In this document: piece after piece, positions 1 to 64,000 of the stretch
How the letters are laid out: every line of letters starts with the position of its first letter
Numbering within the stretch: the first letter of the stretch is position 1
Virus record (IMG/VR): IMGVR_UViG_3300033076_001137
Coordinates: 1 to 64,000 of that record
Strand: one strand, 5' to 3'
DNA from: a virus
Lineage: Duplodnaviria > Caudoviricetes
Length of the DNA: 64,000 bases
The notes under the pieces: generated by a model
What the model saw: only the letters and a program-made list of their open reading frames with translations
Databases searched by the model: none
Told to the model about the DNA's origin: nothing
Made by a program: the position numbers and the translations under genes

Positions 1-424
1 TTGCCCACTCTCCGATATCGCTTTGGAATAGCTCATATTCCAGCTCTGTAGCCTCGTAAAGACCCTGAGCCCATAGCTCGCGTGCCTCATTGAACAGATC
101 GAAAAATTCACGAGTTCCAGGTCGATAAACGCTTTCGCTGAGAGGAAGCTTATTCTCTATATGATATCTTAGACCTTCGCTATGCTCTTTGTCTCTTTCG
201 TCTTTGTAAACATCGCGAGTTCCAAGTTTTTTTGGATTGTTCGGCCTTCCATCCGCGGTCAGATCGAGGACGGATCCACCGTAGATCTTGCTACGCGTAT
301 TCTTCCCCGGGAGTATTCTGTCGGTCACCTGTGGGGGGCGCGCGGCGCCGGGTCCACGTCTAGAACGCTCGATCATGCGATCAAGCTCTTCATTGATCAT
401 TTCGATTAGGGCGAGCGTGTTCAT
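1..424 (-). CDS. Hypothetical phage protein, partial (runs off the window start)
   Basis: Hand translation: ATG at 424, open to the window edge (MNTLALIEMINEELDRMIERS...LRYHIENKLPLSESVYRPGTREFFDLFNEARELW...). Not in the ORF track. Confidence 0.75.
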   Translation of the reverse strand, partial: MNTLALIEMINEELDRMIERSRRGPGAARPPQVTDRILPGKNTRSKIYGGSVLDLTADGRPNNPKKLGTRDVYKDERDKEHSEGLRYHIENKLPLSESVYRPGTREFFDLFNEARELWAQGLYEATELEYELFQSDIGEWA

Positions 425-619
425 TTACCTATGGTCCTTATAAATGTCGAAGTCCTTAAGCTTCTTTCTCTTCGCCGGCTTGCCCTCGTGATCTAGATCG
501 AAACTTTTGGCAGCTCCTGAGAAGTACTTTCCCTTTGCGTTTGGGTCGGCGAATACGCTCTCGGATTCTCTAGGTGGATCTTCACCGACCTTGTGGCGTC
601 GGGAAGTTTCCTCATCTAC
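425..619 (-). other. 64-codon -1 frame extension of the 616..1113 gene (no start of its own)
   Basis: Reads VDEETSRRHK...KDFDIYKDHR*. Its TAA abuts the next ATG (TAAATG), and it is entered through A AAA AAG at 625..619. Confidence 0.6.
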
Positions 620-1113
620 TTTTTTTTTACAGGCTTCCGCGACTTCTTGGGCTCGACTCTGTCATACCAAGCGGTCTCTGAGGTCTTCTTCATATTACGA
701 CGCTTCTTCATGTACCAGGGCTTCTTGGCCTCGTTCATGTCAGCCCTTCCGAGCTCAGCGCTCAGATAATCGTAGATGGTATCGATCATGTTAGCCGCGA
801 CAGCGATCTTTTCCTGAACCCATTCAGGAAGGTCATCGCCATCCTGTACCATGTCGTGCATCACTTTCGTCTGTATCGCCAGATTATGAAGATTACCCTT
901 GATCATAGAAGACTCTTCGTTATCATCCGAATCTTCGAAAGTCATAGAGCCGTCTACGTTGAACATGGGAGCGGCACCGTCAGTGTGCCCGTACCCAAGA
1001 ACGTCCAGCATCGGCATCACAGCAGCGAGGGCGTTCGGTAACTCACCCTCTCGTGCCATGCAACCGCACTCATTCAGGATCATCTGCCTGAGAGCTTTCT
1101 TGTCCATCATCAC
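616..1113 (-). CDS. Hypothetical protein (acidic core, basic C-terminus), probable virion protein
   Basis: ORF 165 aa with GGAAG RBS-like site; tight overlap with the upstream gene. Confidence 0.75.
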   Translation of the reverse strand: MMMDKKALRQMILNECGCMAREGELPNALAAVMPMLDVLGYGHTDGAAPMFNVDGSMTFEDSDDNEESSMIKGNLHNLAIQTKVMHDMVQDGDDLPEWVQEKIAVAANMIDTIYDYLSAELGRADMNEAKKPWYMKKRRNMKKTSETAWYDRVEPKKSRKPVKKK

Positions 1114-1382
1114 TTCTTCCCCTTGTTCGACTTGATCTTGAGCTCTGCAGCTGGAACTTTCGGCTGCATGCGCCTTTCCTCTGCGAGCCTTGCCGTCTCG
1201 ATGGCGGCCATCTTAAAAACCATCTCGGCCTGCTCGAGGGTTAAACCCTGAGTGAGAAGGTCGACGACGCTCATGCTTGCTATCTCGCCAAGCTGGTCAT
1301 CAGCAGCACGACCACCGTGCATCAGAGACTTGATAGCCATCTGACGATACTCTTCTTTCTTAAAACTGCGTGGCTTATTCAT
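1110..1382 (-). CDS. Hypothetical protein
   Basis: ORF 90 aa, overlapping the next gene by 4 nt. Confidence 0.7.
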   Translation of the reverse strand: MNKPRSFKKEEYRQMAIKSLMHGGRAADDQLGEIASMSVVDLLTQGLTLEQAEMVFKMAAIETARLAEERRMQPKVPAAELKIKSNKGKK

Positions 1383-1408
1383 CGATATGAACCCTCACTG
1401 CTATAGAT

Positions 1409-1906
1409 ATGATGGTACGGGAGATATTCGTGGAATACGGAACAGCAAATTTGCTGATGCTGGAGTATGTTGGGTTTATGAGAATGATGCAGCTTTGGTT
1501 TCACGGAGCTCATCATCTCACCAGAGGTTCGAGCTTTTCAGGTGATCACGTCAACCTCTATGGAAAGATCTACACCGCTGTCCAGGAAGAGATCGACGGA
1601 GCCATCGAGAAGGCGGTAGGTCTTTTCGGAGATGAATGTGCCGACCCCATGAGCGTCACGGAGAAAGCCCTTGAAATCATGTCGGAGTATCCGAGCCCCG
1701 CAGAGCTTCCGGCGCCAGGTATCGCAGCCGTTGGTCTTCAAATAGAAAAAGACTTCCTTCAGTTCTCGAAGAGCATTTACGACGAGATGAAGACGAGCGG
1801 CGATTTAACGTTGGGATTGGACGATTTCATCATGGCTACGGCGAACGCTCATGAAACGAACGTGTACCTGCTCCAGCAGCGTACTCGAGACGAGATGAGC
1901 AGATAA
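1409..1906 (+). CDS. Dps/ferritin-like protein
   Basis: LWFHGAHHLTRGSSFSGDHVNLYGKIY...EEIDGAIEK resembles the Dps HWNxxGxxFxxxH...E..D...E ferroxidase pattern. Followed by a strong terminator. Confidence 0.75.
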   Translation: MMVREIFVEYGTANLLMLEYVGFMRMMQLWFHGAHHLTRGSSFSGDHVNLYGKIYTAVQEEIDGAIEKAVGLFGDECADPMSVTEKALEIMSEYPSPAELPAPGIAAVGLQIEKDFLQFSKSIYDEMKTSGDLTLGLDDFIMATANAHETNVYLLQQRTRDEMSR

Positions 1907-1909
1907 AAC

Positions 1910-1937
1910 AAAAGGCAGGGAATGATCCCTGCCTTTT
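1910..1937. terminator. Bidirectional rho-independent terminator
   Basis: Perfect 12-bp inverted repeat AAAAGGCAGGGA-atga-TCCCTGCCTTTT between convergent genes. Confidence 0.9.
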
Positions 1938-1957
1938 CAAAATCATGCTTTAAATTT

Positions 1958-2152
1958 TCAAGTGTAGCCGAGAGAATCATCGGAATCATCTCGACCGATG
2001 ATGTAAGCCGGAGTGCGGCCGCCGCCTCGGATCGTGTGATAACGACCGTTGTACCGAACAACCTGATAACCAGAGCGCTGGATTGGAACTCGTGCGATCT
2101 TCTCACCGGTGCTCTTGACGTTGATAACGATAGGGGTGTACGTGTTGAACAT
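1958..2152 (-). CDS. Small hypothetical protein
   Basis: ORF 64 aa with AGGAG upstream, ending just before the terminator. Confidence 0.65.
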   Translation of the reverse strand: MFNTYTPIVINVKSTGEKIARVPIQRSGYQVVRYNGRYHTIRGGGRTPAYIIGRDDSDDSLGYT

Positions 2153-2193
2153 TGAGTTTCTCTTGCTCCTTAGTTTGTTGTTTTTGAAATTTT

Positions 2194-2502
2194 CTAGATG
2201 AATATTAGCTGCTTATCGCACTTTTTGCAGATAGCTTCGAAATCTTTCTCACCAGCTATTAATCTTAGCTTTTCTGTCCTGGGGAGGGATTTTACCGCCC
2301 TTTCAGTCTTTAACGTGCATGATAGGCAGCAGACGGACCATGATGATTTTAGGCGCACGGGCCTACGAGAGGCCGTGTATTTCGCGCCTCGACCCCCTGA
2401 ATTATGCTCTCTGATTCTACGTTCTACGTCGGTTGTTATGCCGCAGTAGAGCGAACCGTCGATGCATTCCAGAAGGTAGAGGTAATATCCTCTACTCGTC
2501 AA
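2194..2502 (-). CDS. GIY-YIG nuclease (YhbQ/UPF0213-like); start uncertain
   Basis: YYLYLLECIDGSLYCGITTDVERRIREHNSG..GAKYT..RRPV is the classic small GIY-YIG pattern. Confidence 0.85.
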   Translation of the reverse strand: MTSRGYYLYLLECIDGSLYCGITTDVERRIREHNSGGRGAKYTASRRPVRLKSSWSVCCLSCTLKTERAVKSLPRTEKLRLIAGEKDFEAICKKCDKQLIFI

Positions 2503-2719
2503 TGTACTCAAGCATCTGATCTGCTTCGTACGTAGAATCGCCAAGCCGAGCGCGAATCTTAGCGATGCGGAGAGCAGCCTTCAGCGCCTTCACATCTACG
2601 CCGTGACCCTCCTCGTACTCCTTGAGGATTTCCTTCTGCGTCTCGCGAAGTGTCCCCATCTCATTCTCGATGCTTGTCAGCTTATCAACCAGTTCCTTAA
2701 CAACTTCCTTAGTCGCCAT
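2492..2719 (-). CDS. GapR/DUF2312- or T4 DsbA-like small dsDNA-binding protein
   Basis: Helical pattern LVDKLTSIENEMGTLRETQKEILKEYEE.HGVDVKALKAALRIAK; GGAGG RBS. Confidence 0.6.
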   Translation of the reverse strand: MATKEVVKELVDKLTSIENEMGTLRETQKEILKEYEEGHGVDVKALKAALRIAKIRARLGDSTYEADQMLEYIDE

Positions 2720-2738
2720 GCGGCCTCCTTATGAAGAT

Positions 2739-2767
2739 ATACTAAGGAGCGTCCGTTAACTTTTCAA
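2739..2767 (-). promoter_or_regulatory. Sigma70-like promoter
   Basis: TTGAAA-17 nt-TAGTAT upstream of the 2719 start. Confidence 0.55.
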
Positions 2768-2960
2768 GCTCATCATCCCAAGCCGTCATCATTTTGTCGT
2801 TAAACAGAACCTCAAAGTACTCATGAGCGTTTGGATCAGTTCCTAAGCTCTTTATAACAACGCCGGGCCCCTCGACCTCCGCAGCTTGTCCGAAAGTCGG
2901 GATGTAGCGTCTCTTGTATCGCGATCGCAACCGAACTAACGAACCTGGCGAGATGGACAT
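2742..2960 (-). CDS. Hypothetical protein (small, beta-rich)
   Basis: Probable start MSISPGSLVRL at 2960, immediately after the upstream stop. Confidence 0.6.
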   Translation of the reverse strand: MSISPGSLVRLRSRYKRRYIPTFGQAAEVEGPGVVIKSLGTDPNAHEYFEVLFNDKMMTAWDDELEKLTDAP

Positions 2961-2961
2961 C

Positions 2962-3234
2962 TTACTGCCACTCATCCTCTTTGGGCTCTTCGTAATTTGC
3001 GTCCTCGACTTCAGAGCCGCATGTCGGACACACATGAACTTCAAAACTAGTGTTAGACTCTATGACCGTGCAGATATCGTCGAGCATATCAGCGAACTGA
3101 CTTATTTCCTCGAGAGCGAAGTTTAGTACTGTCGTTCCCACTGGAACGCAAACTAGCTTCTCCTGCTTGAGCAGCCATGCTCCATGTGGAAGTCGTATCG
3201 ATCCCTTGGGCGGTGTCTGCTGACTCTGGCTCAT
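2962..3234 (-). CDS. Hypothetical protein with CxxC; start uncertain
   Basis: ORF 90 aa containing VCPTCG; stop abuts the next start. Confidence 0.5.
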   Translation of the reverse strand: MSQSQQTPPKGSIRLPHGAWLLKQEKLVCVPVGTTVLNFALEEISQFADMLDDICTVIESNTSFEVHVCPTCGSEVEDANYEEPKEDEWQ

Positions 3235-3478
3235 CTTTTGTTACGCTCTCGTTTGATTTCTGTGGGAACATGAATGAAATTGCGATATCATCGGGTGGCT
3301 CAATACTCAATGAGCTCAATTTAAGTAAAAAAAGCTCTCTGGTGGTGATGCCTTCTTTAGCCATCCATTGATCTACGTCTATTCTACGACGTGATACGTA
3401 ATTTTGCCAATTCACTCTTCTATTACCCTCATCTCTGATCTTATATTCTGATCCAGGATTTGGAAAACTATACTGCAA
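3089..3478 (-). CDS. Hypothetical protein; start uncertain
   Basis: ORF 129 aa in a co-oriented run. Confidence 0.5.
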   Translation of the reverse strand: MQYSFPNPGSEYKIRDEGNRRVNWQNYVSRRRIDVDQWMAKEGITTRELFLLKLSSLSIEPPDDIAISFMFPQKSNESVTKDEPESADTAQGIDTTSTWSMAAQAGEASLRSSGNDSTKLRSRGNKSVR

Positions 3479-3648
3479 GCTTCCTCGGGCTCTAGATCGC
3501 TGAGATGTCTTATTGTCTCTCGACGAAGTGTTCCAACATCGTAGAATCTGCCGTTAGAAACAAAAGCGGCCGCAGCAGCATAAAGCCGCTCGGCACGCTC
3601 TTCGTCCCAATCTAGGATTTCCAGTAATCTAGTTTCTAATTCTATCAT
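3412..3648 (-). CDS. Hypothetical protein
   Basis: ORF 78 aa with an ATGA overlap. Confidence 0.65.
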   Translation of the reverse strand: MIELETRLLEILDWDEERAERLYAAAAAFVSNGRFYDVGTLRRETIRHLSDLEPEEACSIVFQILDQNIRSEMRVIEE

Positions 3649-3944
3649 CGGTTTCCAGAGTAAATATCTCCCAAAATAGAAGACATCGACTCCTGGAAGC
3701 GAGGATCGAAAGCAACGCGGTGAGATTCCTCATCCAGACGCTCGGCGGGCACACCGTTCGCGATGCAAACTTCGCGAGCGATCTTCTCAAGAGCGCGGAT
3801 CACCAAATTACGCGCAGTGGACACGCTGATCTTGTCACCGCCCTCCGCCATCTTTTCAGCGATGAGACGGTACTCAAGGCCGCCGCTGTCAGAATCAATA
3901 GTCGCGTAACCGTTCTTGAACTTGGAACCGGTGGGCATGCTCAT
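3645..3944 (-). CDS. Sigma70 region 4.2-like HTH protein
   Basis: GLEYRLIAEKMAEGGDKISVSTARNLVIRALEKIA resembles the sigma region 4 HTH (tleEIa...isrerVrqie.rAlkKL). Directly abuts the sigma gene stop. Confidence 0.55.
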   Translation of the reverse strand: MSMPTGSKFKNGYATIDSDSGGLEYRLIAEKMAEGGDKISVSTARNLVIRALEKIAREVCIANGVPAERLDEESHRVAFDPRFQESMSSILGDIYSGNR

Positions 3945-4742
3945 TTACTTGTTCTCCACGCGAAGGTTGAGAGTCTCGATCTCTTCGTTAGTGATGGGAA
4001 AATTGATATGATCGGTGGGATCCTCGGTGAGTCCGAAACGAAGACGAAGAATCTTCTCCTCACGAGGGGTCAGGGACTGCAAACCACGACGAATGGCAGC
4101 TGCGATCTTGTGACGGTCGATAGACTCCTCGAGCTCATCGGCGCCAGTACCCTCGATCATCTCGCCGAGGCGTGGACCTTCATCGTCACCGTCGCCGGCC
4201 ATGCCGGGAGCATCGAGGGAGAGAGTGTATCGGGAAGTCTGCAGCAGGATGCCGAGAGAATCCTGACCGACCCCTAGAAGATCCGCGAGCTCCTCAACAG
4301 TGGGCTGGACACCGAACTGACGATTGTACTCATCTGCCATCCGGCGCGCCTTCCACACGAGGCTGTTAGCACCCGCGGGAAGACGAATCGAGGAGGACTG
4401 AAGGGTGATATGGCGCATGACCGACTGCCGGATCCACCATGTGGCGTAGGTGGAGAACTTGAACCCACGTCGCCAGTCGAAACGATCGACCGCTCGCATG
4501 AGACCAAGGGTGCTTTCCTGTACCAGATCATCGAAGTCGCACCCACGATTCTGGTACTTCTTCGCGATCGAGATGGCGAGTCGGATGTTGGACTGAACCA
4601 TCTTCTCACGAGCCGCTCGTGCGACCTTCTCATCCTTGCTCTCCATCTGCTGAGAGAGCTCGACCTCACCCTCGCGGGTCAGAAGCTTATGACGACCGAC
4701 TTCCTTGAAGAAAGATTGCATTGCGTCCATATCACCCTCCAA
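3945..4742 (-). CDS. RNA polymerase sigma70-family factor (RpoD/RpoS-like), lacking region 4.2
   Basis: SNIRLAISIAKKYQNRG, DLVQESTLGLMRAVDRFDWRRGFKFSTYATWWIRQ (regions 2.1-2.4), region 3, LTPREEKILRLRFGL, then an unrelated 27-aa tail. Confidence 0.93.
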   Translation of the reverse strand: MEGDMDAMQSFFKEVGRHKLLTREGEVELSQQMESKDEKVARAAREKMVQSNIRLAISIAKKYQNRGCDFDDLVQESTLGLMRAVDRFDWRRGFKFSTYATWWIRQSVMRHITLQSSSIRLPAGANSLVWKARRMADEYNRQFGVQPTVEELADLLGVGQDSLGILLQTSRYTLSLDAPGMAGDGDDEGPRLGEMIEGTGADELEESIDRHKIAAAIRRGLQSLTPREEKILRLRFGLTEDPTDHINFPITNEEIETLNLRVENK

Positions 4743-4744
4743 TT

Positions 4745-5002
4745 TCAGTTGCTGTAAGACTCGTTTTCGGCAGCCTCGGGATTGCGACGAAGGTAATCCT
4801 CGTAGGCTCGACGGCGAGCCTCACGAATCTTGAGCTCCTCAGCGAAGTAGCAATACTCAACCTCAAGCTCATAGGTCGGATGGTTACGACGACGACCGGA
4901 CTCGATCCAGCCGCGGAGCTGCTGAACCTTGTTTCGAACTTCCTCCTCGGGGAGGATTGCGAGCACGTCGCGATTGACTGGAGTGATCTGCTTGTTAGAC
5001 AT
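4745..5002 (-). CDS. Hypothetical protein
   Basis: ORF 85 aa, first gene after the promoter at 5069-5097. Confidence 0.7.
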   Translation of the reverse strand: MSNKQITPVNRDVLAILPEEEVRNKVQQLRGWIESGRRRNHPTYELEVEYCYFAEELKIREARRRAYEDYLRRNPEAAENESYSN

Positions 5003-5068
5003 GGTACCTATTGACTAGTTTGTTGTTTCACCTACCGTTATCGGTTGGTGGAGCCATCGCCCATTACT

Positions 5069-5097
5069 AGTATACCATGTCTTGTCTAGCTTTACAC
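5069..5097 (-). promoter_or_regulatory. Sigma70-like promoter for the sigma operon
   Basis: GTGTAA-17 nt-TATACT with TG upstream of -10 (extended -10), in an intergenic gap. Confidence 0.6.
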
Positions 5098-5107
5098 GCT
5101 TTCCCGA

Positions 5108-5389
5108 TTATTTCCTGTCGGCCGCGGCCTGAGCCACTTTCGCGTCGAGAGCTGAGAGGCGCTGGATGATCTCCATGTTCTGCTGCTTGATCTGCTGCAT
5201 GTCGATCTTCATGTCAGCAATCTTTTCTTTCATATTCTCGCCAGATTCCTTGGTGAAGTACTTGTCCTCACCGTTCCTCTCTGCCCACAGAACTATTGAG
5301 ACTAGCACAGCTCCAGTAGTGATGATTACTGGGATCCACGACCTGATCTGATCTGCGACGCTATGCGAAGGATTCGGTGCTGATGCCAT
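5108..5389 (-). CDS. Small single-pass membrane protein with coiled coil
   Basis: Hydrophobic WIPVIITTGAVLVSIVLWA followed by heptad pattern; GGAG RBS. Confidence 0.7.
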   Translation of the reverse strand: MASAPNPSHSVADQIRSWIPVIITTGAVLVSIVLWAERNGEDKYFTKESGENMKEKIADMKIDMQQIKQQNMEIIQRLSALDAKVAQAAADRK

Positions 5390-5407
5390 GACTAACTCTC
5401 CTTCACG

Positions 5408-5415
5408 TTAATTAT
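5408..5415 (-). promoter_or_regulatory. ATANTTA(A) motif, putative late promoter
   Basis: ATAATTAA about 19 nt upstream of ATG 5389. Confidence 0.5.
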
Positions 5416-7007
5416 TCCGCAGGAGAGTCATCAACGACTGTGCATCCAACCGAGAGCAGAATGCTGGCTGCGCTCGCTGCGTTCTCAAGCGCCGATCTGA
5501 CCACTTTCAGTGGATCAATGATGCCAGATTCGAGTGTATCAACGAAGCCTTCGCTCGCGGCGTCGTAACCCATGCTTCCCCGAAGCCTCTCAACGCGCGC
5601 CAGAACCATCTCAGGGTTTCGACCGGCGTTTGTAACTATTTGTCTTAATGGAGCCGTGCAAGCTTGCAGTACGACCTCGGCGCCTTGGCAGAAGGAATCT
5701 CCCCTGCTACGCGGAATAGACTTTCTAACTCGGGCTGCCGCTCGAACCAAAGCAGTTCCACCGCCCGGTACTACGCCTTCCTCTACAGCAGCTTTGGTCG
5801 CGTGGAGAGCATCGTCAACTCGATCGCGCCTCTCCTTCAGCTCAGGTTCTGTAGCGCCACCAACACGAAGAACAGCGACCCCACCAGCTAGACGAGCAAC
5901 ACGACGTCGGAGCGCATCACGATCATTTTGATCCAAAGTCGGATCGTCAAGCTGCGACTTAATCTCGCTAGCTCGAGACTGGATCGACTCCTTGCTTCCC
6001 GCAGCGTCCACAATCACCGTCTTGTATCTTCCAACGACTGCTTTCTTGCAACGACCCAGCTCATCAAGCCGAACGCTCGCAATCTCAGAATCACTTGAGA
6101 GAACCTTCGTGTTGAGCAGAACGGCTAGATCCTGCATCGCATGTAATCTATTCTCGCCGAACTCAGGACCCTTGATCGCGCAAACCTGCAGAATCCCCTT
6201 CGTTCTATTGACGACAAGGCCCTGCATCGCCTCACCGTCGACATCATCAGCGATGATGAGAAGAGGCTTTTGGGAAGAGTGAATCTTCTCCAGAATCGGC
6301 AGGATCTCCTTCAAAGCAGAAATCCTACTGTTCGTTAGAAGAACGTAGGGAGAATCTAGGGAGGACACCATCCGTTCGCTGTCGGTAACGAAATAGGGCG
6401 ACAGATAGCCACGATCAATTTCGGCGCCTTCAACGACCTGAAGACTTGTAGAGAAGCCCTTCGCCTCCTCTACAGTGATAGTCCCGTCACGTCCCACAGC
6501 TCGCATCGCTTGAGAGAGCAGCTCACCGATCTCTCGCTCTCCATTAGCCGAGATTGTCCCAACCTGAACGATCTCCTCGTCCGAAGTGATGGGCTTGGCG
6601 ATATCACGAAGGGCAGATATGACAGATGAAACAGCCCAAGACATCCCGGCTCGAACCTCGGGACCGCTGTGATCGCCCGAGAGGACGCGAAGTCCACCGT
6701 TGAAGATCGCGTGGGTGAGAACTGTCGCGGTTGTTGTGCCGTCACCTGCAGTATCGCACGTTCTGCTTGCGGCTTCCTTCACGATTTGAGCGCCCAAATT
6801 CATGTTTCTGTCTCTGAGGTCAATCGACTTCGCGACAGTAACGCCGTCTTTCGTGACAATCGGCGGAGCTCCAGGTACCTCGATGATCACATTCTGACCA
6901 GAGGGTCCCATCGTAACGCGAACTGCCTGCGCGAGAGTATCAACACCCTTACGCAGGCAATCACGGGCATCATCGTCGAATATAAGAGACTTGAAGCCCT
7001 CAGTCAT
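5412..7007 (-). CDS. groEL: Chaperonin GroEL (phage-encoded)
   Basis: TMGPSGQNVII, TKDGVTVAK, AGDGTTTATVL, ISANG, GGVAVLRVG, VEEGVVPGGG; no GGM tail. Confidence 0.98.
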   Translation of the reverse strand: MTEGFKSLIFDDDARDCLRKGVDTLAQAVRVTMGPSGQNVIIEVPGAPPIVTKDGVTVAKSIDLRDRNMNLGAQIVKEAASRTCDTAGDGTTTATVLTHAIFNGGLRVLSGDHSGPEVRAGMSWAVSSVISALRDIAKPITSDEEIVQVGTISANGEREIGELLSQAMRAVGRDGTITVEEAKGFSTSLQVVEGAEIDRGYLSPYFVTDSERMVSSLDSPYVLLTNSRISALKEILPILEKIHSSQKPLLIIADDVDGEAMQGLVVNRTKGILQVCAIKGPEFGENRLHAMQDLAVLLNTKVLSSDSEIASVRLDELGRCKKAVVGRYKTVIVDAAGSKESIQSRASEIKSQLDDPTLDQNDRDALRRRVARLAGGVAVLRVGGATEPELKERRDRVDDALHATKAAVEEGVVPGGGTALVRAAARVRKSIPRSRGDSFCQGAEVVLQACTAPLRQIVTNAGRNPEMVLARVERLRGSMGYDAASEGFVDTLESGIIDPLKVVRSALENAASAASILLSVGCTVVDDSPAE

Positions 7008-7008
7008 A

Positions 7009-7215
7009 TCAATCCTTCAGGACCTGACGGCGACCTTCAGCCACCAGACCCTCGCTGGCGATCTGTCGACGTGATCCCGTTAGAGAATTAACGGCGACGA
7101 GAAGATCACCGACTCGAACTGCGACCTCGGACTCCTGGATAACGCCACGAACACGAAGATTGCGCTGCTCATCACCGCTCAGCGGCTGATCGAAAGAAAG
7201 ACCATTGTTTTCCAT
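7009..7215 (-). CDS. Hypothetical protein (not GroES)
   Basis: Start MENNG at 7215 with GAGG RBS. Confidence 0.65.
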   Translation of the reverse strand: MENNGLSFDQPLSGDEQRNLRVRGVIQESEVAVRVGDLLVAVNSLTGSRRQIASEGLVAEGRRQVLKD

Positions 7216-7240
7216 ATGCACCTCTTGAGAAATATTGTAG

Positions 7241-8071
7241 TCACATTTGCTGAGAAGGAAACTGGATCCAGAGTCGATCGAATGAGGCGATCCACTTGGG
7301 CCATGTCTTATCATTAGTAAGGGAGAAGATTCCAAGATCCTGCATCGTAGAGCGTAGATCGTCATTCTGACGGATTGGTTCGCTACGCTCCAGATGTTCC
7401 CAAGTGCTCGTCAAATCCTCGAACCCAATCATGCTTAGATTATGCTCGAAAATCGCACGAGTTTCAGGCTTCTTCTTGAAGTAAGCCTCTAGAGCCCCAT
7501 CCTCAGTCACAAGCGCGGTGGCACGCTTATCTCCGATGCCAGGAATACCTGGAATGTTGTCTGCACCATCACCGCGCAGAGCTTTCCAGCGAACGTAATC
7601 GTAGGGCGGAGCTTCGACGAAAATGTCCTTAATAGGAGAGTAGAGGGTGATCCGTCGATCATCGAGGCGAAGAAGCTGAGTGAAATCGGTGTCGGTCGAA
7701 ACAATCGTCACGCGATCATCAATGTGATGCTTCTCCGCCAGGTGAGCGATGACATCATCAGCCTCGTAGTCAGCGTGCCTCGCCACGATGACCGGTAGGT
7801 GGCGCGAAATGATGTCTGTGATCTGTCTCTTCTGATTCCAGAAGGAATCATCCATCGAGGACCGCTGTGCCTTGTAGGTGCCCTCAGAGGCCGCGATGCG
7901 CCTCCGCGGCGTACCCTCCAAAACGAAATAGGCCGCGTCAGGCTTGAACCTCTCGATGAGGGATCGTACCGATCGAAGAGCTGCGAAGGTGCAACCGTTC
8001 TCGGACTCTCCCATTGCCACCCGGGCACGATGAATGAGATTCAGACCGTCGATAATCAAAACGTGTCGCAT
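7241..8071 (-). CDS. 5'-3' exonuclease / flap endonuclease (Pol I N-terminal-like), copy 1
   Basis: LIIDGLNLIHR, YKAQR, EADDVIA, VSTDTDFTQL, ALRGDGADNIPGIPGIGDKRA. Confidence 0.95.
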   Translation of the reverse strand: MRHVLIIDGLNLIHRARVAMGESENGCTFAALRSVRSLIERFKPDAAYFVLEGTPRRRIAASEGTYKAQRSSMDDSFWNQKRQITDIISRHLPVIVARHADYEADDVIAHLAEKHHIDDRVTIVSTDTDFTQLLRLDDRRITLYSPIKDIFVEAPPYDYVRWKALRGDGADNIPGIPGIGDKRATALVTEDGALEAYFKKKPETRAIFEHNLSMIGFEDLTSTWEHLERSEPIRQNDDLRSTMQDLGIFSLTNDKTWPKWIASFDRLWIQFPSQQM

Positions 8072-8457
8072 TAGATTTTTACCTTCATACGGGTGCCATC
8101 AGGCATGAGGATAGTGGCTGGTTCGTCCACGGGTTCTGGCTCTTCAACCTTCTGGCTGAAGGTCTCGATCGCCAATGCCTCAGCACGTTCGAGCATTGCG
8201 ACGACCTGCGTTCTTGTACGTTCGACAAGAATATCGCGTAGACTTTCGACGCTTGTGAAATACTCAGCCGCGTCAGGGTCGAGAGGCACGCTCTTCTGAC
8301 TGCCAGCGAGTTGGATCATCCACACAGTCTCCTGACCGGAGATCGTGCGACGTAGAATCTCCTCAGTGATCTGAGCTGGAATGACCCGACGCTCTCCGCT
8401 GGGGATGAGATAAACGATTTGACCGACTTTAAATGGTGGTAGAGTTTCTGCGCTCAT
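8071..8457 (-). CDS. Hypothetical protein
   Basis: ORF 128 aa. Confidence 0.7.
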   Translation of the reverse strand: MSAETLPPFKVGQIVYLIPSGERRVIPAQITEEILRRTISGQETVWMIQLAGSQKSVPLDPDAAEYFTSVESLRDILVERTRTQVVAMLERAEALAIETFSQKVEEPEPVDEPATILMPDGTRMKVKI

Positions 8458-8463
8458 ACCACC

Positions 8464-8492
8464 ATTATAAGTCGGTCAATATACTATTGCAC
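8464..8492 (-). promoter_or_regulatory. Sigma70-like promoter
   Basis: GTGCAA-17 nt-TATAAT. Confidence 0.55.
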
Positions 8493-8504
8493 GAAAACGC
8501 GCAA

Positions 8505-8903
8505 TTAGCGCTTGAAGCCGAAGCCGGTGCCGCCGAGAGCAACACCACGGGAACCACGAGAACGAAGCACGGAGCGGATCTCCTTGCGGACAGCCTCACG
8601 GACAGCCTGCTCTTCCTTCATCTCCTCTTCCATCTCCTTCTTCGCAGCCGAGAGCTCGGCCTGGATCATCTCGCGAACGGCCTTCTCCTCGTCAGCTTCG
8701 GTCATGTCGTCGTCACCGCCCTCGGACATGTCGGCCTCCTCGGCCTCCGAGCTCTCGGTCGTAACCTCACCATTGAGGAAGAGCTCGTCCTCGACCTTAC
8801 CACCGCCGAAGTCACCAGCCTTAGCCTTCGCCTTGTCGCTGCCGTCCTTACCCTCGACCATGAGGCCAGAGAGCTTTGCAATTCTGTCTCTGTTGAAAAT
8901 CAT
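8505..8903 (-). CDS. Acidic hypothetical protein, probable head or scaffold-associated
   Basis: ORF 132 aa; DRIAKLSGL N-terminal motif; GGAGG RBS; ATATTTAA upstream. Confidence 0.8.
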   Translation of the reverse strand: MIFNRDRIAKLSGLMVEGKDGSDKAKAKAGDFGGGKVEDELFLNGEVTTESSEAEEADMSEGGDDDMTEADEEKAVREMIQAELSAAKKEMEEEMKEEQAVREAVRKEIRSVLRSRGSRGVALGGTGFGFKR

Positions 8904-8920
8904 TTTGGAATCCTCCGCAC

Positions 8921-8928
8921 TTAAATAT
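8921..8928 (-). promoter_or_regulatory. ATANTTA(A) motif, putative late promoter
   Basis: ATATTTAA 18 nt upstream of ATG 8903. Confidence 0.55.
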
Positions 8929-8935
8929 TAGGCAA

Positions 8936-9592
8936 TTAGCAAACTGTCTCTAGAACGAAAGTGTAATATGAGTCAGACTGCTCAAGTTTAACTATTCTCT
9001 CTTCAAGCTTCTTTCTTGTCTTTTGCGCGCGGGTGGAAGTAGCTTCTAAAGTTGCCTTCATGGACGCGAGATCTCTTTCGCGTCCATCAATCACGTCGCC
9101 CCATAGCACGTGACACTTCTTCATCGCGTTGTACTTCTTCATTTTCGCGCGTCCGCGTGAAGTTGAAGATGGCGGGTAATAATCGCTAGCATCCAGTGAT
9201 TCGAAATAAAGAACATTGAATTTCTTAAACTCATGATCAGCGATCACGTAGAGATAATCTAGATTAGATTTCTTCTGTAGCGTGTCCCAATCTGTTTGCA
9301 GATTTATTCCGCCACTCTTAGATGGAGACGTAAGCTTGCACTCCAGCTCTCTGTCATCAGACAGATGTATATCTGGTCGTCCCGTCTTTCCATCCGAGAT
9401 AGCTTCGGGAAATGACCTCTTGAACGCCTCAACGAAGAAATGCTCCTGCGCAGCGGACATCATGATGTTGCGACGACCAATGTTACCATCGAAGTCCATG
9501 GTGTGCTTGTGGTACAACTCCCTGAGGTCAACCATAAAGCTCTGCATGGACTTCAACGCCTGTGACACTTCTTGCTTCGTGATATCGATCAT
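8936..9592 (-). CDS. PD-(D/E)XK restriction-endonuclease-like protein
   Basis: GRPDIHLSDDRELECK fits the PD...(D/E)xK active-site pattern. Confidence 0.6.
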   Translation of the reverse strand: MIDITKQEVSQALKSMQSFMVDLRELYHKHTMDFDGNIGRRNIMMSAAQEHFFVEAFKRSFPEAISDGKTGRPDIHLSDDRELECKLTSPSKSGGINLQTDWDTLQKKSNLDYLYVIADHEFKKFNVLYFESLDASDYYPPSSTSRGRAKMKKYNAMKKCHVLWGDVIDGRERDLASMKATLEATSTRAQKTRKKLEERIVKLEQSDSYYTFVLETVC

Positions 9593-9622
9593 ATGCGATC
9601 TTAATCAAGAGATCTTCAATTT

Positions 9623-9967
9623 TCAGCCGCCGACGTTGCCTCGAATATTTTTCGTAATAGCGACGCCCTTTCTAGTCGCGGAGCGAAGAGGCTCAAGTCC
9701 AAGCAAAGATCGACACTTGTCGTATTCTTCCTCAGTCAGACCGGCCTTGAGAACCCCAAGATCGACGAATTGGCGCAGATCCATCTCGATGACCGGTACC
9801 TCCTCGCCTTCAGATCCTGGCTCAAACTCTCCCGTAGGACGAGAAATGAAGATGAAAAGAAGCTTTGGGTCCTCCTGGTCAGGAGGGACATGGATGAATG
9901 GAAGCTGTCCTTCACCCTCTTCATAGACGATCTCCGGTATCCACTGCTTGTTATTACGATTGCTCAT
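9623..9967 (-). CDS. Hypothetical protein
   Basis: ORF 114 aa. Confidence 0.75.
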   Translation of the reverse strand: MSNRNNKQWIPEIVYEEGEGQLPFIHVPPDQEDPKLLFIFISRPTGEFEPGSEGEEVPVIEMDLRQFVDLGVLKAGLTEEEYDKCRSLLGLEPLRSATRKGVAITKNIRGNVGG

Positions 9968-10012
9968 ACAGAGATTTTAGACTTTGACTCTCGAACATAA
10001 ACGAAAAATTCG

Positions 10013-11164
10013 TTATTTTCCGACTTGCTGAGTGGTCGTCTGAATTTTGTTGAGCAACGAGTCCATCGCGTCAACGTATTGCTTACCCTCAGGTGTTTGA
10101 ACGAGCAACTTTTTAGCCTCTGGGTCCAATGGGAGATTCATCGACTCGAGGATATTTTTGGATCTTTCTTCGACCATCTTCATCAAAGATTGCTGAGCGG
10201 GAGATTTCACCAAAATGAACGAGGCTTTCTTAAGAAGCTCAAGATCATCTTTAGCTTGAAGATTAGGGAACTTCTTTTTAATTGAAGCAGCTTCTTTAGC
10301 GAATTTCTCGGGATCTTCCTTCTGCGTTTTTGCTAGATCTGAGGCTATGGAAGTTTCGACCCCAGCTATCGAGCTCACGTTTATACCGAAATCTTTTAAT
10401 GCGGGCGATCCGACGGCTGCTACAAGCTGTTGATAGTCCTCAGCTCGAAGAACTGCGTTCACCGCCTCGATCTGCGGGATCATAGACGCCATGAGCTGAT
10501 TGGCCCTATCGATCTGCATCTTAAAAAATTCTTTCGCTTTCTGCTGAAGGCGGCCGGCTGCGGCCTGCTGCTCCTTGCTCAGGACGGGAGCCCGGGCGGG
10601 AGCGGGTGAAGGAGGCGCCGCAGCCTCGCTGAGATTGGAATCCGAGCGGTATCCGAAAAATTTCATAGCCGCGTTTAAGCGATCGCTAACAGCGACCGAA
10701 GGCGAAGAACTTTTCGTGGTCTCAGAGGATTGATCTTTCGGGCTGTCCGACGGACCTCTCAGGCTGCTAGGGCTGCTATCGGGTGACATCATCATCGATG
10801 CGCCTAGAAACGGATTCGCGGCGAAAGCGACTGACATCGCGATCCCTTTCTCAAGTGGGCTGTCGCCGACCGCGCTTCTGAAGTACTTTAAATCGTCCCT
10901 CATTCCTGCGTGTATTTCGTCGCGCTTCGCCTTGAAGTCTTCGAAGTTCTTGTTGATAGCAGCTTGATCACCCTTAAAAGAATTTGCGATAACCTTCGCA
11001 TTCAGCGCGAGAGTATGACCGAGCAGCTTTAAAGACTTCCACGAAGAAGTGAATATGGCGCCGAAAGATGAGAGGATATCGCTCGCAGCCTTGCTTGACA
11101 GCGTCATGTAGCTAGGATAGTAGACTATCCTTTCGCTGAGCAATGTCCTCTCAGATTTTATCAT
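10013..11164 (-). CDS. Hypothetical protein, probable virion protein
   Basis: ORF 383 aa; Ser/Pro linker and LSEAAAPP motif. Confidence 0.75.
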   Translation of the reverse strand: MIKSERTLLSERIVYYPSYMTLSSKAASDILSSFGAIFTSSWKSLKLLGHTLALNAKVIANSFKGDQAAINKNFEDFKAKRDEIHAGMRDDLKYFRSAVGDSPLEKGIAMSVAFAANPFLGASMMMSPDSSPSSLRGPSDSPKDQSSETTKSSSPSVAVSDRLNAAMKFFGYRSDSNLSEAAAPPSPAPARAPVLSKEQQAAAGRLQQKAKEFFKMQIDRANQLMASMIPQIEAVNAVLRAEDYQQLVAAVGSPALKDFGINVSSIAGVETSIASDLAKTQKEDPEKFAKEAASIKKKFPNLQAKDDLELLKKASFILVKSPAQQSLMKMVEERSKNILESMNLPLDPEAKKLLVQTPEGKQYVDAMDSLLNKIQTTTQQVGK

Positions 11165-11664
11165 CCGCCGACCTTAATAGGAACTGGACCTGGTGTTGGA
11201 GCAGGTGCTGCGGCTGCAGCCGGGGTAGGAGCTTGAGCGGCGTTCGAAGATTTCGCGCCGAGCGACTTCTTGATTTGAAGCGCGTAGGGGTCCATCGGAT
11301 CTGCCGCTTCCTGTGAATCGATTCCGCTGGTCAGTATCTGTCCAAGACCCTGAAGGAATGCTAGCAGAGCGGTCTTCTCATCCTCGTCGAATTGATTGAC
11401 GTACTCCTCAAGCTCACGTTTCACGTCCAGATCTTTCGTGGATCTTCCGGAGCGCACTACGTTTAGCTTCTCGACGATGTCCTCTACGGTGATAGGCTTT
11501 TTTTCCTCACCAACAGCAGGAGTCGTCTCAGCAGAAGTTTCGGGAGCAGCGGCCGGAGCCTGCGCAGCAGCTGGTTCAGCAGCTGGTTCAGCAGTCGGTT
11601 CATCAGCTTCGCGAAGCATGCGAAGATAGCTGATGAGCTCCCTCTCACTCTTTATTCTTCTCAT
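11161..11664 (-). CDS. Hypothetical protein with Pro/Ala-rich linkers
   Basis: ORF 167 aa; LREADEP motif; ATGA overlaps on both sides. Confidence 0.75.
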   Translation of the reverse strand: MRRIKSERELISYLRMLREADEPTAEPAAEPAAAQAPAAAPETSAETTPAVGEEKKPITVEDIVEKLNVVRSGRSTKDLDVKRELEEYVNQFDEDEKTALLAFLQGLGQILTSGIDSQEAADPMDPYALQIKKSLGAKSSNAAQAPTPAAAAAPAPTPGPVPIKVGG

Positions 11665-11840
11665 TCGTCACCGCCAGTATTGTAAGTGATTCGATTGTGC
11701 TGATGCTCGCGGTAGCGAGAATTCTGCTGGCGAGCGGGAGTGTCAGCGTGATGATCGGCGTAATGCTTCACTCGGGCACGCTGCTCCTCTTCTCGACGAA
11801 CGATGTCCTGCATGAACTTGTCGAAATCGTACTCTGTCAT
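11661..11840 (-). CDS. Small hypothetical protein (59 aa; not in the ORF track)
   Basis: MTEYDFDKFMQDIVRREEEQRARVKHY...; GAGG RBS, ATATTTAA at 11864-11857, ATGA overlap with the next gene. Confidence 0.7.
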   Translation of the reverse strand: MTEYDFDKFMQDIVRREEEQRARVKHYADHHADTPARQQNSRYREHQHNRITYNTGGDE

Positions 11841-11842
11841 GA

Positions 11843-12208
11843 TTACCTCAGTAGACTTAAATATGCCCGACCAAACTCTAGCTTAAAAATTCTGGCGTTA
11901 AACTGCTCACCCAGAATCAGAACGTTCAGCTGCGAGTTCTGCATTAGGGCTTTCGCGAATTGAGGACGATGACTAGTCACGTCAAGGCAGGCTATCAGCC
12001 CGTCCTTTGAAGTTTCAATCGAGACTAGCTGCTCATCCGACGAGAATGAATCCGACTCAACGTAAGCCGTCAGCGGCTGATCGATAGTGGCTGGAACGCT
12101 TTCGTTCGTTTCTCCGAAATCGACGTCCAGCCCATTAGACATCAGAACATACGATGCTGAATCGTCTAACGCCAGTTGAGGCCCATGTCTTCGTGTATCA
12201 TGTCGCAT
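11843..12208 (-). CDS. Hypothetical protein; start uncertain (possibly 12142)
   Basis: ORF filling the gap between co-oriented genes. Confidence 0.55.
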   Translation of the reverse strand: MRHDTRRHGPQLALDDSASYVLMSNGLDVDFGETNESVPATIDQPLTAYVESDSFSSDEQLVSIETSKDGLIACLDVTSHRPQFAKALMQNSQLNVLILGEQFNARIFKLEFGRAYLSLLR

Positions 12209-12552
12209 TCGTTGGCGTACTCCTTGTCTAACTCGGTGATCGCGTCGAGGTCATGAGTTCTAACCCCGATATGGATCGTTGATCCAGCGATCCGAATGTC
12301 GCCGTGATGATTGCATCGCTCCTCGTAGTCCAGAAGCTGATCTAGAAACGATCTCATCGTGCCACGATCATGAAACTCATAGGTTCTACAAAGGCGCTCT
12401 GGATTTTTTTCGACGTACCACTTGCTGGTGTTTCGAGGTGAGATCGGTAGAGAGCGTGTGTCCGCACGAAAGTCTCTGAGACGGAGATCGGGTTGAGCCA
12501 TCTCCATCTCAAAGTATTCCCTCAGCAGGCTCGAGACCCGTTGAGTTTTCAT
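12166..12552 (-). CDS. Pterin-4-alpha-carbinolamine dehydratase-like protein with N-terminal extension
   Basis: W...L.RTYEF....F......E..NHHGDI......I...THD...ITELD matches the PCD/PhhB pattern. Confidence 0.8.
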   Translation of the reverse strand: MKTQRVSSLLREYFEMEMAQPDLRLRDFRADTRSLPISPRNTSKWYVEKNPERLCRTYEFHDRGTMRSFLDQLLDYEERCNHHGDIRIAGSTIHIGVRTHDLDAITELDKEYANECDMIHEDMGLNWR

Positions 12553-12555
12553 TCC

Positions 12556-14211
12556 CTATTTCCTCGAAGTTTTTTTAGCAGCCTTTTCAGCATCTGAAGC
12601 AGCCTTTCTGGATGCTCTATCCGCCGTCTTGATCTGCCCGACCATGGGCTCATCTTTGCCCATATAATCAGCGATGTGAAGCTCAGGAGGCTTGGTAGAG
12701 GAGGCTGCTTTCTTCATCGTAGAGAACGCAGGAGCTTCGTAGCTTCCGAACTCTAGCTTGTCGAGATCCTCTGCGGTTAGCGTCGCAGCAGCCGTTAATA
12801 GATTACGATAGCCATGCTCCGCCGCTTGGTCAAGAATTTCCTCCACAGCATCGACGTACTCGCCACGACGTCCCATGTCTCGTAGCTGCATCTCCTCGTG
12901 TGGCTGAAGCTTCTTGTTCTCATCTCCGAATTCAGTCTGGAAGGCATTGGCGATCTTACGACCGGGACGGCCACCGAAGGGTTTGAAGTTGAGGTCAGCA
13001 ATGGATGAAAGAGCCTCGTACGTTACCGTTCCCACGAAATTTTGGTAAATGTGAGATTGGGCGAGAGCGCTAGGATCGCTCACAAGCTCTCTGTAATCGT
13101 CGAGACCCTCCTTTTCGAGCAGGGCCTCCAAGAACTCTTGGTTCTCATCGAGCTCGAAAGCATCCTTGAAAGCTGCGTAGATCTGACTTTCAACTTGTCT
13201 ACGTACGGCCGGTGGAGCAACGAAAGCAGCGATCGAGCGGATCGACAGAATGTCTCTGATAAACGACTGACGAAGGCCAGAAGCAGCGGCGTAGCCGAAG
13301 GGCTTCGCAGCGTGCTGGTACTCGAACTTCTGACGTGGCTCTCTCTTGAGAGCGAGGAGCTCCTTCTCACGTGCATCTACAAGCTGCGGGAACTGCTGGA
13401 TGAAATTCACCATGATGTCCCACTTGCCCTGATCTCTGTGAGAATCAGACTCGCGCTGCGCCTTTTCAAAAGACTTCGCGATTCCCTTGTCGCTCATATT
13501 TTTCAGCATCAGATCGAAGAACTCATTGAATTCCTGCATGGTAAGTCCGCTCACCTCGCTGGGATCTTCAACCTCAGAGTTTCTCCTGATCTGCTTGATG
13601 ATGTAATCAGCGAGATTACGATTCTTAATACCGATCGCGCTCAAAGCGTCCTGGAGCTTCCCATATGAAGCGTCCATGCTCTGGGGACGGGCGAAGGCAA
13701 CGTCTGCTTGACGACGCAGCTCCTGTCCCATCTCACGTTCCATGCGTGCGAGCTCCTCCTCGTCCTCCTCGAAATCATCGTCCGATGCTTCGCGCATCAG
13801 CTTACGACTCCTACGATAGAAGCTTTCGAACTTCTTGAGAAGGTCGACGTTTTCGTCAGAATCCTCCTCACTGTCCTCGTCCTCTTCTAGATTCTCTAGA
13901 ACCTTCTGGAACTCTCGATATGCCTTCTCCACGAGATCAGCAGGCACCATTTCGGCGAGAGTCTGAACAGCGTATCCTAACTCGCGAGAGTTCTCAGGTA
14001 CGTAATCCGGATCGTCCACAGGGGGACGCTCTGTGTCGAGCTGGACAGACATCCTGTCCGTCGGTGAAAGAGGAAGGCCCTTGGGAAGCGAAGAGTTGTC
14101 GGGACCAACCGTCAATCTACGTGAAACTCCGCTATCTGGGGCAGGAGACTCAAAAAGATGCTTCTTGATGATACTCTGTAGAACAGACTTTTTAACTTTA
14201 ACGTCGGACAT
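12556..14211 (-). CDS. Large acidic hypothetical protein, probable virion-internal
   Basis: ORF 551 aa; LFES and LMREA motifs; ATACTTAA upstream (14248-14241). Confidence 0.75.
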   Translation of the reverse strand: MSDVKVKKSVLQSIIKKHLFESPAPDSGVSRRLTVGPDNSSLPKGLPLSPTDRMSVQLDTERPPVDDPDYVPENSRELGYAVQTLAEMVPADLVEKAYREFQKVLENLEEDEDSEEDSDENVDLLKKFESFYRRSRKLMREASDDDFEEDEEELARMEREMGQELRRQADVAFARPQSMDASYGKLQDALSAIGIKNRNLADYIIKQIRRNSEVEDPSEVSGLTMQEFNEFFDLMLKNMSDKGIAKSFEKAQRESDSHRDQGKWDIMVNFIQQFPQLVDAREKELLALKREPRQKFEYQHAAKPFGYAAASGLRQSFIRDILSIRSIAAFVAPPAVRRQVESQIYAAFKDAFELDENQEFLEALLEKEGLDDYRELVSDPSALAQSHIYQNFVGTVTYEALSSIADLNFKPFGGRPGRKIANAFQTEFGDENKKLQPHEEMQLRDMGRRGEYVDAVEEILDQAAEHGYRNLLTAAATLTAEDLDKLEFGSYEAPAFSTMKKAASSTKPPELHIADYMGKDEPMVGQIKTADRASRKAASDAEKAAKKTSRK

Positions 14212-14261
14212 ATCGTACTCTCTTTAGTAGAAATTCTTCTTTAAGTATTTCCAGAAACAGA

Positions 14262-14286
14262 AAAAGCCGCCACATGGACGGCTTTT
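14262..14286 (-). terminator. Rho-independent terminator
   Basis: AAAAGCCG...CGGCTTTT inverted repeat with a T tract on the minus strand, after the lipoprotein gene. Confidence 0.75.
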
Positions 14287-14311
14287 CCCTCCCTCACGCA
14301 AGACGATGCGA

Positions 14312-14572
14312 TCAGTTCGACTTCGTCTCGGTCGTCGTGGCGGTGGTACCGCTGACGTTGACGTTGACGTTGGTCGTACCGTTGACGACGTCCGTCGTCG
14401 TCGCGTCCGTTGTTGTCGTCACGGAAGCAGCCTCGGCGGCGACGGGTGCGACGGGGGCAGCCTCGACTGCGGGGGCAGCCTCGGGAGCGGCGGCGGGAGC
14501 AGTCTCCTCCTTGCTGCAGGCGGTGAGGAGAGTAAGAGCGCAGAGAGCTGCGGTAGTGGTGACGTTCTTCAT
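14312..14572 (-). CDS. Small lipoprotein
   Basis: MKNVTTTAALCALTLLTAC: basic N-terminus, hydrophobic core, LTAC lipobox; Ala/Pro/Thr-rich mature part. Confidence 0.8.
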   Translation of the reverse strand: MKNVTTTAALCALTLLTACSKEETAPAAAPEAAPAVEAAPVAPVAAEAASVTTTTDATTTDVVNGTTNVNVNVSGTTATTTETKSN

Positions 14573-14588
14573 TTTTTTCTTCCTTTTG

Positions 14589-14843
14589 TTAATTGATCAA
14601 ATCATCGTCAGACTTTTTCACTGTGAATGTCTTCCGAGAGTTCTTTTGAGAGATTTCGAGGAGTGCGATGTGTGATGCCACAGTTCGTATGTCCTTCGCC
14701 ATCTGCTCACTGAACTTACCTAAGATATTAATCACTTCTGCCAGCTGTTCAAGTTTTTTTTCATTTTCTTCAAGCCGAATACGAAGTTCTTGAAGATCTT
14801 TCTCTCGCTGAAGGAGATCGATCATTTTCGAGAAAGGGTTCAA
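14589..14843 (-). CDS. Hypothetical coiled-coil protein
   Basis: ORF 84 aa. Confidence 0.7.
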   Translation of the reverse strand: MNPFSKMIDLLQREKDLQELRIRLEENEKKLEQLAEVINILGKFSEQMAKDIRTVASHIALLEISQKNSRKTFTVKKSDDDLIN

Positions 14844-15157
14844 AGATCTCCCCCATTCTTAGAAATGAAATCGTAGATGTCATCAGAGTCTTGAACGGTT
14901 AACTTCTTTATTTTTTTCTCTCGCTTCAAACGCGCGAGATCATCCATCTTCTTGCCGAGGTATGAGTCATCATCACTCAGCAATCTAGCGAATTCGACGA
15001 ACATCTCTTGCAAAGAGAGCTTTTTCTGAAAACCCAAAACTCTCATGCTCGCATGCAACTCAGAAGGCATTTTTATGTGTACACACCTTCTGGGCGTCAA
15101 AACATGTTCAAGCTCTTTAGCCTGCAGCTCCACCGCTGCTTTTCGCGCCCGTTGCAT
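14840..15157 (-). CDS. Hypothetical protein (possible ribbon-helix-helix-like)
   Basis: ORF 105 aa; CVHIKMPSELHASMRVLGFQKKLSLQEMFVEFA fits a beta-alpha-alpha pattern. Confidence 0.55.
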   Translation of the reverse strand: MQRARKAAVELQAKELEHVLTPRRCVHIKMPSELHASMRVLGFQKKLSLQEMFVEFARLLSDDDSYLGKKMDDLARLKREKKIKKLTVQDSDDIYDFISKNGGDL

Positions 15158-15872
15158 ATGAGTCAGGTGGTTCTTCCTTCGGTTCCAACCTTATGTCGTA
15201 ATCTTTTCCTAGTAAACTGACAAGCTCGTCAGAGTAGCCCTGACCTTTCTTCGGATACTTGTCCTTAAGATATTTCTGAGCTTTTGTCACTACGCTTCCC
15301 TTGACATCAACAAGGGACGTGTAATTCTTTATAAGACGAGCGACGTCTCCTGCGAAAGAGTCCATATCGATCTCTGGCTCATCGCCCTCAGCCTCCATGA
15401 GGAAAGAGAGACGACGTTTTCTGAGGCTCTCGGTCTGTGTCTTATTCGACGCTTTCTTTATCGCAAGATCGTCAGCTTTCACCAGAAATTTCTCGATCGG
15501 ATCATCAGCGCTTGGAATTTTGGTTCCTTGAACTGGAGATGCAGTGGGAGTTCCCGGAGCTGGCGGGGCTCCAGGCGCCGTAGGAGCGGGCGGAGCACCT
15601 GGGGCTGCAGCTGGTGCAGCAGCGCCAAGACCTGCGAGAGGATCGGGTGCAGCAGCTCCAGCGGTGGGATCAGGTGCAGGGGCTGCCGCTGCCGCTGCAG
15701 GATCTGCGGGTGCAGCAGTGGGATCCGCGGGCGGTGTGGTGGGATCAGGTGCAGGGGCTGCCGCTGCAGGATCTGCGGGAGGATCGCCCTCAGCCTCAAG
15801 CAGAAAGCGCATGCTGGTCCCGTACATTTCCTTGATGACGCTCTTACGTAGAGCCCTCTTGTCAAGTCTCAT
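15117..15872 (-). CDS. Hypothetical protein with long Pro/Ala linker
   Basis: ORF 251 aa; FLLEAE and FLMEAE motifs; duplicated DNA repeat in the linker. Confidence 0.75.
   Translation of the reverse strand: MRLDKRALRKSVIKEMYGTSMRFLLEAEGDPPADPAAAAPAPDPTTPPADPTAAPADPAAAAAAPAPDPTAGAAAPDPLAGLGAAAPAAAPGAPPAPTAPGAPPAPGTPTASPVQGTKIPSADDPIEKFLVKADDLAIKKASNKTQTESLRKRRLSFLMEAEGDEPEIDMDSFAGDVARLIKNYTSLVDVKGSVVTKAQKYLKDKYPKKGQGYSDELVSLLGKDYDIRLEPKEEPPDSYATGAKSSGGAAG
15666..15778. repeat. Direct repeat in a Pro/Ala linker
   Basis: GTGGGATCAGGTGCAGGGGCTGCCGCTGC occurs twice. Confidence 0.75.
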
Positions 15873-16594
15873 TTCGCAGCCTCCACCATACGCTCTATCC
15901 TACGGACCCTCTCCTCTATGAGCGCCCAACGAAGCTCCTTCATCATAGAAAAGATGTAAGAGCGACGATCCTTGAGGTAGTCACGATAGTATGAGTGCTC
16001 CCAGCAATCAAGTACGATCACGGGATGAGCCGAGAAAGGAATTCCGACGTTGTGAAGATCAACCACCACGTTGACGTAGCGCTTGAGAAGGAAGCTGTAG
16101 GCGGTGACGACCCAGCCATTTCTTGAAGCCATGGCGCATGCGATAAAATCTCGCTGCCAAGCATCGAAGCTTCCGAAATCCCTCTCAAGACGCATGTACG
16201 TGAGAGAGTCCATCGCAATATTCGATCTCACGTCAGAGATATTTTCGAAAAACATACCGTGGAGGAACGCAGCGTTGACGTTGTGAACCTCGTCCAGCTT
16301 CAAATTTCTGAACGCTGAGTTATTGGGATTCGAATTCTCGCGATCGGCAGTGTCAAGCGCCGCTGAGATCTCGTTGGCAGCCTTAACGTAGCCGTCCATG
16401 AGCTCCTGATGCGCAGCCTTGTTCTCCTCGCTGAGCTTCTCCGTGGTAAGGTCGTACTTATTGCTCGAGAGAACGTAAGCTTCGTTAAGAGGAGCTGGGC
16501 GAGTCTCTTGCTTCTTCGGCAGCGTGAGCGACTCCCTAATTATCGCGACGATGTCCTGGTCCGTTATTCCTTCGATGTTACTCGGCTTTTTCAT
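15869..16594 (-). CDS. Fe/Mn superoxide dismutase with N-terminal extension
   Basis: Metal ligands AAHQE, FLHGMFF, DCWEHSYY; ERDFGSFDAW; about 38 aa extra N-terminus ending in LNE. Confidence 0.88.
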   Translation of the reverse strand: MKKPSNIEGITDQDIVAIIRESLTLPKKQETRPAPLNEAYVLSSNKYDLTTEKLSEENKAAHQELMDGYVKAANEISAALDTADRENSNPNNSAFRNLKLDEVHNVNAAFLHGMFFENISDVRSNIAMDSLTYMRLERDFGSFDAWQRDFIACAMASRNGWVVTAYSFLLKRYVNVVVDLHNVGIPFSAHPVIVLDCWEHSYYRDYLKDRRSYIFSMMKELRWALIEERVRRIERMVEAAK

Positions 16595-16608
16595 TCGAAT
16601 GTAATCCT

Positions 16609-16902
16609 TTACTTAAATTTTGCTTCGAACTCTTCGAGAGAGTAGGATTTCGTGGGTGTACCGACCATAGGACCAGTTATATCCGTAGCAGACATCACGC
16701 TGATCTTCAGTCCATGCTCCGTAGGAATCACGCTGTGTATGGTGAATTTCTCACCTGTAGATTTCTCAGTGACCTCTAGACCAGCAGCGTTCAGTATTTC
16801 CTTTCCTGATTTGCTGAGCTCCATCTCTAGAAGAGTGGAGTAGATTCTGCTTTCGTACTGCTCGCGCATAATCTCGATGATTCCGTCTTTTCTACGCTTC
16901 AT
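16609..16902 (-). CDS. Hypothetical protein
   Basis: Start MKRRKDG at 16902 (ATGA overlap). Confidence 0.7.
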   Translation of the reverse strand: MKRRKDGIIEIMREQYESRIYSTLLEMELSKSGKEILNAAGLEVTEKSTGEKFTIHSVIPTEHGLKISVMSATDITGPMVGTPTKSYSLEEFEAKFK

Positions 16903-18365
16903 TTTTCCTCCTTGATTCCAGCGAGCTTCGCCCATCTGTCGATATTACCTTCTTTGCCTTCTGTGAACACGAAGTTTGGACCGACAACCCGATTGAGCTC
17001 GCGACGCATTGCGTCCTGATCGATCAGGCTCATCAAGCTGCTGAGATTTGAGTTTCGCTCGCCGGGAGTCGCTCCTTTGACTATCGAAGTTGTTCTGATG
17101 AAGTTGTCGAATGATTGTGACCGCGCCGGAGTACCTGAGGATGCTCCCCCACCTCGTCCGCCTCCAGATGATGAGCCTCCTCCGCCTGTGGCACCGCCGC
17201 CGCCCGAGCCACCCGCAGAGGGTCCCGCGCCTGCGCCCGCTGGTGATGTGCCAGGTGATCTAGACCCAGTGAACATCGCAGTGATCGCCCCGAGGCCAGT
17301 AAGGACCAGAGTATCAGCGAGATCATAGGTTGACATGTCACCCGTATCGTGAGTAGTATTCTCGGTAAATGCTGCAAACATTTCCTTGAAATCTTTGAGA
17401 GTCAAAGCTTTTATTTCACCAGCGAGTGCGGTCGTCGAGAGGAAAGAAGGGTCAGGTTTGAGATCTGGCGGCTTCTCTCTGAAAATACGAAACGCGTTCT
17501 CTATCTTACCAGCCGCCGCAGTGGAGACCTTGAAATTATCCTTCACGACCTTGTTCGTGTTGAACCTCTTGTCCGACTCCCTGCTCCCGATCGTTTGATT
17601 CAAAACCCCTGGGGACGGAGGAGATGGGATGTTGAGGAAGTTAAGCTTTAAAGCTCCTGATACGGGAGCAGGGTCTCCTTCAGCATCGCGTTGAACGAAA
17701 AACAATTTGCCAGTTGGAACTCTAGCGAACATCGGAGGAGCACCACGGAGATCAAGTCTCGCTGAAACCAGCGGAGCCGAGGTCTCAGGACCGATAAGCA
17801 TAAAGTTCGTTTCTCTGATATAGATCGAATAGTTGTCGCCCAGCGATTTTGCATCAGAAAATGGAACCGTCTTGGCTGGTCCGAATCGCGCGGTGGGAGG
17901 AGTCACACCCGCAGGTGAAGCAGCGGGGGGTATTATCTGCAGAGCGATCGCCTGATCAGTGTAAAACTTGTCTACCCTATTGTAGTCTGAGAGCAAAAGA
18001 AGTCGTATAGCGTCCATAGCGTTCAGTATGGAGAACTTTAAAACTTCAGTTTTGGTGATGGTATCGATCAAGTCCTTGTGCTTGGATGTCAGACCGACAG
18101 CCGACATAATTGAACTGGCCAGACCGGGTGTCTCAGACATCTTGCTGTTTATTAGATTTATAGATTTTCTAATACCAGCTGCCGTTTTTGGCATCTTCGC
18201 GCCGATCGTACTCTCGATTTTAGACAGTGGCTCTATCGATTTTGTCGCGAGGTCAAGAGCGGATCGATCCGCAGATGCCTCCAGGAGAAAATCCATTTTA
18301 TGATCATGCAGTGACAGTTCAGCCAGCATGACGGAACTTTTCTTCTGCGTCTTGTCAACTTTCAT
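16899..18365 (-). CDS. Hypothetical protein, probable virion protein
   Basis: ORF 488 aa; FLLEAS, Gly-rich linker, C-terminal DRWAKLAGI; ATAATTAA upstream. Confidence 0.75.
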   Translation of the reverse strand: MKVDKTQKKSSVMLAELSLHDHKMDFLLEASADRSALDLATKSIEPLSKIESTIGAKMPKTAAGIRKSINLINSKMSETPGLASSIMSAVGLTSKHKDLIDTITKTEVLKFSILNAMDAIRLLLLSDYNRVDKFYTDQAIALQIIPPAASPAGVTPPTARFGPAKTVPFSDAKSLGDNYSIYIRETNFMLIGPETSAPLVSARLDLRGAPPMFARVPTGKLFFVQRDAEGDPAPVSGALKLNFLNIPSPPSPGVLNQTIGSRESDKRFNTNKVVKDNFKVSTAAAGKIENAFRIFREKPPDLKPDPSFLSTTALAGEIKALTLKDFKEMFAAFTENTTHDTGDMSTYDLADTLVLTGLGAITAMFTGSRSPGTSPAGAGAGPSAGGSGGGGATGGGGSSSGGGRGGGASSGTPARSQSFDNFIRTTSIVKGATPGERNSNLSSLMSLIDQDAMRRELNRVVGPNFVFTEGKEGNIDRWAKLAGIKEEK

Positions 18366-18389
18366 ATAGAGATTCCTAGCGTGCGTAGT

Positions 18390-18815
18390 TTAATTATCAC
18401 GCTCTGAGGATGATTGTCTAACCTTTATACCCGCGCTCGACAGAAGATCGAGACCTGATGTGTCACGATACTTCTCAAGATAGATCACCTCGTCGATTCG
18501 AGCATTGATGATAGCTTTTGCGCACATGCGACATGGACTGAGACTTACGTACATCTTCTTACGTTTTGGACTGTTAAAATCTAGCTTTATCAAAGCGTTC
18601 ACCTCAGCGTGAATAAAACCGGACTCCCCCGGCGCCTCGGACTCTCTGCAATTCGAACCCCCGGTGTGATCACCGTTGTAGCCCAAAGATAGAAGCTGCG
18701 TGTTATCATCGGTCACGATGATCGCTGCGACCTTGAAGGATGGATCGGAGGAACGTCTAGCGATAGTATTAACGACGTCTCCCCAAACTTGATCCCAAGT
18801 TGGACGATCATTCAT
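18390..18815 (-). CDS. dCMP deaminase
   Basis: GYNG, HAEVNA and SPCRMC zinc-binding motifs. Confidence 0.92.
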   Translation of the reverse strand: MNDRPTWDQVWGDVVNTIARRSSDPSFKVAAIIVTDDNTQLLSLGYNGDHTGGSNCRESEAPGESGFIHAEVNALIKLDFNSPKRKKMYVSLSPCRMCAKAIINARIDEVIYLEKYRDTSGLDLLSSAGIKVRQSSSERDN

Positions 18816-19660
18816 GCGCCAGCTCCATCGAAAATGCTCTCAATGCTTACGCTCGGAGGAAGCGAAAACCCAGCTGCTTTTCTATGACCCCCGCCTCCGA
18901 ATCGTTTTGCGACTTCACTGACGTCAGCATCATCATGATGAGCTCGAAGACTCACCTTCACCTGTCGAGTATCGTGATCGTAGTACCAGATGAGTGCGTA
19001 ATCGCATCTTGGTGAAAGAGCGTTTCCAATCTCGGACATCCAGTGAGGAGAATTAACGACAAGAACATCCTTACCGTCAATCTTCCTCGGAGCGGCGTGC
19101 TTTGCGATCTTGGAAATAACAGTCTTCGAATATGCTAGGATGTAGGCCCCGCGTTCCTGAGCGTTATCGACCGCAGAGTCATCGAGGTACTTGTCGAACT
19201 CCTCGAAGTCGAAAGGAACCATGTCAAAAGCTGCGGCGAACTCTTTGCTGTACGGGATCTCCCACTTCCAGAGGTCCCGATCTTCGATGTGACGGATCAT
19301 TCGTGGAGGTTCCTTGCCCGGATGAAAGAACTTCCATGCCAGCATTGCACCGCTGTGATTCATATCGAAATGAGTGCAGGAAATGTCGTGAAGCTCCACC
19401 ATAGCAGATTTATGATGATCGATGACGATGAGACCCTTCGCGTCCTTTATCATCCTCTTAGTCGTAGAGTTATCATAAGAGAAATCCACAATGACCACAT
19501 TCTTGCCCTTTACGTCCGGAGGAGCCTCTCCATATTTCGCAGCGTGATACTCAGCTCGATCTCCGAGAAGCTTCCAGGCTGCGTAAGCAGCTCCGAAACC
19601 GTCAGTGCAATTTCCGTGATAAATGACAAGCTCAACGCTAGACGGCTCTAGAATAGACAT
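18812..19660 (-). CDS. DHH/DHHA1 phosphoesterase (nanoRNase-like)
   Basis: YHGNCTDG, VDFS, IDHHKS, DRDLW, FGGGGHRKAAG. Confidence 0.9.
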   Translation of the reverse strand: MSILEPSSVELVIYHGNCTDGFGAAYAAWKLLGDRAEYHAAKYGEAPPDVKGKNVVIVDFSYDNSTTKRMIKDAKGLIVIDHHKSAMVELHDISCTHFDMNHSGAMLAWKFFHPGKEPPRMIRHIEDRDLWKWEIPYSKEFAAAFDMVPFDFEEFDKYLDDSAVDNAQERGAYILAYSKTVISKIAKHAAPRKIDGKDVLVVNSPHWMSEIGNALSPRCDYALIWYYDHDTRQVKVSLRAHHDDADVSEVAKRFGGGGHRKAAGFSLPPSVSIESIFDGAGA

Positions 19661-19677
19661 GTTCCCTCTTCACCAAA

Positions 19678-20277
19678 TTATTCCGCAAGAAGGTCGGAAT
19701 TACACATGATGGGATGATGACGGAAACATCTCGGCTCGTACATGCTCTTTCCCCCCACTTCGATCTCAAGATCACTATCGCTTAGCTTTGCGGTGTAATA
19801 CGCATCGTTTCCGCAAACCGGGCACACGGCCGAGCATTTCTCGATCTTGGTAGCGTATGGCATCAATCTCTCGATCTCGTCGAACGGCTTGCATCGTGCA
19901 CTAAGATCAAGACTGGCGACCAACACTGTAGTGCCCCTCCGCATGATCTGGAGGACCGCTGAGGTCACTCCATCAATCATGAAGGCTTCGTCTATAGCCA
20001 CCGCATCAATTGTCTCCTCGTATGACTGGAAGTGGTTCCAGAGCATCTGCCCAGAATTGACGCAATGGGCTGGCCACTTGGCGCCTGAATGGGTGGTGAT
20101 ATGGGAAAGCGAATACCTCTCATCCATCGTTGGTTTGTAAGCAATTACCTTCCTTCCCTGGAGCTTTAATCTCTCCATGGAAGCAACGAGACGTGTGGTC
20201 TTAGATCCCCACATAGGTCCAGTATAGATGATAAGATCAGGGTTGTTTGGCATTCGCTCTTCCATAATCGTCCTCAA
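19678..20277 (-). CDS. tdk: Thymidine kinase
   Basis: GPMWGSKTT, IDEAFM, C..C..., EVGG..MYEPRCFRH. Confidence 0.92.
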   Translation of the reverse strand: MRTIMEERMPNNPDLIIYTGPMWGSKTTRLVASMERLKLQGRKVIAYKPTMDERYSLSHITTHSGAKWPAHCVNSGQMLWNHFQSYEETIDAVAIDEAFMIDGVTSAVLQIMRRGTTVLVASLDLSARCKPFDEIERLMPYATKIEKCSAVCPVCGNDAYYTAKLSDSDLEIEVGGKSMYEPRCFRHHPIMCNSDLLAE

Positions 20278-20650
20278 TTCTTATGGGTTCATTATCATGA
20301 CGATCACCGATCTCGATCAGCTTACAATCCTCGAGAGCGGTCAATCGATACGGACACTCCGACAGTACGTGAATAACGTCGCCCTTCCGTAGAATTCTTG
20401 ATTGCATCGGGTGCTTTTCTGGACGGTTCATTGTTTCAGAATTTCCAAAATCGACCCTGACGGTTCCATCCAAAACAACGAAAACTTCGTTCTTCAACGT
20501 ATGATACTTTAGACTTGTCCTGTGACCCTCGCGAATATGAATGATCTTGCCATGAGTTCCGTGAACACCGTCCCAAACGTAGGACTCCCCCCAGGGTCTA
20601 TTCTCGAACCGGGCTGTCGAAGTCCAAATATGCTTAGGCGCTCTTCCCAT
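20237..20650 (-). CDS. Cupin, mannose-6-phosphate isomerase type II C-terminal-like
   Basis: RPWG...KIIHI..GHRTSLKYH..KNE..VVL.G...IEI......IRIEDDYGR. Confidence 0.8.
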   Translation of the reverse strand: MGRAPKHIWTSTARFENRPWGESYVWDGVHGTHGKIIHIREGHRTSLKYHTLKNEVFVVLDGTVRVDFGNSETMNRPEKHPMQSRILRKGDVIHVLSECPYRLTALEDCKLIEIGDRHDNEPIRIEDDYGRANAKQP

Positions 20651-21653
20651 CGAGTCCCCACCATCTTAGTGTAATTTCGAGACCTTCCTCGAACTGCACA
20701 TGCGGTACCCAACCAAGAGCCTGATTGATGATGTTGACATCAGCAAGCGTGTCCCTCACATCGCCCGGGCGTGCTGGAGCATGTGCAATCTCGAGATTGG
20801 GAAATCGATCCTTGAACATATCGAGAACCTCGATATTCGCGTACGACTTTCCAGATCCAACATTGAAAGCGTGACCCCGGAGATCATGCTGCGTCTCAGC
20901 TGCCAGACGATTGGCTCGAGCAACGTCGCCAACGAATACAAGGTCACGTGTCTGGTACCCATCACCGTCCGAACGGAGAGGACGACCTTCCTTCAACGCG
21001 CTGCACCAGGCTGCAACGGCGGTGGAGTATGGTGACTTACCGTCCTGACCCGGTCCATACACGTTGAAGTAACGAAGGCACACGCTCTTCTGCTGATACA
21101 GACGTCCGAATAGCGTGAGATAGTCCTCGATCATGCGCTTCTGAAGACCGTAAGGAGACTGCGGGTTCGAAGGAGCGAACTCGGTGGTGGGAAGCTGCTC
21201 GATGTCACCATAGATCGCGGAGGAGGAAGAGAACACGAACTTCGTGCTTCCGCCGCGGAGGGCGTCGAGAAGTGCAAGAGTGCGTGTGACATTGAGATCA
21301 TTCGATTCGAACGGGTACTCAACAGAGAACCCAACGCGTGGCATCGCTGCAAGATGGAAGATGACATCATAGCGTCCGGACTTCGAATGTCCTAGGACTT
21401 CTCTATGTGCAAAATCACCCTCAATGACAAGCACGGAGCCCGTCTTTCGCTCCGACTCTGGATGCTTCAGCTCGAAATCTGGGAGCAGATCTGCAGGACA
21501 TGCTCGAAAATTGAGACCATTCAGAGCATCGAGAGAGCCGTTGGACATGTCATCGACAACATCGACAGTATAATCATGAGCTACGAGCTCACGAACGACG
21601 TGGGAACCAATAAAACCGCATCCGCCCGTTACAAGGGCTCGCTTATTACTCAT
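20634..21653 (-). CDS. NAD-dependent NDP-sugar epimerase/dehydratase (GalE/WbpP-like)
   Basis: TGGCGFIGSH, HLAA, SSSAIYG, YGLQK (YxxxK), RYFNVYGPGQD, RDLVFVGDVA. Confidence 0.92.
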   Translation of the reverse strand: MSNKRALVTGGCGFIGSHVVRELVAHDYTVDVVDDMSNGSLDALNGLNFRACPADLLPDFELKHPESERKTGSVLVIEGDFAHREVLGHSKSGRYDVIFHLAAMPRVGFSVEYPFESNDLNVTRTLALLDALRGGSTKFVFSSSSAIYGDIEQLPTTEFAPSNPQSPYGLQKRMIEDYLTLFGRLYQQKSVCLRYFNVYGPGQDGKSPYSTAVAAWCSALKEGRPLRSDGDGYQTRDLVFVGDVARANRLAAETQHDLRGHAFNVGSGKSYANIEVLDMFKDRFPNLEIAHAPARPGDVRDTLADVNIINQALGWVPHVQFEEGLEITLRWWGLDGKSA

Positions 21654-21656
21654 TTG

Positions 21657-22655
21657 TTACCTCTTGAAAAAGTGATAGCCAGGATGTTCAGTGCTGACAA
21701 TTAGACGACGAGCGTGACTCTCGTCCTTCATCTTTCTAGCGCGAAAAGAGATGAGAATGTTAGACCAATCGTTCACGAGCGATCGAGCCGCAGGATCTTC
21801 TAGAGCATCGCTCAGTTTTGGAGATACAAGCACGAATCCGTCCTTGATCGCTCCCTCGCTCGCTTCCCACACCGCTCTTTCGACGCTCATCAAATCATTG
21901 ATGGGAAAGCTCTTGGGAAGAGCTGGCATCGGACGACCTAAGTTATCGCTTGAATTTGCGATCGCGTTGAGCATCTCGAAATCTCGCTCATAGCAGTGGA
22001 GGGAATTGGAAGTGTGAACGTACTCTCCAAGATCAACCTCAAGCTCATTCGCAAGAACTTCCTGCATAATCGTAAAAGCAGGAACGTCGTACGCGATTCC
22101 GAGAATGATATCGCTGGAGCGCATGTTAACGTGCAGATGAAGTTTGCCATCACGGATGAAGAACTGGAGCGCAAGTGTGCATGGTACGTCCTTAACAGCG
22201 TGAAGAGAGTCATCGGGAGTTCTGATATGGATGACAGCACGACGGCTATCAGGATCACGCTTGAGTTCTTCCTTCACGTACTTCCACTGATTCAGACCGC
22301 CGTCGGCAATTCGCGGATGCAGCTTGAAAATTCTAGCGCCGTAAGCTGAATTTGCCGTCAGACCGTCATCACTGATGTCCTTCCAGAAAGAAGCGTAACG
22401 GGAGATCCACTCGGTGGAATTGTTACCGCTCATATACCATAACGTCTCAGCCACGAAATACGATAGCGAAAAATTACGAGCTTCGATATGAGGAAGACGA
22501 TCGCGAACGTTTCTGATCCTAAACTGAACGCCTAGCTTCTCCTTGATCTTCATACCGCGTGGTGATGAGACGAAATCCGACTCATCACGAATCATGCGGC
22601 ACAGATCAACGTAAGCGTGCGAGAAATTTCCGTAAGTCTTCATAGCTTCAGCCAC
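21657..22655 (-). CDS. Thymidylate-synthase homologue, dCMP-type (putative dCMP hydroxymethylase/methylase)
   Basis: AYGARI, DSRRA, PCT, MRSSD, GIAYDVPAF (Asp at the E. coli ThyA Asn177 specificity position), SLHCYERD. Confidence 0.8.
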   Translation of the reverse strand: MAEAMKTYGNFSHAYVDLCRMIRDESDFVSSPRGMKIKEKLGVQFRIRNVRDRLPHIEARNFSLSYFVAETLWYMSGNNSTEWISRYASFWKDISDDGLTANSAYGARIFKLHPRIADGGLNQWKYVKEELKRDPDSRRAVIHIRTPDDSLHAVKDVPCTLALQFFIRDGKLHLHVNMRSSDIILGIAYDVPAFTIMQEVLANELEVDLGEYVHTSNSLHCYERDFEMLNAIANSSDNLGRPMPALPKSFPINDLMSVERAVWEASEGAIKDGFVLVSPKLSDALEDPAARSLVNDWSNILISFRARKMKDESHARRLIVSTEHPGYHFFKR

Positions 22656-23155
22656 TCCCTAATTTCGAGCGTCTCACGCTCGAGATTTTCGTCATCAACC
22701 CAGATCGTAAGGACCTCACACTTCGTCCACTTCTCAAACTCTGCATAGAGGCCGTCAAGCCTCTCGAGCGCGTGAGAGTCAATGTAACTGTGGAGGTCGT
22801 CACATATCCCATTATAACTCTTCCTGCGGCAGATAACAATCTTACCGTTGGCTTCCGCAAACTTTTCGTCAACCTTACGAAGAACCTCGTCATCTGTCTC
22901 ACGGTTGAAGTGCCTTGAGTAAACCCATTCCGACGCATAATTCCTGTCCATGATGACACTAGCGCGTGTCTGATGGAGAAAATCAGTCAGGAATGTGGCT
23001 CCGTATTTCAGAAGATTCTTGAAATAGCTCGGATCACGTAGATCAGTGAACCACTCTCCCGAATTCTTGAATACTGGGAGTCCCAGTTGACGGGAAAGTT
23101 CAGCAGCGACTTGCGTCTTTCCCGTCATATCTGGACCTTCGAGTGCGATCAACAT
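22640..23155 (-). CDS. Deoxynucleoside monophosphate kinase (thymidylate-kinase-like)
   Basis: LEGPDMTGKT P-loop and MDRNYASEWVY. Confidence 0.85.
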   Translation of the reverse strand: MLIALEGPDMTGKTQVAAELSRQLGLPVFKNSGEWFTDLRDPSYFKNLLKYGATFLTDFLHQTRASVIMDRNYASEWVYSRHFNRETDDEVLRKVDEKFAEANGKIVICRRKSYNGICDDLHSYIDSHALERLDGLYAEFEKWTKCEVLTIWVDDENLERETLEIREWLKL

Positions 23156-23156
23156 C

Positions 23157-24212
23157 TTAACCTCGCTTTGCGTGTTGTTCGATCATATCAATCTTATGCT
23201 CGGGACTAAAATCTACAACCTTCCGGAGAGCCTCTTCCTGGCGAGCGATAATATCAACTCGCTCAGCGACGGTCGTCTGGGAAAGTCGAGTCACTGCTCG
23301 TACGACGTCCTCGGGATCATTGACAAGAAACTCTCCAAGCCCTACGGGTCGAGCGTGAACGTATTCATTAGGAATGAGCGATACGACACCTGCCTGGATC
23401 GCCTCGGTGAAGCGCATGGTGATGTTGCCGTACGGTGTGTAATCATCACGTGTGATGTGCGTCACGGCAATCGAGTTGTTGATGATTCCGAAGATCTCCT
23501 TGTACGCGAGACGATGTCCGAAGGCAACATGTGGATTCTCGCGGAGAAGGACGCTCGGATCCCTGCGCTCAGGGCTTCTCTCCAACCAGTTGCCCCAGAC
23601 CTTTGTCTGAATTCCGCGCTCTCGAAGAGCGCTGCTTGGCTGCGAATAGTACTTCTTAAATTGTGGATCACGATCGTAGTTGTTACCAACGTATGTGTAG
23701 TTGTACGAGTACTCAGCCGGCTTGAAGAGTCGACGTGCAGAGGATGCCCACGGCATAGAAATACGCGAACGCGTCTGCTCTCGTGGATTGATGCATGCAT
23801 CAGCGAGCTGAGCGTTTGGCCACCGTTGTTCCTCCTCGGGTGTCATCTTCAGATCGCCATCGTGAATGATGATGGGAACTCCCTTCTCGTGATAGTAATC
23901 AAGGAGAGCACACTGGCGTCGATAATCAGGTTCGGTCGCTCGATCACCACCGAGAGTAGAATCATTCTTCCAAGTTGGCCAACGCCACTCAACGAAAAGA
24001 ACGTCGCCATCAGGAAATCCGGTGTCATCGTACTGAACGCCCGGATAAGGATCATCATCACGACGCTGCTGAACCTGGATCACCGTATGTCCACGGCGTT
24101 GCATCTCATCCACAAGATCAACTCGACCTCCTCGATAGTGATCTGGTGTTGCGGAGACAGTCTGCTTTTCGAAAGGGGTCACGAAGCCCCAGAAAGAGTA
24201 TAGAATTCGCAT
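23157..24212 (-). CDS. GT-B glycosyltransferase, T4 DNA beta-glucosyltransferase-like
   Basis: 351 aa; YTYVGNNYDR / VWGN / ITMRFTEAIQAG / FLVNDPEDV parallel the recalled T4 BGT segments IYGGSFR / FFGN / ITLRVWE / FYVNNRAEL. Confidence 0.65.
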   Translation of the reverse strand: MRILYSFWGFVTPFEKQTVSATPDHYRGGRVDLVDEMQRRGHTVIQVQQRRDDDPYPGVQYDDTGFPDGDVLFVEWRWPTWKNDSTLGGDRATEPDYRRQCALLDYYHEKGVPIIIHDGDLKMTPEEEQRWPNAQLADACINPREQTRSRISMPWASSARRLFKPAEYSYNYTYVGNNYDRDPQFKKYYSQPSSALRERGIQTKVWGNWLERSPERRDPSVLLRENPHVAFGHRLAYKEIFGIINNSIAVTHITRDDYTPYGNITMRFTEAIQAGVVSLIPNEYVHARPVGLGEFLVNDPEDVVRAVTRLSQTTVAERVDIIARQEEALRKVVDFSPEHKIDMIEQHAKRG

Positions 24213-24220
24213 GATTTACC

Positions 24221-27200
24221 TCACATAACCTTGATTTTCTTACCTTTTGTCGACAACCCGAAGTCAGAACGATCAACCTCGGCAACGCATAGGGTGTATG
24301 GTTCGAATCCAATCTTACCATCCCAATCCCACATGAACATCTTTTCCGTATTTCCGGCCTCACCCATCACCTGAAGCATCAAGTAGGGCTTTCCATTCTT
24401 TGTCTTCTTCTCGACCGAGCTCACGATGACAAACCAGTAGATGTCAAGTCTCTCCCAACTGTCGATGGAGTAAACCTCCTTGTCTTTGAACTTTTGACGA
24501 AGCTCAGGAGACACGAGAGAGAGTGGATCCATCTTACCAGAAAGTTCGATCTGCATAAGTGCCATCTCGCGACGGGTCCATTCGGGCATACCCTCAGTCT
24601 CGACTATGAGCTCTCGGAACTTCTTAATTCCACGCTGCGGATCTTTCTTGGCCCACTTCTTGATATCCTCGGCATTTTCGACAAGAACGTGGTGCATCTG
24701 CTTCCACGAAGAGAACTGCCTATCCTTTCCGACAACTTTCATCGACTCGAAAGCGTTAGCCTTGATAAGAGCCTCGAGGGCTCGACGGTTGAATTTCGAT
24801 GGACGCCACTGACCGTCCTCCTTCCACAGCATCTCCTCGATGCTTCGGTACGGACGACATGTCACGATCTCCTCGATCGCCGTCTCGCCAACGCCCTTAA
24901 TCGTGTTGAACGATGGAATAAGCAGCTTGCGCTCCGAATCAACGGACCACTGGTTCGTGGAGAGATTGATATCGACGTTGCCGATTTCGTACCCCATCTT
25001 CTTCACGTCAGAGATTGCCTGAGATCGATCGTCTGGATTGCCAATCATCGATTCCATGTAAGCGCAGAGCCACTCAGCCTCGTAGTAAGTCAGCAGCCAG
25101 GCGCAGTAGAAAGAGTCGATAGCGTAGGCCAGAGCGTGTGAGAGGTTGAAGCCGTAACCTGCGAAGAAGAGGATGTCATCCCAGAGCTTCGAAGCGACAG
25201 ATTCCTTGATACCGTTGCCGACCGCGCCGTTGACGAAGTTGTCCTTCATCGCCTTCGCTTTCTTCATCGATTCCTCAGGGTTGCCGCCCTGCCGCTTCAG
25301 GATGTTCTTACGTACCTTGTCACACTCGGACTTCGGGAACCCAGCCACCACGTTACAGAGCTGCATGAGCTGCTCTTGGAAGATGATGCACCCGAACGTC
25401 GGCTCGAGAACCTGCTTGATGAGCGGGTGCTTGTAGTCGATATTTCGAGGGTTCGCTTTCGCCTCGAGGTAGAGCTTATCAACCTTTGCTGCAAGAGGAC
25501 CGGGTCGGAAAACCGAGGTCAGGGTTGCGATATCGATGATCGATCTGGGCTTCGCGTTCTGGAAGAGACGTTGGGCTCCCTTGCTGGTGAGCTGGAATAC
25601 ACCGGGAGTTCTGGAAGTTGCCTCGTGGTAGACATTCTCATACACCTTCTGATCATCGAAGTTGATCACGTCAGTTGCCATATGTTGATCGAACCACGTC
25701 TTAACCTCTTGGAACGTCGGATTCTTGATCCCATGATGACGCTGGAGGATGAGCTCAATCGTTCGATGGATGGTTCGAAGAGTTTCAAGCCCTAGCAGGT
25801 CGAACTTAACCCAGCCCAACATCTCGAGATGTTTATAGTTCATACCCTCGACCCACGGCGTCTGCTGCTCACCCTTCGCCATGATGAGTGGCATTCGCTC
25901 CTGGATGCGCTCCGAGATGATGACACCACCAGCATGTCTACCAAGCGCCTTGTTCTGCCGGAAGAGAACCTTGATCGATTCGGAAACCTGTGGGTATCGA
26001 TCGATGAATTCTCGGAAGCTCTGGCAGTGCTCGTAGCTGTCCTCGAAAGTCAGGACGAAGAGGTTCTTGTCATCGCCAACCTTCTTGGTTGCCTCCATGA
26101 CCTCTTTCTCGACAGTCTTCAGGGCTGCGTTGACCTCCTCGAGCGGAATATCGTACAGTCGAGAAACATCTCGGATGAGTGTCTTGAGCTTGAAGGTGTT
26201 GTAGTTCGAGATCGGAACGATGTTCTCGCCGCCGAACTTCTCGCGTAGGATCGAGAGGAGCAGGTCGCGGTTCTCAACGTCGGTATCGATGTCAGGCAGA
26301 CCCTCACGGTCGGGCGACAGGAATCGCTCGAAGAGAAGACCGTACTTGATTGGATCAACGTCGGTGATGCCAAGTACGTAGCAGACGAGGGAGCCGGCAC
26401 CGGATCCTCGACCGACGCCGACGAACATCTGCTCCTTCGCGGCAGAGATGATCTCCTTCATCGTGAGGAAGTAGGACGCGAAATCCTTCTGCTTGATGAC
26501 GTCAAGCTCGTAACGGGCACGCTCGACGTACTCGGGATTCTTATCGAAACCCTTCGCAGCGAGACCAGCCTCGACCGACTCAACGAGAGCCTCATTCGCG
26601 GTCTTGCCCTTCGGGATGACGTAGCTCGGTAGCTTCACGGATCGATCAGGCTGAACGTCACCGATCTCCTCGTGAGCAAGATGCCAGGTACGCTCGACCG
26701 CCTTGCGAACAAGCTCCTCCTCACCGCGGTAGAAATCATCGGTCCCACGGGAGATCATGAACTCATCCCAGACCTGAGTCGCGTTCTTCGGGTAGAGCTC
26801 ACACTTCAGCTGGTCCTTGCTCTTCGGGATCGAATCCGCCGAGAGGTCAGCGTAGTTGAGCCAGCCGAGCTTCTTGTAGATCTCGCGTTCCTTCCAATGC
26901 TCCGGACGCGCGTAGTGGGAGTCGCAGGTGACAACGAGCTGGTCAGTCATGCCCTGACGCTTGGCGAACTCCATGATCGCTCGATTGACGATGTGCTGGG
27001 CTGGCAGACGGTTGAACTGAAGCTCGAGCATCACGTTCTTACGACCCACCGCCCAGGCAAGGCTGTCGAACGAATTTCCCACACGATTGATAACACGTTC
27101 CATGATCGAGGGATCATTGAGGAGTCGGCTGTTCAGACTCTCAAAGCTGTGCTCCTGCAGCTCACGGAAGACCTCAAAAGCGAGTGGACCACCGATGCAA

Positions 27201-27862
27201 GCAGTCGAGACGATGAAATTGTCATCCTCCTGCGCCTCCTTAAGCATTGCCAGGTCGACTCGAGGGAACTTGTAGAAACCCTCGGAGTAACCGCGACTCA
27301 CTAGACCGAAGAGGCGCTCAAGACCCTTGCTGTGTCGCGGGAGGACCACGAGGTGGTGACGACGGTTGATCGGGTTGAAGTGCTTCGTGCTCTTCGTCTC
27401 GTCCTCGTTCTCGATAGTGAGAGCCGAAGCGTCGGTATCGATGCCGATCGTCTCATCATTCTCATCGGTGACAGCGATGATGGGAGTCACCACGCTCTCG
27501 GGCTTCTCCTTCGCCTTCGCGTGACTCTTACGATCTCGCTTGAGCTGCTGCCACTCATGATACTCAGCCTGCCAGGCGTTGAGATCAGGGTGGATGTACA
27601 TCTCACAGCCTGGAATGAACTTCAAGTTCTTCCCAGCCTTCTTCAGCTTATCAGCGTGAAGCCACGCGTGACCGAAGCCGTTCATCTGACCGTGATCGGT
27701 CAGGCTCCAACCATCGAGACCGTTCTCAAGACAGAAGTCGATGTGTTCTTGCGGGTAACCAAGTCCGTCGAACGTGGTTACTTAGGAGAATCCGCTGTGC
27801 GAGTGAAGCCCAAAGAAGCGGCTCGGCACTCGCACGGGATTCTCATTTCCTCCGGTGCTCAT
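24221..27862 (-). CDS. dnaE: DNA polymerase III alpha (family C); interrupted by an in-frame TAA at codon 27
   Basis: PHP motifs LHSHSGFS*VTTFDG and TDHGQMNG; GRGSGAGSLV, PDIDTD, GRHAGGV, KFDLLGL, RPGPL, GYGFNLSHA. The true ATG at 27862 is in frame with the track ORF (27685) and overlaps the upstream stop (ATGA). Confidence 0.95.
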
Positions 27863-28737
27863 GTTGTTTCCCAGTTGATAAGGTTTGCGTACGTTATGTA
27901 CAATTCATTATACTCTGGTGCGCCAATCATTTGCACGATTTCAGCCGGATGCTCGTGTCGAAATAAATCTAGCTTTCTACGAGCAGAATCAGTCATGTAT
28001 CCCTTGATTTCGTAAAAAATCCCATCGACCTTGAAATCTGGGGTGTAAGTTGTTCCGTCAGAGAGCGTGAAGGATTCTGATTCATATTCGAAATCTTTTC
28101 CCTGAAGCTTCAGGATTCTAGCGAAGTTCGCTTCCCACGTGCTTCTCACGTAGAAACCAAGATCTTCTCTAAAACCTCCACGGCCGCGATGATTTCTTAG
28201 TCGTCCCTCTCTCACTCGCTTCGCAGCAGAAAGACTCATTTTCATTCTAGATTCATCTCCCATCTTCTTACCTCGACGGAGATTTGAAACTCTAGCGCGA
28301 CCCTCTTCAGTCTGTGTCCAATGAGTTTTATTTCTCATCTTTCCAGAAGACCATCTTTCTTTCATCAGTTTGGAAAGTTTCTCACGATGTTCGGCGGTGT
28401 TCGGATCCCATCCATCTTCATAACGTTTTTTCATGGATGCGCTTTTCGCAAGACGTTGAGCTTCGTCTTGAATGTAACCGCCCGTTGCTCGTCGAGTAGA
28501 CACCATGTTCGATTTAATGCAAATCGGACAATTTTTCGAAGTTTGGCGGCGAGTTACGTCGACGAAAGGCTTGAAACATGTTTCGCAATCCTTTTGAACG
28601 CCCTCAGTTTTCACTAAAGTTTCAGCTTTTCTCTGTGATCTTAAAGCATAAGAGCACTCTTTTCTTCCACAAGTCTCACGACTGGATCTCGCGACTTGTG
28701 CATCAATCCCGCAAATTCGACAAATGATAATTGGCAT
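27859..28737 (-). mobile_element. Free-standing putative homing endonuclease (Cys-rich N-terminus, basic NUMOD-like repeats, PD-(D/E)XK C-terminus)
   Basis: Several CxxC; RSTWEANFAR...YTPDF...YEIKG; located directly 5' of dnaE; ATAATTAA motif upstream. Confidence 0.7.
27907..27936 (-). promoter_or_regulatory. Sigma70-like promoter for dnaE inside the endonuclease 3' end
   Basis: GTGCAA-18 nt-TATAAT; same -35 hexamer as the promoter at 8464-8492. Confidence 0.55.
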
Positions 28738-28751
28738 CGATCACTCCGACG

Positions 28752-28759
28752 TTAATTAT
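28752..28759 (-). promoter_or_regulatory. ATANTTA(A) motif upstream of the endonuclease
   Basis: ATAATTAA 15 nt upstream of ATG 28737, followed by a GGAG RBS. Confidence 0.55.
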
Positions 28760-28786
28760 CTCATTGTACGCATACTCATAAAGGAT

Positions 28787-29017
28787 TTAGCAGGGGTTAT
28801 TCTTGTACCACTCAATGAGCTCGAGAATTCGTGGAAGCTCATCGTCGTCACAATCCTTGTAGCTTCGGCCGAGGCGCGCCTTCAACCTCTCCCAGATATG
28901 AGCGTACGAGTTACGCTTCTTCAGGAACTTACAAGGTGGCAACTTACCGTCGAGATGATCGCCCGCGTCCTTCGCGAAAGCGCGAACAATCTCTATATTT
29001 TCTTTTGACAGGGCCAT
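28787..29017 (-). CDS. Hypothetical protein
   Basis: ORF 76 aa with GGAG RBS. Confidence 0.75.
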   Translation of the reverse strand: MALSKENIEIVRAFAKDAGDHLDGKLPPCKFLKKRNSYAHIWERLKARLGRSYKDCDDDELPRILELIEWYKNNPC

Positions 29018-29067
29018 GACGCTCTCCTGTCGTAATATTAGGGACGACCGTCCCTATTTTACCCGCC

Positions 29068-29301
29068 TCAACCACGTTCCTTGATACGCTTTCCCTTACG
29101 AAGGACCACATCCTCGTACTCGAAACCAGCAGGACTTTGAGGATCCTTCGTCGTCTGGCCAGGTATAGCTGGGCGATCAATATCGTAGCCGCCGAGCTCG
29201 TCAAGCTCATCGTCTTGAACTATGAGCTTCTCCTTCTCACGATCGATGGATTCGATCTCCTCTCTCACTATCCTACGAAGAATTGACTCGCTGATGCGCA
29301 T
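29068..29301 (-). CDS. Hypothetical protein with MRISESILRRIVREE N-terminus
   Basis: ORF 77 aa; GAGG RBS; ATACTTAC upstream. Confidence 0.75.
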   Translation of the reverse strand: MRISESILRRIVREEIESIDREKEKLIVQDDELDELGGYDIDRPAIPGQTTKDPQSPAGFEYEDVVLRKGKRIKERG

Positions 29302-29322
29302 GATGAACCTCGTTCGTAAGTA

Positions 29323-30054
29323 TTAACGCCGAAGCATCTTCTGCGGTCGCTCTCCGGGCTTTCTACGATTTCTCACGCGGCGTGTCTCGGGCTCCGGAAG
29401 ATCGTATGTCATTTGACCGCCGATGAAACCATTCGCGACCCATGCCAAGATGTCGTCGATAAGATTGGGATTTTTCCCCGACCATCCAGAAACGCGAGCG
29501 ACATGATCAAGAATCTCACGCTGCTTTCCTTCACCCCAGACCCACGCAGCCGTGCCCTTGATCTGTGACATTCTATCCTCAAGATCACTAGCAAGACGTT
29601 CCATAGAGGCGATATGCTCGTCTACAGGAGCGTCTTCAATGTCGATATCGAGCTCTGCAGCGATCTCCAGCAGTCGACCACCTTCGCGTTTCTCGAGGGC
29701 GGACCTGGCGTTCTGAAACATCTTCGATCTTTCGATTCGTTCACGCTCGCTGAGCTCTTCACGAAGCAGAGCGTCAGGATGAGTTTTCATCGAAATCTTT
29801 CGAAAGAGTTTGCGTTGCCAAGCAGGAATCTCGGCATCGGCCTCTGAAGATGTGTCTTCTTCACCGTCAGTCGATTGCGATTTATTTTGCTGAGGTTGTT
29901 TGAGAAGCTCACCAGATCGTGATAGGAGTTCGATCACTGCTCGCTGGAGCTGCCAGCCTCTGCGATCGAACTCCTCCTCGAGATCGTAGAGCTCTTCACG
30001 AAGATAGCTGATCTTTAGTGATAGCTTCTTAAGTTTACGATCACCGTTACTCAT
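29323..30054 (-). CDS. J-domain-like (HPD) coiled-coil protein
   Basis: RKLFRKISMKTHPD followed by a helix, as in DnaJ helix II-HPD-helix III. Confidence 0.55.
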   Translation of the reverse strand: MSNGDRKLKKLSLKISYLREELYDLEEEFDRRGWQLQRAVIELLSRSGELLKQPQQNKSQSTDGEEDTSSEADAEIPAWQRKLFRKISMKTHPDALLREELSERERIERSKMFQNARSALEKREGGRLLEIAAELDIDIEDAPVDEHIASMERLASDLEDRMSQIKGTAAWVWGEGKQREILDHVARVSGWSGKNPNLIDDILAWVANGFIGGQMTYDLPEPETRRVRNRRKPGERPQKMLRR

Positions 30055-30108
30055 CTTGCTCCATCAAGAGCAAGAGTTCCTAGAGATCCGATGCTCTTTC
30101 GTTAATTA

Positions 30109-30549
30109 TCAGATGCTAGAGCTTTCAAGACCATCGATAAGCGTTGATTTGACCATAGCTTCGAACTTCTCAAGTTCCTGAATTCGAAGTTTACCCGTGC
30201 TCTTTACAGCCTCCAGAGCGCGTCTCATTCCGTCTTGCGTGGCTTCCAATCTTACGATATCTTCTAAAGAGCTCTTTGAGTTGGACTCAAGAGCGACGAT
30301 AATCGATGTGATAGATCCAACGAGATGCTCAAATTTGGCCGCAGGATCGACAGAACAATTAGCTGAGCTTGTGAGGCTCTCCTTGAGCTCAGCGATGAGA
30401 TCATTCGTCAGCTTCTCATTCGCAGAGACCGCCATCTTACGCTCCAAAATAACCTGATTATTCGTCTCCAGCTTGCTGATGAGCTCTTCTGCAAGACGAA
30501 TGATCTCGATCGATGTTTGTCTGCTTCTATCTAACTCTTCCTGTGTCAT
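30109..30549 (-). CDS. Coiled-coil hypothetical protein
   Basis: ORF 146 aa. Confidence 0.7.
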   Translation of the reverse strand: MTQEELDRSRQTSIEIIRLAEELISKLETNNQVILERKMAVSANEKLTNDLIAELKESLTSSANCSVDPAAKFEHLVGSITSIIVALESNSKSSLEDIVRLEATQDGMRRALEAVKSTGKLRIQELEKFEAMVKSTLIDGLESSSI

Positions 30550-30580
30550 GGTAGAAATATAACAGGAAAAAGATCAGATA

Positions 30581-30607
30581 AAACGGCGGAATATAATTCC
30601 GTCGTTT
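30581..30607 (-). terminator. Rho-independent terminator
   Basis: AAACGGCGGAAT-ata-ATTCCGTCGTTT inverted repeat right after a stop codon. Confidence 0.7.
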
Positions 30608-30858
30608 CAGCTTTTACCGCGAAGAGCGCGCCAAATCTCGACGGGCCAAAGCAATGATTCCTTGTAACGATTGCGAATGTTAACTTTCATCTTCTGGCAT
30701 TCGATCTTGGTCTCCTTGGATCGGGCAGTGTTACCAAGGTCTACCAAAAAATTGAAAAGAATGATTTTCGAGACGAGAGAAGCGAATGAGATCGCAATGT
30801 ACTCGACAGGGATGACGAAGCAGAGAACGTACAATACGGTGGAATAATTTTCAGGCAT
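30607..30858 (-). CDS. Small membrane-associated hypothetical protein
   Basis: Hydrophobic N-terminal half; AGGAG RBS; ATAATTAA at 30880-30873. Confidence 0.65.
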   Translation of the reverse strand: MPENYSTVLYVLCFVIPVEYIAISFASLVSKIILFNFLVDLGNTARSKETKIECQKMKVNIRNRYKESLLWPVEIWRALRGKS

Positions 30859-30876
30859 AATCAACTCCTGAGTTAA

Positions 30877-31401
30877 TTATTCGTCTTCATTATCCTTGTC
30901 GAGGCTTTCCGCAGCTTTCTTCCGAAGCTCTGATGCCTTCCTCTTTATTCTCAGAGATTCGGGCCTATCACCCAACTCTCGCTTAGCATCGATCGGTTCT
31001 TCGCTCGTCGCAAGAGTCTCAATGCGTTCAGCCTCGCGGAGGAGCGCGGTTCCGATTCCTTCGACGAGAGACGCTGCTGCGTTTAAACCCTCAGCGTATC
31101 CAGAGAGACGATTGCTCAAAGACGATTTGGAATCCCTTACGTTTCGAGCTGCGGTGAGGGCGTCATTGATCGATGAGGCCATCGACTTCAGCGCCTGGTC
31201 GGAAGGGAGGTTTCCCAGCTCGTAAACGCGCAGCGCTGGTATGAGATGACGTTCGATCTGATCAGCGAACTCGCGCGACAATGCAGCATCATGCTCACGG
31301 GTCTTGAGAGCGTCGCCCAGGACAGCACGTTTCTTTCGAATCTCGTCCGCAGCCGAGGTAAGAGCGCTTGACATGTCACGTTCTTTCTGCGATTTAATCA
31401 T
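30877..31401 (-). CDS. Coiled-coil hypothetical protein (start probably 31401, not 31458)
   Basis: The track start lies inside a terminator hairpin. Confidence 0.7.
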   Translation of the reverse strand: MIKSQKERDMSSALTSAADEIRKKRAVLGDALKTREHDAALSREFADQIERHLIPALRVYELGNLPSDQALKSMASSINDALTAARNVRDSKSSLSNRLSGYAEGLNAAASLVEGIGTALLREAERIETLATSEEPIDAKRELGDRPESLRIKRKASELRKKAAESLDKDNEDE

Positions 31402-31443
31402 GTCAAATGATACGAACGAAAAGTGATCGAGTAAAACAGAAAT

Positions 31444-31470
31444 GGGGCGGGGACTCATCGTCCCCGCCCC
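31444..31470 (-). terminator. Rho-independent terminator
   Basis: GGGGCGGGGAC-tcatc-GTCCCCGCCCC, 11-bp stem with a T-rich tail on the minus strand; second hairpin at 31481-31498. Confidence 0.85.
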
Positions 31471-31517
31471 AACCCGTGAATGACCCGTTGCGGGGTCAGA
31501 TCATCGGGTGGCCTTCA

Positions 31518-33158
31518 TCAGGCCTTCTGCATCACGACCACGTCGCCAGCCTCAAGACCGAACGCGAAGGAGAGGGCGCTGGACGTGAGAGTGTAGTCGT
31601 CGCCGGCGATCATGAGCTGACCGTTGACGAAGATGAGGGCGTTCGCCGCGCTCAGGGAGCTCATGAAGCTGATGTCGCCCGAGAACTCCGTGGACATGTC
31701 GTTGGTCGCTTCGACGGGCACTGTGATCTTCGCAACAGCCTTCTTGGGGGCCACGGCGGCGTCGAGCGCATCGATCTGGGACTGGAGGCCCTCCTCAACG
31801 CCCATTGCGCGAGTCACCTCGTCAGCGAGGTCAGAAGCGAGAGCAGCCTCGGCGTCCGTTGCGCGAGTCACCTCGGCAGCGAGGTCGTCGGTGAGGACGC
31901 CCTCAGCGGTCTGAGCGCGGCTGACTTCGTCAGCGAGGTCAGAAGCGAGAGCAGCCTCAGCGGTCTGAGCGCGGCTGACTTCGTCAGCGAGAGCAGCTTC
32001 GAGGTTGGAGATGTCGGTGTCGATGGCAGAGACGTCGATGACGAGCTTGCCGGAGACAACGCTCACGCCCACGGAGCCAGAGCCGTCGATCAGAGCATCG
32101 AGGTCGGCGGCGTCAGCAGCGATGATCTCGCCTGAACCGTTGGACTTGAGGAGCGTCGCGCTCTGGACAGCGCTGGCCAGGATTGCAGCCTCGAGCTTCT
32201 CGGAGGCAACCCACTTGCTACCAGTCTCGTTCCACTTGATGGAGGCGAGCTCGGTGCCCTCCTGTCCACCAACGTAGAAGCCTGAGTCGTTTCCGACGTC
32301 GCCCGCTGTGGCGTTAGAAGCGACCACGAACGACTTGTCAGCGATCGAGACGATCGTCGAGTTCACTGTGGTTGTGGTACCCTGCACCGTGAGGTTACCG
32401 GCCACCGTGAGTGCGCCACCGACGGCGACGTTATTGTCGAACTGAGCGCGATCTGCGAGGACGGGGCCGCTGAAGGATGCGCTAACAGCTGCAACCTCGC
32501 CACCGACGACGGTGAGGAGCGTATGACCGTTGAAGGTACCAACCGTCAGGTTCGCGTGATCTTCGATGTTGGTGTTCGTGCCCGAGCCGCCGACGTAGTA
32601 GAGGTGACCAGCGGTGTCACCGCTGATCTTGATCTGGTTCGCCGTGACACCGCCGTTGAAGGTGGCAGCGCCACCGACAGTGAGGGCGCCGGGTGTGTAG
32701 AACTGACCAGCGTTGACGCCCATGGAAGCAGAGAGCGAACCGGAGAGTCCGACCACGAGCATCGGCGCCATCGGATCGAGGATCTGGAACTTGTAGGAGC
32801 TCATGAGGTCGCCAGTGGAGCTGCCGAACACGAAGGCGCCGTTCTTGTTGAGGTCCTCGACCATCGCGTGGGAGGCTGTCACTCCAGAAGCGATGTCGAG
32901 TGAGCCGAGCACCTTGAGCTGGCCACCGGCAGCGGCATCAGCCTCGATGTGCTTCGCGAGGTCGAGGAGCTGGACCTTGCCGGCATCCGCGGGGACGTCC
33001 TGATTCCAGGTTCCACCGATGATCTCGGCAACCTGGGTCTTGAGTGCGTCAAGATCGTCGGAGAGAGCACCACCGGAGACGAGCTCGGCCTTGATCTGCT
33101 CTGCGCGGATCTTGGTGAAGGGGCTGGAAGCAGCGGGTGTGAAAGTCTTTGTAGACAT
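31518..33158 (-). CDS. Fibre-like structural protein with coiled-coil repeat stalk
   Basis: 546 aa; Gly/Thr-rich beta repeats (GALTVAGNLTVQGTTTTVNST), LADEVSRAQTAE repeats, C-terminal NGQLMIAGDDY module; AAGGA RBS. Confidence 0.7.
   Translation of the reverse strand: MSTKTFTPAASSPFTKIRAEQIKAELVSGGALSDDLDALKTQVAEIIGGTWNQDVPADAGKVQLLDLAKHIEADAAAGGQLKVLGSLDIASGVTASHAMVEDLNKNGAFVFGSSTGDLMSSYKFQILDPMAPMLVVGLSGSLSASMGVNAGQFYTPGALTVGGAATFNGGVTANQIKISGDTAGHLYYVGGSGTNTNIEDHANLTVGTFNGHTLLTVVGGEVAAVSASFSGPVLADRAQFDNNVAVGGALTVAGNLTVQGTTTTVNSTIVSIADKSFVVASNATAGDVGNDSGFYVGGQEGTELASIKWNETGSKWVASEKLEAAILASAVQSATLLKSNGSGEIIAADAADLDALIDGSGSVGVSVVSGKLVIDVSAIDTDISNLEAALADEVSRAQTAEAALASDLADEVSRAQTAEGVLTDDLAAEVTRATDAEAALASDLADEVTRAMGVEEGLQSQIDALDAAVAPKKAVAKITVPVEATNDMSTEFSGDISFMSSLSAANALIFVNGQLMIAGDDYTLTSSALSFAFGLEAGDVVVMQKA
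31805..31995. repeat. Tandem 54-nt (18-aa) imperfect repeats
   Basis: GCGGTCTGAGCGCGGCTGACTTCGTCAGCGAG twice and CGTCAGCGAGGTCAGAAGCGAGAGCAGCCTC twice; encodes (A/V)LxxDLADEV(S/T)RA units. Confidence 0.8.
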
Positions 33159-33196
33159 TTGTTTATTCCTTGTGTTAGAGATACACTATCGCACGT

Positions 33197-33355
33197 CGAA
33201 CCCATCCACCATTGGTAGGAACGAACGTACTCTCCAACCGAACACGAACTGGAACTCGGGAGCCAGCGTCGAACGCATGACGACCAGTCCCATCGAATAC
33301 AATTATACTCGATCGAACCAAACTTCTAACCGTATTCGAAAAAAACGTAACGAAA
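33197..33355. repeat. Intergenic cluster of CGAAC (GTTCG) pentamers
   Basis: Exact copies at 33197, 33222, 33239, 33245, 33270 and 33314, plus near-matches, in a roughly 230-nt non-coding gap. Confidence 0.65.
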
Positions 33356-33391
33356 ACAAACAGTTACAAATAACCAAACTGAGATACTATC

Positions 33392-33610
33392 TCACGCTCC
33401 GTACAGAGCCTTCTTCAACGCGCGAACCTGGGAATCGTACATGCTAAATTCACCGTTCACGAACTCAAGCGCGAGCATGGAGCAGGTGCCATCATCCTCG
33501 AATTCGAAGTTGAATCTTCCGCCGCTTGCCCTGTTAGCTGTGAGGAGCTTCCTACCCTTCATCTTCAGGAATGCTGCGAGTGCTAGATCTGATGTGTTGT
33601 ACGTTCTCAC
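33392..33610 (-). CDS. DUF5659-like small protein
   Basis: TSDLALAAFLKMKG...FNFEF pattern; GTG start with AAGGA RBS. Confidence 0.6.
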   Translation of the reverse strand: MRTYNTSDLALAAFLKMKGRKLLTANRASGGRFNFEFEDDGTCSMLALEFVNGEFSMYDSQVRALKKALYGA

Positions 33611-33682
33611 GGGTTGTTCCTTTACTTCCTGTGCTTCTAAGTATTACTAATTTTCGTGCAACTTTGTTCATGTCAAAGAAAA

Positions 33683-35101
33683 TTAAGCGACGTATGAGTA
33701 TGTCGCCCGCACCACATCCTCAGACATAACAGGGGCGCGAAAAATGACGTCTCGACCATTGAGGTAGTAGTCGTAATCATTGCCCTGCGTGAGCAGCTGA
33801 CCGTTCAAGAATAGCATCAGGGAGCTGCTTGGATCGGGCTCATGTGGAAGGGTAAGACCTTCCATCATGTTGTTGACTATTGCTATCTGAGCAGGTGCTG
33901 CATTCATAGCGTAGAGCTTCGCAGACACGTTTCTCGAGTACATCGCCCTTAGAACGTCTCCCTCTAAAGGAGCAGCTCCTGGAATCAGCGTGATCTGTTT
34001 GCCAGCAAGAGAGTAATCCAAACCCTGCGTGAGCAGTTGACCGTTGAACCAAAGCATGAATGAGCTCGGATCGACCGGAGCGTCAGTGAGCTCAAACAAT
34101 AAATTTTGACCGTTTTGGACTCCTGAGGGAGAAGCGTTCATGACGAGCTCGGTCACGAAGCCCGCTGCGGATGTCACATTGGAGGTGATCTCAATTTGAC
34201 CGTTGGAACCCGTGACGATCTTGATTCCAGTTCCAGCTTTCAGATATGGAGTTGTACCATCCGCGAGAGTAGTTAGCGATCCGCTTAGACCTCCGCGAGC
34301 GACAATTTGCCCCGTGAATATTGATCCATCCAGAAGGGCTAGTCCGGTCTTATCCAGGGATAATGTGAGCGAATCACCGCTGATAGATCCATTGATGCCA
34401 TCAGTCGCGATCACATTACGCGCAGAGCTTCCCGTAACAGTCGAAGAGATAGTAATCTCTCCGTTCGAACCTGTTACGAATGAGATTCCGTCACCGGCGG
34501 CCAGTGATAATCTTTCTGGGATGAAGCTAGTATCGAGAGATAGTGAAAGCTTTCCATCACCTGTCGCCGTCCCGATTAAACCGCTACCGGACGGGACGAT
34601 GACACCAGCTTCGGTGGCAGCTATGTAAGCTGCGTCAAGCGTGAAAGTGTAAGAGTTCGCAAGTCGATTGATCTTTACGCCAGCTCCCTCAATAAAATGT
34701 GGGAGGGTCGTCTCGCGATTGAGAGACAGTGTGAGTATCCCATTCGAGATCGATGATTCGAGACCGTTTCCGGGCTTGATGAGCGTCTCGATACCACCTG
34801 AAGATGATCCTAACGAAACTGTGACCGTTCCGTTTCCTGTGTCAGAAACTTTCAAACCGTTACCAGCTCTAAGAGCCAGTGAACCGTCCGGGAGCTTCAA
34901 CGCGCCGCGGACACCGCCAGCAACCTCCAGGGAGCCGTCTATATAGCCGCTGCCCTTGACCTTTAGAGACGTGTCCTTGTAACCGTCGATCCCGATCTGC
35001 AGCTCATGAGGCGCGACGATCTTCGCGATATCTAGGTTATTTTTTTCCTTGACGACGATGAAGTCCTGCTTTCTAACGTCGTTCTTGGTGATTGGAGGCA
35101 T
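33683..35101 (-). CDS. Fibre or decoration-like structural protein
   Basis: 472 aa; repeated (A/P)G(N/S/D)G(L/I) turns; two C-terminal L(W/F)(F/L)NGQLLTQG..Y modules. Confidence 0.65.
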   Translation of the reverse strand: MPPITKNDVRKQDFIVVKEKNNLDIAKIVAPHELQIGIDGYKDTSLKVKGSGYIDGSLEVAGGVRGALKLPDGSLALRAGNGLKVSDTGNGTVTVSLGSSSGGIETLIKPGNGLESSISNGILTLSLNRETTLPHFIEGAGVKINRLANSYTFTLDAAYIAATEAGVIVPSGSGLIGTATGDGKLSLSLDTSFIPERLSLAAGDGISFVTGSNGEITISSTVTGSSARNVIATDGINGSISGDSLTLSLDKTGLALLDGSIFTGQIVARGGLSGSLTTLADGTTPYLKAGTGIKIVTGSNGQIEITSNVTSAAGFVTELVMNASPSGVQNGQNLLFELTDAPVDPSSFMLWFNGQLLTQGLDYSLAGKQITLIPGAAPLEGDVLRAMYSRNVSAKLYAMNAAPAQIAIVNNMMEGLTLPHEPDPSSSLMLFLNGQLLTQGNDYDYYLNGRDVIFRAPVMSEDVVRATYSYVA

Positions 35102-35120
35102 CTCGGCTCTAAATATGACA

Positions 35121-35143
35121 AGGGACCGAATCGCTCGGTCCCT
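35121..35143. terminator. Terminator-like hairpin
   Basis: AGGGACCGA-atcgc-TCGGTCCCT right after the 35148 stop. Confidence 0.7.
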
Positions 35144-35147
35144 TTTA

Positions 35148-35531
35148 TCAGTAGCCGTCCCTCAATCTTCGGCAGATCTTATCATGCTTTCGAAGATACG
35201 CTGAGTGGAGCTCGTCGGGTGTGATTCCGACCAGCTTCAGTGTTGTGTAGAAGTACTTCATCGCGTCAACGATCTCCTCGAGAAATGCCTCCCGATCGAG
35301 ATGAGGAACATCGGTCTGCCGATGCGACTTTGCATTCTTCAGCTCCTGGAGAGCCTCGAACATCTCCTCAACTCCTTTCAAGGTAACGTCCCTGAGGAGG
35401 ATTTGAGATTCCTTCTTCGTCACATCAACGGGCCATTCTGGGTAATAGCCCTCGAAGCGTTGACACAGAAGATGCATAAACTCCTCGCGGAGCTCAAACA
35501 TCTCATCAAGCTTGTCAGCTGGCTTCGACAT
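35148..35531 (-). CDS. All-alpha NTP pyrophosphatase (dUTPase/dCTPase, MazG-like)
   Basis: EEMFEALQE...EEIVDAMKY ExxE/EExD metal motif. Confidence 0.75.
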   Translation of the reverse strand: MSKPADKLDEMFELREEFMHLLCQRFEGYYPEWPVDVTKKESQILLRDVTLKGVEEMFEALQELKNAKSHRQTDVPHLDREAFLEEIVDAMKYFYTTLKLVGITPDELHSAYLRKHDKICRRLRDGY

Positions 35532-35772
35532 TCCGCATGCCCTCAGCAGCTAGCTCATCGACACGTTCCTGGAGACGATGAACAGCCTCATTGAAAGCTC
35601 GATTATCGTCATCGCTGATGGTGAGCTTCGAACCGTCAACAGTCAGTCGAAGGGTCCTGAGGTTGTCGATGATGTCAGTGCCTGTCAGGAGAGCGAGCTG
35701 AAGGAGGTCGACGATACGGACGATGGCATGATCTGAAAGGGTGACAGTGTTGTTAACTACAGTGCTATCCAT
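35515..35772 (-). CDS. Hypothetical protein
   Basis: ORF 85 aa; GGAG RBS. Confidence 0.7.
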   Translation of the reverse strand: MDSTVVNNTVTLSDHAIVRIVDLLQLALLTGTDIIDNLRTLRLTVDGSKLTISDDDNRAFNEAVHRLQERVDELAAEGMRNVEAS

Positions 35773-35822
35773 GTGATTAGTCTCCGTTGAGATTATAGAA
35801 GGTGCATGAGCAGTTTATAGGC

Positions 35823-36632
35823 TCAGCTCTGTCGAGTGGGTACCCACCAGGTGGTTCTTCCATCGAGAGTCTCCTCTCTTACCACCTCTTCTCCGTCATC
35901 ATCTTTATCTCTTCCATAACAAAGAAACATCTCTCCGTAACCACCTGACTCGTTATTAAACCCTTTATATGATTTGATTGTCGCCCCCTGAGACTCGTAT
36001 GAGTCCTTGAGCACTCTCTTGATGCTGTCGTTGAGAGCTTCGAACTCCTCCAGGCTCAGAGAGTCGACCTTTCGATGGGGAGAGAGCCGGGCCATCCAGA
36101 GCGAATCAGCCTTCACGTAGTTGCCGACCCCGGCGATCACGCTCTGATCCATGAGAGCCTGCGCGAGGGTCCACTTCGGCTTTCGCATCATCGCGGCCTG
36201 GAAGCGCTCATGGGTGACATCATCGCCGAGCATATCGGGTCCCAGCGACTTCAGCTTCTGGGAAAGCATCCGCCGACCCTGGGACCACTTCAGAGTCCCG
36301 AAGTTCCGGGTGTCATTGTAGTACACGTCCGTCCCATCGTCGAGGCTCAGACGAACTCTGGCGTGGTTGGAAGCGCTTCCTGACCAATGACCTGTCATGC
36401 CTAACGTCGACCACAGCGATGAGTCACCGCCATCGAGCAGGATATAGATGAATTTACCATGACATCCAGCACCGATGACCCGTTTAGGAAGCTGGGCAAC
36501 AAGGTCAGCGTAACCATCGAACGGCTTCTTCTTGTAGCGACCCGATAGGATCTCGATTCTCTCGATTGTCCGGCCCGACAGCACATGAGCAAGAGCTTCG
36601 GCCGCCAGCTTACATTCCGCGCCCTCAGGCAA
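35823..36632 (-). CDS. Fpg/Nei-family DNA glycosylase with a zincless finger
   Basis: N-terminal MPEGAE, HGKFI, LGMTG, H2TH MDQSVIAGVGNYVKAD; C-terminal GRTTWWVP without four Cys. Confidence 0.9.
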   Translation of the reverse strand: MPEGAECKLAAEALAHVLSGRTIERIEILSGRYKKKPFDGYADLVAQLPKRVIGAGCHGKFIYILLDGGDSSLWSTLGMTGHWSGSASNHARVRLSLDDGTDVYYNDTRNFGTLKWSQGRRMLSQKLKSLGPDMLGDDVTHERFQAAMMRKPKWTLAQALMDQSVIAGVGNYVKADSLWMARLSPHRKVDSLSLEEFEALNDSIKRVLKDSYESQGATIKSYKGFNNESGGYGEMFLCYGRDKDDDGEEVVREETLDGRTTWWVPTRQS

Positions 36633-37056
36633 CTTTCACCTCCTCATTGTAGATCTTCTTTAGATGATCATGATAGTCGTTAAGCGCGTGATCCTTCGGC
36701 TGCACAGCGCGCCAGTCGCCGAGGATGAAGATCCGATAGGCATCATCTCCGTACTTGCCCACACCGTGGAGCTCCTTCGCCTGCTTCCAACCCCCCGCAG
36801 CGTACTGAGCTGACATCCGCTTGAGCGTCTGCGTTCGCTTGCGCTGCATGCCGAGAGGCTTGATGAGCACCTCGAGGTCATCATCGGGTGCTGCAGCGAG
36901 ATCCTGCGGAGTTGGCCAGCGCTGGAACATCTCCTCGACGACTGGCTCCATCTGCGCACGTTTCGTTAGGTTGAGGCATAGGCAGCAGACGAGGATCTTC
37001 CAACCGTCGGGCCAGTACTTTTCCTGAATGAGACCGAATTTAGGGGGAATCCACAT
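36625..37056 (-). CDS. MBD4-like HhH-GPD mismatch DNA glycosylase (stand-alone catalytic domain)
   Basis: LIQE...WKILV....LN.T, LIKPLGM, ELHGVGKYGDDAYRIF, PKDHALNDYH parallel the recalled MBD4 glycosylase (ELHGIGKYGNDSYRIF, PEDHKLNKYH). Confidence 0.85.
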   Translation of the reverse strand: MWIPPKFGLIQEKYWPDGWKILVCCLCLNLTKRAQMEPVVEEMFQRWPTPQDLAAAPDDDLEVLIKPLGMQRKRTQTLKRMSAQYAAGGWKQAKELHGVGKYGDDAYRIFILGDWRAVQPKDHALNDYHDHLKKIYNEEVKVA

Positions 37057-37095
37057 ACTATCATTTTACGTGGAATTCCCTATTTTACAAGCCGA

Positions 37096-37473
37096 TTATC
37101 CGACGCCCGCGAATCCTGCTGATCCTGTCACGATGCTGAAGCTTGAGGTCGGAACGCTCGTCAATCCTGCTAGAACGACGAAGGGTATGGAAGCTCCCGT
37201 CGAGCTGGAGAGGAAGAGCCTATCAACCCTGAACTCATTCGAGTAGCTGCTTCCGGAGGGAACGACAAAGTAATTGGTTCCCTGGACACCGAGCTGCGTA
37301 AAGCCCACACGAAGCTCAAGAGCGCTACGATTCTGGACAGTGAAGAACCGTGTCACAAACGGAAAGGTCACAGCTTGAACTGTCGTCACGTTGGAGGCTG
37401 TGACGAAAGGAGTCGCTGAGACCTGGTAAGCTGGGACGTATCCCTCACTCATAACTGGATTATTTAAGCCCAT
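37096..37473 (-). CDS. Hypothetical protein, beta-rich, probable structural
   Basis: ORF 125 aa; ATATTTAA at 37501-37494. Confidence 0.7.
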   Translation of the reverse strand: MGLNNPVMSEGYVPAYQVSATPFVTASNVTTVQAVTFPFVTRFFTVQNRSALELRVGFTQLGVQGTNYFVVPSGSSYSNEFRVDRLFLSSSTGASIPFVVLAGLTSVPTSSFSIVTGSAGFAGVG

Positions 37474-37511
37474 ATTGTTGTCATCCTACGAGCTTAAATA
37501 TACGCTCCCTA

Positions 37512-38324
37512 TCAATACGGCGGAGTATACATTCCCTCGGGGAAATGACCGAGACTTAGTATAATCTCATCGATGGCTTTCGCCGTCTGCTCACAATCTT
37601 GCACCTTAATCGATCGATTGAAAGATTTGAGTGCCTCGTATATCTCGAAGTCATTTCCCATAGGATCACAGCGATCGCCCACGAACCAGACCACATCTGA
37701 TGGAAAATGACGAAGGACATACGACTTGTCCCATCCCTCTGGGTAAATGTCGAACGATGTCGAGCCGCCGAGCTTGACCGTAAGTTTTTTGCTAAGAGCG
37801 TACAGACGATCACGAAGAGTGACCAGGGTCGCAATTCTCAAGTTTGACTTCTTGTCGATCCTTTCGAATTCCTCACGATCTTCATGACCTGCCTCACGCC
37901 CAATTGGACACCAGTTCATCATAGAACCACGATACGATACGAACTGACCCGTTAGAGGAAGCTCAGGAACGACCTCCATGAGGTCTCCCTGCATCGAATG
38001 CAGTATCTTGTGAAACTGACGCCAATCATTTCCTAAGTAATCTCTCATCGAGATCGATGGAACCTGAGATTTCCATGATCCTTCCGCATAGATCCAGTGC
38101 TCGGTTCCATTACAGGAAAAAACCTCTAGACCCTTCTCGAAAAGTTCATGATCTACCTGCTCGATAACGTACGCCAGAGTGGAACCAGTTACTATTCCGA
38201 CCCTGGCACATTGCAAGAGCTCGATCAGCTTGTCCTTATTCTTTCTCGTGATCTTCTTACGTGGAGGAGTTAGCGTCCCGTCGAGATCGAAGAGAACTAT
38301 CGTTCTATTGTTCATGCTATACAA
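37512..38324 (-). CDS. Phosphomannomutase, eukaryote-type HAD family
   Basis: FDLDGTLTPPR, NWCPIGR, GGSTSFDIYPEGWDKSY, FVGD...GNDFEIY match the PMM1/PMM2/Sec53 pattern. Confidence 0.88.
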   Translation of the reverse strand: MYSMNNRTIVLFDLDGTLTPPRKKITRKNKDKLIELLQCARVGIVTGSTLAYVIEQVDHELFEKGLEVFSCNGTEHWIYAEGSWKSQVPSISMRDYLGNDWRQFHKILHSMQGDLMEVVPELPLTGQFVSYRGSMMNWCPIGREAGHEDREEFERIDKKSNLRIATLVTLRDRLYALSKKLTVKLGGSTSFDIYPEGWDKSYVLRHFPSDVVWFVGDRCDPMGNDFEIYEALKSFNRSIKVQDCEQTAKAIDEIILSLGHFPEGMYTPPY

Positions 38325-38957
38325 TTAGTATCCAAATGCTTCTATCGTGTGTTTGAAAGGATCACCAGGGATCGCGCGGACTTGACAAAGCATCTCCTCC
38401 GCAAGCCAGCAAATCTCACGTTGAGCGTCTGGCTTCATCCGAAGACCGAGGAAGTGGTTGAAAGAGCGCCAGTTGAACATGAGATCTGCGGTGATCTGAT
38501 TACCATATGGAAGGTAAAAGCGAGCGCTTTCCTTAGCTCGCTTTCGACTCATGCCACCTTCGACAAGACGCTCGAGTGTCTCATGATAACGCATGAGAGC
38601 GTCCTCCATGAAAGCGATGTATCTCGCCTGCTCCTCAAGCGGCCAATCCTTTGGGAGATAGTACTTGTCATCCTTGAGTTCCTTGTAACGTGCCGACTCT
38701 GCGTTGATCGAGACACCAATCCGATGCTTGAGAAGCTGGATGTGAGTCGCGATGTCTGTAGTGACAAGGAAGCTCAGAGAGCTCTTCTCGAAGGGGGTCT
38801 CATGTCCATTCTCGGCCAGCATTCTCAGGAGCGAGGGGACTCGTGTCTGCTTCTCTGCCGTGAGTTCCCGACTCGTGCTTGTCCATGCCGAGAGCGCGTG
38901 GCTCTCGTCGCCACCGTACCAACCGACCAATTCTACCTTGTTGTCCTGAAAGGGCAT
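38325..38957 (-). CDS. thyX: FAD-dependent thymidylate synthase
   Basis: GHETPFE, KHRIGVSINAESARY (RHRx7-8SxR variant), ESARFYLP, NWRSFNHFLGLR, DAQREI. Confidence 0.93.
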   Translation of the reverse strand: MPFQDNKVELVGWYGGDESHALSAWTSTSRELTAEKQTRVPSLLRMLAENGHETPFEKSSLSFLVTTDIATHIQLLKHRIGVSINAESARYKELKDDKYYLPKDWPLEEQARYIAFMEDALMRYHETLERLVEGGMSRKRAKESARFYLPYGNQITADLMFNWRSFNHFLGLRMKPDAQREICWLAEEMLCQVRAIPGDPFKHTIEAFGY

Positions 38958-39162
38958 GTCTTAATTTACTCCTGATATGCTTATCCCAGATGATCTCGAA
39001 ACCCCACTGCAGGAGGGTCAGAGTGGAGCCCGTTAGGAACACGATTCCAGCTGACTCTCCTGCGTTGTTTGTGAACATGTAGGCGATCGAGAAGCCATAA
39101 CACATGGAGAAGAATCTCCATGTGATGACCTTTGTTAAGAGCTCGATCTTCGCAGTTTTCAA
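38800..39162 (-). CDS. DUF2061-like small membrane protein (3' end overlaps thyX)
   Basis: LLTKVITWRFFS...two hydrophobic segments...EIIWDK; TTG start one nt after the clpP stop. Confidence 0.55.
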   Translation of the reverse strand: MKTAKIELLTKVITWRFFSMCYGFSIAYMFTNNAGESAGIVFLTGSTLTLLQWGFEIIWDKHIRSKLRHALSGQQGRIGRLVRWRREPRALGMDKHESGTHGREADTSPLAPENAGREWT

Positions 39163-39163
39163 T

Positions 39164-39766
39164 TTAGTCCAGGGTGTAGTTGAGTTCGATCTTACAGGTG
39201 AGAGTCGGGACCCTAAGCTCATTGGCGATGTTATGCAACTTCGCCTCTTGGCTGTCGAGGTACCAGTCTGCGTGACCCTTCTCATGGACGAGCTTCAGGA
39301 AGTAGTCCGAAGGCTTCCCACAATTGCGAGCCATCATCTCGTAGACTTTCTTGTTGAGGCGCTCGACCTCCTTCGCGTTTGTCTTGATCTCCTCGACCTT
39401 ACCGAAGGATCCAGAGGAGACATCATGAATCATGAGAGTAGCATCCGGATCCATGAATCTCATGCCCTCGGCTCCGAAACTGAAGAGAAGTGCGCCACAG
39501 CTCATCGCCTTGCCCTCGACGATGGTCGCCACAGGAACTCGAGAAGCCTTGATCGCAGAGATCATGGCCATGAGAGAGTACACTTGACCGCCATAGGAAT
39601 CAATGACGACAGGAATCACCGACTGACCCGTATTCTGCGCTCGGCTCATGAGATCCACGAATTCCTTCGCGGATTCCTCATCGAACTCGTTGACCCTGAT
39701 AATGATTGGATCAACCTTGAGTTCAACTGCCTTGATGTGATGAGAAACGTCTGCGATAAAGTTCAT
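39164..39766 (-). CDS. clpP: ClpP-family serine protease
   Basis: IDSYGG, GKAMSCG (Ser), LMIHD (His), DWYLDSQEA (Asp); start MNFIAD at 39766 with AGGA RBS. Confidence 0.88.
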   Translation of the reverse strand: MNFIADVSHHIKAVELKVDPIIIRVNEFDEESAKEFVDLMSRAQNTGQSVIPVVIDSYGGQVYSLMAMISAIKASRVPVATIVEGKAMSCGALLFSFGAEGMRFMDPDATLMIHDVSSGSFGKVEEIKTNAKEVERLNKKVYEMMARNCGKPSDYFLKLVHEKGHADWYLDSQEAKLHNIANELRVPTLTCKIELNYTLD

Positions 39767-39815
39767 TGCGTATCCTGTCTGTGTTAGGTTAATGATTTTT
39801 TCTACTGTTCGTTCT

Positions 39816-42317
39816 TCACTTGCACTTCGAATAGCCGCACGACTTACAGGAAAGGCAGCCTTCCTGATAGACGAGCTCGGAATTGCCACACTCTGGGCAC
39901 CCCTTTTCGCTTGACTTAGTACCATCCTTGATGTATCCCTTGAATACCCGGGCGATCACCCGAGCATATGAAAACATATCGCTATTCTTATCCTTTTGCA
40001 ACTGCTCGACAACATAATGAAGCGGAACCTCATGCCGAAGAGCGAGGGAGATGGTTCTCGTGAATGCTCCTTGTGTCGGATTGTCGAAAAGGTTCACGAT
40101 GTCCTTGAAGATGAGGTTATCATCCTCTGCAACTGGAACGAGAAGGTTATAGGTCGCAATTCCATCACGTTTTCCATTCTTAACGAGCGTTCCCGACTTG
40201 TACTTCTTGGGAATCTCGATGTTCTCGGGAATTCCGCAGAAAACCTCGTATGGCTTCCCGTCGTTCAGACCGATGAGCACGAGCCAAGATTCTGGAACAT
40301 CGCCATTTCTGATGTTGACCCTGTGAATATCACAAGGAAGCGATTTCGGACGCTTCGGAACCAGACGCCCATCGTCAGCCCTCTTGCTCTCCTTCTTGGG
40401 TTCGTCGGTAGCGACAAGAACACCTGCTCGACAGCCATCACGGTAAACTGTGAATCCCTTGCAACCCGTCTTCCAAGCTTTCATGTAGACGTCATTGACC
40501 GTTTCTCGGGTCGCCGAGTTAGGAAGGTTGCAAGTCTTAGAGATCGAGTGATCGATCCACTTCTGGGCTGCTGCCTGAATCTCAACGCTCTTGCTCCAGT
40601 CGATGTCGTTCGCTGTTCCGCCCCAGTAAGGGCTCTCCTGCGGATCAGACTTGCCCGTCACGTCCATCCACTTCTTGAACCAGTGGTGGTAAACCGTGTA
40701 CTCTTGCCACTTATCGCCCAACGGGTCCACGTAATCCACCCTGGAGGTAAGATCGCCCTGCGTGATCTTACGCCGGCGCTTGTAAGAGAGCATGAACGCT
40801 GGCTCGATTCCCGACGTCGTGCGCGTGAGGCACGAGACGGAGCCGACTGGTGCGGTGGTGGTGAGCGCAATGTTGCGTCGACCAGTCTTCTTCCACATAT
40901 CGATCGCATCGGGATGGAGCGAGTTCGTAGCCTCCATGACGCCCTTCAAATACTTGTGATCCTTCTCCTTCTCATAATCCCAGACTGGGAACGCGCCACG
41001 TTCCTGAGCCATCACGAGAGAAGAATAATGAGCGTACTTCGCGAGCCAGCTGTAGATCACCTCGGTCATGTGAATCGAATTATCAGATCCGTACTTGAGA
41101 CCGAGAGCTGCGAGAGCGTCTCCAAGACCTGTGATTCCGAGACCGGTCCTGCGACCGTTGAGACCGGCAGCTCGGATCTTGTTCCAAAGATCGCGTTCGA
41201 TCCTCTTCACGTGATCAGGCTGCGGATCCTTCTCAATTTTAGCTAGAATACGATCGACACATTCAACCTCAAGGTCGACGAGATCGTCCATGAGACGTTG
41301 CGCTGCGTAAACCGTCTTGCCGAATTCAATGAAATCAAACTCAGCCCGGTCGGTGAAAGGATCTTTCACGAAAGACGTTAGATTAACGACCATGAGACGA
41401 CACGAGTCATACGGGCTGAGTGGGATCTCGCCGCATGGATTGGTCGAGATCGTCTTGTACCCGACGTCACGATAGCAATCGACCACTCCATTATCAACCA
41501 CAGTATCCCAGAAGAGAGCACCCGGCTCAGCGGAGGCCCAAGCAGCGTCGATGAACTTATCCCAGATTTGCTTCGCGTTGACGGTCTTCGTGATCTCAGC
41601 ATCAGCAGGATCATTTTCGACAGGCCAACGCAGCGTGAAATCACTGTTTGTTTCAACTGCGCGCATGAACTCGTCTGTGAACCGGATCGAGATATTGGCA
41701 CCCGTCACCTTCTTCAGATCACGCTTGATGTCGATGAAGGTCTCAATCTCGGGATGACGACAGTCGATGGTGAGCATGAGCGCACCGCGGCGACCGCCCT
41801 GAGCAACCTCACGGCAGGAGTTTGAGAAGCGCTCCATGAAGACGCCGATGCCATCAGTTGTTCGCGCAGCGTTCGAAGTCGGTTGTCCCTTCGGACGAAT
41901 GGTGGAGATGTCGAATCCGACCCCACCGCGCCTCTTCATGATCTGAACCTGCTCCTGGTCCGAGAAAAGAATACCACCGTATGAGTCGTTCGGCTGCTCG
42001 ATGACGAAACAGTTCGATAACGACTGGAGCTGGTACGGGTTTCCGATTCCGGACATCGGAGATCCCTGCGGAACGACGTACTTGAAGTCACGCAGCAGAT
42101 TGTAAATGCTCTCCTCGCCCATCGGATTCGGATACTTTCTCTCGATCCTAGCAAATTCACGAGCAAGACGACGGTGCATCATGTCAGGATCCGCCTCGAG
42201 CAGGTTATCGTCAGCGTCACGAAGCGCGTACTTCATGAAAACGTCTGGTGCGAGCTCATCATTCTCAAAGTAAGCGTTGGTACGCTCGCGAACTTCATTC
42301 TTGGTGTAAGACATCAT
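39816..42317 (-). CDS. nrdJ: Class II (adenosylcobalamin-dependent) ribonucleotide reductase
   Basis: SNCFV, RRGALM, TNPCGEIPL, RRTGLG, APVGSVS, SISKTCN, YRDGCR; C-terminal EGC..C..CGYSKC; no NrdB nearby. Confidence 0.92.
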   Translation of the reverse strand: MMSYTKNEVRERTNAYFENDELAPDVFMKYALRDADDNLLEADPDMMHRRLAREFARIERKYPNPMGEESIYNLLRDFKYVVPQGSPMSGIGNPYQLQSLSNCFVIEQPNDSYGGILFSDQEQVQIMKRRGGVGFDISTIRPKGQPTSNAARTTDGIGVFMERFSNSCREVAQGGRRGALMLTIDCRHPEIETFIDIKRDLKKVTGANISIRFTDEFMRAVETNSDFTLRWPVENDPADAEITKTVNAKQIWDKFIDAAWASAEPGALFWDTVVDNGVVDCYRDVGYKTISTNPCGEIPLSPYDSCRLMVVNLTSFVKDPFTDRAEFDFIEFGKTVYAAQRLMDDLVDLEVECVDRILAKIEKDPQPDHVKRIERDLWNKIRAAGLNGRRTGLGITGLGDALAALGLKYGSDNSIHMTEVIYSWLAKYAHYSSLVMAQERGAFPVWDYEKEKDHKYLKGVMEATNSLHPDAIDMWKKTGRRNIALTTTAPVGSVSCLTRTTSGIEPAFMLSYKRRRKITQGDLTSRVDYVDPLGDKWQEYTVYHHWFKKWMDVTGKSDPQESPYWGGTANDIDWSKSVEIQAAAQKWIDHSISKTCNLPNSATRETVNDVYMKAWKTGCKGFTVYRDGCRAGVLVATDEPKKESKRADDGRLVPKRPKSLPCDIHRVNIRNGDVPESWLVLIGLNDGKPYEVFCGIPENIEIPKKYKSGTLVKNGKRDGIATYNLLVPVAEDDNLIFKDIVNLFDNPTQGAFTRTISLALRHEVPLHYVVEQLQKDKNSDMFSYARVIARVFKGYIKDGTKSSEKGCPECGNSELVYQEGCLSCKSCGYSKCK

Positions 42318-42323
42318 TTCTCC

Positions 42324-43715
42324 CTATTTGCTGCCCGTCACTTCTTGCCACTTCTTACGCAAAAGCTTTTTTGCGTCATTTCCGTCTTGAGTCATAGATT
42401 CCTGCAAAGTCAAGCTATTCTCATCAAGAATCTTAATCCTAGATTGCGAAGTATCGATGTGAATAGGAAAAAGAATACCGTCTCGACCAGCTCGATTTTT
42501 CGCCACGAAAAGCCGACCTGAACCGTCAGCTTTTTCGCTGGGCTTTCTCGATATAGACATAACGACATCTGCGACCATTGCCTTTCCGTAAGCCTCACTC
42601 ATATTCTCGAGACCGACGACCTCAGCACCCGACGCTTCACGATTCGCCTGCGAAGCGGTCCAGATTGGAATGTTGAGCTCCATAGCTAGATTTCTGAGCT
42701 CCTCGTACACAAGCTTCAGCTCATGTCTGAGAGAATCGAAAGTCCTGGAAGATCTCATGATGTCAGCGTAGTCGATGATGATCAAGCTCGGTACAAAACC
42801 TTTCAGGTTTAACTTTTCGATATGATTTCTGAGCATCTGGACCGTTGCTGTGCCGGTTGGGTATTCCTTGATGATCAGACGACCAAGATCCATCGTCTCG
42901 TAATTCTTTAGAATCTCTTCCTTCATATCGGGAACGTCATTCGACGGAACACCGCAGAGGTTCGAATCGTAGCGAAGGCCGACAGCCGTTTCCGTAAGCT
43001 CGAATGTGTAGTGCACAACATTCTTACCCATCTTGAGAGCATGTGCCCCCATCGCCGTGAGCCAGTGACTCTTTCCAACGCCAGTCGGAGCTACAACGAC
43101 GCCGAGCTCTCCCCTACCGAGACCACCACGAAGGATGTCCTTACCATCGAGAACGTCCAGCCCAGTGGGACATGGATTGCGATTGATCTTGACAAAACGT
43201 GCCTCGGCATCCTCGAAAAAATCGTGACCCGTCGTATTTGCCATACCGACCGAGACGGCTTTCTTCATGAGGTCGACGACGGACTCGAACTTGTCGGTTG
43301 CCACCATCTCGACTGCCTTCTCGAGCGCCTCACGGAAAGCCTGCCTCTTGCAGAAATCCAGCGACTTTTCCTTCACGTAACCAAGATCGCCCGGATCTGG
43401 GTTAGCGCGCATGCGATGCAAGAAATCGATGATCTGATCCTTGAGAATCGCGTCGGGGCCCTGCTGCAGATCCTCCTTGATGATCGACACCAATAGCTGC
43501 ATCGTCGGGAAGCATTTGAACTTTTCGAAATGCTTGAAGTAACGATCAGTCAGAAACGCTAGGTACTTCAAATCGAAGTAGTCTGGTCTCATGACCTCAA
43601 CCATCTGAGCTGCCCAGATGTGATCCGTTAGCAGACTCTGGAAGATTTTTTCTTGAAACGACTTGCCGTACTGACGAAACAGAGCTTCGCCTGCGTTGAT
43701 TTCGTTCTGAGTCAT
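42324..43715 (-). CDS. dnaB: Replicative DNA helicase (DnaB/T4 gp41-like)
   Basis: APTGVGKS, IIIDYADIM, TASQANR, AKNRAGRDG. Confidence 0.9.
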   Translation of the reverse strand: MTQNEINAGEALFRQYGKSFQEKIFQSLLTDHIWAAQMVEVMRPDYFDLKYLAFLTDRYFKHFEKFKCFPTMQLLVSIIKEDLQQGPDAILKDQIIDFLHRMRANPDPGDLGYVKEKSLDFCKRQAFREALEKAVEMVATDKFESVVDLMKKAVSVGMANTTGHDFFEDAEARFVKINRNPCPTGLDVLDGKDILRGGLGRGELGVVVAPTGVGKSHWLTAMGAHALKMGKNVVHYTFELTETAVGLRYDSNLCGVPSNDVPDMKEEILKNYETMDLGRLIIKEYPTGTATVQMLRNHIEKLNLKGFVPSLIIIDYADIMRSSRTFDSLRHELKLVYEELRNLAMELNIPIWTASQANREASGAEVVGLENMSEAYGKAMVADVVMSISRKPSEKADGSGRLFVAKNRAGRDGILFPIHIDTSQSRIKILDENSLTLQESMTQDGNDAKKLLRKKWQEVTGSK

Positions 43716-43723
43716 AGGCTCTC

Positions 43724-44686
43724 TTAAGTATGAAGAAGGTGACTTGTCAGTTGGAAGAAAGCTCGCTCTCGATCGAAATTATTGATTCCGGACTTGACGA
43801 GCAACCTGAGATACTCCATCTTATTAGCCTCTGGCCTAAATGATTCGAGTCCGGATTCAATTTTTCCAACCTGATTTCCCGAGAGTGAGGAGACGTCGAG
43901 GTTCATAAGTTGCCAATTGAGACGCGCCTCGTCGGCTCCCTCCACTATGCTTCGGAACAACTGCGGACCCTTCGGGGTGGCCCGCGCAACCGCCATGTTG
44001 ACAATGTCATCCGGGCCCAGCAAAGCCTCCCCCGCGACCTCTGGAAAGCGTTTAGCCATAGTCTTCCAGCCGGCTCCCTCAATGCCCGGGATTCCGTCTG
44101 CACCGTCGCCGACAAAGCATCGAGTGGCGACAAAATTTCTGGCTGTGCACCCAAATCGAGTCAAGACGTCGACCTCGTTAACGAAAGATTTCGACGTAGG
44201 ACTCCAGATCCTGACGCGATCATCGAGAAGCTGGTAGTAATCCTTATCGGATGACATAATGACACACGGATCGTCTTTTAACCTGTATCGAGCCACGTAA
44301 GCGATCACATCGTCAGCCTCGCAGTCGGTCACATAGCTCTGCTGTACTGGGAGAAGCTTTAGAATCTGCACGAGGGTGGCAACCTGCCAATTTCGATTAC
44401 CGACGGTGTCTGGGATATCACCCTCGTAGTAGCGATTTAACTTCTGCGGCTTTCGTTTCGTCTTGTACTCAGCAAAGAGAGCACGTCGTCTGGGAGAGCC
44501 GCCTCCTTCCCAGACGACGATGACCCGTCGTGGGCTCAGAAACTCGCATTTCTGCCCCAGCTCGTTCAGAAAACCCACGATCCCACCGATAGCCTGCCCG
44601 TTGGCTCCGAGCGTCGGGTTCGCGCAGAAATGTCGTGTGAAGCAGTTAAGTCCGTCCACCAGTAGAGTGGGTCTTCCGCCGAGCAT
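43724..44686 (-). CDS. 5'-3' exonuclease / RNase H (T4 rnh-like), copy 2
   Basis: LLVDGLN, EYKTKR, CEADDVIA, SSDKDYYQL, GDGADGIPGIEGAG. Confidence 0.92.
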   Translation of the reverse strand: MLGGRPTLLVDGLNCFTRHFCANPTLGANGQAIGGIVGFLNELGQKCEFLSPRRVIVVWEGGGSPRRRALFAEYKTKRKPQKLNRYYEGDIPDTVGNRNWQVATLVQILKLLPVQQSYVTDCEADDVIAYVARYRLKDDPCVIMSSDKDYYQLLDDRVRIWSPTSKSFVNEVDVLTRFGCTARNFVATRCFVGDGADGIPGIEGAGWKTMAKRFPEVAGEALLGPDDIVNMAVARATPKGPQLFRSIVEGADEARLNWQLMNLDVSSLSGNQVGKIESGLESFRPEANKMEYLRLLVKSGINNFDRERAFFQLTSHLLHT

Positions 44687-45886
44687 TTACGCCTCCGGAT
44701 CGATGTCAGCGCCGACCATCTGATCCTTGAGAGCTCGCATCTCCTCGTAGGACTCAGGATCAATGTCAAGATCGCTCACATTCACCGAAGTCCTGATTAG
44801 CGCTTTCTCCAGAAGCCCGTCAATCCATGGCTTATACTGGGGATCTTTCCACAGGTCTCCAAAATCAGCCTTGTAGAACTTCTTCTCAAGGATGTTCTCG
44901 TTCTTCTCGTTGGTGACCTTAATCGTCTTCCACGCGCTGGTGCCCTCGACCGAGACTTGATGATCGTTAATCATATCAGGTCCATGCTCACGAAGCACGT
45001 CGAATACCTCCTCATGCTCTTCGATGCCCTTACCGAAGATGATCCTGAATTCAACCTTTCGGAATGGAGGCGCAACCTTGTTCTTGATGGTCTTCGCCCA
45101 GACGTTGATGCCGATCGCTTCACCTTGCTTGTTCTCAATATGAGAACCAGCTCCGAGCTTGAGACGGACCGAGGCATGGAACGGGATCGCCATACCACCG
45201 GGAGTGGTTGTCGGGTCACCGTGCATTACACCGATCTTCGTGCGGATCTGGTTGAGGATGACGAAGAGCACGTTCTGGTCGCCGATGACGCCTGTGATCT
45301 TTCGCATGCCCTTGGAGATCGCGCGAGCCTGGAGACCGATTGTGTCCTTGTCGTATGCTCCTTCAAGCTCTGCCTTGGGGGAGCTAGCAGCCACCGAGTC
45401 CCAGATGATCGTGATCGGGACATCCTTCTGCATCGCTTTCGCCTTCAGGATCGTCTTCTCGGCGATATCGAGCACCTCTTCAGTGCAGTGAGTGTCGACG
45501 TAGACGAACCGCTTCGAGACGTCGACGCCGAGCGCCGCAAGGTTCTCGACCGAGGTGCCGTTCTCAGTGTCAATATAGACCACGATGCCGCCCATCGACT
45601 GGGTAGAGCGTGCGATCTGCGTTGCGATATGGCTCTTACCAATGGATGGTGGACCGAAGATCTCTACGATTCGACCCTCGGGTAGTCCACCCTTCGCTCG
45701 ATTCGATACAATGAGATCGAGCTGCTTCGAGCCGCTGGAGATCCAGCGCTTCACGTGGGTCGGAGATGTATCGACCGCAAGATTGTACGCGATTCGAGAG
45801 CCGTGGTCCTTATTGAGTGATGAGATGAGATCACTGGTAAAATCATCAGCAGCAGTCTTCACTGCTGCAGTATCCTTCTTTGCCAT
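44687..45886 (-). CDS. recA: RecA/UvsX recombinase
   Basis: GRIVEIFGPPSIGKS, YIDTE, IWDSVAA, QAR, LNQIR, TTPGG.AIPFHASVR, KNKVAPPF. Confidence 0.95.
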   Translation of the reverse strand: MAKKDTAAVKTAADDFTSDLISSLNKDHGSRIAYNLAVDTSPTHVKRWISSGSKQLDLIVSNRAKGGLPEGRIVEIFGPPSIGKSHIATQIARSTQSMGGIVVYIDTENGTSVENLAALGVDVSKRFVYVDTHCTEEVLDIAEKTILKAKAMQKDVPITIIWDSVAASSPKAELEGAYDKDTIGLQARAISKGMRKITGVIGDQNVLFVILNQIRTKIGVMHGDPTTTPGGMAIPFHASVRLKLGAGSHIENKQGEAIGINVWAKTIKNKVAPPFRKVEFRIIFGKGIEEHEEVFDVLREHGPDMINDHQVSVEGTSAWKTIKVTNEKNENILEKKFYKADFGDLWKDPQYKPWIDGLLEKALIRTSVNVSDLDIDPESYEEMRALKDQMVGADIDPEA

Positions 45887-45930
45887 TTCTACTCCTTCAA
45901 TATTCTAATTTCACGCTGCAGAATGTGCAA

Positions 45931-45963
45931 AGGGCGGGGAAGCTTATTCAACTTCCCCGCCCT
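45931..45963 (-). terminator. Rho-independent terminator after ssb
   Basis: AGGGCGGGGAAG-9 nt-CTTCCCCGCCCT, 12-bp stem. Confidence 0.8.
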
Positions 45964-45981
45964 TATCTTCAGATCGTCAGA

Positions 45982-46818
45982 TCAGAATCCGCTGTCCTCA
46001 AGATCAGCGAAAGCGTCATCAAGATCACGAGCAGCAGCCTTCGGACCGGAGCTAGTCTTCTTCGCGGGCTTGAGATCATCATCATCATCGAATGCAGCGA
46101 GCTTGTTATCCGTCTCGGTGCGAGGAGCCGGACCGCCGCGAGTGGTGCCAGTATCGCTCGAGCCACCACCGTTGATCCAATCGTTGACGATCTTCTCGAT
46201 CTCGTCGTAGGACTTGAGATTCGCGGCCTCATCTACCTCTGGAATCGACTCGAGCCACTTCTTGGCCTGAGCAGAATCACGACTGAGGGGCTCAACTTTC
46301 GCGCGGGGAGAGATCTTCGTGTCGGCAAACTGCTTACCAGGAAGCTTCGAGACTGTGACACGGATATCACGACCCTCGAGCGGATCCGTGATGTCGCCAT
46401 AGTCCTCATCGAGCATGAGATTCAGGATATCCTGATAGACCATCTTTCCAAACGACCAGATGCGGACGCCCTTGTCCTCCTCACCACGAACGATGACGGG
46501 AGCGAAGGTACGCATCTTCGGAGCGACCTTCTTCGCAAGCTCGCGGCTCGTGTCGCTGCCCTCGTCGTAGAGCTTGCTGCGAAGCTCCTTGATGGGATCG
46601 GGCTTGCCGAACTGGAAGGGAGCAAGGATACCCGGGCTGTTGCCAACACCGTAGTAGTACCAGCGATCCTTGAAGGGCTGACCGTCGTTATTCTGGAATG
46701 CCAGGAGTCGAACCGTGTACTCCTTGCCCTCCTCGGGCTTCCACTGCTGGTCACGCTTATTGTTCTTGCCGGAGAGTTCACCGAGCTTGCGGCGGATTGC
46801 GTCGAGATCGATTGCCAT
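45982..46818 (-). CDS. Single-stranded DNA-binding protein (T4 gp32-like)
   Basis: WKP...YTVRLL, aromatic residues, GRDIRVT, acidic tail DLDDAFADLEDSGF; position next to recA and helicase. Confidence 0.8.
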   Translation of the reverse strand: MAIDLDAIRRKLGELSGKNNKRDQQWKPEEGKEYTVRLLAFQNNDGQPFKDRWYYYGVGNSPGILAPFQFGKPDPIKELRSKLYDEGSDTSRELAKKVAPKMRTFAPVIVRGEEDKGVRIWSFGKMVYQDILNLMLDEDYGDITDPLEGRDIRVTVSKLPGKQFADTKISPRAKVEPLSRDSAQAKKWLESIPEVDEAANLKSYDEIEKIVNDWINGGGSSDTGTTRGGPAPRTETDNKLAAFDDDDDLKPAKKTSSGPKAAARDLDDAFADLEDSGF

Positions 46819-46930
46819 GATAGTTTGTATGTCCTTGAATGATTGATTGTTGTTGATAGACGGAGAGTTTCTGCTTGCGCTTCCCCTCTCCGGAGTTACC
46901 CGATGTCCCGCCTTTCGAGCCAGAACATAG
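46819..46930 (-). promoter_or_regulatory. Structured 5' leader of ssb
   Basis: Hairpins at 46903-46928 and 46861-46892, then an unstructured A/C-rich tract up to the RBS; CTGAAA-17-TACAAT promoter at 46935-46963. Confidence 0.5.
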
Positions 46931-46959
46931 GGAGATTGTATGATGTGGGTTGATTTTTT

Positions 46960-47205
46960 TCAGCGCTTCTTGTGTTTTTTCGGTAATCCACCGAATGAGC
47001 GACGAGCGACTTTGGTAACATCGCGACGTGGACCTGGGGGTCTCATCCCGAGCGGCAAAGTATAGCCCGCCACCGCACCAGCTCCTGAGAATTCATCGAG
47101 CTCTTCCTCACTCATGCACGCATCGCCCTCATCCATCCCACATGAGATCTCATCGAGAGCTTCGATAATCATGAGTCGAAGAGATTTTCTGTCCAATGTT
47201 TCCAT
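46960..47205 (-). CDS. Small hypothetical protein
   Basis: ORF 81 aa; LRLMIIEAL N-terminus; ATAATTAA upstream. Confidence 0.7.
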   Translation of the reverse strand: METLDRKSLRLMIIEALDEISCGMDEGDACMSEEELDEFSGAGAVAGYTLPLGMRPPGPRRDVTKVARRSFGGLPKKHKKR

Positions 47206-47213
47206 GATCTTAA

Positions 47214-47798
47214 TTATTCGCTTCCAACCTTTCTGACCAGGATATCACGTGCCGATCGTAGAAGAATGGTGAGAGTCGGCTCAGCTGTCGGAGCAAGACG
47301 GCTCTCGACCCAATCGGGTGGGCGGCTCGGGCCACGGATCGCCATGAACTCCTCCTCGCTGAGCTTTACACCGTAGTGATTTAGAAGGAAGAGCGAACGC
47401 TCTGGGATCGTCATGCGATTGAGACGCTCGTTGGGCTTATAGAAAGCCCCAAGCTTTTCTCGTCGCCAACTCTCTTCCTCTGGAACAAAATAAGGCTCCT
47501 CGAGACTTCCAACTTTCCCGATCTCATGTAGGAGACCAACTACAAGGATGGACTCCGTTGAAGCTCCCAGCTCGAAAGCGTCATTGATGCGCTTCATGCC
47601 CTTCGCTACCGTGATCGCTTGTTGAACGAGCCCACCCGGCTCGCAACCAGGACTGTCATTTCGAGGTTCAGCTGGACACATCAGAAGTCGCTCGCCAAGG
47701 TCGTCCAGCAACTGCTGGAGTCCGGATCCACGATTGATCTTATCAGCAAGCTTGGCGTAACTTGTCCAGAGGTCAGTAAGCTCTCGTTCGTTCATCAT
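47214..47798 (-). CDS. HD-domain-like protein (HD to HE variant)
   Basis: GGLVQQ...GLLHEIGKVG resembles YhaM-type HD domains with substituted ligands. Confidence 0.55.
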   Translation of the reverse strand: MMNERELTDLWTSYAKLADKINRGSGLQQLLDDLGERLLMCPAEPRNDSPGCEPGGLVQQAITVAKGMKRINDAFELGASTESILVVGLLHEIGKVGSLEEPYFVPEEESWRREKLGAFYKPNERLNRMTIPERSLFLLNHYGVKLSEEEFMAIRGPSRPPDWVESRLAPTAEPTLTILLRSARDILVRKVGSE

Positions 47799-47829
47799 GA
47801 TTAGAATCTAAACGAGAGCACCAATATTT

Positions 47830-48258
47830 TCAGCTGACGATCATCTTTACGATAACTTTGTTTCCCGAGCGCTCAACAAATGTCCGCTGGGGAAGAGCGA
47901 TCCGATTCATGAGCTCAGCGACAGCGAGAGTGTCACGGATGAAATATTCTCCCATCAGACCTTGTCGAAAATTTGAAAGGTCACGTGACATTGGAAGAAC
48001 GATGTAGTACTCCCCGCCAGATGTCTTCATGTTAATGTCTTCGAAAAGTCCGTCAAGGGGCTTCGATTGAATCGCTCGCTCCAGAACTTCATAAGCTTCT
48101 TTATGAAAATCCTCTCCCTTTCCATAGTAAGATCCCAAATTTAAGCCGCCGATCATCGATGCTGGATCTGACTTAACTTTACCCGATGCGCGACTTGAGA
48201 GTTTCGCTTCGCCGAAACGCGGATATTTAGATTTGAATTTGTTCCTGAGCGCGCTCAC
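47830..48258 (-). CDS. Hypothetical protein
   Basis: ORF 142 aa. Confidence 0.65.
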   Translation of the reverse strand: MSALRNKFKSKYPRFGEAKLSSRASGKVKSDPASMIGGLNLGSYYGKGEDFHKEAYEVLERAIQSKPLDGLFEDINMKTSGGEYYIVLPMSRDLSNFRQGLMGEYFIRDTLAVAELMNRIALPQRTFVERSGNKVIVKMIVS

Positions 48259-49422
48259 TCATCCCTCCTCATCTACATAGGCCGGTTCGAAGGAAAGGTA
48301 AAAATGTCCAAGCCGATCTATATCCACTCCTTCGCTAACGATCTCTCTCATGCGATCGATCGAGTCCGGATGGCAATCGATGAGCAGAGCATCGTGTAAT
48401 ACAAACACGGGCTGCACCAGAAGATCCTCAGATTCGATCCTGTCCATGATGATGCTGAATCCCATGAGCGAGACATCGACTGCCGTTGACTGCGTGTAGT
48501 GAGATACAGCGAGGTGAGGATCACGAGCCTCAGATATCGGTCTCCCCCAAAAATTCTTGGGTTCGTCAGATTCTACGATTCTGCGACGAAGTGACTCTAA
48601 ACCGAAGTAATCGTTGATCTCCTTCATCAATCTAGAGGCATCAGCTCCCACTTCCTCTCGAACAGATTGGCCTGACGCGCCGTAGAGGGACTTCAGCGTC
48701 GCAAGCTTCGCGTGACGTCTGTCGACGCCCTTCAGACGCTCGGCGATGGCTCCGTAGATGTCAGCTGGCGCCTCGCCGCTTCTGAGGAGTCTGAGAACTC
48801 TGGGCTCAAGCGAGACGAAATCGATCTGGTAGACTCTCCCACCGTCATATCGACTCGACAGGATCTTCCTGTGAGCTTTCTGAAGCGTAAGGATTCTGGG
48901 ACCCTCCGCGACGGTTAAGCGTCCCGTCGCAGTCCTGTGAGAGTAAACCACAGGTTCGGCCATGCTGTCGGGTCCTGGTTCGAAAGTCTCCAGCACGTTG
49001 AACTGCTGCGATTCAGACTGAGCGACGCGAAGCGCAGCAAGGTCGATCCGACACGGAACCAAGCGCTCGAGAACGGAACGACCTGCGACCAATGTCTCAG
49101 AATAATCACCGACAACCGCCAGAAGCTCGTCGAGCTCATCCGAGATCGTAGACAGATTCTCATATAGGACCCGTTGCGGGATGACCAGAGGCCACGGCAC
49201 GGCCCCTCTTGACAACCCATCCATCGAACTGACAAACTCAGGGGGTATGAGACTCGGAAGATCCCTATCACACGATTCGTAGATTGACTCGATCGAACGA
49301 GACGTTGAACGATCACCGATACACCACGCGTCAGATGATACGCTTTCGGACCAGATGATCTTGTTGTCTCTCAGGATGGCATGCTTCGGTGAATTTAAAG
49401 CCAGTCTCGATGCGTATATCAT
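48259..49422 (-). CDS. Minimal family A DNA polymerase (polymerase domain only)
   Basis: TATGRL, motif A IDFVSLEPRVL, motif B RRHAKLATLKSLYG, motif C VLHDALLID; no recognisable 3'-5' exonuclease motifs. Confidence 0.8.
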   Translation of the reverse strand: MIYASRLALNSPKHAILRDNKIIWSESVSSDAWCIGDRSTSRSIESIYESCDRDLPSLIPPEFVSSMDGLSRGAVPWPLVIPQRVLYENLSTISDELDELLAVVGDYSETLVAGRSVLERLVPCRIDLAALRVAQSESQQFNVLETFEPGPDSMAEPVVYSHRTATGRLTVAEGPRILTLQKAHRKILSSRYDGGRVYQIDFVSLEPRVLRLLRSGEAPADIYGAIAERLKGVDRRHAKLATLKSLYGASGQSVREEVGADASRLMKEINDYFGLESLRRRIVESDEPKNFWGRPISEARDPHLAVSHYTQSTAVDVSLMGFSIIMDRIESEDLLVQPVFVLHDALLIDCHPDSIDRMREIVSEGVDIDRLGHFYLSFEPAYVDEEG

Positions 49423-49452
49423 ACGAAATGATAATATGTCGAGAGGTTATTT

Positions 49453-52400
49453 TCAGATCGATCCAATCACCGGAATGACTTCATCATTGAAAATAAGCTC
49501 AGCGAGTGTTGGGTCATTGCTTCGAAGGGCTAAGAGAGCATCGTTCAACGAATTAACAGCGTCTATATTAGACTGCGCGTCACGAGCAAATCTTTCAGCC
49601 TCCTCTTGCGCGCGTAGAAGCTCAATTTTCGCAGTTTCAGCAGCTTGGATCGCAGAAGATCCAACTGCCGCGCGCGCGGCGTCTTGGACTGCTCTTTCAG
49701 CCGCAGCTTTAGCAGAGTTAAGTTTCCATTGAGCTGTAATTTGAGCTTGAGCGACCTTCTCATCAATTGCGCTCTTGACTTCCTTGAGATTTTCAATCGC
49801 CTTTCTAACGTTTAACACCCCGTCTTGCAAGTCGAACTTTTCTTTATCGGAGGCGTTATTGGTCGCTGTAACTTGATCTATTTCGTTAAAGGGCGCGTTG
49901 TATTGGACTTTCTGGGTTTCTAGAGTGTTTCCACGTACCACCGACAGCGCTGCAGCTAGATTCTGAGCGAGGCTAGTGTAGGTGGCGAAGCCTTGTCCAT
50001 AACTCATCTTGACCTCAGACTTAAAGCCGTCGCTTCCTATCGTGTGATCGATCTGAGTCACGAAATAGACGTTATCCGCCGTCGTGCCCGTTCCAAAATC
50101 AACAAAGAGACGCTGCATCGGGAAAAAGAGTGGGCAGCCGACGGTGCTGAGGCTCAGTTGTGACGGTACGATCTGCATCGGAACTCCAGCATCTACAGCA
50201 GCAGGATCGTAATCACCTGCAGCGTTGAAGGCGCGTTGGAGCATCACGTTTCCGAGACCCGCGTTGTTGTTCGATTGCAGGTTCGCTGTCGTAATCGCCG
50301 AATTCTGACTACCGTATACTATGTACGGCATGCCAGCAGACACACGTGATTTAATCTCTTCATAAGTCCCGTTGACTTTGAAACAGTTGTCAGGAATCCC
50401 TTCTGCATTAACTTTTTGAAGTATTGGATTGAGACCTTCTGAAAGCTGAGTAATGATGGCTAACGTTTCGTCTTTCTGTTTTTCAGAAACGCCGCCCGGA
50501 GCGGAAGCCTGTTGATTGAACTCCGAAGTAGGAATTCGAACGACATTGAGCTGGTCGTCACGAGTCGCCGCAAGTATCTCGCCAAGTGTGGAGAATGGAT
50601 CCTGAGCTGCATCGTAGATATGCAGCTTTATCATCGTTTTCTCAGCAATTTCGTTGTTATTGGCGTCCAGAAGCGGGCATGCCTCAACCTCTATCTGTAT
50701 GTTGGGCTGAACGAATTTTCCGGTAGTAATACCAACGCTCTTCAGACGATTCTCACGTGTCGTTTCGTAGTTTGGCTCTATTTTGTAGCCGTTGCTCTTG
50801 ACGGCGACCAGGTTGGATTTCACTCCCTTTAGTTCATTTATCTGCGTTTCGATCGGTGAGGCCTTACCGGGATCTGTTACTGTTTTAAGGCTTTCACGTA
50901 GTTCATTTATTCTCTTATCAATTTTTGTGATATTCTCGTCAACGGCTGCTTTGTTTAGGGAGACTGAGAGCTTTTCGAGCTCTGCTTCACCTTTCTGGGC
51001 CTTCGCAGAGTTGTAGAAATTCGACATCAGATACGCACGGTCAGCGGGAAAGCTCACGAATCTATCGTTGATTATCGAGATCACGTCTCTTAGGGAAAGA
51101 TCTTGGACTTTACCCGCCGATGTTGCGATAGCGGTGTTAAAAAGATTCGACTCAATCGGAAAGCAGCTCACGGGTAGTGAATTGACAGCACCGGCGTATC
51201 TGTTGAAAGGATAGAATATCAGCTGAATCTCATCATAGAGCTGAGATTTTGCCAGCTGAGCGCCCACGATATTGCTGAATATTGCCCCAAGTGAAATGAA
51301 GTCGGAGGGATTCTTAGTATCTGTTATAACCTTGGTGTAATCATCGACCGTGAGTGGGTTGTTCATATCGCTGAGGCCACCGCCCAGCGTAGATTGAGAT
51401 TCTGTGAAGAGAGATCCCGGATAGTAATTGCTGCTTCCCAAAGCGGCGTTCATATTAGCGAAGCGACCCTGAGACTTCATGTCGGAGGCGAAAGGATCAA
51501 CGTCCATCTTGGGAATGTCAGATACGATCTTGGAATAATCCTGTTTCATTGAAGTTTTATACTTCGCTACGAGGCTTTCATGATCGATTTCATATAAATT
51601 GCTCTCACCCTTACGCTCAACTTTCCCGTAGGCGGATGCAAGAAGAGCGCGCGCGGATGCTGGAACTGCGTTTGACGTCAACGCTTCGGAAATCTGTTTT
51701 AGGACGCCCTGATCATCTGCGGCCGATAGGATCGAGTTCGGGTCAGTGAATTGAGTGATAGTATCGATCTTTGAAAGTGATGGAGTTTTTGGAAGTCTTT
51801 GGTATTCCTGCAGAATATCAGAGAGTTGACGCGCCAGTCTCTCCAGCTGATTGTAGATCGAAACGTTTCCTCGCATACGAAGAAATAGAAGATCCGTGCT
51901 TCCCACGGTAGCCAAGCTCAGACTCACCTTAACCTGACCGACATCGTCGAACGTGTAAGACGAGTTGATGATCCTATAGCGCTGCTTCACCTTGAGAGCA
52001 TCTAGGAGAGTCCCGTAAGCGTTGCTCGATGCTATTCCTCCATCGATGTGTGACCATCCATATGTGATATCCATGAACGTCAAGCCGTACAGGTCGGGTC
52101 GCACGAAATCAACGAAATCACGAAGCCGAGAGCGATCATGTATCACGATCTCGAGGCGCGCCGTGGCGAAAGAAAGACCACCACCGGCAGTACGAAGCTT
52201 GTTGGAAACCTGAAGCTGTCCCAAGCTCATCGGAGGCCTGAAGCGATCAATCACAGGGACGTCCTCCTTGCCCCTTGCAGCAGCGTCCATATTGGTGAGG
52301 GTCGCCGGAGACGTGAACATTTCCATGCTGGACTTCGCGCCAATTAACGGGGTTCCTCCCTGCGTGATTGCACCCGCCTCGGTGACGATCCTAGTGTTTT

Positions 52401-53124
52401 GAGCTGATAGAATACCTTGATCTACGGCGCTTAGCGATCCCGGATTTAGGAACTTTAGAAGCGTTATTCCCTCGCCCAAGCCCTTCTCATCAGGAGCAAG
52501 AGCGCTTCTGGGGGTAATCACATCGATATCGACGTACGGGACGCACTTGCTGAACTCGATATTAGGAATCCCATTCAGAAAAATCTGCAGCGCGCCAACA
52601 TCACGAGTAGCAGGGCCTAGATAAGGATTCTCGACGTTAATGGCGTAGAGATTTGGTCGCTCCTTTGTCGGTCGCAACATGTAAGTGTTTGGTTGATTCC
52701 GCGGTGAAAATATTTTTTTCGGAACTATGGTGCCCGCAACGAAAATGTCTTTCGCTGGATTAAGAATGCTGTCATAAACACCGTAAATTTTCACCTGCTC
52801 GAGTCTTCTTCGATCAACGGGAATATTTCCTTCTACTATCAGAGAACTTACCCTCTGATTAAAATAGACGATCCCACGACTTCCGAAGATCAGCTCTGCG
52901 AGCTCGTCTTCGAATGAAATTCCAACTGAAACATCAGTGTTTCCTGCGTCTATAACTCTCTGATATCCCGTAACTTTGTCTGATGCGCTCTTATCCGTCA
53001 GATCATTTGAGGCCTGCTCGGCTGCGATCAAACGTGACTTAGCGATGTACTCTGACGTTGTCGTAGCGCCAAAATACACCGAAAGCTTTCTAACAGCCTG
53101 CGTTATCAGAGGACTACGAGGCAT
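49453..53124 (-). CDS. Large tail/baseplate protein (hub-like)
   Basis: 1223 aa in the baseplate position; LSTVGCPLFFPMQRLFVDFGTG...YFVTQIDHTI resembles the gp27/gpD-type hub C-terminus. Confidence 0.55.
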   Translation of the reverse strand: MPRSPLITQAVRKLSVYFGATTTSEYIAKSRLIAAEQASNDLTDKSASDKVTGYQRVIDAGNTDVSVGISFEDELAELIFGSRGIVYFNQRVSSLIVEGNIPVDRRRLEQVKIYGVYDSILNPAKDIFVAGTIVPKKIFSPRNQPNTYMLRPTKERPNLYAINVENPYLGPATRDVGALQIFLNGIPNIEFSKCVPYVDIDVITPRSALAPDEKGLGEGITLLKFLNPGSLSAVDQGILSAQNTRIVTEAGAITQGGTPLIGAKSSMEMFTSPATLTNMDAAARGKEDVPVIDRFRPPMSLGQLQVSNKLRTAGGGLSFATARLEIVIHDRSRLRDFVDFVRPDLYGLTFMDITYGWSHIDGGIASSNAYGTLLDALKVKQRYRIINSSYTFDDVGQVKVSLSLATVGSTDLLFLRMRGNVSIYNQLERLARQLSDILQEYQRLPKTPSLSKIDTITQFTDPNSILSAADDQGVLKQISEALTSNAVPASARALLASAYGKVERKGESNLYEIDHESLVAKYKTSMKQDYSKIVSDIPKMDVDPFASDMKSQGRFANMNAALGSSNYYPGSLFTESQSTLGGGLSDMNNPLTVDDYTKVITDTKNPSDFISLGAIFSNIVGAQLAKSQLYDEIQLIFYPFNRYAGAVNSLPVSCFPIESNLFNTAIATSAGKVQDLSLRDVISIINDRFVSFPADRAYLMSNFYNSAKAQKGEAELEKLSVSLNKAAVDENITKIDKRINELRESLKTVTDPGKASPIETQINELKGVKSNLVAVKSNGYKIEPNYETTRENRLKSVGITTGKFVQPNIQIEVEACPLLDANNNEIAEKTMIKLHIYDAAQDPFSTLGEILAATRDDQLNVVRIPTSEFNQQASAPGGVSEKQKDETLAIITQLSEGLNPILQKVNAEGIPDNCFKVNGTYEEIKSRVSAGMPYIVYGSQNSAITTANLQSNNNAGLGNVMLQRAFNAAGDYDPAAVDAGVPMQIVPSQLSLSTVGCPLFFPMQRLFVDFGTGTTADNVYFVTQIDHTIGSDGFKSEVKMSYGQGFATYTSLAQNLAAALSVVRGNTLETQKVQYNAPFNEIDQVTATNNASDKEKFDLQDGVLNVRKAIENLKEVKSAIDEKVAQAQITAQWKLNSAKAAAERAVQDAARAAVGSSAIQAAETAKIELLRAQEEAERFARDAQSNIDAVNSLNDALLALRSNDPTLAELIFNDEVIPVIGSI

Positions 53125-53417
53125 TAAAGCAGCCTCATAACAGCGTTGATATCGATCGGAACTAGGATTCTAGTTCCCGGAGGGGATTGCAACCACCATC
53201 CGATTCCGCTGGCAGCAGCAATGACCCACCACATCTTGCCATCGCCGTAGGAATCGAAAGCGATCTGGTCAAGACGTTGACCTTCGACCATCACGAACTC
53301 GTTGCAGAGCAGGCTGCCAGCGCTCACTGCTTCTTTTATGCGTCGAGCAGCCGCCGGAGTCGCAAGGCGACGCTGCGTGTCCAATATGGGAGTTCTAGAG
53401 TATCTGCTGGTCGACAT
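53124..53417 (-). CDS. LysM-like baseplate protein (P2 gpX / gp53-like)
   Basis: GQRLDQIAFDSYGDGKMWWVIAAAS...PPGTRILVP. Confidence 0.8.
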   Translation of the reverse strand: MSTSRYSRTPILDTQRRLATPAAARRIKEAVSAGSLLCNEFVMVEGQRLDQIAFDSYGDGKMWWVIAAASGIGWWLQSPPGTRILVPIDINAVMRLL

Positions 53418-56400
53418 CAGGTCCTTGTCTTAGGTGCCTTATTGTATTCATTGTAAGCCACTTGATTAGTGCGCGTTCCGCGACCATACGGACTTGTCTC
53501 TCCACCTTCAGTAATCTTTGTAATCGTCTCTCCAACTGGGTACAGCGGCGCGCGGTTGAATCCTTCGTGATCGAGACCTGGGGCGATGTCGTGCATGACG
53601 TCGAACTGCATGTCGACTGTGCAATAGCGCGGAGCACGATTTCCAGGGCCGTCATCTCCAGCTCCCCACGGAGCGTCCATCCATCCGAATTTTAGTGAGG
53701 TGCAGACTGCGGGAAGTCCCTTGCCCATCGTCGACTCGAATGAACGTATGATCGCGTTACCGTCGGGATCGTAAAAGGTCTTTTTGTCCATGGCGGGACC
53801 AGATGTGGTTGATCCGCTTGTCACGACGTAGGACTCAGATATCATTTTATCGATCATCCTTGTCTCTGGAGTCTCGACTTTCGTCGATCTCACTGCGCCA
53901 TTGAATTCTGACGCGAAATGTCGATATTTTTTTCCGCCAACGCTAAACTCGTACACAGACTTGCCGTCTTGCTTTGCGCCGGCGCTTAATTTAGTTCCGG
54001 AGGGAATGGTCACGGGTTCCGTCCCGCCGCCAATGATCCGAACATTACTAAATTTTAATTCCGTAGTCGTGACAGTCGGGCCGTCTTTCGAGCTTGTGTA
54101 AGACTCTTTTATCTGAACGACGTTCCCGCTAGCGTCACGTTCTGGAACCATTCTCGTCGCTGTCACTTCCTCGTTCACGCTGGTGAATTTCAAATTTGAA
54201 TTTTCGTTTTGCTTGCTTGATACATCGGGATCAGCGAACCCAAAGAGCCTCTTCAGATTGAAACGCGAGTAATTGGAGCGGATCAGGTCACCGACACGAA
54301 CCCTGATCACTGGCGTCGCTGTAGGAATTTGGGAAAATGGCTGGATAAACGGGAACTTCACCTGGGTTCCACCTGCGTTGTTGGTACCCTGATTTATGCT
54401 AAGTTCCCGACCCTTCGACCATTGCGGGTAGACCATCGTCGTGAGCTTATTGATCTGCCACCACATGTGCTCGAAATCCTGCGGGTTGGCTGCAAACAGG
54501 TGGAATTTCACGCTGAGAGATCGTTTCGTCCCCTTGTAGATCTTCGCATCCTCGATGCGACCGTATCCTGATATCGATGAGTACTCCGCTTGAAACCCGT
54601 CGCTGACGTCGTCCAAGAAAGCGTTGAATGAGATGATTTCGTTTGTTCTAAGATCTTGGAAGTAGAATGGCATATATTCGGAATCAAGAAGCTGCTCGAT
54701 CTCACCAACTTGCTCTGGGGTGAAACGATTTTTTCCTTTTGGTGAATCGCCAAAAAACAACTGAGTTTTCAGATTCGAAGTCTCTAAAGCTTCATTAATT
54801 TTTATCTTATATTGCGTGGGCAACAATCTCAGAGCGGGTATGTTATACCCGTCGAGTGATGTTATTTTTGAGCCCGCGGAAGCTTTGGGTGATCTTATTC
54901 TGCTCGAGGCAAAGGAGACGTTGGATTTATGATCTGCGGTCTCATTAATGCTATACTCTCTCGATGCATCATATCGAAGGTAGATCATATCGCCTGATTT
55001 AGCAAAAACTTCAACAATGTCCACTATTCCAGCAGAGAATATCGATTCTACGACGCCGGAAGTTGCGAAACTGATCACGTCCGGTGTCGACCTGACCTCA
55101 GCTGCTATCGAGTTGATATTCTTTGATATGTTTCTAAAAATCGTCTCGTAATAACCTCGCTCCTGCTTTAGGGCGGCGAGCTCTAGCGTTCTTGCTGCTA
55201 GACCCAGGGAAATCTCAAGAAAAGAGAAAGCTTTATTTTGATCGGGTGAAGAGTCAGGATTGACGCCCATGAAAGCTGAAAAGCCGAGCATCGCGCATTC
55301 AAAGTACCCACGCCTAGACACCGGCCTGTAGAACTCTGGCGCGCCGGCGCTTTTAATCAAGTTCGAAGCGAAAGACATCAGACGATCAAACGTGCCATCA
55401 TCTACCGCCGGTTTAACACCGTACTTCCCCAGGACGAGAGAATCATTTTCGGATCCTAACGTGCTATCGTGAGCTCCTATGACAGATGGTGGCGCGCCGT
55501 CCGTTCCAAAAAGATTCTGAGCTCCAACGATCACCGCAGCTACAGCGGTGATGGAAGCATAGATCGCGATTGAAGTGATCGCAAATGTCGAGATGTTCGA
55601 TTGTGGAGCTGTGAAGGGCTCAAGTGGGCTGTACGCCACACCGGATGACTTACGGGCGTACCTATCTTCTCCGATTCCGTCCGTGGTGATCACGGCGTCA
55701 GTTGAGCCCGTATCACCTGACATACGACGCGTCGTTGAATTCATACCCTGCAAAGGAACATATTTCGCGGGGCGCAGATCATCAACATCGACTCGTGATA
55801 TTCCAGACTGAACGGTAGAAGGTTCAATGCCCGCCTTGAGCGGGTTGTTCTCGTATTCCGCTGGATCGCCGTGACCTTTATTCTTTCCGGTCGCTGCGAG
55901 AAGCATATCGAGAGTCGAGTTTCTGATATCATCGATCGATATTCTCGCAGCTCTAGGGTCGTAAGAGCTGCTGAGACCCTCCTCACTCAAAGTGTCCGAA
56001 ACGGTCGCTCTCGATGATGCTGTTGTCGTGTCCTGATCCGGAAAATTCGGACGAGCCGGTGACGCAGCGTTGCTGCTGTCCACCACTTCAGCACCCGCCC
56101 GGGCCGTTGCGGGTCGATTAAGCATATAGTGACCGAGAGTGCTCGGTCTCGTGGTCGGATTGTTGCCCTCCCCGAGTGTTCCCTTATCAACAAGATCGTT
56201 GAGATCGCCACCGGGACGACCGTCGAACTTACCCGAGTTCGAATACTCGAAAGTATCGGCGATACGATCACCGATCATGTCGGTGAAGCCCTTGGTCCTG
56301 ATCTCATCCTCAGCGATCGGAAACGTGTTTGATCGTTCCGGGATCGAACCGGCGAACTCGATCACCTCATCTCTCGGAACACGACCACGAGTGATCGAAG

Positions 56401-56524
56401 CGAGGTAGGAACCTAACGTTCTCTTCTGGTCACGGGAGACATCATTCTCACCAGGAACGACGTACCCATCGCCATCGGGATCCTCGAGCTTTGGATAGGG
56501 CGGATCAAAACGTGTTGTCGACAT
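53417..56524 (-). CDS. Tail tube initiator / baseplate protein with long N-terminal region
   Basis: PFYFQDLRT..IISFNAFLDDVSD...YGR....IYKGTKRSLSVKF tube-fold pattern; between tape measure and LysM gene. Confidence 0.6.
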   Translation of the reverse strand: MSTTRFDPPYPKLEDPDGDGYVVPGENDVSRDQKRTLGSYLASITRGRVPRDEVIEFAGSIPERSNTFPIAEDEIRTKGFTDMIGDRIADTFEYSNSGKFDGRPGGDLNDLVDKGTLGEGNNPTTRPSTLGHYMLNRPATARAGAEVVDSSNAASPARPNFPDQDTTTASSRATVSDTLSEEGLSSSYDPRAARISIDDIRNSTLDMLLAATGKNKGHGDPAEYENNPLKAGIEPSTVQSGISRVDVDDLRPAKYVPLQGMNSTTRRMSGDTGSTDAVITTDGIGEDRYARKSSGVAYSPLEPFTAPQSNISTFAITSIAIYASITAVAAVIVGAQNLFGTDGAPPSVIGAHDSTLGSENDSLVLGKYGVKPAVDDGTFDRLMSFASNLIKSAGAPEFYRPVSRRGYFECAMLGFSAFMGVNPDSSPDQNKAFSFLEISLGLAARTLELAALKQERGYYETIFRNISKNINSIAAEVRSTPDVISFATSGVVESIFSAGIVDIVEVFAKSGDMIYLRYDASREYSINETADHKSNVSFASSRIRSPKASAGSKITSLDGYNIPALRLLPTQYKIKINEALETSNLKTQLFFGDSPKGKNRFTPEQVGEIEQLLDSEYMPFYFQDLRTNEIISFNAFLDDVSDGFQAEYSSISGYGRIEDAKIYKGTKRSLSVKFHLFAANPQDFEHMWWQINKLTTMVYPQWSKGRELSINQGTNNAGGTQVKFPFIQPFSQIPTATPVIRVRVGDLIRSNYSRFNLKRLFGFADPDVSSKQNENSNLKFTSVNEEVTATRMVPERDASGNVVQIKESYTSSKDGPTVTTTELKFSNVRIIGGGTEPVTIPSGTKLSAGAKQDGKSVYEFSVGGKKYRHFASEFNGAVRSTKVETPETRMIDKMISESYVVTSGSTTSGPAMDKKTFYDPDGNAIIRSFESTMGKGLPAVCTSLKFGWMDAPWGAGDDGPGNRAPRYCTVDMQFDVMHDIAPGLDHEGFNRAPLYPVGETITKITEGGETSPYGRGTRTNQVAYNEYNKAPKTRT

Positions 56525-56775
56525 CAGAATCTCCTAGGAGCTCGCTTTGTGGGTGTAGAACCGTCGCCGTCTATTGATTTCACCGGCTCTTCGCTTGACA
56601 TTGCTCTCGACATCTCTGTCAAAGTCCCACCAGGGAGTGCGGAGGTAACAGCGTTGTAGTGTTGCAGGATTGAGGCGAGCTGCTCCTCCACGAGATTTCT
56701 CTCGTTCTCAGGTACCTGTTCCATCATTGACCTGTAGAACGGGCTTGACTTTATCATGTCGCTGAAGTTTGTCAT
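56524..56775 (-). CDS. Hypothetical protein
   Basis: ORF 83 aa. Confidence 0.65.
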   Translation of the reverse strand: MTNFSDMIKSSPFYRSMMEQVPENERNLVEEQLASILQHYNAVTSALPGGTLTEMSRAMSSEEPVKSIDGDGSTPTKRAPRRF

Positions 56776-56778
56776 CTA

Positions 56779-59700
56779 TTATTTCCTAAACTCGCCTGTT
56801 TCTGCGCTTCTGCTGGATCGAACCAAGCTCTTGTTAGATTCGATGAATTTCTCCGTGCTGAAGAAGTCGTCAACGCCGTCGGTTGTCGTGAGGAACTTCT
56901 TGAATTGATCCGTCGGATTCACGTAACCGCTCATGACAAGCTCTTCACTCATCTTCTGAGCGTTCATGTTGACCGTCATCGCAACCTTAACGACCACTGC
57001 ACCACCGTTAACGCTCATCGTTGTCTTTGCGACATTCATGTTCTCCGACATAGCGTCAAGGGTCGCGTCGAGCGGGATGGTGTCAAGGTTCTCCATGATC
57101 TCACGGATGGACGTGATGTGACCGGTGACGGCCTTGAGTCGATCCGTGAACTGATCGAGCTTGTAGCCCGCGAGTCTCTCGCTGACACTCTCAGCGCGAT
57201 CAAGGTAAGAATCCAAAGGATCAAAGACACCATCGAAGCTGAGATTTGAGCCTACGTTCTCATAAGCCAGTAGAGATAGAGCGCCCATTCCGTTGGGATT
57301 TATCGCAGCGTCCTGGAAGAGCCACGACAGTTCTGAAATGGGCCCGCCCTCTTCGCCTAGAGCTTTCATCGATCTTGCAGCGCGTCTCTGATCACCGACC
57401 GTTATCCCTGATAGCTTTTGGACCAGCTCGGAAACTTTCTCTATCACGCTGGTCATGCTCAGCATCGAATCAACTTTCTGCTGCATCGAAGCCGTGTCCA
57501 CGTTCGGGATGCCGCGTAGTATATCCTGAATTGATTTTTGTGTCCCGTCCTTCGTCCCAACACTAGCGAATAGCTGCATCGCTCTCGACATCGAAGACTT
57601 CATCTTCGTGATGCTTTCGCTTGTTATGTTGGTGCTACCAACGTTCTTAGCGATATCAGCGATTGCAGAAATTACTTTCGATATCGAGCCCAAAGCATTC
57701 GCTTTCGCTTCGAGACGGGCGGCGTTGAAATCTGGTATAATCTCCAAGTACGACTGTATACCGACGTGTTGACCGTTTGAAGAAACTGCGTATCTAAAGA
57801 GATCGACGAAATGAGCAACTACTGCTTTGACTCTTCCGATCTTATCTCCCATGGATGTTTTTCCGCCTGCGTCACCGAACGCGTCGAATGATTTCATTGC
57901 GTTGCCGATCGACACTACAGCTTTTCCAAGAGATTCAATGACCTGGCTCAACGCTGTGATGCTTCCGATCTTTCCTGCCATCGAAGAACCGACGGAAGCT
58001 GCGTTATTAATTGCCATCTTAAAATCGTCGCCGCCCATTATATCAACGATTCCGATGATGAGAGCTCTCATAGATGTCAGCAGCGACTTGATGGTTGACG
58101 TTCCTTCCGTCTCGCCCTCTTCCTTCTTGCCACCAGGGAGAAACGACTTTATCGCCGCGAGCGCGCCTGCACCCGCAAGCACCACCCCGACAGCGCTGGC
58201 TGGCATCTTGGATATAGCGAATCCGACCGCAGCGATAATTCCACCAACCGCCAACATTATTGAACCGAGAACACCACCCAGAACTAGAAGTCCAGTCACG
58301 CTCACGCCGCTTAATTTATTCGCTGCCTGACCGATGTAATCGACAAAGCTCTTACCGTCCTCGCCAGGTTTTATGAATGATTCTATCGCGTCCTTCACGG
58401 CAGCCGAGATCGTCTTGATTCCATACGCGATCGCCGTGTATGTCGCGGCAGAGCCCATTGCCTTGACTATCACGGCAAGAGCCTCCATCATGCCGCTGCT
58501 TCTCTCAGCCATCGCTGTCGTTGCACCCGCGACTCCCGTTCCCGTGCCTCCGCCAGTGCCCGGTGAACCGATTGCTTCGGTGGCCGCTCTCATGTCTGAG
58601 GCTGTGCTGGAGAGTTCTGTTGGAACGGCAGAACCACCCGTGAATATGTTCTTGATGAACTCGATCAGGTTTCCAGCGAATCCGCTGACCATCGAAAAGA
58701 TAGGACCGCCTGCGACGAACAGCCCACCCAGTGCCGTCGCGATCGGATACTCTTTGAACATACGGATCAACATGTCCATGAGCGCGTCACCGAATTCAAC
58801 GATGAGAGGCATCAGCGTCGGCAGTTGATCTATCAGAGTGTTGAAAGCATCGATGATTGCAGTCATGAGCTCGCCGAGGATGCTTCCACTTGTCTTCGGT
58901 CCGGGCTGGAATGCGCCCTTCATCGCGTCTATCATCGATTGCAGGCCAGTCTTGATCATGGGTACGAGACTCTTGATGATGGACGGTAGCGCCTTAAAGA
59001 CTTCGGTGAATATCTTCCCGATAACAGAGAGCATCGTCGAGATTATTCCAGAGAGAGTTGATCCCGAGCCTGACAGCAGGTTCATCAGGCCACCTTTGCC
59101 ATCCTCGCCCAGTATGAAGTGCTCGATCGCTTGTCCCAGCGTCTTTCCAGCCGTGAGATCGCCCGCAAAGATCTTGGCTAAATTCGAAAACCCCTTTGAA
59201 AAGTCGCTGATCAGCTTGATAAAGCCGCTGATTCCATCTCCCATCTCAGAATTCATGAATATCGATCCGATCATTCTGCCGACGTCGACTCCGATGTGGA
59301 AAACCTCTCCAAGAGCGATCGCCAGATCAGTGATTATCGGCATGAGCGACGTTCCGAAACCACGCATGAACCCCTTCATGAACGCGTCAATGAAGTTCAC
59401 GAAGGGCTCCATCCTGACAATGACATTCTCGATGTTATCGGCGAGCTCTGATATGATCTGCTGCTGTGACTTCTGCTGTTTCGCAGCAGCGTCCGCTTTC
59501 CCCGAGACCTGGTCATAGCTGAGACCCATTCCTTTCGCGGAGAACGCGAGCATCGCTTGCTGCTCATCGAGCCCTGCAGAGTCAGCGAGAAGCTTTCTTT
59601 CAGCCCTGCTCATCGACTCGATGGAACGGCCGGTTGCCGCGAACGCCTTTCTCATCTCATCGAGACGTTTCGCTGGGTCCTGCTCACGCATCATCTTCAG

Positions 59701-60750
59701 GGGATCGATGACCAGACCGAACCCCTGGGCGAGCTGCGCCGCAGCTTCGGCCCCCTGCTCGAAGTCGTCGAACTTGCCCGCGAGGTTAGCTAGCTCGTTG
59801 AGCTCGATGCCGAGCTTACGTGTGAACGCAGCTGATATGATCGTCTGCTTAACATAATCACCCGTCGTCTTGCCAAGCACCTGGAAGTTTGTGATCGCAG
59901 CGGCGACGTCCTTACCGAGAAGCTTCGTGGATATCCCAAGTGATCGACCGATCTTGTTAACGTTGTTGAGGATGCCCTGACTGAAGTCTTTCAAGCTCAG
60001 GGATGACATTCTCGAGAGAACGCCGACCTTCTTCAGCTGCTCACCGCTGAACCCAAGCGACATGTTAAGCATGTAAGTCTGAGCGGTAGCTTGACTGAAG
60101 TCCTCGCCTAGGACGTCAAAGACAGCTCCAAGATCAGAGGCATATTCCTTCATCAGTTCAAGACGCTCTATCGTTCCTTCGATGCCTGGGGCAAATTTGG
60201 AACCGAAGTAATAAGCGCCATCGGCCGAAGCTCTCAGCTGACCGTCAAAATCTCCAAGAGCGCGTTTGACTCGTCCTGATGTGTTTTCCGCGAAACTTCC
60301 AAACGCTTTTCGAACTTGCTCGAAAGCTTCACGTAGGGCGTACATCGATTCGATCAGCTTGTTAGCCATCTCGAGCGCGCCTTCGTACGCCTGGCCCAGA
60401 AACCCTTTAATCGCGTTTATTGGAGTCGTGATCGCTGTGAACAGGGAGCTCACATTCGTCTTAAGAAGCTCCCATGAGTTCGACAGCATGTCGGTGACGC
60501 TGAGGCCTTTGGACATCGTGTCGAATGTTCCCGCAGCTGCGGTCGCAGCGGCATCTGCAGCGGCAGCGAAATCATTAGTTGCGTTTCCTGCGTCGCGCAT
60601 GGAACCAGCAGCGATACCTCCCGCCTCCTTGATCTCGCGGAGTATCTGGAGCTGCTCGCCCATCGCGTTCGTCATATCACGCGTATTGGCAGCGTTCTCA
60701 GCGAGAAGACGCCGCATCTGCTCCATAAGCTCTATCTGTGCTGGATCCAT
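56779..60750 (-). CDS. Tape measure protein
   Basis: 1323 aa, Ala/Gly-rich helical, hydrophobic central segments; downstream of tube and chaperone genes. Confidence 0.85.
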   Translation of the reverse strand: MDPAQIELMEQMRRLLAENAANTRDMTNAMGEQLQILREIKEAGGIAAGSMRDAGNATNDFAAAADAAATAAAGTFDTMSKGLSVTDMLSNSWELLKTNVSSLFTAITTPINAIKGFLGQAYEGALEMANKLIESMYALREAFEQVRKAFGSFAENTSGRVKRALGDFDGQLRASADGAYYFGSKFAPGIEGTIERLELMKEYASDLGAVFDVLGEDFSQATAQTYMLNMSLGFSGEQLKKVGVLSRMSSLSLKDFSQGILNNVNKIGRSLGISTKLLGKDVAAAITNFQVLGKTTGDYVKQTIISAAFTRKLGIELNELANLAGKFDDFEQGAEAAAQLAQGFGLVIDPLKMMREQDPAKRLDEMRKAFAATGRSIESMSRAERKLLADSAGLDEQQAMLAFSAKGMGLSYDQVSGKADAAAKQQKSQQQIISELADNIENVIVRMEPFVNFIDAFMKGFMRGFGTSLMPIITDLAIALGEVFHIGVDVGRMIGSIFMNSEMGDGISGFIKLISDFSKGFSNLAKIFAGDLTAGKTLGQAIEHFILGEDGKGGLMNLLSGSGSTLSGIISTMLSVIGKIFTEVFKALPSIIKSLVPMIKTGLQSMIDAMKGAFQPGPKTSGSILGELMTAIIDAFNTLIDQLPTLMPLIVEFGDALMDMLIRMFKEYPIATALGGLFVAGGPIFSMVSGFAGNLIEFIKNIFTGGSAVPTELSSTASDMRAATEAIGSPGTGGGTGTGVAGATTAMAERSSGMMEALAVIVKAMGSAATYTAIAYGIKTISAAVKDAIESFIKPGEDGKSFVDYIGQAANKLSGVSVTGLLVLGGVLGSIMLAVGGIIAAVGFAISKMPASAVGVVLAGAGALAAIKSFLPGGKKEEGETEGTSTIKSLLTSMRALIIGIVDIMGGDDFKMAINNAASVGSSMAGKIGSITALSQVIESLGKAVVSIGNAMKSFDAFGDAGGKTSMGDKIGRVKAVVAHFVDLFRYAVSSNGQHVGIQSYLEIIPDFNAARLEAKANALGSISKVISAIADIAKNVGSTNITSESITKMKSSMSRAMQLFASVGTKDGTQKSIQDILRGIPNVDTASMQQKVDSMLSMTSVIEKVSELVQKLSGITVGDQRRAARSMKALGEEGGPISELSWLFQDAAINPNGMGALSLLAYENVGSNLSFDGVFDPLDSYLDRAESVSERLAGYKLDQFTDRLKAVTGHITSIREIMENLDTIPLDATLDAMSENMNVAKTTMSVNGGAVVVKVAMTVNMNAQKMSEELVMSGYVNPTDQFKKFLTTTDGVDDFFSTEKFIESNKSLVRSSRSAETGEFRK

Positions 60751-60777
60751 CTAGTACAGAACCTAACCTTTCTGAGC

Positions 60778-60785
60778 TTAACTAT
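60778..60785 (-). promoter_or_regulatory. ATANTTA(A) motif upstream of the tape measure gene
   Basis: ATAGTTAA 28 nt upstream of ATG 60750. Confidence 0.5.
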
Positions 60786-60800
60786 GCCCGGAGCAAAAAA

Positions 60801-61085
60801 TCAGAGCTTCCACATGATGCCGGTAGCTTTCCAAAAATCGTCAGCTGCTGCTCTTTTTTCCTCGGCAAGTTCAATCGCCCTGGGAACAGTGGTGCCATCG
60901 TTGCTCAGAGCCTCGTACAGGGCTCTTGACGTCTCGATCGCTCTCTTCGCAGCGTCAACCTGCGTCGGATCACCTGAAAGCTTTGGAAACTTTTTATTCT
61001 CGCCCAGGATGTACTTGGCCGATTCGATGAAAAGCTCGGCGACAGTGTGGTCGTTGCCCTTTACCTTCTTGCTCATTGAAAACAA
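60801..61085 (-). CDS. Hypothetical protein (start may be ATG 61076)
   Basis: ORF 94 aa; GGAG RBS; ATATTTAA at 61102-61095. Confidence 0.7.
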   Translation of the reverse strand: MFSMSKKVKGNDHTVAELFIESAKYILGENKKFPKLSGDPTQVDAAKRAIETSRALYEALSNDGTTVPRAIELAEEKRAAADDFWKATGIMWKL

Positions 61086-61101
61086 TCTCCGGGCTTAAAT
61101 A

Positions 61102-61369
61102 TCACGAGAATCGACGAAGTCGAGCAGGAGTTTCGCCTCTATGCATCCCGAGCATCGCTCGAGTCTGAGCGTCGTTCTGATGGGCAGCTCTTGTCGGATC
61201 ACCCTTCTCGGAAGCTCTTGTGAGCTCCTTGTTGAGACGGGTGATGAACCACGATCTATACTGCACCGGAATGTTGTAGCATTCCCAGTAGCTGAATCCC
61301 ATGTAATACATGAGAAGGAACGACTGCTCGAGGTAGTATTCCCTATCGTTCGGCGTCAGGCCAAAAAAA
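61102..61369 (-). CDS. Tail assembly chaperone C-terminal (T-like) frame, probably reached by frameshift
   Basis: FGLTPNDREYYLEQSFLLMYYMGFSYWECYNIPVQYRSWFITRL; overlaps the upstream gene at a T7 run. Confidence 0.65.
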
Positions 61370-62188
61370 GCTTGCCCCAAGCGGGATTCGCACCTCCGAC
61401 AGCTCATTGCATGATGGGCAGTCAAGCTCTCCCTTCATGTCGATACCAGGCTCACTGGAATCGATATGACGACGGAGCTCCATGGAGTCGCGGGCTGGCA
61501 TGTTTCTAATGAAACCGTTGATCGCAGCCCGGTCGGTCTTACCATCGATTGCAACGATGGAGTACTGGAGGCGGGAGGTGACGAGATTGTCGGCCATCGC
61601 GCCCTGCTTCTTGGCACGCTCGAGGACCGTGTTGATCTCCTCCTCATCACGACCGGTGAGGAACTTGAAGTGAACGGTCTTCTTCGTGATCGGGAGCTTG
61701 AACTCGAAAACGTTCCTGCCGTTCTCGATCGGAGCAGTCTCGAGACGCTTGATAGGAAGGGTCGAAAGATCGAAAGTCTGCTTAGACCTAGCATTACACT
61801 TCGGGCACTCGGCCTCGACGTTGTAATCGGAGCCGTACCCTGTGATTCGAAGAGCGACCATGATCGCGTTCCTATCTCCGACAAGCATGTCAGCCACGTT
61901 AATACGCTTGTCAGTGAGGCAGCTCTTGATGAGCTCCGTGATAACAGTGCCCTTCTTGATGAGAGCACGGGAAGTGAGGATATCCTCCTCACGAGCTGTC
62001 ATCGCACGAATGTCAATCGTCTCCTGACCATGAAGAGGAGACTCTGGGGAATACGCGACACCGTTCGATGGAAGTGGAACCGATTCGATCGGTACCTCAT
62101 AACCGAAATCGTCCTTCATAACGTCGCGGGTCTGAATGCCTGCGGGAACCGCGCCACCGAAGAGAGCGCTACGATCTGTCTCTGCCAA
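61343..62188 (-). CDS. Tail/baseplate assembly chaperone (T4 gp26-like)
   Basis: RAMTAREEDIL, DMLVGDRNAIMVALRITGYG, CPKC and CPSC; between tube and tape measure. Confidence 0.75.
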   Translation of the reverse strand: MAETDRSALFGGAVPAGIQTRDVMKDDFGYEVPIESVPLPSNGVAYSPESPLHGQETIDIRAMTAREEDILTSRALIKKGTVITELIKSCLTDKRINVADMLVGDRNAIMVALRITGYGSDYNVEAECPKCNARSKQTFDLSTLPIKRLETAPIENGRNVFEFKLPITKKTVHFKFLTGRDEEEINTVLERAKKQGAMADNLVTSRLQYSIVAIDGKTDRAAINGFIRNMPARDSMELRRHIDSSEPGIDMKGELDCPSCNELSEVRIPLGASFFWPDAER

Positions 62189-62264
62189 CTGAATGCTCCT
62201 AAAAGTTGCTAATGCAATTCTTCATCATAGCTGGAACTAGTAAACAAGACGCAGCCCAAAAGAA

Positions 62265-62298
62265 ATCAAGCTCCGGAGATTAACTCTCGGAGCTTGAT
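62265..62298 (-). terminator. Rho-independent terminator after the tube gene
   Basis: ATCAAGCTCCG...CGGAGCTTGAT stem with TTCTTTT tail on the minus strand. Confidence 0.8.
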
Positions 62299-62338
62299 AA
62301 CCCTTCAATTCGATAGAAGAATCTATCGAATCCTCACG

Positions 62339-62827
62339 TCAATACTGAAGCACACAGTTGTCGAAGCGAAGTGTGAGCGAGATTTCCATGGGATCATCAC
62401 CGTCGTAGGCGAGATCACCGAAACCAGCCGACGTGATGAACGCTCCCTTGATGTCCCAGAGCTCGACGACGGTGCCGACAGGATCGAGCATCTTGAGCTG
62501 GCAGTCACGCTTGTAGAAGTCAGCGTAGCCCGCGCGACCGGATACAGACTCGAAGTGGGTGCGGACCCATTCCATGACCTGCTGAGCTCCGGACGGTGCG
62601 ATAGCATCGTAGAGGACCACGTCGAGAGTGTCGAATGTGGTCTTACCAGCGATGTAGCGGCGGGAGTTGATCCATGGGATCTCCTTCTCCTCAGTCTTCA
62701 CGCTGGGACGCTTCGTCGACTTGATGAGGTAAGCGTCAATTCCTTCGATCGCGAATACCCATCGGTTCTTCCTCTTCGGTTCGAACTTATTGGGTAACAT
62801 GTCAGTGACTGAGAGTGTCTCGGCCAT
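62339..62827 (-). CDS. Tail tube protein (T4 gp19-like)
   Basis: FEPKRKNRW, PWINSRRYIAGKTTF, EWV, LKMLDPVG.VVE.WDIKGAF, LTLRFD; AGGAG RBS. Confidence 0.88.
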   Translation of the reverse strand: MAETLSVTDMLPNKFEPKRKNRWVFAIEGIDAYLIKSTKRPSVKTEEKEIPWINSRRYIAGKTTFDTLDVVLYDAIAPSGAQQVMEWVRTHFESVSGRAGYADFYKRDCQLKMLDPVGTVVELWDIKGAFITSAGFGDLAYDGDDPMEISLTLRFDNCVLQY

Positions 62828-62842
62828 TTTATCTCCTGTTCC

Positions 62843-62850
62843 TTAACTAT
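62843..62850 (-). promoter_or_regulatory. ATANTTA(A) motif upstream of the tail tube gene
   Basis: ATAGTTAA 16 nt upstream of ATG 62827. Confidence 0.55.
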
Positions 62851-62868
62851 TGTGTTTATCTTAAAATC

Positions 62869-64000
62869 TTAGAAACTCGCGGCGTTTCTTGCTTCAAAGT
62901 CGATTGAGATGAACTCTGCCGACTTTGTGGGCTGGAGGAAGATCTTTCCGCGGATGGTGTTGTTCTCGATGTCTGCCTGCGTTGTCGTTGTCGTATCGAT
63001 CTGAACACGATAACGGTCAACACCACGCTGCTCCTGAACCTGCTTCATGATTGGCGAGACTGCTGCATTGAAGCGCGCGATCGTCGCCTCCCTGTTTGGC
63101 TCAAAGAGGATCGTGTTGGCAACGGCGCGGACGCGACGACGAACTTCGATCAGGAGACGACGAACGTTGATTCGATCGAGCGAGCTACCCTCGGCGAGGA
63201 GAGTGCGCTGACCATTCACGACCGGACCGACGCCTGGCGCAGCAACGAGCGGGTTGATACCAGCGTCATAGACCGTGTCAACGTTCTCGACAAGGAACTT
63301 AGTTCCCAGTTCCTCAACGTTGAGAATGGCGCGGTTGTAACCAGCAGGTGCGGTCCACGCGTATCCGAGAGAATCGTTCTGTGCGAAAGCTCCAAGAACT
63401 GGAACGGAAGCGGGAACTCGAACACGACGTGTTGGGTCAGCGGGAAGTCCCATGACCGCGTCCGGGAAGTAAGCAGCTCCGAAGGAGTTGTTAAGACCAC
63501 GATTCGCGAATCGTGTTGTCGTGTAACTGACGTTGACTGCGGGATACGAGCTAGCCCCAAGAGAAGCAGTGACGAAATTATTCTGGCTGTCCTTGTGCTC
63601 AACGTCCATGATGTAGAGCGCGTCGAAACGTGTCTGCATCGCAGAGAGAGCGTAATCAGTGACAACAGGATGACGTTGTCCTGGGATCGCGAGAAGGTGA
63701 ACATCAGCGAACGATTTCTCGCCCATGATGTCGACCGCCTTCCTGTAAGCAGCGACTGTGGGTCCAGAAAGACCACCCTGGTTCGAGTTGTCCATCTCAC
63801 GACGGACAGCAGCGTCAGTCATGCGGAGCTTATTAGCGTCAAAGATGTTGACACCATCGAATCCACCCTGCATGAATGTTGTGAACTTCAGATAGCTTCT
63901 GACAGATGCATTCGAGAAGTCGGTCGGTGTGGTGATGAATCTTCCACCGATAGAACTATCGATGACACCGTCTCGCTGATACACCGCTTCATCCCAACGC
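62869..64000 (-). CDS. Tail sheath protein, C-terminal part (continues beyond the window)
   Basis: GINPL, GQRTL, SLDRINVRRLL, LFEPN, IFLQPTKSAEFISIDF; frame stays open to the window edge. Confidence 0.92.
   Translation of the reverse strand, partial: RWDEAVYQRDGVIDSSIGGRFITTPTDFSNASVRSYLKFTTFMQGGFDGVNIFDANKLRMTDAAVRREMDNSNQGGLSGPTVAAYRKAVDIMGEKSFADVHLLAIPGQRHPVVTDYALSAMQTRFDALYIMDVEHKDSQNNFVTASLGASSYPAVNVSYTTTRFANRGLNNSFGAAYFPDAVMGLPADPTRRVRVPASVPVLGAFAQNDSLGYAWTAPAGYNRAILNVEELGTKFLVENVDTVYDAGINPLVAAPGVGPVVNGQRTLLAEGSSLDRINVRRLLIEVRRRVRAVANTILFEPNREATIARFNAAVSPIMKQVQEQRGVDRYRVQIDTTTTTQADIENNTIRGKIFLQPTKSAEFISIDFEARNAASF

Follow-up and report, generated by a model that had tools for sequence, protein, structure and literature searches.

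Candidate pathway for glycosylated 5-hydroxymethylcytosine DNA encoded beside dnaE in a probable giant phage

The genes that follow dnaE in this viral contig are best read as a T4-style pathway in which cytosine would be replaced before replication and a sugar placed on the resulting 5-hydroxymethylcytosine (5hmC), in a giant phage replicated by a DnaE polymerase. We put the probability of this reading at roughly 70%. The sugar is most likely galactose-type, carried on hydroxymethylcytosine that stands in for cytosine. The window analyzed here is a stretch of 64,000 nucleotides from an uncultured metagenomic virus, represented in IMG/VR by a contig of 73.4 kb; as this contig is estimated to be only 22% complete, it is a fragment of a giant phage.

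The DnaE-type (family C) replicative polymerase gene (24221..27862) carries the Pfam domains DNA_pol3_alpha, finger, HHH_6 and PHP, in agreement with the original prediction, and heads the gene string that contains the glycosyltransferase module. Like every gene located below, it is on the minus strand. All eight ORFs predicted to follow it were confirmed at their coordinates (18390 to 24212). Their junctions extend from a gap of 8 nt behind the dnaE stop to overlaps between 4 and 41 nt (17 nt for the cupin and epimerase genes), from which we conclude that the eight genes are tightly coupled, as had been claimed. Simple scans for terminators and promoters gave nothing above shuffled expectation. 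The N-terminus of dnaE has an in-frame TAA stop within the PHP motif.

The identity of the base depends on the thymidylate-synthase (TS) homologue (332 aa, 21657..22655), a predicted dCMP hydroxymethylase of the T4 gp42 / MilA type. It matches Pfam Thymidylat_synt (E 2e-33), and its top PDB match is the CMP hydroxymethylase MilA at E 2e-44, with ThyA at about 1e-23. The Asp of its GIAYDVPAF motif (D190) aligns with E. coli ThyA Asn177, T4 D179 and MilA D186, which bears out the substitution first noticed in the motif; Asp at this position confers specificity for cytosine. In ThyA numbering the active site reads E58, W80, Y94, R126, R127, D143, C146, T147, M165, R166, S167, D169, G173, D177, H207 and Y209, and the alignment finds identity with T4 gp42 at 16 of 17 active-site positions. 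This signature is invariant among the distinct orthologues of related phages, including the catalytic Cys (C146), Glu58 and the residues that bind phosphate and ribose (R126, R127, R166, H207 and Y209). At the Leu143 position the enzyme has D156, as do T4 gp42 and MilA; an acidic residue replacing Leu143 is the published criterion for water access and hence a hydroxymethyl, not a methyl, product (PMC13326640). MilA, which acts as CMP 5-hydroxymethylase in the mildiomycin pathway (PDB 5jnh, 5b6d), shares with the TS homologue Asp at positions 143, 169 and 177 and a C-terminal extension, of about 100 aa in the phage protein. The two differ at the deoxyribose determinants Ser167 and Arg126, which the phage enzyme retains as S180 and R138, whereas MilA lacks them and has Ala and Lys instead (PMC5175136); Ala176 and Lys133 give MilA its preference for CMP, and Ser and Arg represent the deoxyribose state.

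The same residues bear on an ordinary role in pyrimidine pools, in which the TS homologue would be a dTMP synthase, a dUMP hydroxymethylase or a dCMP methylase and no glycosylatable cytosine would be made. The dUMP hydroxymethylase of SP-10 is among its closest cultured-phage matches, and the dCMP deaminase of the operon could provide dUMP. However, position 177 is Asp here and Asn in SP-10, position 143 is acidic and not hydrophobic, and a dCMP deaminase is encoded by T4 as well. Moreover, dTMP synthesis is already covered by ThyX (38325..38957; Pfam Thy1, E 1e-34), which was found where it had been predicted and is, judging by homology, the real thymidylate synthase of the phage. We therefore consider such a pool role extremely improbable.

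Either 5-hydroxymethyl- or 5-hydroxycytosine had originally been proposed, and the agreement with gp42 favors the former. Glycosylated 5-hydroxycytosine, the base of RB69, DLP3 and RL38J1, would require a flavin-dependent 5-hydroxy-dCMP synthase, with the sugar ether-linked to C5. The clusters of these phages (Lee et al., NAR 2026, PMC13326640) contain the same kit, an adjacent YorR-like kinase, GT-B enzyme and TS homologue, and encode their own sugar-donor genes, as here. Their 5-hydroxy-dCMP synthases also match MilA best in the PDB, and Rhizobium phage RL38J1 likewise uses galactose and encodes a UDP-galactopyranose mutase (Glf), an enzyme shared with 19 relatives of the window. In contrast, Asn occupies ThyA position 169 in every proven 5-hydroxy-dCMP synthase (PMC13326640), as it does for RB69 gp48 in our alignment, whereas Asp169 is retained in the TS homologue and in each of its orthologues. 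They also agree with T4 gp42 at W80, G173 and Y209, three positions that are A, V and F in RB69 gp48. The D169/N169 rule comes from a single paper, whose tests bore solely on N169 giving 5hoC (PMC13326640). Because Asp169 is kept, the protein reads as a dCMP hydroxymethylase and not as an RB69-type 5-hydroxy-dCMP synthase. The RB69, DLP3 and RL38J1 homologues combine Asn169 with flavin to make 5-hydroxy-dCMP, whereas Asp169 here accompanies a folate-type site, and their donor pathway leads from ribulose-5-P to UDP-arabinose through genes of which none is present here. Thus 5-hydroxycytosine is disfavored as the base, and we regard it as distinctly unlikely.

The modified nucleotide is predicted to be phosphorylated by the YorR/Tmk-like kinase (171 aa, 22640..23155), the dNMP kinase that had been recognized next to the TS homologue. 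It matches Pfam AAA_28 and PHROG 761 (thymidylate kinase), and BLASTP aligns it with RB69 gp45 at E 2e-5. Its top PDB match is SPbeta YorR (2axp/3kb2), which is also the top match of DLP3 gp78 (PMC13326640).

The GT-B glycosyltransferase (GT; 351 aa, 23157..24212) is predicted to transfer a sugar onto 5hmC in DNA and is a distant homologue of T4 beta-glucosyltransferase (BGT). It matches Pfam Glyco_trans_1_2 (E 1e-5) and has a compact two-Rossmann GT-B fold that can be superposed on BGT over its full length; both proteins have 351 aa and share about 17% identity. BGT ranks first in Foldseek and in VIA, with a Z score just about one unit above those of many non-DNA GT-B enzymes. The resemblance to BGT that had been claimed was borne out by a profile comparison of the kind proposed for checking it: hhalign of the GT family profile against T4 BGT gave 97.1% in global mode (E 1.5e-10) and 96.1% for the C-terminal domain (E 2.9e-9). 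PF09198 clusters are among the language-model neighbors of the GT. Nevertheless, the sole Pfam match of the GT and 66 family members is PF13524, and none of them matches PF09198 (T4-Gluco-transf) at E 0.01 or better, so that we file the GT as a sister family of BGT (CAZy GT63) and not as a member. R267 and E270, which all 67 family members share, align with BGT Arg269 and Glu272, residues that bind UDP in the BGT structures. In the global profile alignment, E75 is placed opposite Asp100, the catalytic base of BGT; E75 is invariant in 32 close homologues and Glu in just 28 of the 67 sequences of the wide family. The acidic residues that are invariant across the whole family are D118 and D120.

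A GT homologue was not detectable among deposited phage genomes, and we used the GT to gather 47 related loci from IMG/VR. The kinase gene adjoins the GT gene in 46 of them, the TS homologue is present in 43 (contig ends account for three of the four absences), the GalE-like SDR in about 41, and the module lies beside dnaE in nearly all. The core of GT, kinase, TS homologue and epimerase beside dnaE thus recurs in about 45 divergent giant-phage contigs, and a 257-kb ENA contig has the same gene order. These loci are informative about the target of the GT. It is possible to imagine plain 5hmC DNA in a phage whose GT and epimerase act on virion proteins, the host envelope or a small molecule. 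However, the GT gene stays linked to the kinase, TS and dnaE genes even as GT identity falls from 94% to 39%, its profile homology extends over the full length and is specifically to BGT, and it sits amid early replication genes and not structural genes. A target other than DNA is, in our judgment, unlikely.

The identity of the sugar is suggested by the epimerase (339 aa, 20634..21653; Pfam Epimerase, E 2e-48), a GalE-like NAD-dependent SDR. Its leading PDB matches are T. maritima GalE, UDP-GlcNAc 4-epimerases, WbpP and WbgU, consistent with the WbpP/GalE-like enzyme originally described. The best NCBIfam match is galE (TIGR01179), at 172 bits, under the 262-bit cut-off. The S-Y-K triad and an SSSSAIYG motif are present, and the dehydratase TDE is absent. 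Across 32 aligned orthologues the triad is conserved together with the positions that bind UDP in E. coli GalE (Asn179, Arg231, Arg292 and Asp295), and the Y299 gatekeeper position of E. coli GalE is an invariant Thr. By these features the protein is a GalE-type UDP-hexose 4-epimerase, for which Glc, GlcNAc, GlcA and Xyl forms are all candidate substrates. In 19 of the 47 relatives, Glf is encoded directly upstream of the GT. The substrate of Glf is UDP-galactopyranose, the product of GalE, and its presence in these relatives indicates a galacto-configured sugar. A sugar-1-phosphate nucleotidyltransferase (NTP_transferase) was found neither in the contig nor in a 92%-complete relative, which suggests that host UDP-sugars are the starting point. 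The non-glucose sugar of the original prediction therefore gains support as Gal or GalNAc and loses it as a mannose derivative.

The mannose alternative would make the small cupin (137 aa, 20237..20650; MannoseP_isomer / Cupin_2, PF01050) a type II phosphomannose isomerase, have a phosphomannomutase (PMM) produce Man-1-P, and leave the SDR to tailor GDP-mannose. The cupin does exceed the Pfam MannoseP_isomer cut-off (26.7 bits against 23.6, E 7e-6), its language-model neighbors are PMI-like cupins, and the contig encodes a eukaryote-type PMM (HAD-IIB; 37512..38324; Pfam PMM, E 2e-36). In addition to the missing nucleotidyltransferase and the galactose indicated by Glf, several observations weigh against it. 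GMD matches the SDR at only E 3e-11, over a fragment. The AF2 model of the cupin (pLDDT 91) retrieves only generic cupins in fold searches, with the T. kodakarensis PMI at rank 47. Its invariant residues among orthologues are K48, K53, E55, C99 and Y101; these proteins have no conserved His cluster or metal ligands, H50, the sole motif His, varies, and the orthologue alignment contains no second-motif His. The claim of a PMI-like cupin thus stands as a family match just above threshold, without the conserved metal ligands of such an enzyme. The cupin gene is present in 24 of the 47 related loci, plus locus L002. PMM lies 13 kb from the module here, is encoded in two of five relatives searched and is distant from the GT module in both, by more than 140 kb in one. 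A mannose-derived sugar seems to us very unlikely.

Returning to glycosylated 5hmC as the preferred reading, the pathway may begin with removal of dCTP. The dCTPase/dUTPase-like gene predicted, along with PMM, at 35-38 kb was located at 35148..35531 and encodes a gp56-like all-alpha NTP pyrophosphohydrolase (127 aa) that matches PHROG 12184 (E 5e-12) and PHROG 173 (NTP pyrophosphohydrolase). By hhalign, a 14-sequence profile of its family matches the RB69 gp56 dCTPase at 92.9% (E 3.6e-7) in an alignment of 121 columns that reaches the C-terminus, and in many relatives its gene adjoins dnaE. We consider it a candidate dCTPase that would exclude dCTP by converting it to dCMP. The TS homologue, with its complete and conserved active-site signature, would use methylene-tetrahydrofolate to convert dCMP to 5-hydroxymethyl-dCMP. 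The YorR-like kinase would yield the diphosphate and host NDP kinase 5hm-dCTP, which DnaE would incorporate instead of C. On DNA, the BGT-like enzyme would then glycosylate the 5-hydroxymethyl group with a UDP-sugar as donor. Since the 4-epimerase would act on a host UDP-gluco sugar, the donor would be UDP-Gal or UDP-GalNAc. By homology, this phage would attach the sugar in pyranose form, whereas relatives with the mutase would attach a furanose. Such a modification would serve to shield the DNA of the phage against restriction and CRISPR nucleases.

The glucosyl-5hmC system of T4 (gp56, gp42, gp1 and the alpha- and beta-glucosyltransferases) follows the same logic, and three of its components have homologues here; genes 42 and beta-gt also sit just downstream of the T4 polymerase gene. 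The differences are the replicase (family B gp43 in T4, family C DnaE here), the kinase (gp1 versus YorR/Tmk-like), the thymidylate synthase (Td versus ThyX), the MilA-like C-terminal extension of the TS homologue and the sugar supply. T4 draws on host UDP-glucose, whereas this phage has a dedicated GalE-like epimerase, to which relatives add Glf or a second SDR, implying that the donor is not host UDP-glucose. The pairing of a GT with a partner sugar-nucleotide epimerase is also seen in the Subclass II clusters of Pyle et al. (10.1101/2023.12.21.572611; Cell Rep 2024). In that work, addition of Hex, HexNAc or HexA to 5hmC by phage clusters was found experimentally to require the partner epimerase strictly, and GT-B enzymes in metagenomes often had genes for ThyS and DNA polymerase as neighbors (10.1101/2023.12.21.572611). 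The clusters they tested make 5hmC post-replicatively, by a C5-methyltransferase and a TET-like dioxygenase, in contrast to the pre-replicative, nucleotide-level route proposed here. The suggestion of an undescribed base is weakened by this published precedent. If our reading is correct, the operon most likely represents a variant of a known anti-restriction strategy and not a new principle.

The remaining operon genes encode thymidine kinase (19678..20277; Pfam TK, E 3e-35), a DHH/DHHA1 phosphoesterase (18812..19660; Pfam DHH and DHHA1; PHROG 4771, E 2e-81) and dCMP deaminase (18390..18815; Pfam dCMP_cyt_deam_1, E 1e-19; PHROG 174, E 1e-39). These are general nucleotide supply and not hypermodification genes; with ThyX, their products would feed and balance the pyrimidine pools. 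The phosphoesterase gene is kept in most related loci, and its product may possibly serve nucleotide salvage. The phage also encodes an MBD4-like glycosylase (E 3e-32), which would fit a role in repair of deaminated 5-substituted cytosine.

The 73.4-kb IMG/VR viral contig whose first 64 kb make up the window has an estimated completeness of 22% and is therefore a fragment of a giant phage genome. Eight minus-strand genes begin 8 nt after dnaE (24221-27685 as the longest uninterrupted ORF, also minus strand), which heads the string, with neighbours no more than 17 nt apart or overlapping by 4-41 nt. Domain assignments identify a 351-aa Glyco_trans_1_2 glycosyltransferase (GT, 23157-24212), a 171-aa P-loop nucleotide kinase (22640-23155), a 332-aa thymidylate synthase (TS) homologue (21657-22655), a 339-aa extended SDR epimerase (20634-21653), a 137-aa cupin (20237-20650) whose gene overlaps that of the epimerase, a 199-aa thymidine kinase (19678-20277), a 282-aa DHH/DHHA1 phosphoesterase (18812-19660) and a 141-aa dCMP deaminase (18390-18815). 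ThyX (38325-38957) and a eukaryote-type phosphomannomutase (PMM, 37512-38324) lie elsewhere in the window. The original prediction, which proposed that this string is an operon for glycosylated cytosine, had described the sequence correctly: the eight genes behind dnaE, ThyX and PMM are all present. A promoter and terminator scan gave signals not above shuffled expectation, so operon boundaries cannot be drawn from that scan, and the operon had no megablast match among 50,697 phage records.

The TS homologue is best read as a predicted dCMP hydroxymethylase whose product would be 5-hydroxymethyl-dCMP (5hm-dCMP), and not as a dUMP enzyme. Its best solved relative is MilA, a CMP 5-hydroxymethylase (E 2e-44), with ordinary ThyA enzymes at about 1e-23. 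We aligned it with database-record sequences of E. coli ThyA, T4 gp42, RB69 gp48, the SP-10 dUMP hydroxymethylase and Bacillus phage G gp319. In ThyA numbering, the homologue carries E58, W80, Y94, R126, R127, D143, C146, T147, M165, R166, S167, S168, D169, G173, D177, H207 and Y209, and is identical to T4 gp42 at 16 of these 17 active-site positions. Asp at 177 gives cytosine specificity in the TS superfamily, and the alignment bears out the earlier observation of this residue here, as in T4 gp42. Hydroxymethylases are recognisable by an acidic residue at 143 (PMC13326640), and Ser167 and Arg126 mark deoxyribose substrates, MilA having Ala and Lys instead (PMC5175136); because both are retained, a CMP-specific, MilA-like role was rejected. 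All enzymes demonstrated to make 5-hydroxy-dCMP carry Asn at 169 (PMC13326640), as does RB69 gp48 in our alignment (N169, with A80, V173 and F209). The window enzyme retains D169; on this ground a 5-hydroxycytosine synthase was rejected as improbable, and of the two bases originally envisaged 5-hydroxycytosine is disfavoured. The hydroxymethylase reading is favored because residues 177, 143, 167, 126 and 169 agree on it, and because the signature is invariant among all distinct TS orthologues from related contigs. The closest cultured-phage TS homologue, Bacillus phage G gp319 (JN638751, 233448-234494), bears the cytosine-hydroxymethylase signature D143, D169 and D177 and adjoins a putative dCMP deaminase, suggesting that phage G, like the window phage, may make 5hm-dC nucleotides.

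The best solved relative of the kinase in the PDB is SPbeta YorR, a match also reported for DLP3 gp78, itself a cluster kinase (PMC13326640); it further matches RB69 gp45 (E 2e-5). The candidate dCTPase is a 127-aa ORF (35148-35531) with matches to phage NTP pyrophosphohydrolase families. As a 14-sequence profile it matches the RB69 gp56 dCTPase at 92.9% (E 3.6e-7), so the proposed dCTPase/dUTPase-like enzyme has homology on its side, although a Pfam search found no domain in the ORF. Another ORF (37096-37473) matched neither Pfam nor PHROG. Once dCMP deaminase, thymidine kinase and ThyX are counted, the predicted T4 parts list is essentially complete.

No homologue of the GT was found among 50,697 deposited phage genomes (tblastn, 1e-5), which leaves it without a cultured relative for comparison, and a PDB sequence search gave nothing useful; its metagenomic family has 270 representatives at 50% identity. 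The top Foldseek match of a confident AlphaFold model built from 32 homologues (pLDDT 93) is T4 beta-glucosyltransferase (BGT; E 1.4e-10). A 67-member family profile matches BGT with 96.1% probability over the C-terminal domain and, in global mode, at 97.1% (E 1.5e-10), and R267 and E270, invariant in the family, align with BGT R269 and E272. Protein-language-model neighbours include two clusters of PF09198 proteins, but the PF09198 Pfam model matched 0 of the 67 wide-family members, and either E75 or D118 and D120, which are invariant family-wide, could be the counterpart of the catalytic BGT D100. For these last two reasons we classify the GT as a probable sister family of BGT and not a member of it. 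The proposed likeness to T4 BGT thus survives as Foldseek and profile homology and fails at PF09198.

An IMG/VR search with the GT alignment recovered 47 loci, the longest contig measuring 281 kb, and neighbours were scored within 10 kb of the GT. The kinase was present in 46, the TS homologue in 43 (three of the four misses being contig ends) and a GalE-like SDR of at least 39% identity in about 41; dnaE was there in nearly all, whether GT identity was as high as 94% or as low as 39%. A 257-kb ENA contig has the same gene order. This persistent linkage to kinase, TS, SDR and dnaE is our main argument that the GT probably serves the cytosine pathway and not another target.

The SDR is GalE/WbpP-like: it carries the S-Y-K triad, and its UDP-binding Asn, Arg, Arg and Asp are those of E. 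coli GalE; a dehydratase was rejected because the Asp-Glu pair is absent. At the GalE Y299 gatekeeper position it has an invariant Thr, and by the established classification of GalE enzymes those with a small residue there accept N-acetylated substrates. In the simplest model, the phage epimerase would convert host UDP-Glc or UDP-GlcNAc to UDP-Gal or UDP-GalNAc for the GT. A mannose-derived sugar, also suggested originally, is not supported: the cupin lies just over the PF01050 cut-off, its metal ligands are not conserved among orthologues, and PMM is not linked to the module in relatives. Nor was a sugar-1-phosphate nucleotidyltransferase found in the window contig or a 92%-complete relative, and a GDP-mannose pathway was rejected on that ground. 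The cupin, present in 24 of the 47 loci, gave only marginal generic matches in a profile search of the PDB, and Foldseek returned generic seed-storage and oxalate-decarboxylase cupins, from which no function is assignable. GT, kinase, TS and GalE-like SDR form a constant core, while sugar-tailoring genes vary by subclade. UDP-galactopyranose mutase (Glf), whose substrate is the GalE product, lies directly upstream of the GT, between it and the TS homologue, in 19 loci (L013-L031, at about 8.7-10.0 kb, e.g. L020:8763-9989). A second SDR of the epimerase/dehydratase family adjoins the GT instead of Glf in 18 others (L035-L051, at about 11.0-12.0 kb, e.g. L041:11034-12023), and the window's subgroup has the epimerase and the cupin only.

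On the boldest reading, to which we give a probability of roughly 35%, virion DNA of this clade bears 5-(galactosyl- or N-acetylgalactosaminyl-oxymethyl)cytosine (galactofuranosyl in Glf-bearing relatives), a base that has yet to be described chemically from any native virus. Made ahead of replication, the base would stand in for every cytosine, and a family C DnaE would copy it. The cupin would then act as a novel enzyme that tailors sugar nucleotides, and the module would be a sugar-diversification hot spot (epimerase alone, with Glf, or with a second SDR).

T4 is the paradigm for pre-replicative cytosine replacement. The clusters of Lee et al. 2026 (PMC13326640) share the kinase-GT-TS kit, theirs with 5-hydroxycytosine and arabinose or galactose. 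In experiments, epimerase-paired phage GTs added Hex, HexNAc or HexA to 5-hydroxymethylcytosine (5hmC) in a strictly epimerase-dependent way, and metagenomic GT-B enzymes often adjoin ThyS and polymerase genes (Pyle et al., 10.1101/2023.12.21.572611). According to Iyer et al. (PMC7824862), a giant phage that has a specialised TS enzyme is able to make 5hmC. Each element is therefore already known, no new principle is involved, and a glycosylated-hmC pathway is not novel as such. What is new is the predicted combination: 5hm-dC made before replication, a GT from a sister family of BGT, galactose-tailoring genes that can be swapped and a DnaE replicase, all in a large uncultured lineage. The 'Moraphage' aquatic giant-phage paper (PMC12619734), which covers glycosyltransferases but not DnaE, the TS homologue or the epimerase, could not be linked to this clade.

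If the reading is true, T4-type pre-replicative cytosine replacement would reach a large lineage of uncultured giant phages that replicate with DnaE, with a BGT sister family whose donor sugar is set by the swappable genes. For 5hmC labelling chemistry it would offer a useful natural set of DNA glycosyltransferases that differ in sugar specificity, and it would be a test case for family C polymerase handling of 5hm-dCTP. Moreover, hypermodified DNA may bias the data that metagenomics and nanopore sequencing yield on these phages.

Elsewhere, the window encodes a GroEL-type chaperonin, an Fe/Mn superoxide dismutase, RecA and a gp32-like ssDNA-binding protein (5412-7007, 15869-16594 and 44687-46818), and three ORFs of 1035-1323 aa (49453-60750) with zero Pfam matches. 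A stand-alone MBD4-type glycosylase domain (36625-37056, minus strand) matches mammalian MBD4 (E 3e-32), and its gene is overlapped by that of an Fpg/Nei-family glycosylase (35823-36632, minus strand). As MBD4 excises T, U and 5hmU opposite G, the two glycosylases could serve to repair phage DNA in which 5-substituted cytosine has become deaminated.

The dnaE N-terminus (27626-27862, minus strand) starts with an ATG at 27862; within the PHP motif HSHSGFS / TFDG, an insert of 9 nt (TAAGTAACC) brings in an in-frame TAA, and the longest uninterrupted ORF runs only from 27685 on. At the same site, two related loci (L012 and L033) have an insert whose stop codons differ (TGAATAACC; a TAGTGATCC-like insert); in L047 a shorter remnant is left, and in L006 and L009 the insert is absent and the frame reads through. 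Its recurrence in independent assemblies argues against sequencing error. In the 257-kb ENA contig (L002:1-9700), dnaE is broken into several pieces, with Intein_splicing domains and many small ORFs between the PHP/alpha and HHH_6 parts, and an N6_N4 methyltransferase gene sits between GT and kinase.

Follow-up and report, generated by a model that had tools for sequence, protein, structure and literature searches.

The window analysed here, a 64,000-nt stretch of viral DNA, carries on its minus strand the sole dnaE gene of a 73-kb contig. The first segment of this gene (27785..27862) runs from an ATG at 27862-27860 to a serine codon, TCC (Ser26, 27785..27787), and its 26 codons include the HxH of the PHP domain. 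The next 9 nt, TAAGTAACC (27776..27784), begin with a stop codon (TAA, 27784-27782) that is followed by GTA and ACC, and the second segment (24221..27775, 1184 codons plus stop) resumes at ACG, the Thr of TFDG. Direct reading of the minus strand found the frame from ACG 27775 uninterrupted to the stop at 24221, and agreed with the preliminary description of this DNA as to the dnaE start, the TAA and the coordinates of the 9 nt. In the product, Pfam matched PF02811, PF07733, PF17657 and PF14579 (PHP, DNA_pol3_alpha, finger and HHH_6), in that order. We refer to TCC as the proposed take-off codon and to ACC (27778-27776), the last triplet of the 9 nt, as the proposed landing triplet; the two match at 2/3 positions.

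Immediately upstream, and on the same strand, lies a free-standing nuclease gene of 292 aa (27859..28737), a candidate homing endonuclease whose stop overlaps the dnaE ATG (ATGA). The protein has a Cys-rich N-terminus and repeated basic helices, and its C-terminal domain is of the T7-endonuclease-I-like PD-(D/E)XK kind. It matched PF05367 weakly, a PHROG annotated as endonuclease (9e-13) and T7 endonuclease I in the PDB (1m0d, E 1.4e-5), with the catalytic E, PD and ExK aligned to those of 1m0d. Across 11 nuclease homologues WEAN(F/Y)AR, PDF and E-x-KG were conserved and the catalytic residues invariant. The endonuclease that had been proposed to overlap the dnaE start was thus borne out by the open reading frame (28737-27859), the ATGA overlap and the 1m0d match. 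Further upstream, a conserved gene of 76 aa (28787..29017, minus strand), for which no Pfam or PHROG match was found, forms the left flank of a cassette: blastn matches to L001 and L005, two relatives that lack the insert, stop at 28789, and between 28789 and 27817 there are none. These 971 nt of cassette-specific DNA (27818..28788, minus strand) stand in for a stretch that, in the insert-less relatives, consists of some 90 nt of promoter and the opening codons of dnaE. A DNA search of cultured phages with the window gave no match; the best protein matches in them had less than 30% identity to DnaE and, in the case of the nuclease, were partial.

The 9 nt of the window are a real insertion relative to the family, because neither the homologues, nor 84 related loci, nor the alignment with a known structure have extra residues at this point. 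In the best 58 of 3159 homologues the N-termini read HxHxGFS-TFDG without extra residues, bar a few that are themselves interrupted, and at the 84 related loci the canonical 24-nt spacing was found and the 9 nt were absent. Moreover, the DnaE family profile aligned without gaps to residues 6-63 of Taq Pol III alpha (2hpi, E 2e-114), the spacing from HxH to D being identical in both; the 121-residue N-terminal fragment, when used by itself against the PDB, had given no match. Relatives that naturally carry three extra sense residues, which would point to a simple point error in the window, amounted to 0/84 canonical loci, and no indels were seen at the gap site other than the stop-led inserts, one extra sense codon in L066 and two outliers.

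Relatives yielded 24 insert variants, corresponding to about 19-20 independent types. Their lengths were 5, 7, 8, 9, 10, 11, 12, 15, 41, 42 and 45 nt, and since these include non-multiples of three, all three frames are represented. The inserts occupied the window's position or one two codons upstream (two adjacent sites in all) and, whatever the frame, deletion of each gave the canonical HxHxxFSxxDG spacing. The claim that the 9 nt disrupt the PHP pattern of the window, and that their removal restores it, therefore extends to the relatives. Every insert type was preceded by a Ser codon and opened with TAA, TAG or TGA immediately 3' of it, so that a stop directly follows the take-off codon in the window (TCC then TAA) and in all 24 variants. 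For the first 8 independent types, which were those collected before any stop filter, the probability of this arrangement by chance is (3/64)^8 = 2e-11.

The ends of the inserts were also similar to the codons that precede them, each insert closing with a triplet to which the tRNA-Ser of the take-off codon could pair either completely or at 2/3 positions. The last triplet was a Ser TCN in 9/19 independent types (null 1/16) and NCN in 16/19, and among the first 8 types landing and take-off matched at positions 2 and 3 in 7/8 (p 3e-6). The 5-nt type goes from TCG to ACG, and in two cases a landing TTG follows a take-off TCG, with a G.U pair allowed at the middle position. Accordingly, the near-matched take-off and landing pair first noticed in the window holds across the family. 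Each gap is flanked by a direct or near-direct repeat of 2-3 nt (CC...CC in the window), and in many cases the two copies are not identical but synonymous (TCG/TCA, TCC/TCT, AGT/TGC). The codons at which the frame resumes were ACG, ACC, ACT, GCT, CCC, GGA and others, with GTG once. Among the sister variants of the window, L024 has a 9-nt insert and L017 and L018 an 8-nt one, which is the window's insert minus one base; L095 carries a 15-nt insert with two in-frame stops. Homologous inserts were present in independent ENA, JGI, Logan and IMG/VR assemblies, L017 and L018 coming from two sources. For the exact insert of the window, a 23-mer search and an exact ORF look-up found no second assembly, and no second viral contig had the window's 23-mer across the gap.

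The distribution of the inserts followed that of the nuclease gene, which the window has and L001 and L005 lack, despite 94% DnaE identity and the same flanks. In an 80-locus viral sample, 5/7 endonuclease-bearing loci had a stop-led insert vs 2/69 loci without the gene (Fisher p 2e-5), which is the co-occurrence predicted in the preliminary description. In a metagenome sample of loci picked by the presence of the endonuclease, about 22 lineages had the insert and about 10 had none; because these 10 bear the nuclease and are gap-less, the gap is not the sole way to coexist with it. Nuclease genes from loci with different insert types are homologous to one another, and the gap was kept after loss of the nuclease gene in L017, L024 and L101. 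Segment 1, upstream of the gap, is of the cassette type, because it differs from L024 at 1/36 nt vs 10/36 from L005. From +45 to +99 downstream of the gap, the window differs from L002 at 1/54 nt and from L024 at 13/54. The window is therefore a mosaic with a recombination junction at the insert, and both sporadic occurrence at one position and flanking co-conversion, traits of homing endonucleases, are present.

Predicted RNA structure at the locus (27751..27795, minus strand) consists of a hairpin (27781-27755) stacked on a helix of 27795-27792 with 27754-27751, with the take-off codon and the stop in a 10-nt bulge. The 27-nt hairpin is the predicted minimum-energy fold of its sequence (-10.6 kcal/mol, z -2.6), and the GCGG/CCGC extension with its bulge is present in that of 27800-27751 (z -2.1). 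Both elements had been proposed from the sequence and both were recovered, at a significance that is modest because z lies between -2.1 and -2.6 and 5/200 shuffles equal the hairpin. The fold begins after the stop, extends into coding sequence and includes the landing triplet; both sister alleles, L024 and L017, keep it, and the closest insert-less alleles, L001 and L005, lack it. A hairpin inside the gap, perfect over 12 bp and starting 3-4 nt past the stop, is limited to the relatives with 41-45-nt inserts. The 5-nt, L004 and L015 types do not share the hairpins, and no hairpin common to all gap types was found, the hairpins being lineage-specific.

The gapped dnaE is under strong purifying selection, even between 8-nt and 9-nt sister alleles. 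In the 33 codons from the gap to the first internal Met, the collinear alleles L017 (8 nt) and L024 (9 nt) show 8 synonymous differences and no non-synonymous one (P 1.8e-6 under neutrality), and in the remainder of dnaE their dN/dS is 0.084; such signals could partly predate the arrival of the cassette because it moves between backgrounds. Across types, pS in the 33-codon stretch was 0.8-1.0 vs a pN of 0.01-0.15, and in the 19 codons before take-off pN/pS was about 0.15-0.3, with HxH always retained. A mini-ORF that starts with ATG and ends at the take-off codon, with frame and HxH kept, was found in 23/23 insert variants. The nascent chain at take-off has at least 26 residues in 21/21 insert-bearing N-termini (median 29), and the length before the site in 57 canonical N-termini has a median of 19 (p 7e-11, kinship ignored). 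The closest cassette alleles have an NPVRVP motif in common in this N-terminal peptide. Both traits are at most correlates of a nascent-peptide signal of the kind that gene 60 bypass requires. Gene callers begin many such dnaE at an internal Met (P0007, P0013, P0067, P0090 and P0109).

We believe that the 9 nt are probably a non-coding gap inside a working dnaE. The likely explanation is a short hop of peptidyl-tRNA-Ser across the gap that would shield the cassette from its own nuclease, in a manner similar to gene 60/mobA but with unrelated parts. After 26 codons, the ribosome would halt; its P site would then contain UCC paired with peptidyl-tRNA-Ser, and its A site UAA. In place of termination, the tRNA would release UCC, the mRNA would slide 9 nt, the anticodon would re-pair with ACC via two G-C pairs, and decoding would restart at ACG to give the canonical ...HSHSGFS-TFDG... 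polymerase. The gap would have come with a mobile cassette made of the T7-endonuclease-I-like free-standing nuclease gene and a new, longer dnaE 5' end. Its likely role would be to break the nuclease's own target in the very conserved DNA of the PHP motif, so that the carrier is spared and gap-less phages are cut and converted. We infer the hop purely from comparative sequence, and likewise its efficiency, the nuclease target and the protective role. Against the hop, ACC in the window pairs at only 2/3 positions with the partner of UCC, and the hairpin that holds the landing triplet would need melting. In constructs tried in E. coli, short hops over a stop reportedly reached about 1% efficiency (Weiss et al. 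1987), and such an efficiency seems low for a replicase.

Other readings of the locus have to be weighed against this hop. The window taken by itself is compatible with a UAA sometimes read as sense, giving a DnaE with an extra x-V-T inside the PHP motif: the insert is 9 nt long, in frame and with a single stop, the hairpin begins just 3' of that stop, and structures in such a position can stimulate readthrough in other systems. The family makes this very unlikely, since the 8-nt sister L017/L018 has the window's insert minus one base, the 5-, 7-, 10- and 11-nt types are beyond rescue by readthrough, the 15-nt insert of L095 contains a second in-frame stop, no canonical locus has three extra sense residues, and the HxH-to-D spacing equals that of Taq Pol III alpha. 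Removal of the gap before translation, either by RNA excision or editing or through a gap-less genome sub-population that makes the working polymerase, could make use of the short flanking repeats for precise excision, and we regard it as improbable. We know of no bacterial or phage mechanism by which 5-15 nt would be cut out of an mRNA, many of the flanking repeats are synonymous and not identical, which fits tRNA pairing better than nucleic-acid repeats, and an obligatory stop after the take-off codon serves no role in excision. Of the alternatives offered at the outset (hop, structure-stimulated readthrough or micro-intron), the hop remains, because inserts of 5, 7, 8, 10 and 11 nt exclude plain readthrough for the family and a micro-intron of 5 nt has, to our knowledge, no mechanism.

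It could also be that the 5' end is dead and that translation of the polymerase begins at the internal Met60 (27685), so that the first PHP strand is missing, or that the gene is a pseudogene. Gene callers often choose the internal Met, and some bacterial DnaE proteins have a PHP domain with no catalytic activity. This too is improbable: the 33 codons from the gap to Met60 contain no in-frame ATG, GTG or TTG, yet they are under strong purifying selection, as the 8 synonymous and 0 non-synonymous changes between L017 and L024 illustrate; the whole-gene dN/dS is 0.084, the mini-ORF with its ATG, frame and HxH is retained in 23/23 variants, and the immediate stop and matching landing triplet would be left purposeless. 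An assembly or sequencing artefact in the window contig, to which the lack of a second contig with the identical 23-mer might point, is extremely unlikely, a 9-nt insertion being atypical as an error and homologous inserts being found in the independent assemblies mentioned above. Neither a changed genetic code nor a suppressor tRNA was indicated, because TAA, TAG and TGA all close long ORFs and no tRNA gene was found in the 73-kb contig; the insert is, besides, absent from relatives. Termination followed by reinitiation was rejected on the grounds that there is no start codon at the resume site and that the resume codons are mostly non-start. As for -1 or +1 frameshifting, there is no slippery site, non-canonical residues would be expected and in-frame gaps that hold a stop would be left unserved. 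A Volactin-like gene is found near the locus, and it raised the idea of an archaeal bulge-helix-bulge mini-intron; a 5-nt gap is too small for such an element, and the DnaE is bacterial.

For decades, programmed translational bypass has meant T4 gene 60 and its homologues, yeast mitochondria and one proposed terminase case. The dnaE gaps form an evolutionarily independent family of about 20 natural "mutants" in one conserved protein motif, which vary in the length of the gap, the stop codon, the landing triplet and the presence of a hairpin and amount to an allelic series on the requirements of a putative hop. They would also represent a second, unrelated family of candidate homing endonucleases with a coding gap as self-immunity. 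The comparative data suggest that ribosomes hop over the dnaE gap, which would be a very rare mode of gene reading. Tentatively, and with less confidence than in the hop itself, the cassette may be a portable, self-sufficient hop module: an N-terminal peptide of at least 26 residues, an A-site stop and a cognate or two-of-three landing triplet, spanning 5 to 45 nt and efficient in any phage host. If so, natural programmed stop-hopping would be a recurrent and evolvable solution of homing endonucleases aimed at invariant protein motifs, not a T4 one-off. A practical consequence is that gene callers truncate or mis-frame gapped dnaE, and several database proteins have an internal-Met start or a wrong-frame N-terminus.

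The closest known system is the T4 gene 60 bypass, which lies within a MobA homing-endonuclease element and whose cassette, confined to Topo2L genes, "remains unique" (Manning & Atkins, bioRxiv 10.1101/2022.08.31.505936). As in gene 60, the proposed dnaE gap is non-coding, lies in an essential gene of DNA metabolism, has a stop right after take-off and a landing triplet that would pair with the same peptidyl-tRNA, and is accompanied by a free-standing nuclease gene as well as by a new N-terminal peptide. Similarly, the 41-45-nt dnaE variants have a strong hairpin just past the stop and, as happens with MobA elements, some lineages (L017, L024 and L101) are gapped after nuclease loss. However, the cassette has no sequence homology to the Topo2L element, and its parts are different: the host sequence is the PHP motif of dnaE and not a topoisomerase, the tRNA would be Ser and not Gly (GGA), and the nuclease is a T7-endonuclease-I-like PD-(D/E)XK protein, whereas MobA is an HNH enzyme. 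Moreover, whereas the gene 60 gap has 50 nt, most dnaE gaps have 5-15 (9 in the window), and the short ones leave no space for an internal Shine-Dalgarno. The dnaE landing site is often only near-cognate, the window hairpin begins after the stop and not, as the T4 take-off stem-loop, so as to include it, and the nuclease gene does not, as in the MobA element, divide its target gene into two ORFs.

The dnaE gap had been presented as a possible second example of such bypassing, a label that fails because bypass is also found in yeast mitochondria and has been proposed for the terminase of the Streptomyces phage phiHau3, where UUA would trigger the bypass of 10-nt inserts (PMC10732093). That terminase resembles dnaE in having short disruptive inserts in an essential phage gene, with a proposed hop, a nearby stem-loop and a landing codon. 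Its trigger, however, would be a rare UUA that senses host tRNA, where dnaE has a stop; a homing endonuclease plays no part there, and the proposed role is regulatory. In E. coli, synthetic "shifty stop" constructs are said to have given forward hops of +5 and +6 (Weiss et al. 1987). These share with dnaE a P-site peptidyl-tRNA, an A-site stop and a similar codon a few bases on, the 5-nt and 9-nt types having the same geometry; they were engineered and of low efficiency, whereas the dnaE geometry is natural, conserved and found in a gene under purifying selection. Finally, PMC10732093 mentions the bypassing elements ("byps") of Magnusiomyces capitatus, which are mitochondrial. They are spread over many genes and, in contrast to the dnaE gaps, not tied to a nuclease cassette. 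With a size of 27-55 nt, byps are longer than most dnaE gaps; in both families the gaps are numerous, independent and of differing length, and the take-off triplet matches the landing triplet.

Direct reading of the minus strand showed that the dnaE gene starts at ATG 27862, runs for 26 codons to the motif H-S-H-S-G-F-S (last codon TCC, 27787-27785), is broken by the 9-nt insert TAA GTA ACC (27784-27776, exactly where the preliminary description had placed it) and resumes at ACG (27775) for another 1184 codons up to a stop at 24221. The product is a Pol III alpha subunit with PHP, polymerase-core, finger and HhH domains (Pfam). A search of 5.8 billion proteins retrieved 3159 DnaE homologues, and the 58 best-ranked carried HxHxGFS-TFDG uninterrupted at their N-termini, with the exception of a few that were themselves interrupted. 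Since, in addition, alignment to Taq Pol III alpha (2hpi) through the DnaE family profile was gap-free across the PHP motif, the 9 nt are an insertion relative to the family. The contig carries dnaE once and no tRNA genes, and TAA, TAG and TGA all serve in it as terminators.

We characterized the same position in related loci from three sources (viral contigs, contigs behind N-terminally odd database proteins, and metagenome contigs picked by the nuclease encoded upstream of dnaE), the samples consisting of the 80 top-ranked matches out of several hundred. Inserts were scored by a script that measured how far the residue preceding DG lies from HxH. While 84 loci had the canonical spacing of 24 nt, the inserts comprised 24 sequence variants, or about 19-20 types that are independent as counted by insert sequence, not by full phylogeny. 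They occupied two sites: site B, after the Ser of GFS, with lengths of 5, 7, 8, 9, 10, 11 and 15 nt, and site A, which lies two codons further upstream behind the Ser of HxHS, with lengths of 12, 41, 42 and 45 nt. The inserts nearest to that of the window, in loci L024 (9 nt) and L017/L018 (8 nt; two independent assemblies), differed from it by one or two substitutions, the 8-nt form additionally lacking one base. In all types the insert followed a Ser codon (the take-off codon) and opened with TAA, TAG or TGA, a regularity with a chance probability of ~2e-11 in the first eight independent types, all found before the stop became a search criterion; the 15-nt insert of L095 had two in-frame stops. 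Excision gave back the canonical motif in all types, whatever the frame. Moreover, the last triplet of the insert (the landing triplet) would in every type be able to pair with the take-off codon's own tRNA-Ser, being TCN in 9 of the 19 types (1/16 under the null) and NCN in 16 of them; TTG followed take-off TCG in two types, with a G.U pair possible at the middle position, and TGC followed AGT in one.

Only three other indels were found at the site. L066 had one extra sense codon. In L136 (1370-1420), beside a nuclease homologue, the PHP motif carried a single additional base and no stop (HGHSTF, +1 shift into SLGDG), to be explained either by a sequencing error or by +1 frameshifting at this site. 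L146 (1800-1870), a distant Pol III alpha adjoining a nuclease homologue, had a stop-led insert of ~9 nt right after a His codon of HLHVH; the last triplet of this insert mismatched the take-off codon.

All insert-bearing alleles presented an ATG-started mini-ORF ending at the take-off codon with HxH intact, and the 33 codons from the insert (hereafter, gap) to the first internal Met contained no start codons. Divergence over this stretch was saturated at synonymous positions (pS 0.8-1.0) and low at the others (pN 0.01-0.15). The cleanest comparison was that of L017 (8 nt) with its collinear sister L024 (9 nt), in which the stretch showed 8 synonymous and 0 non-synonymous differences (P 1.8e-6 under neutrality), with a dN/dS of 0.084 in the rest of dnaE. 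These purely synonymous differences indicate that selection was not relaxed by a one-base change in gap length, as would be predicted for a non-translated gap, and the gap-bearing dnaE is, judging by its sequence, a living gene.

We believe that a translational hop fits these data best, being the only mechanism compatible with all insert lengths: the peptidyl-tRNA-Ser would let go of its codon while the stop occupies the A site, and would pair again at the end of the gap. Plain stop-codon readthrough, one of the options initially put forward, is formally possible for the window's insert taken alone, but as the solution of the family it is excluded by the 8-nt sister allele. Removal of the gap at the RNA or DNA level, an internal start at Met60 (the first internal Met) and an artefact are further rivals of the hop, and none of them accounts for the stop-first and landing rules together.

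With regard to possible stimulators, the hairpin previously noted at 27781-27755, with its GCGG/CCGC extension, proved to be the predicted minimum-energy fold, with modest statistical support (z -2.1 to -2.6; 5-7 of 200 shuffles equally good). It encloses the landing triplet, is common to the window and its two sisters and is missing in gap-less kin. When the RNA folding of the types was compared, no comparable fold was found in the other short-gap types; the 41-45-nt gaps carried perfect 12-bp hairpins 3-4 nt 3' of the stop. The nascent chain at take-off measured at least 26 residues in 21 of 21 distinct insert-bearing cases, with a median N-terminus of 29 versus 19 in canonical loci (n=57; p 7e-11, phylogeny not corrected for), from which we infer that a longer N-terminus may be needed to anchor the peptidyl-tRNA via the nascent chain.

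The nuclease ORF (28737-27859, minus strand) overlaps the dnaE ATG, and the catalytic E, PD and ExK residues of its C-terminal domain line up with those of T7 endonuclease I. Homologues lay directly upstream of dnaE beside gaps of 5, 7, 8, 9, 10, 11, 12, 15 and 45 nt. The expected co-occurrence of insert and endonuclease was borne out in the viral-contig sample (insert-by-nuclease table 5/2 vs 2/67, p 2e-5); in the nuclease-picked sample, about 22 lineages had a gap and about 10 did not, the nuclease looking degenerate in three of the latter. L001 and L005, the closest relatives of the window (DnaE 94% identical), have neither nuclease gene nor gap, and their homology ends at 28789 and picks up again at 27817, which sets the boundaries of a cassette of nuclease and new dnaE 5' end. 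The 36 nt before the gap differed from L024 at 1/36 positions and from L005 at 10/36, while those from +45 to +99 after it differed from L002 at 1/54 and from L024 at 13/54. This mosaic, L024-like before and L002-like after, places a recombination junction at the gap, as would be expected if a double-strand break nearby had been repaired from a cassette-bearing donor. The gap-less L002, L025, L105 and L106 have, upstream of the dnaE promoter, a nuclease homologue whose N-terminal half is nearly identical to that of the window's nuclease; it shows internal deletions and an odd N-terminus and looks like a copy in decay. Homologues of the nuclease domain that are more distant (L143-L182) were on contigs in which no dnaE start was found, and the family probably targets other genes besides dnaE.

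In L095, L101, L093 and L097 the dnaE frame after the gap closed again at about 290, 286, 878 and 987 codons, respectively, and the matches covered about 5 kb, not 3.6 kb, so that these genes carry further large insertions. Intein domains were present in the database homologue P0011, and the dnaE of these phages seems to be a mobile-element hot spot. Some relatives, L020 (285-1289) and L101 (863-1867), have an actin-like gene (Pfam Volactin, E 7e-66) immediately upstream of the nuclease/dnaE region. Directly downstream of dnaE, the window (21657-24212, minus strand) encodes a glycosyltransferase-like ORF, an AAA_28 kinase-like ORF and a thymidylate-synthase homologue, consistent with a possible DNA-modification block. 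Public calls of gap-bearing dnaE (P0021, P0007, P0013, P0067, P0090 and P0109) had an internal-Met start or a wrong-frame N-terminus, so that the gap is systematically mis-annotated.

Full-text literature searches found no report of bypass in dnaE. Short gaps have precedents in a 10-nt bypass proposed in the phiHau3 terminase gene (PMC10732093) and in synthetic +5/+6 stop-hops cited therein. According to Manning and Atkins (10.1101/2022.08.31.505936), the T4 gene 60 cassette "remains unique", occurring in Topo2L genes only. The preliminary likening of the window's cassette to T4 gene 60/mobA holds for its way of working and not for membership, because the dnaE system differs in gene, tRNA, nuclease family and gap length and has no homology to it. 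Nevertheless, just as MobA elements that have lost the nuclease still keep the gap (10.1101/2022.08.31.505936), L017, L024 and L101 retain theirs without a nuclease gene.
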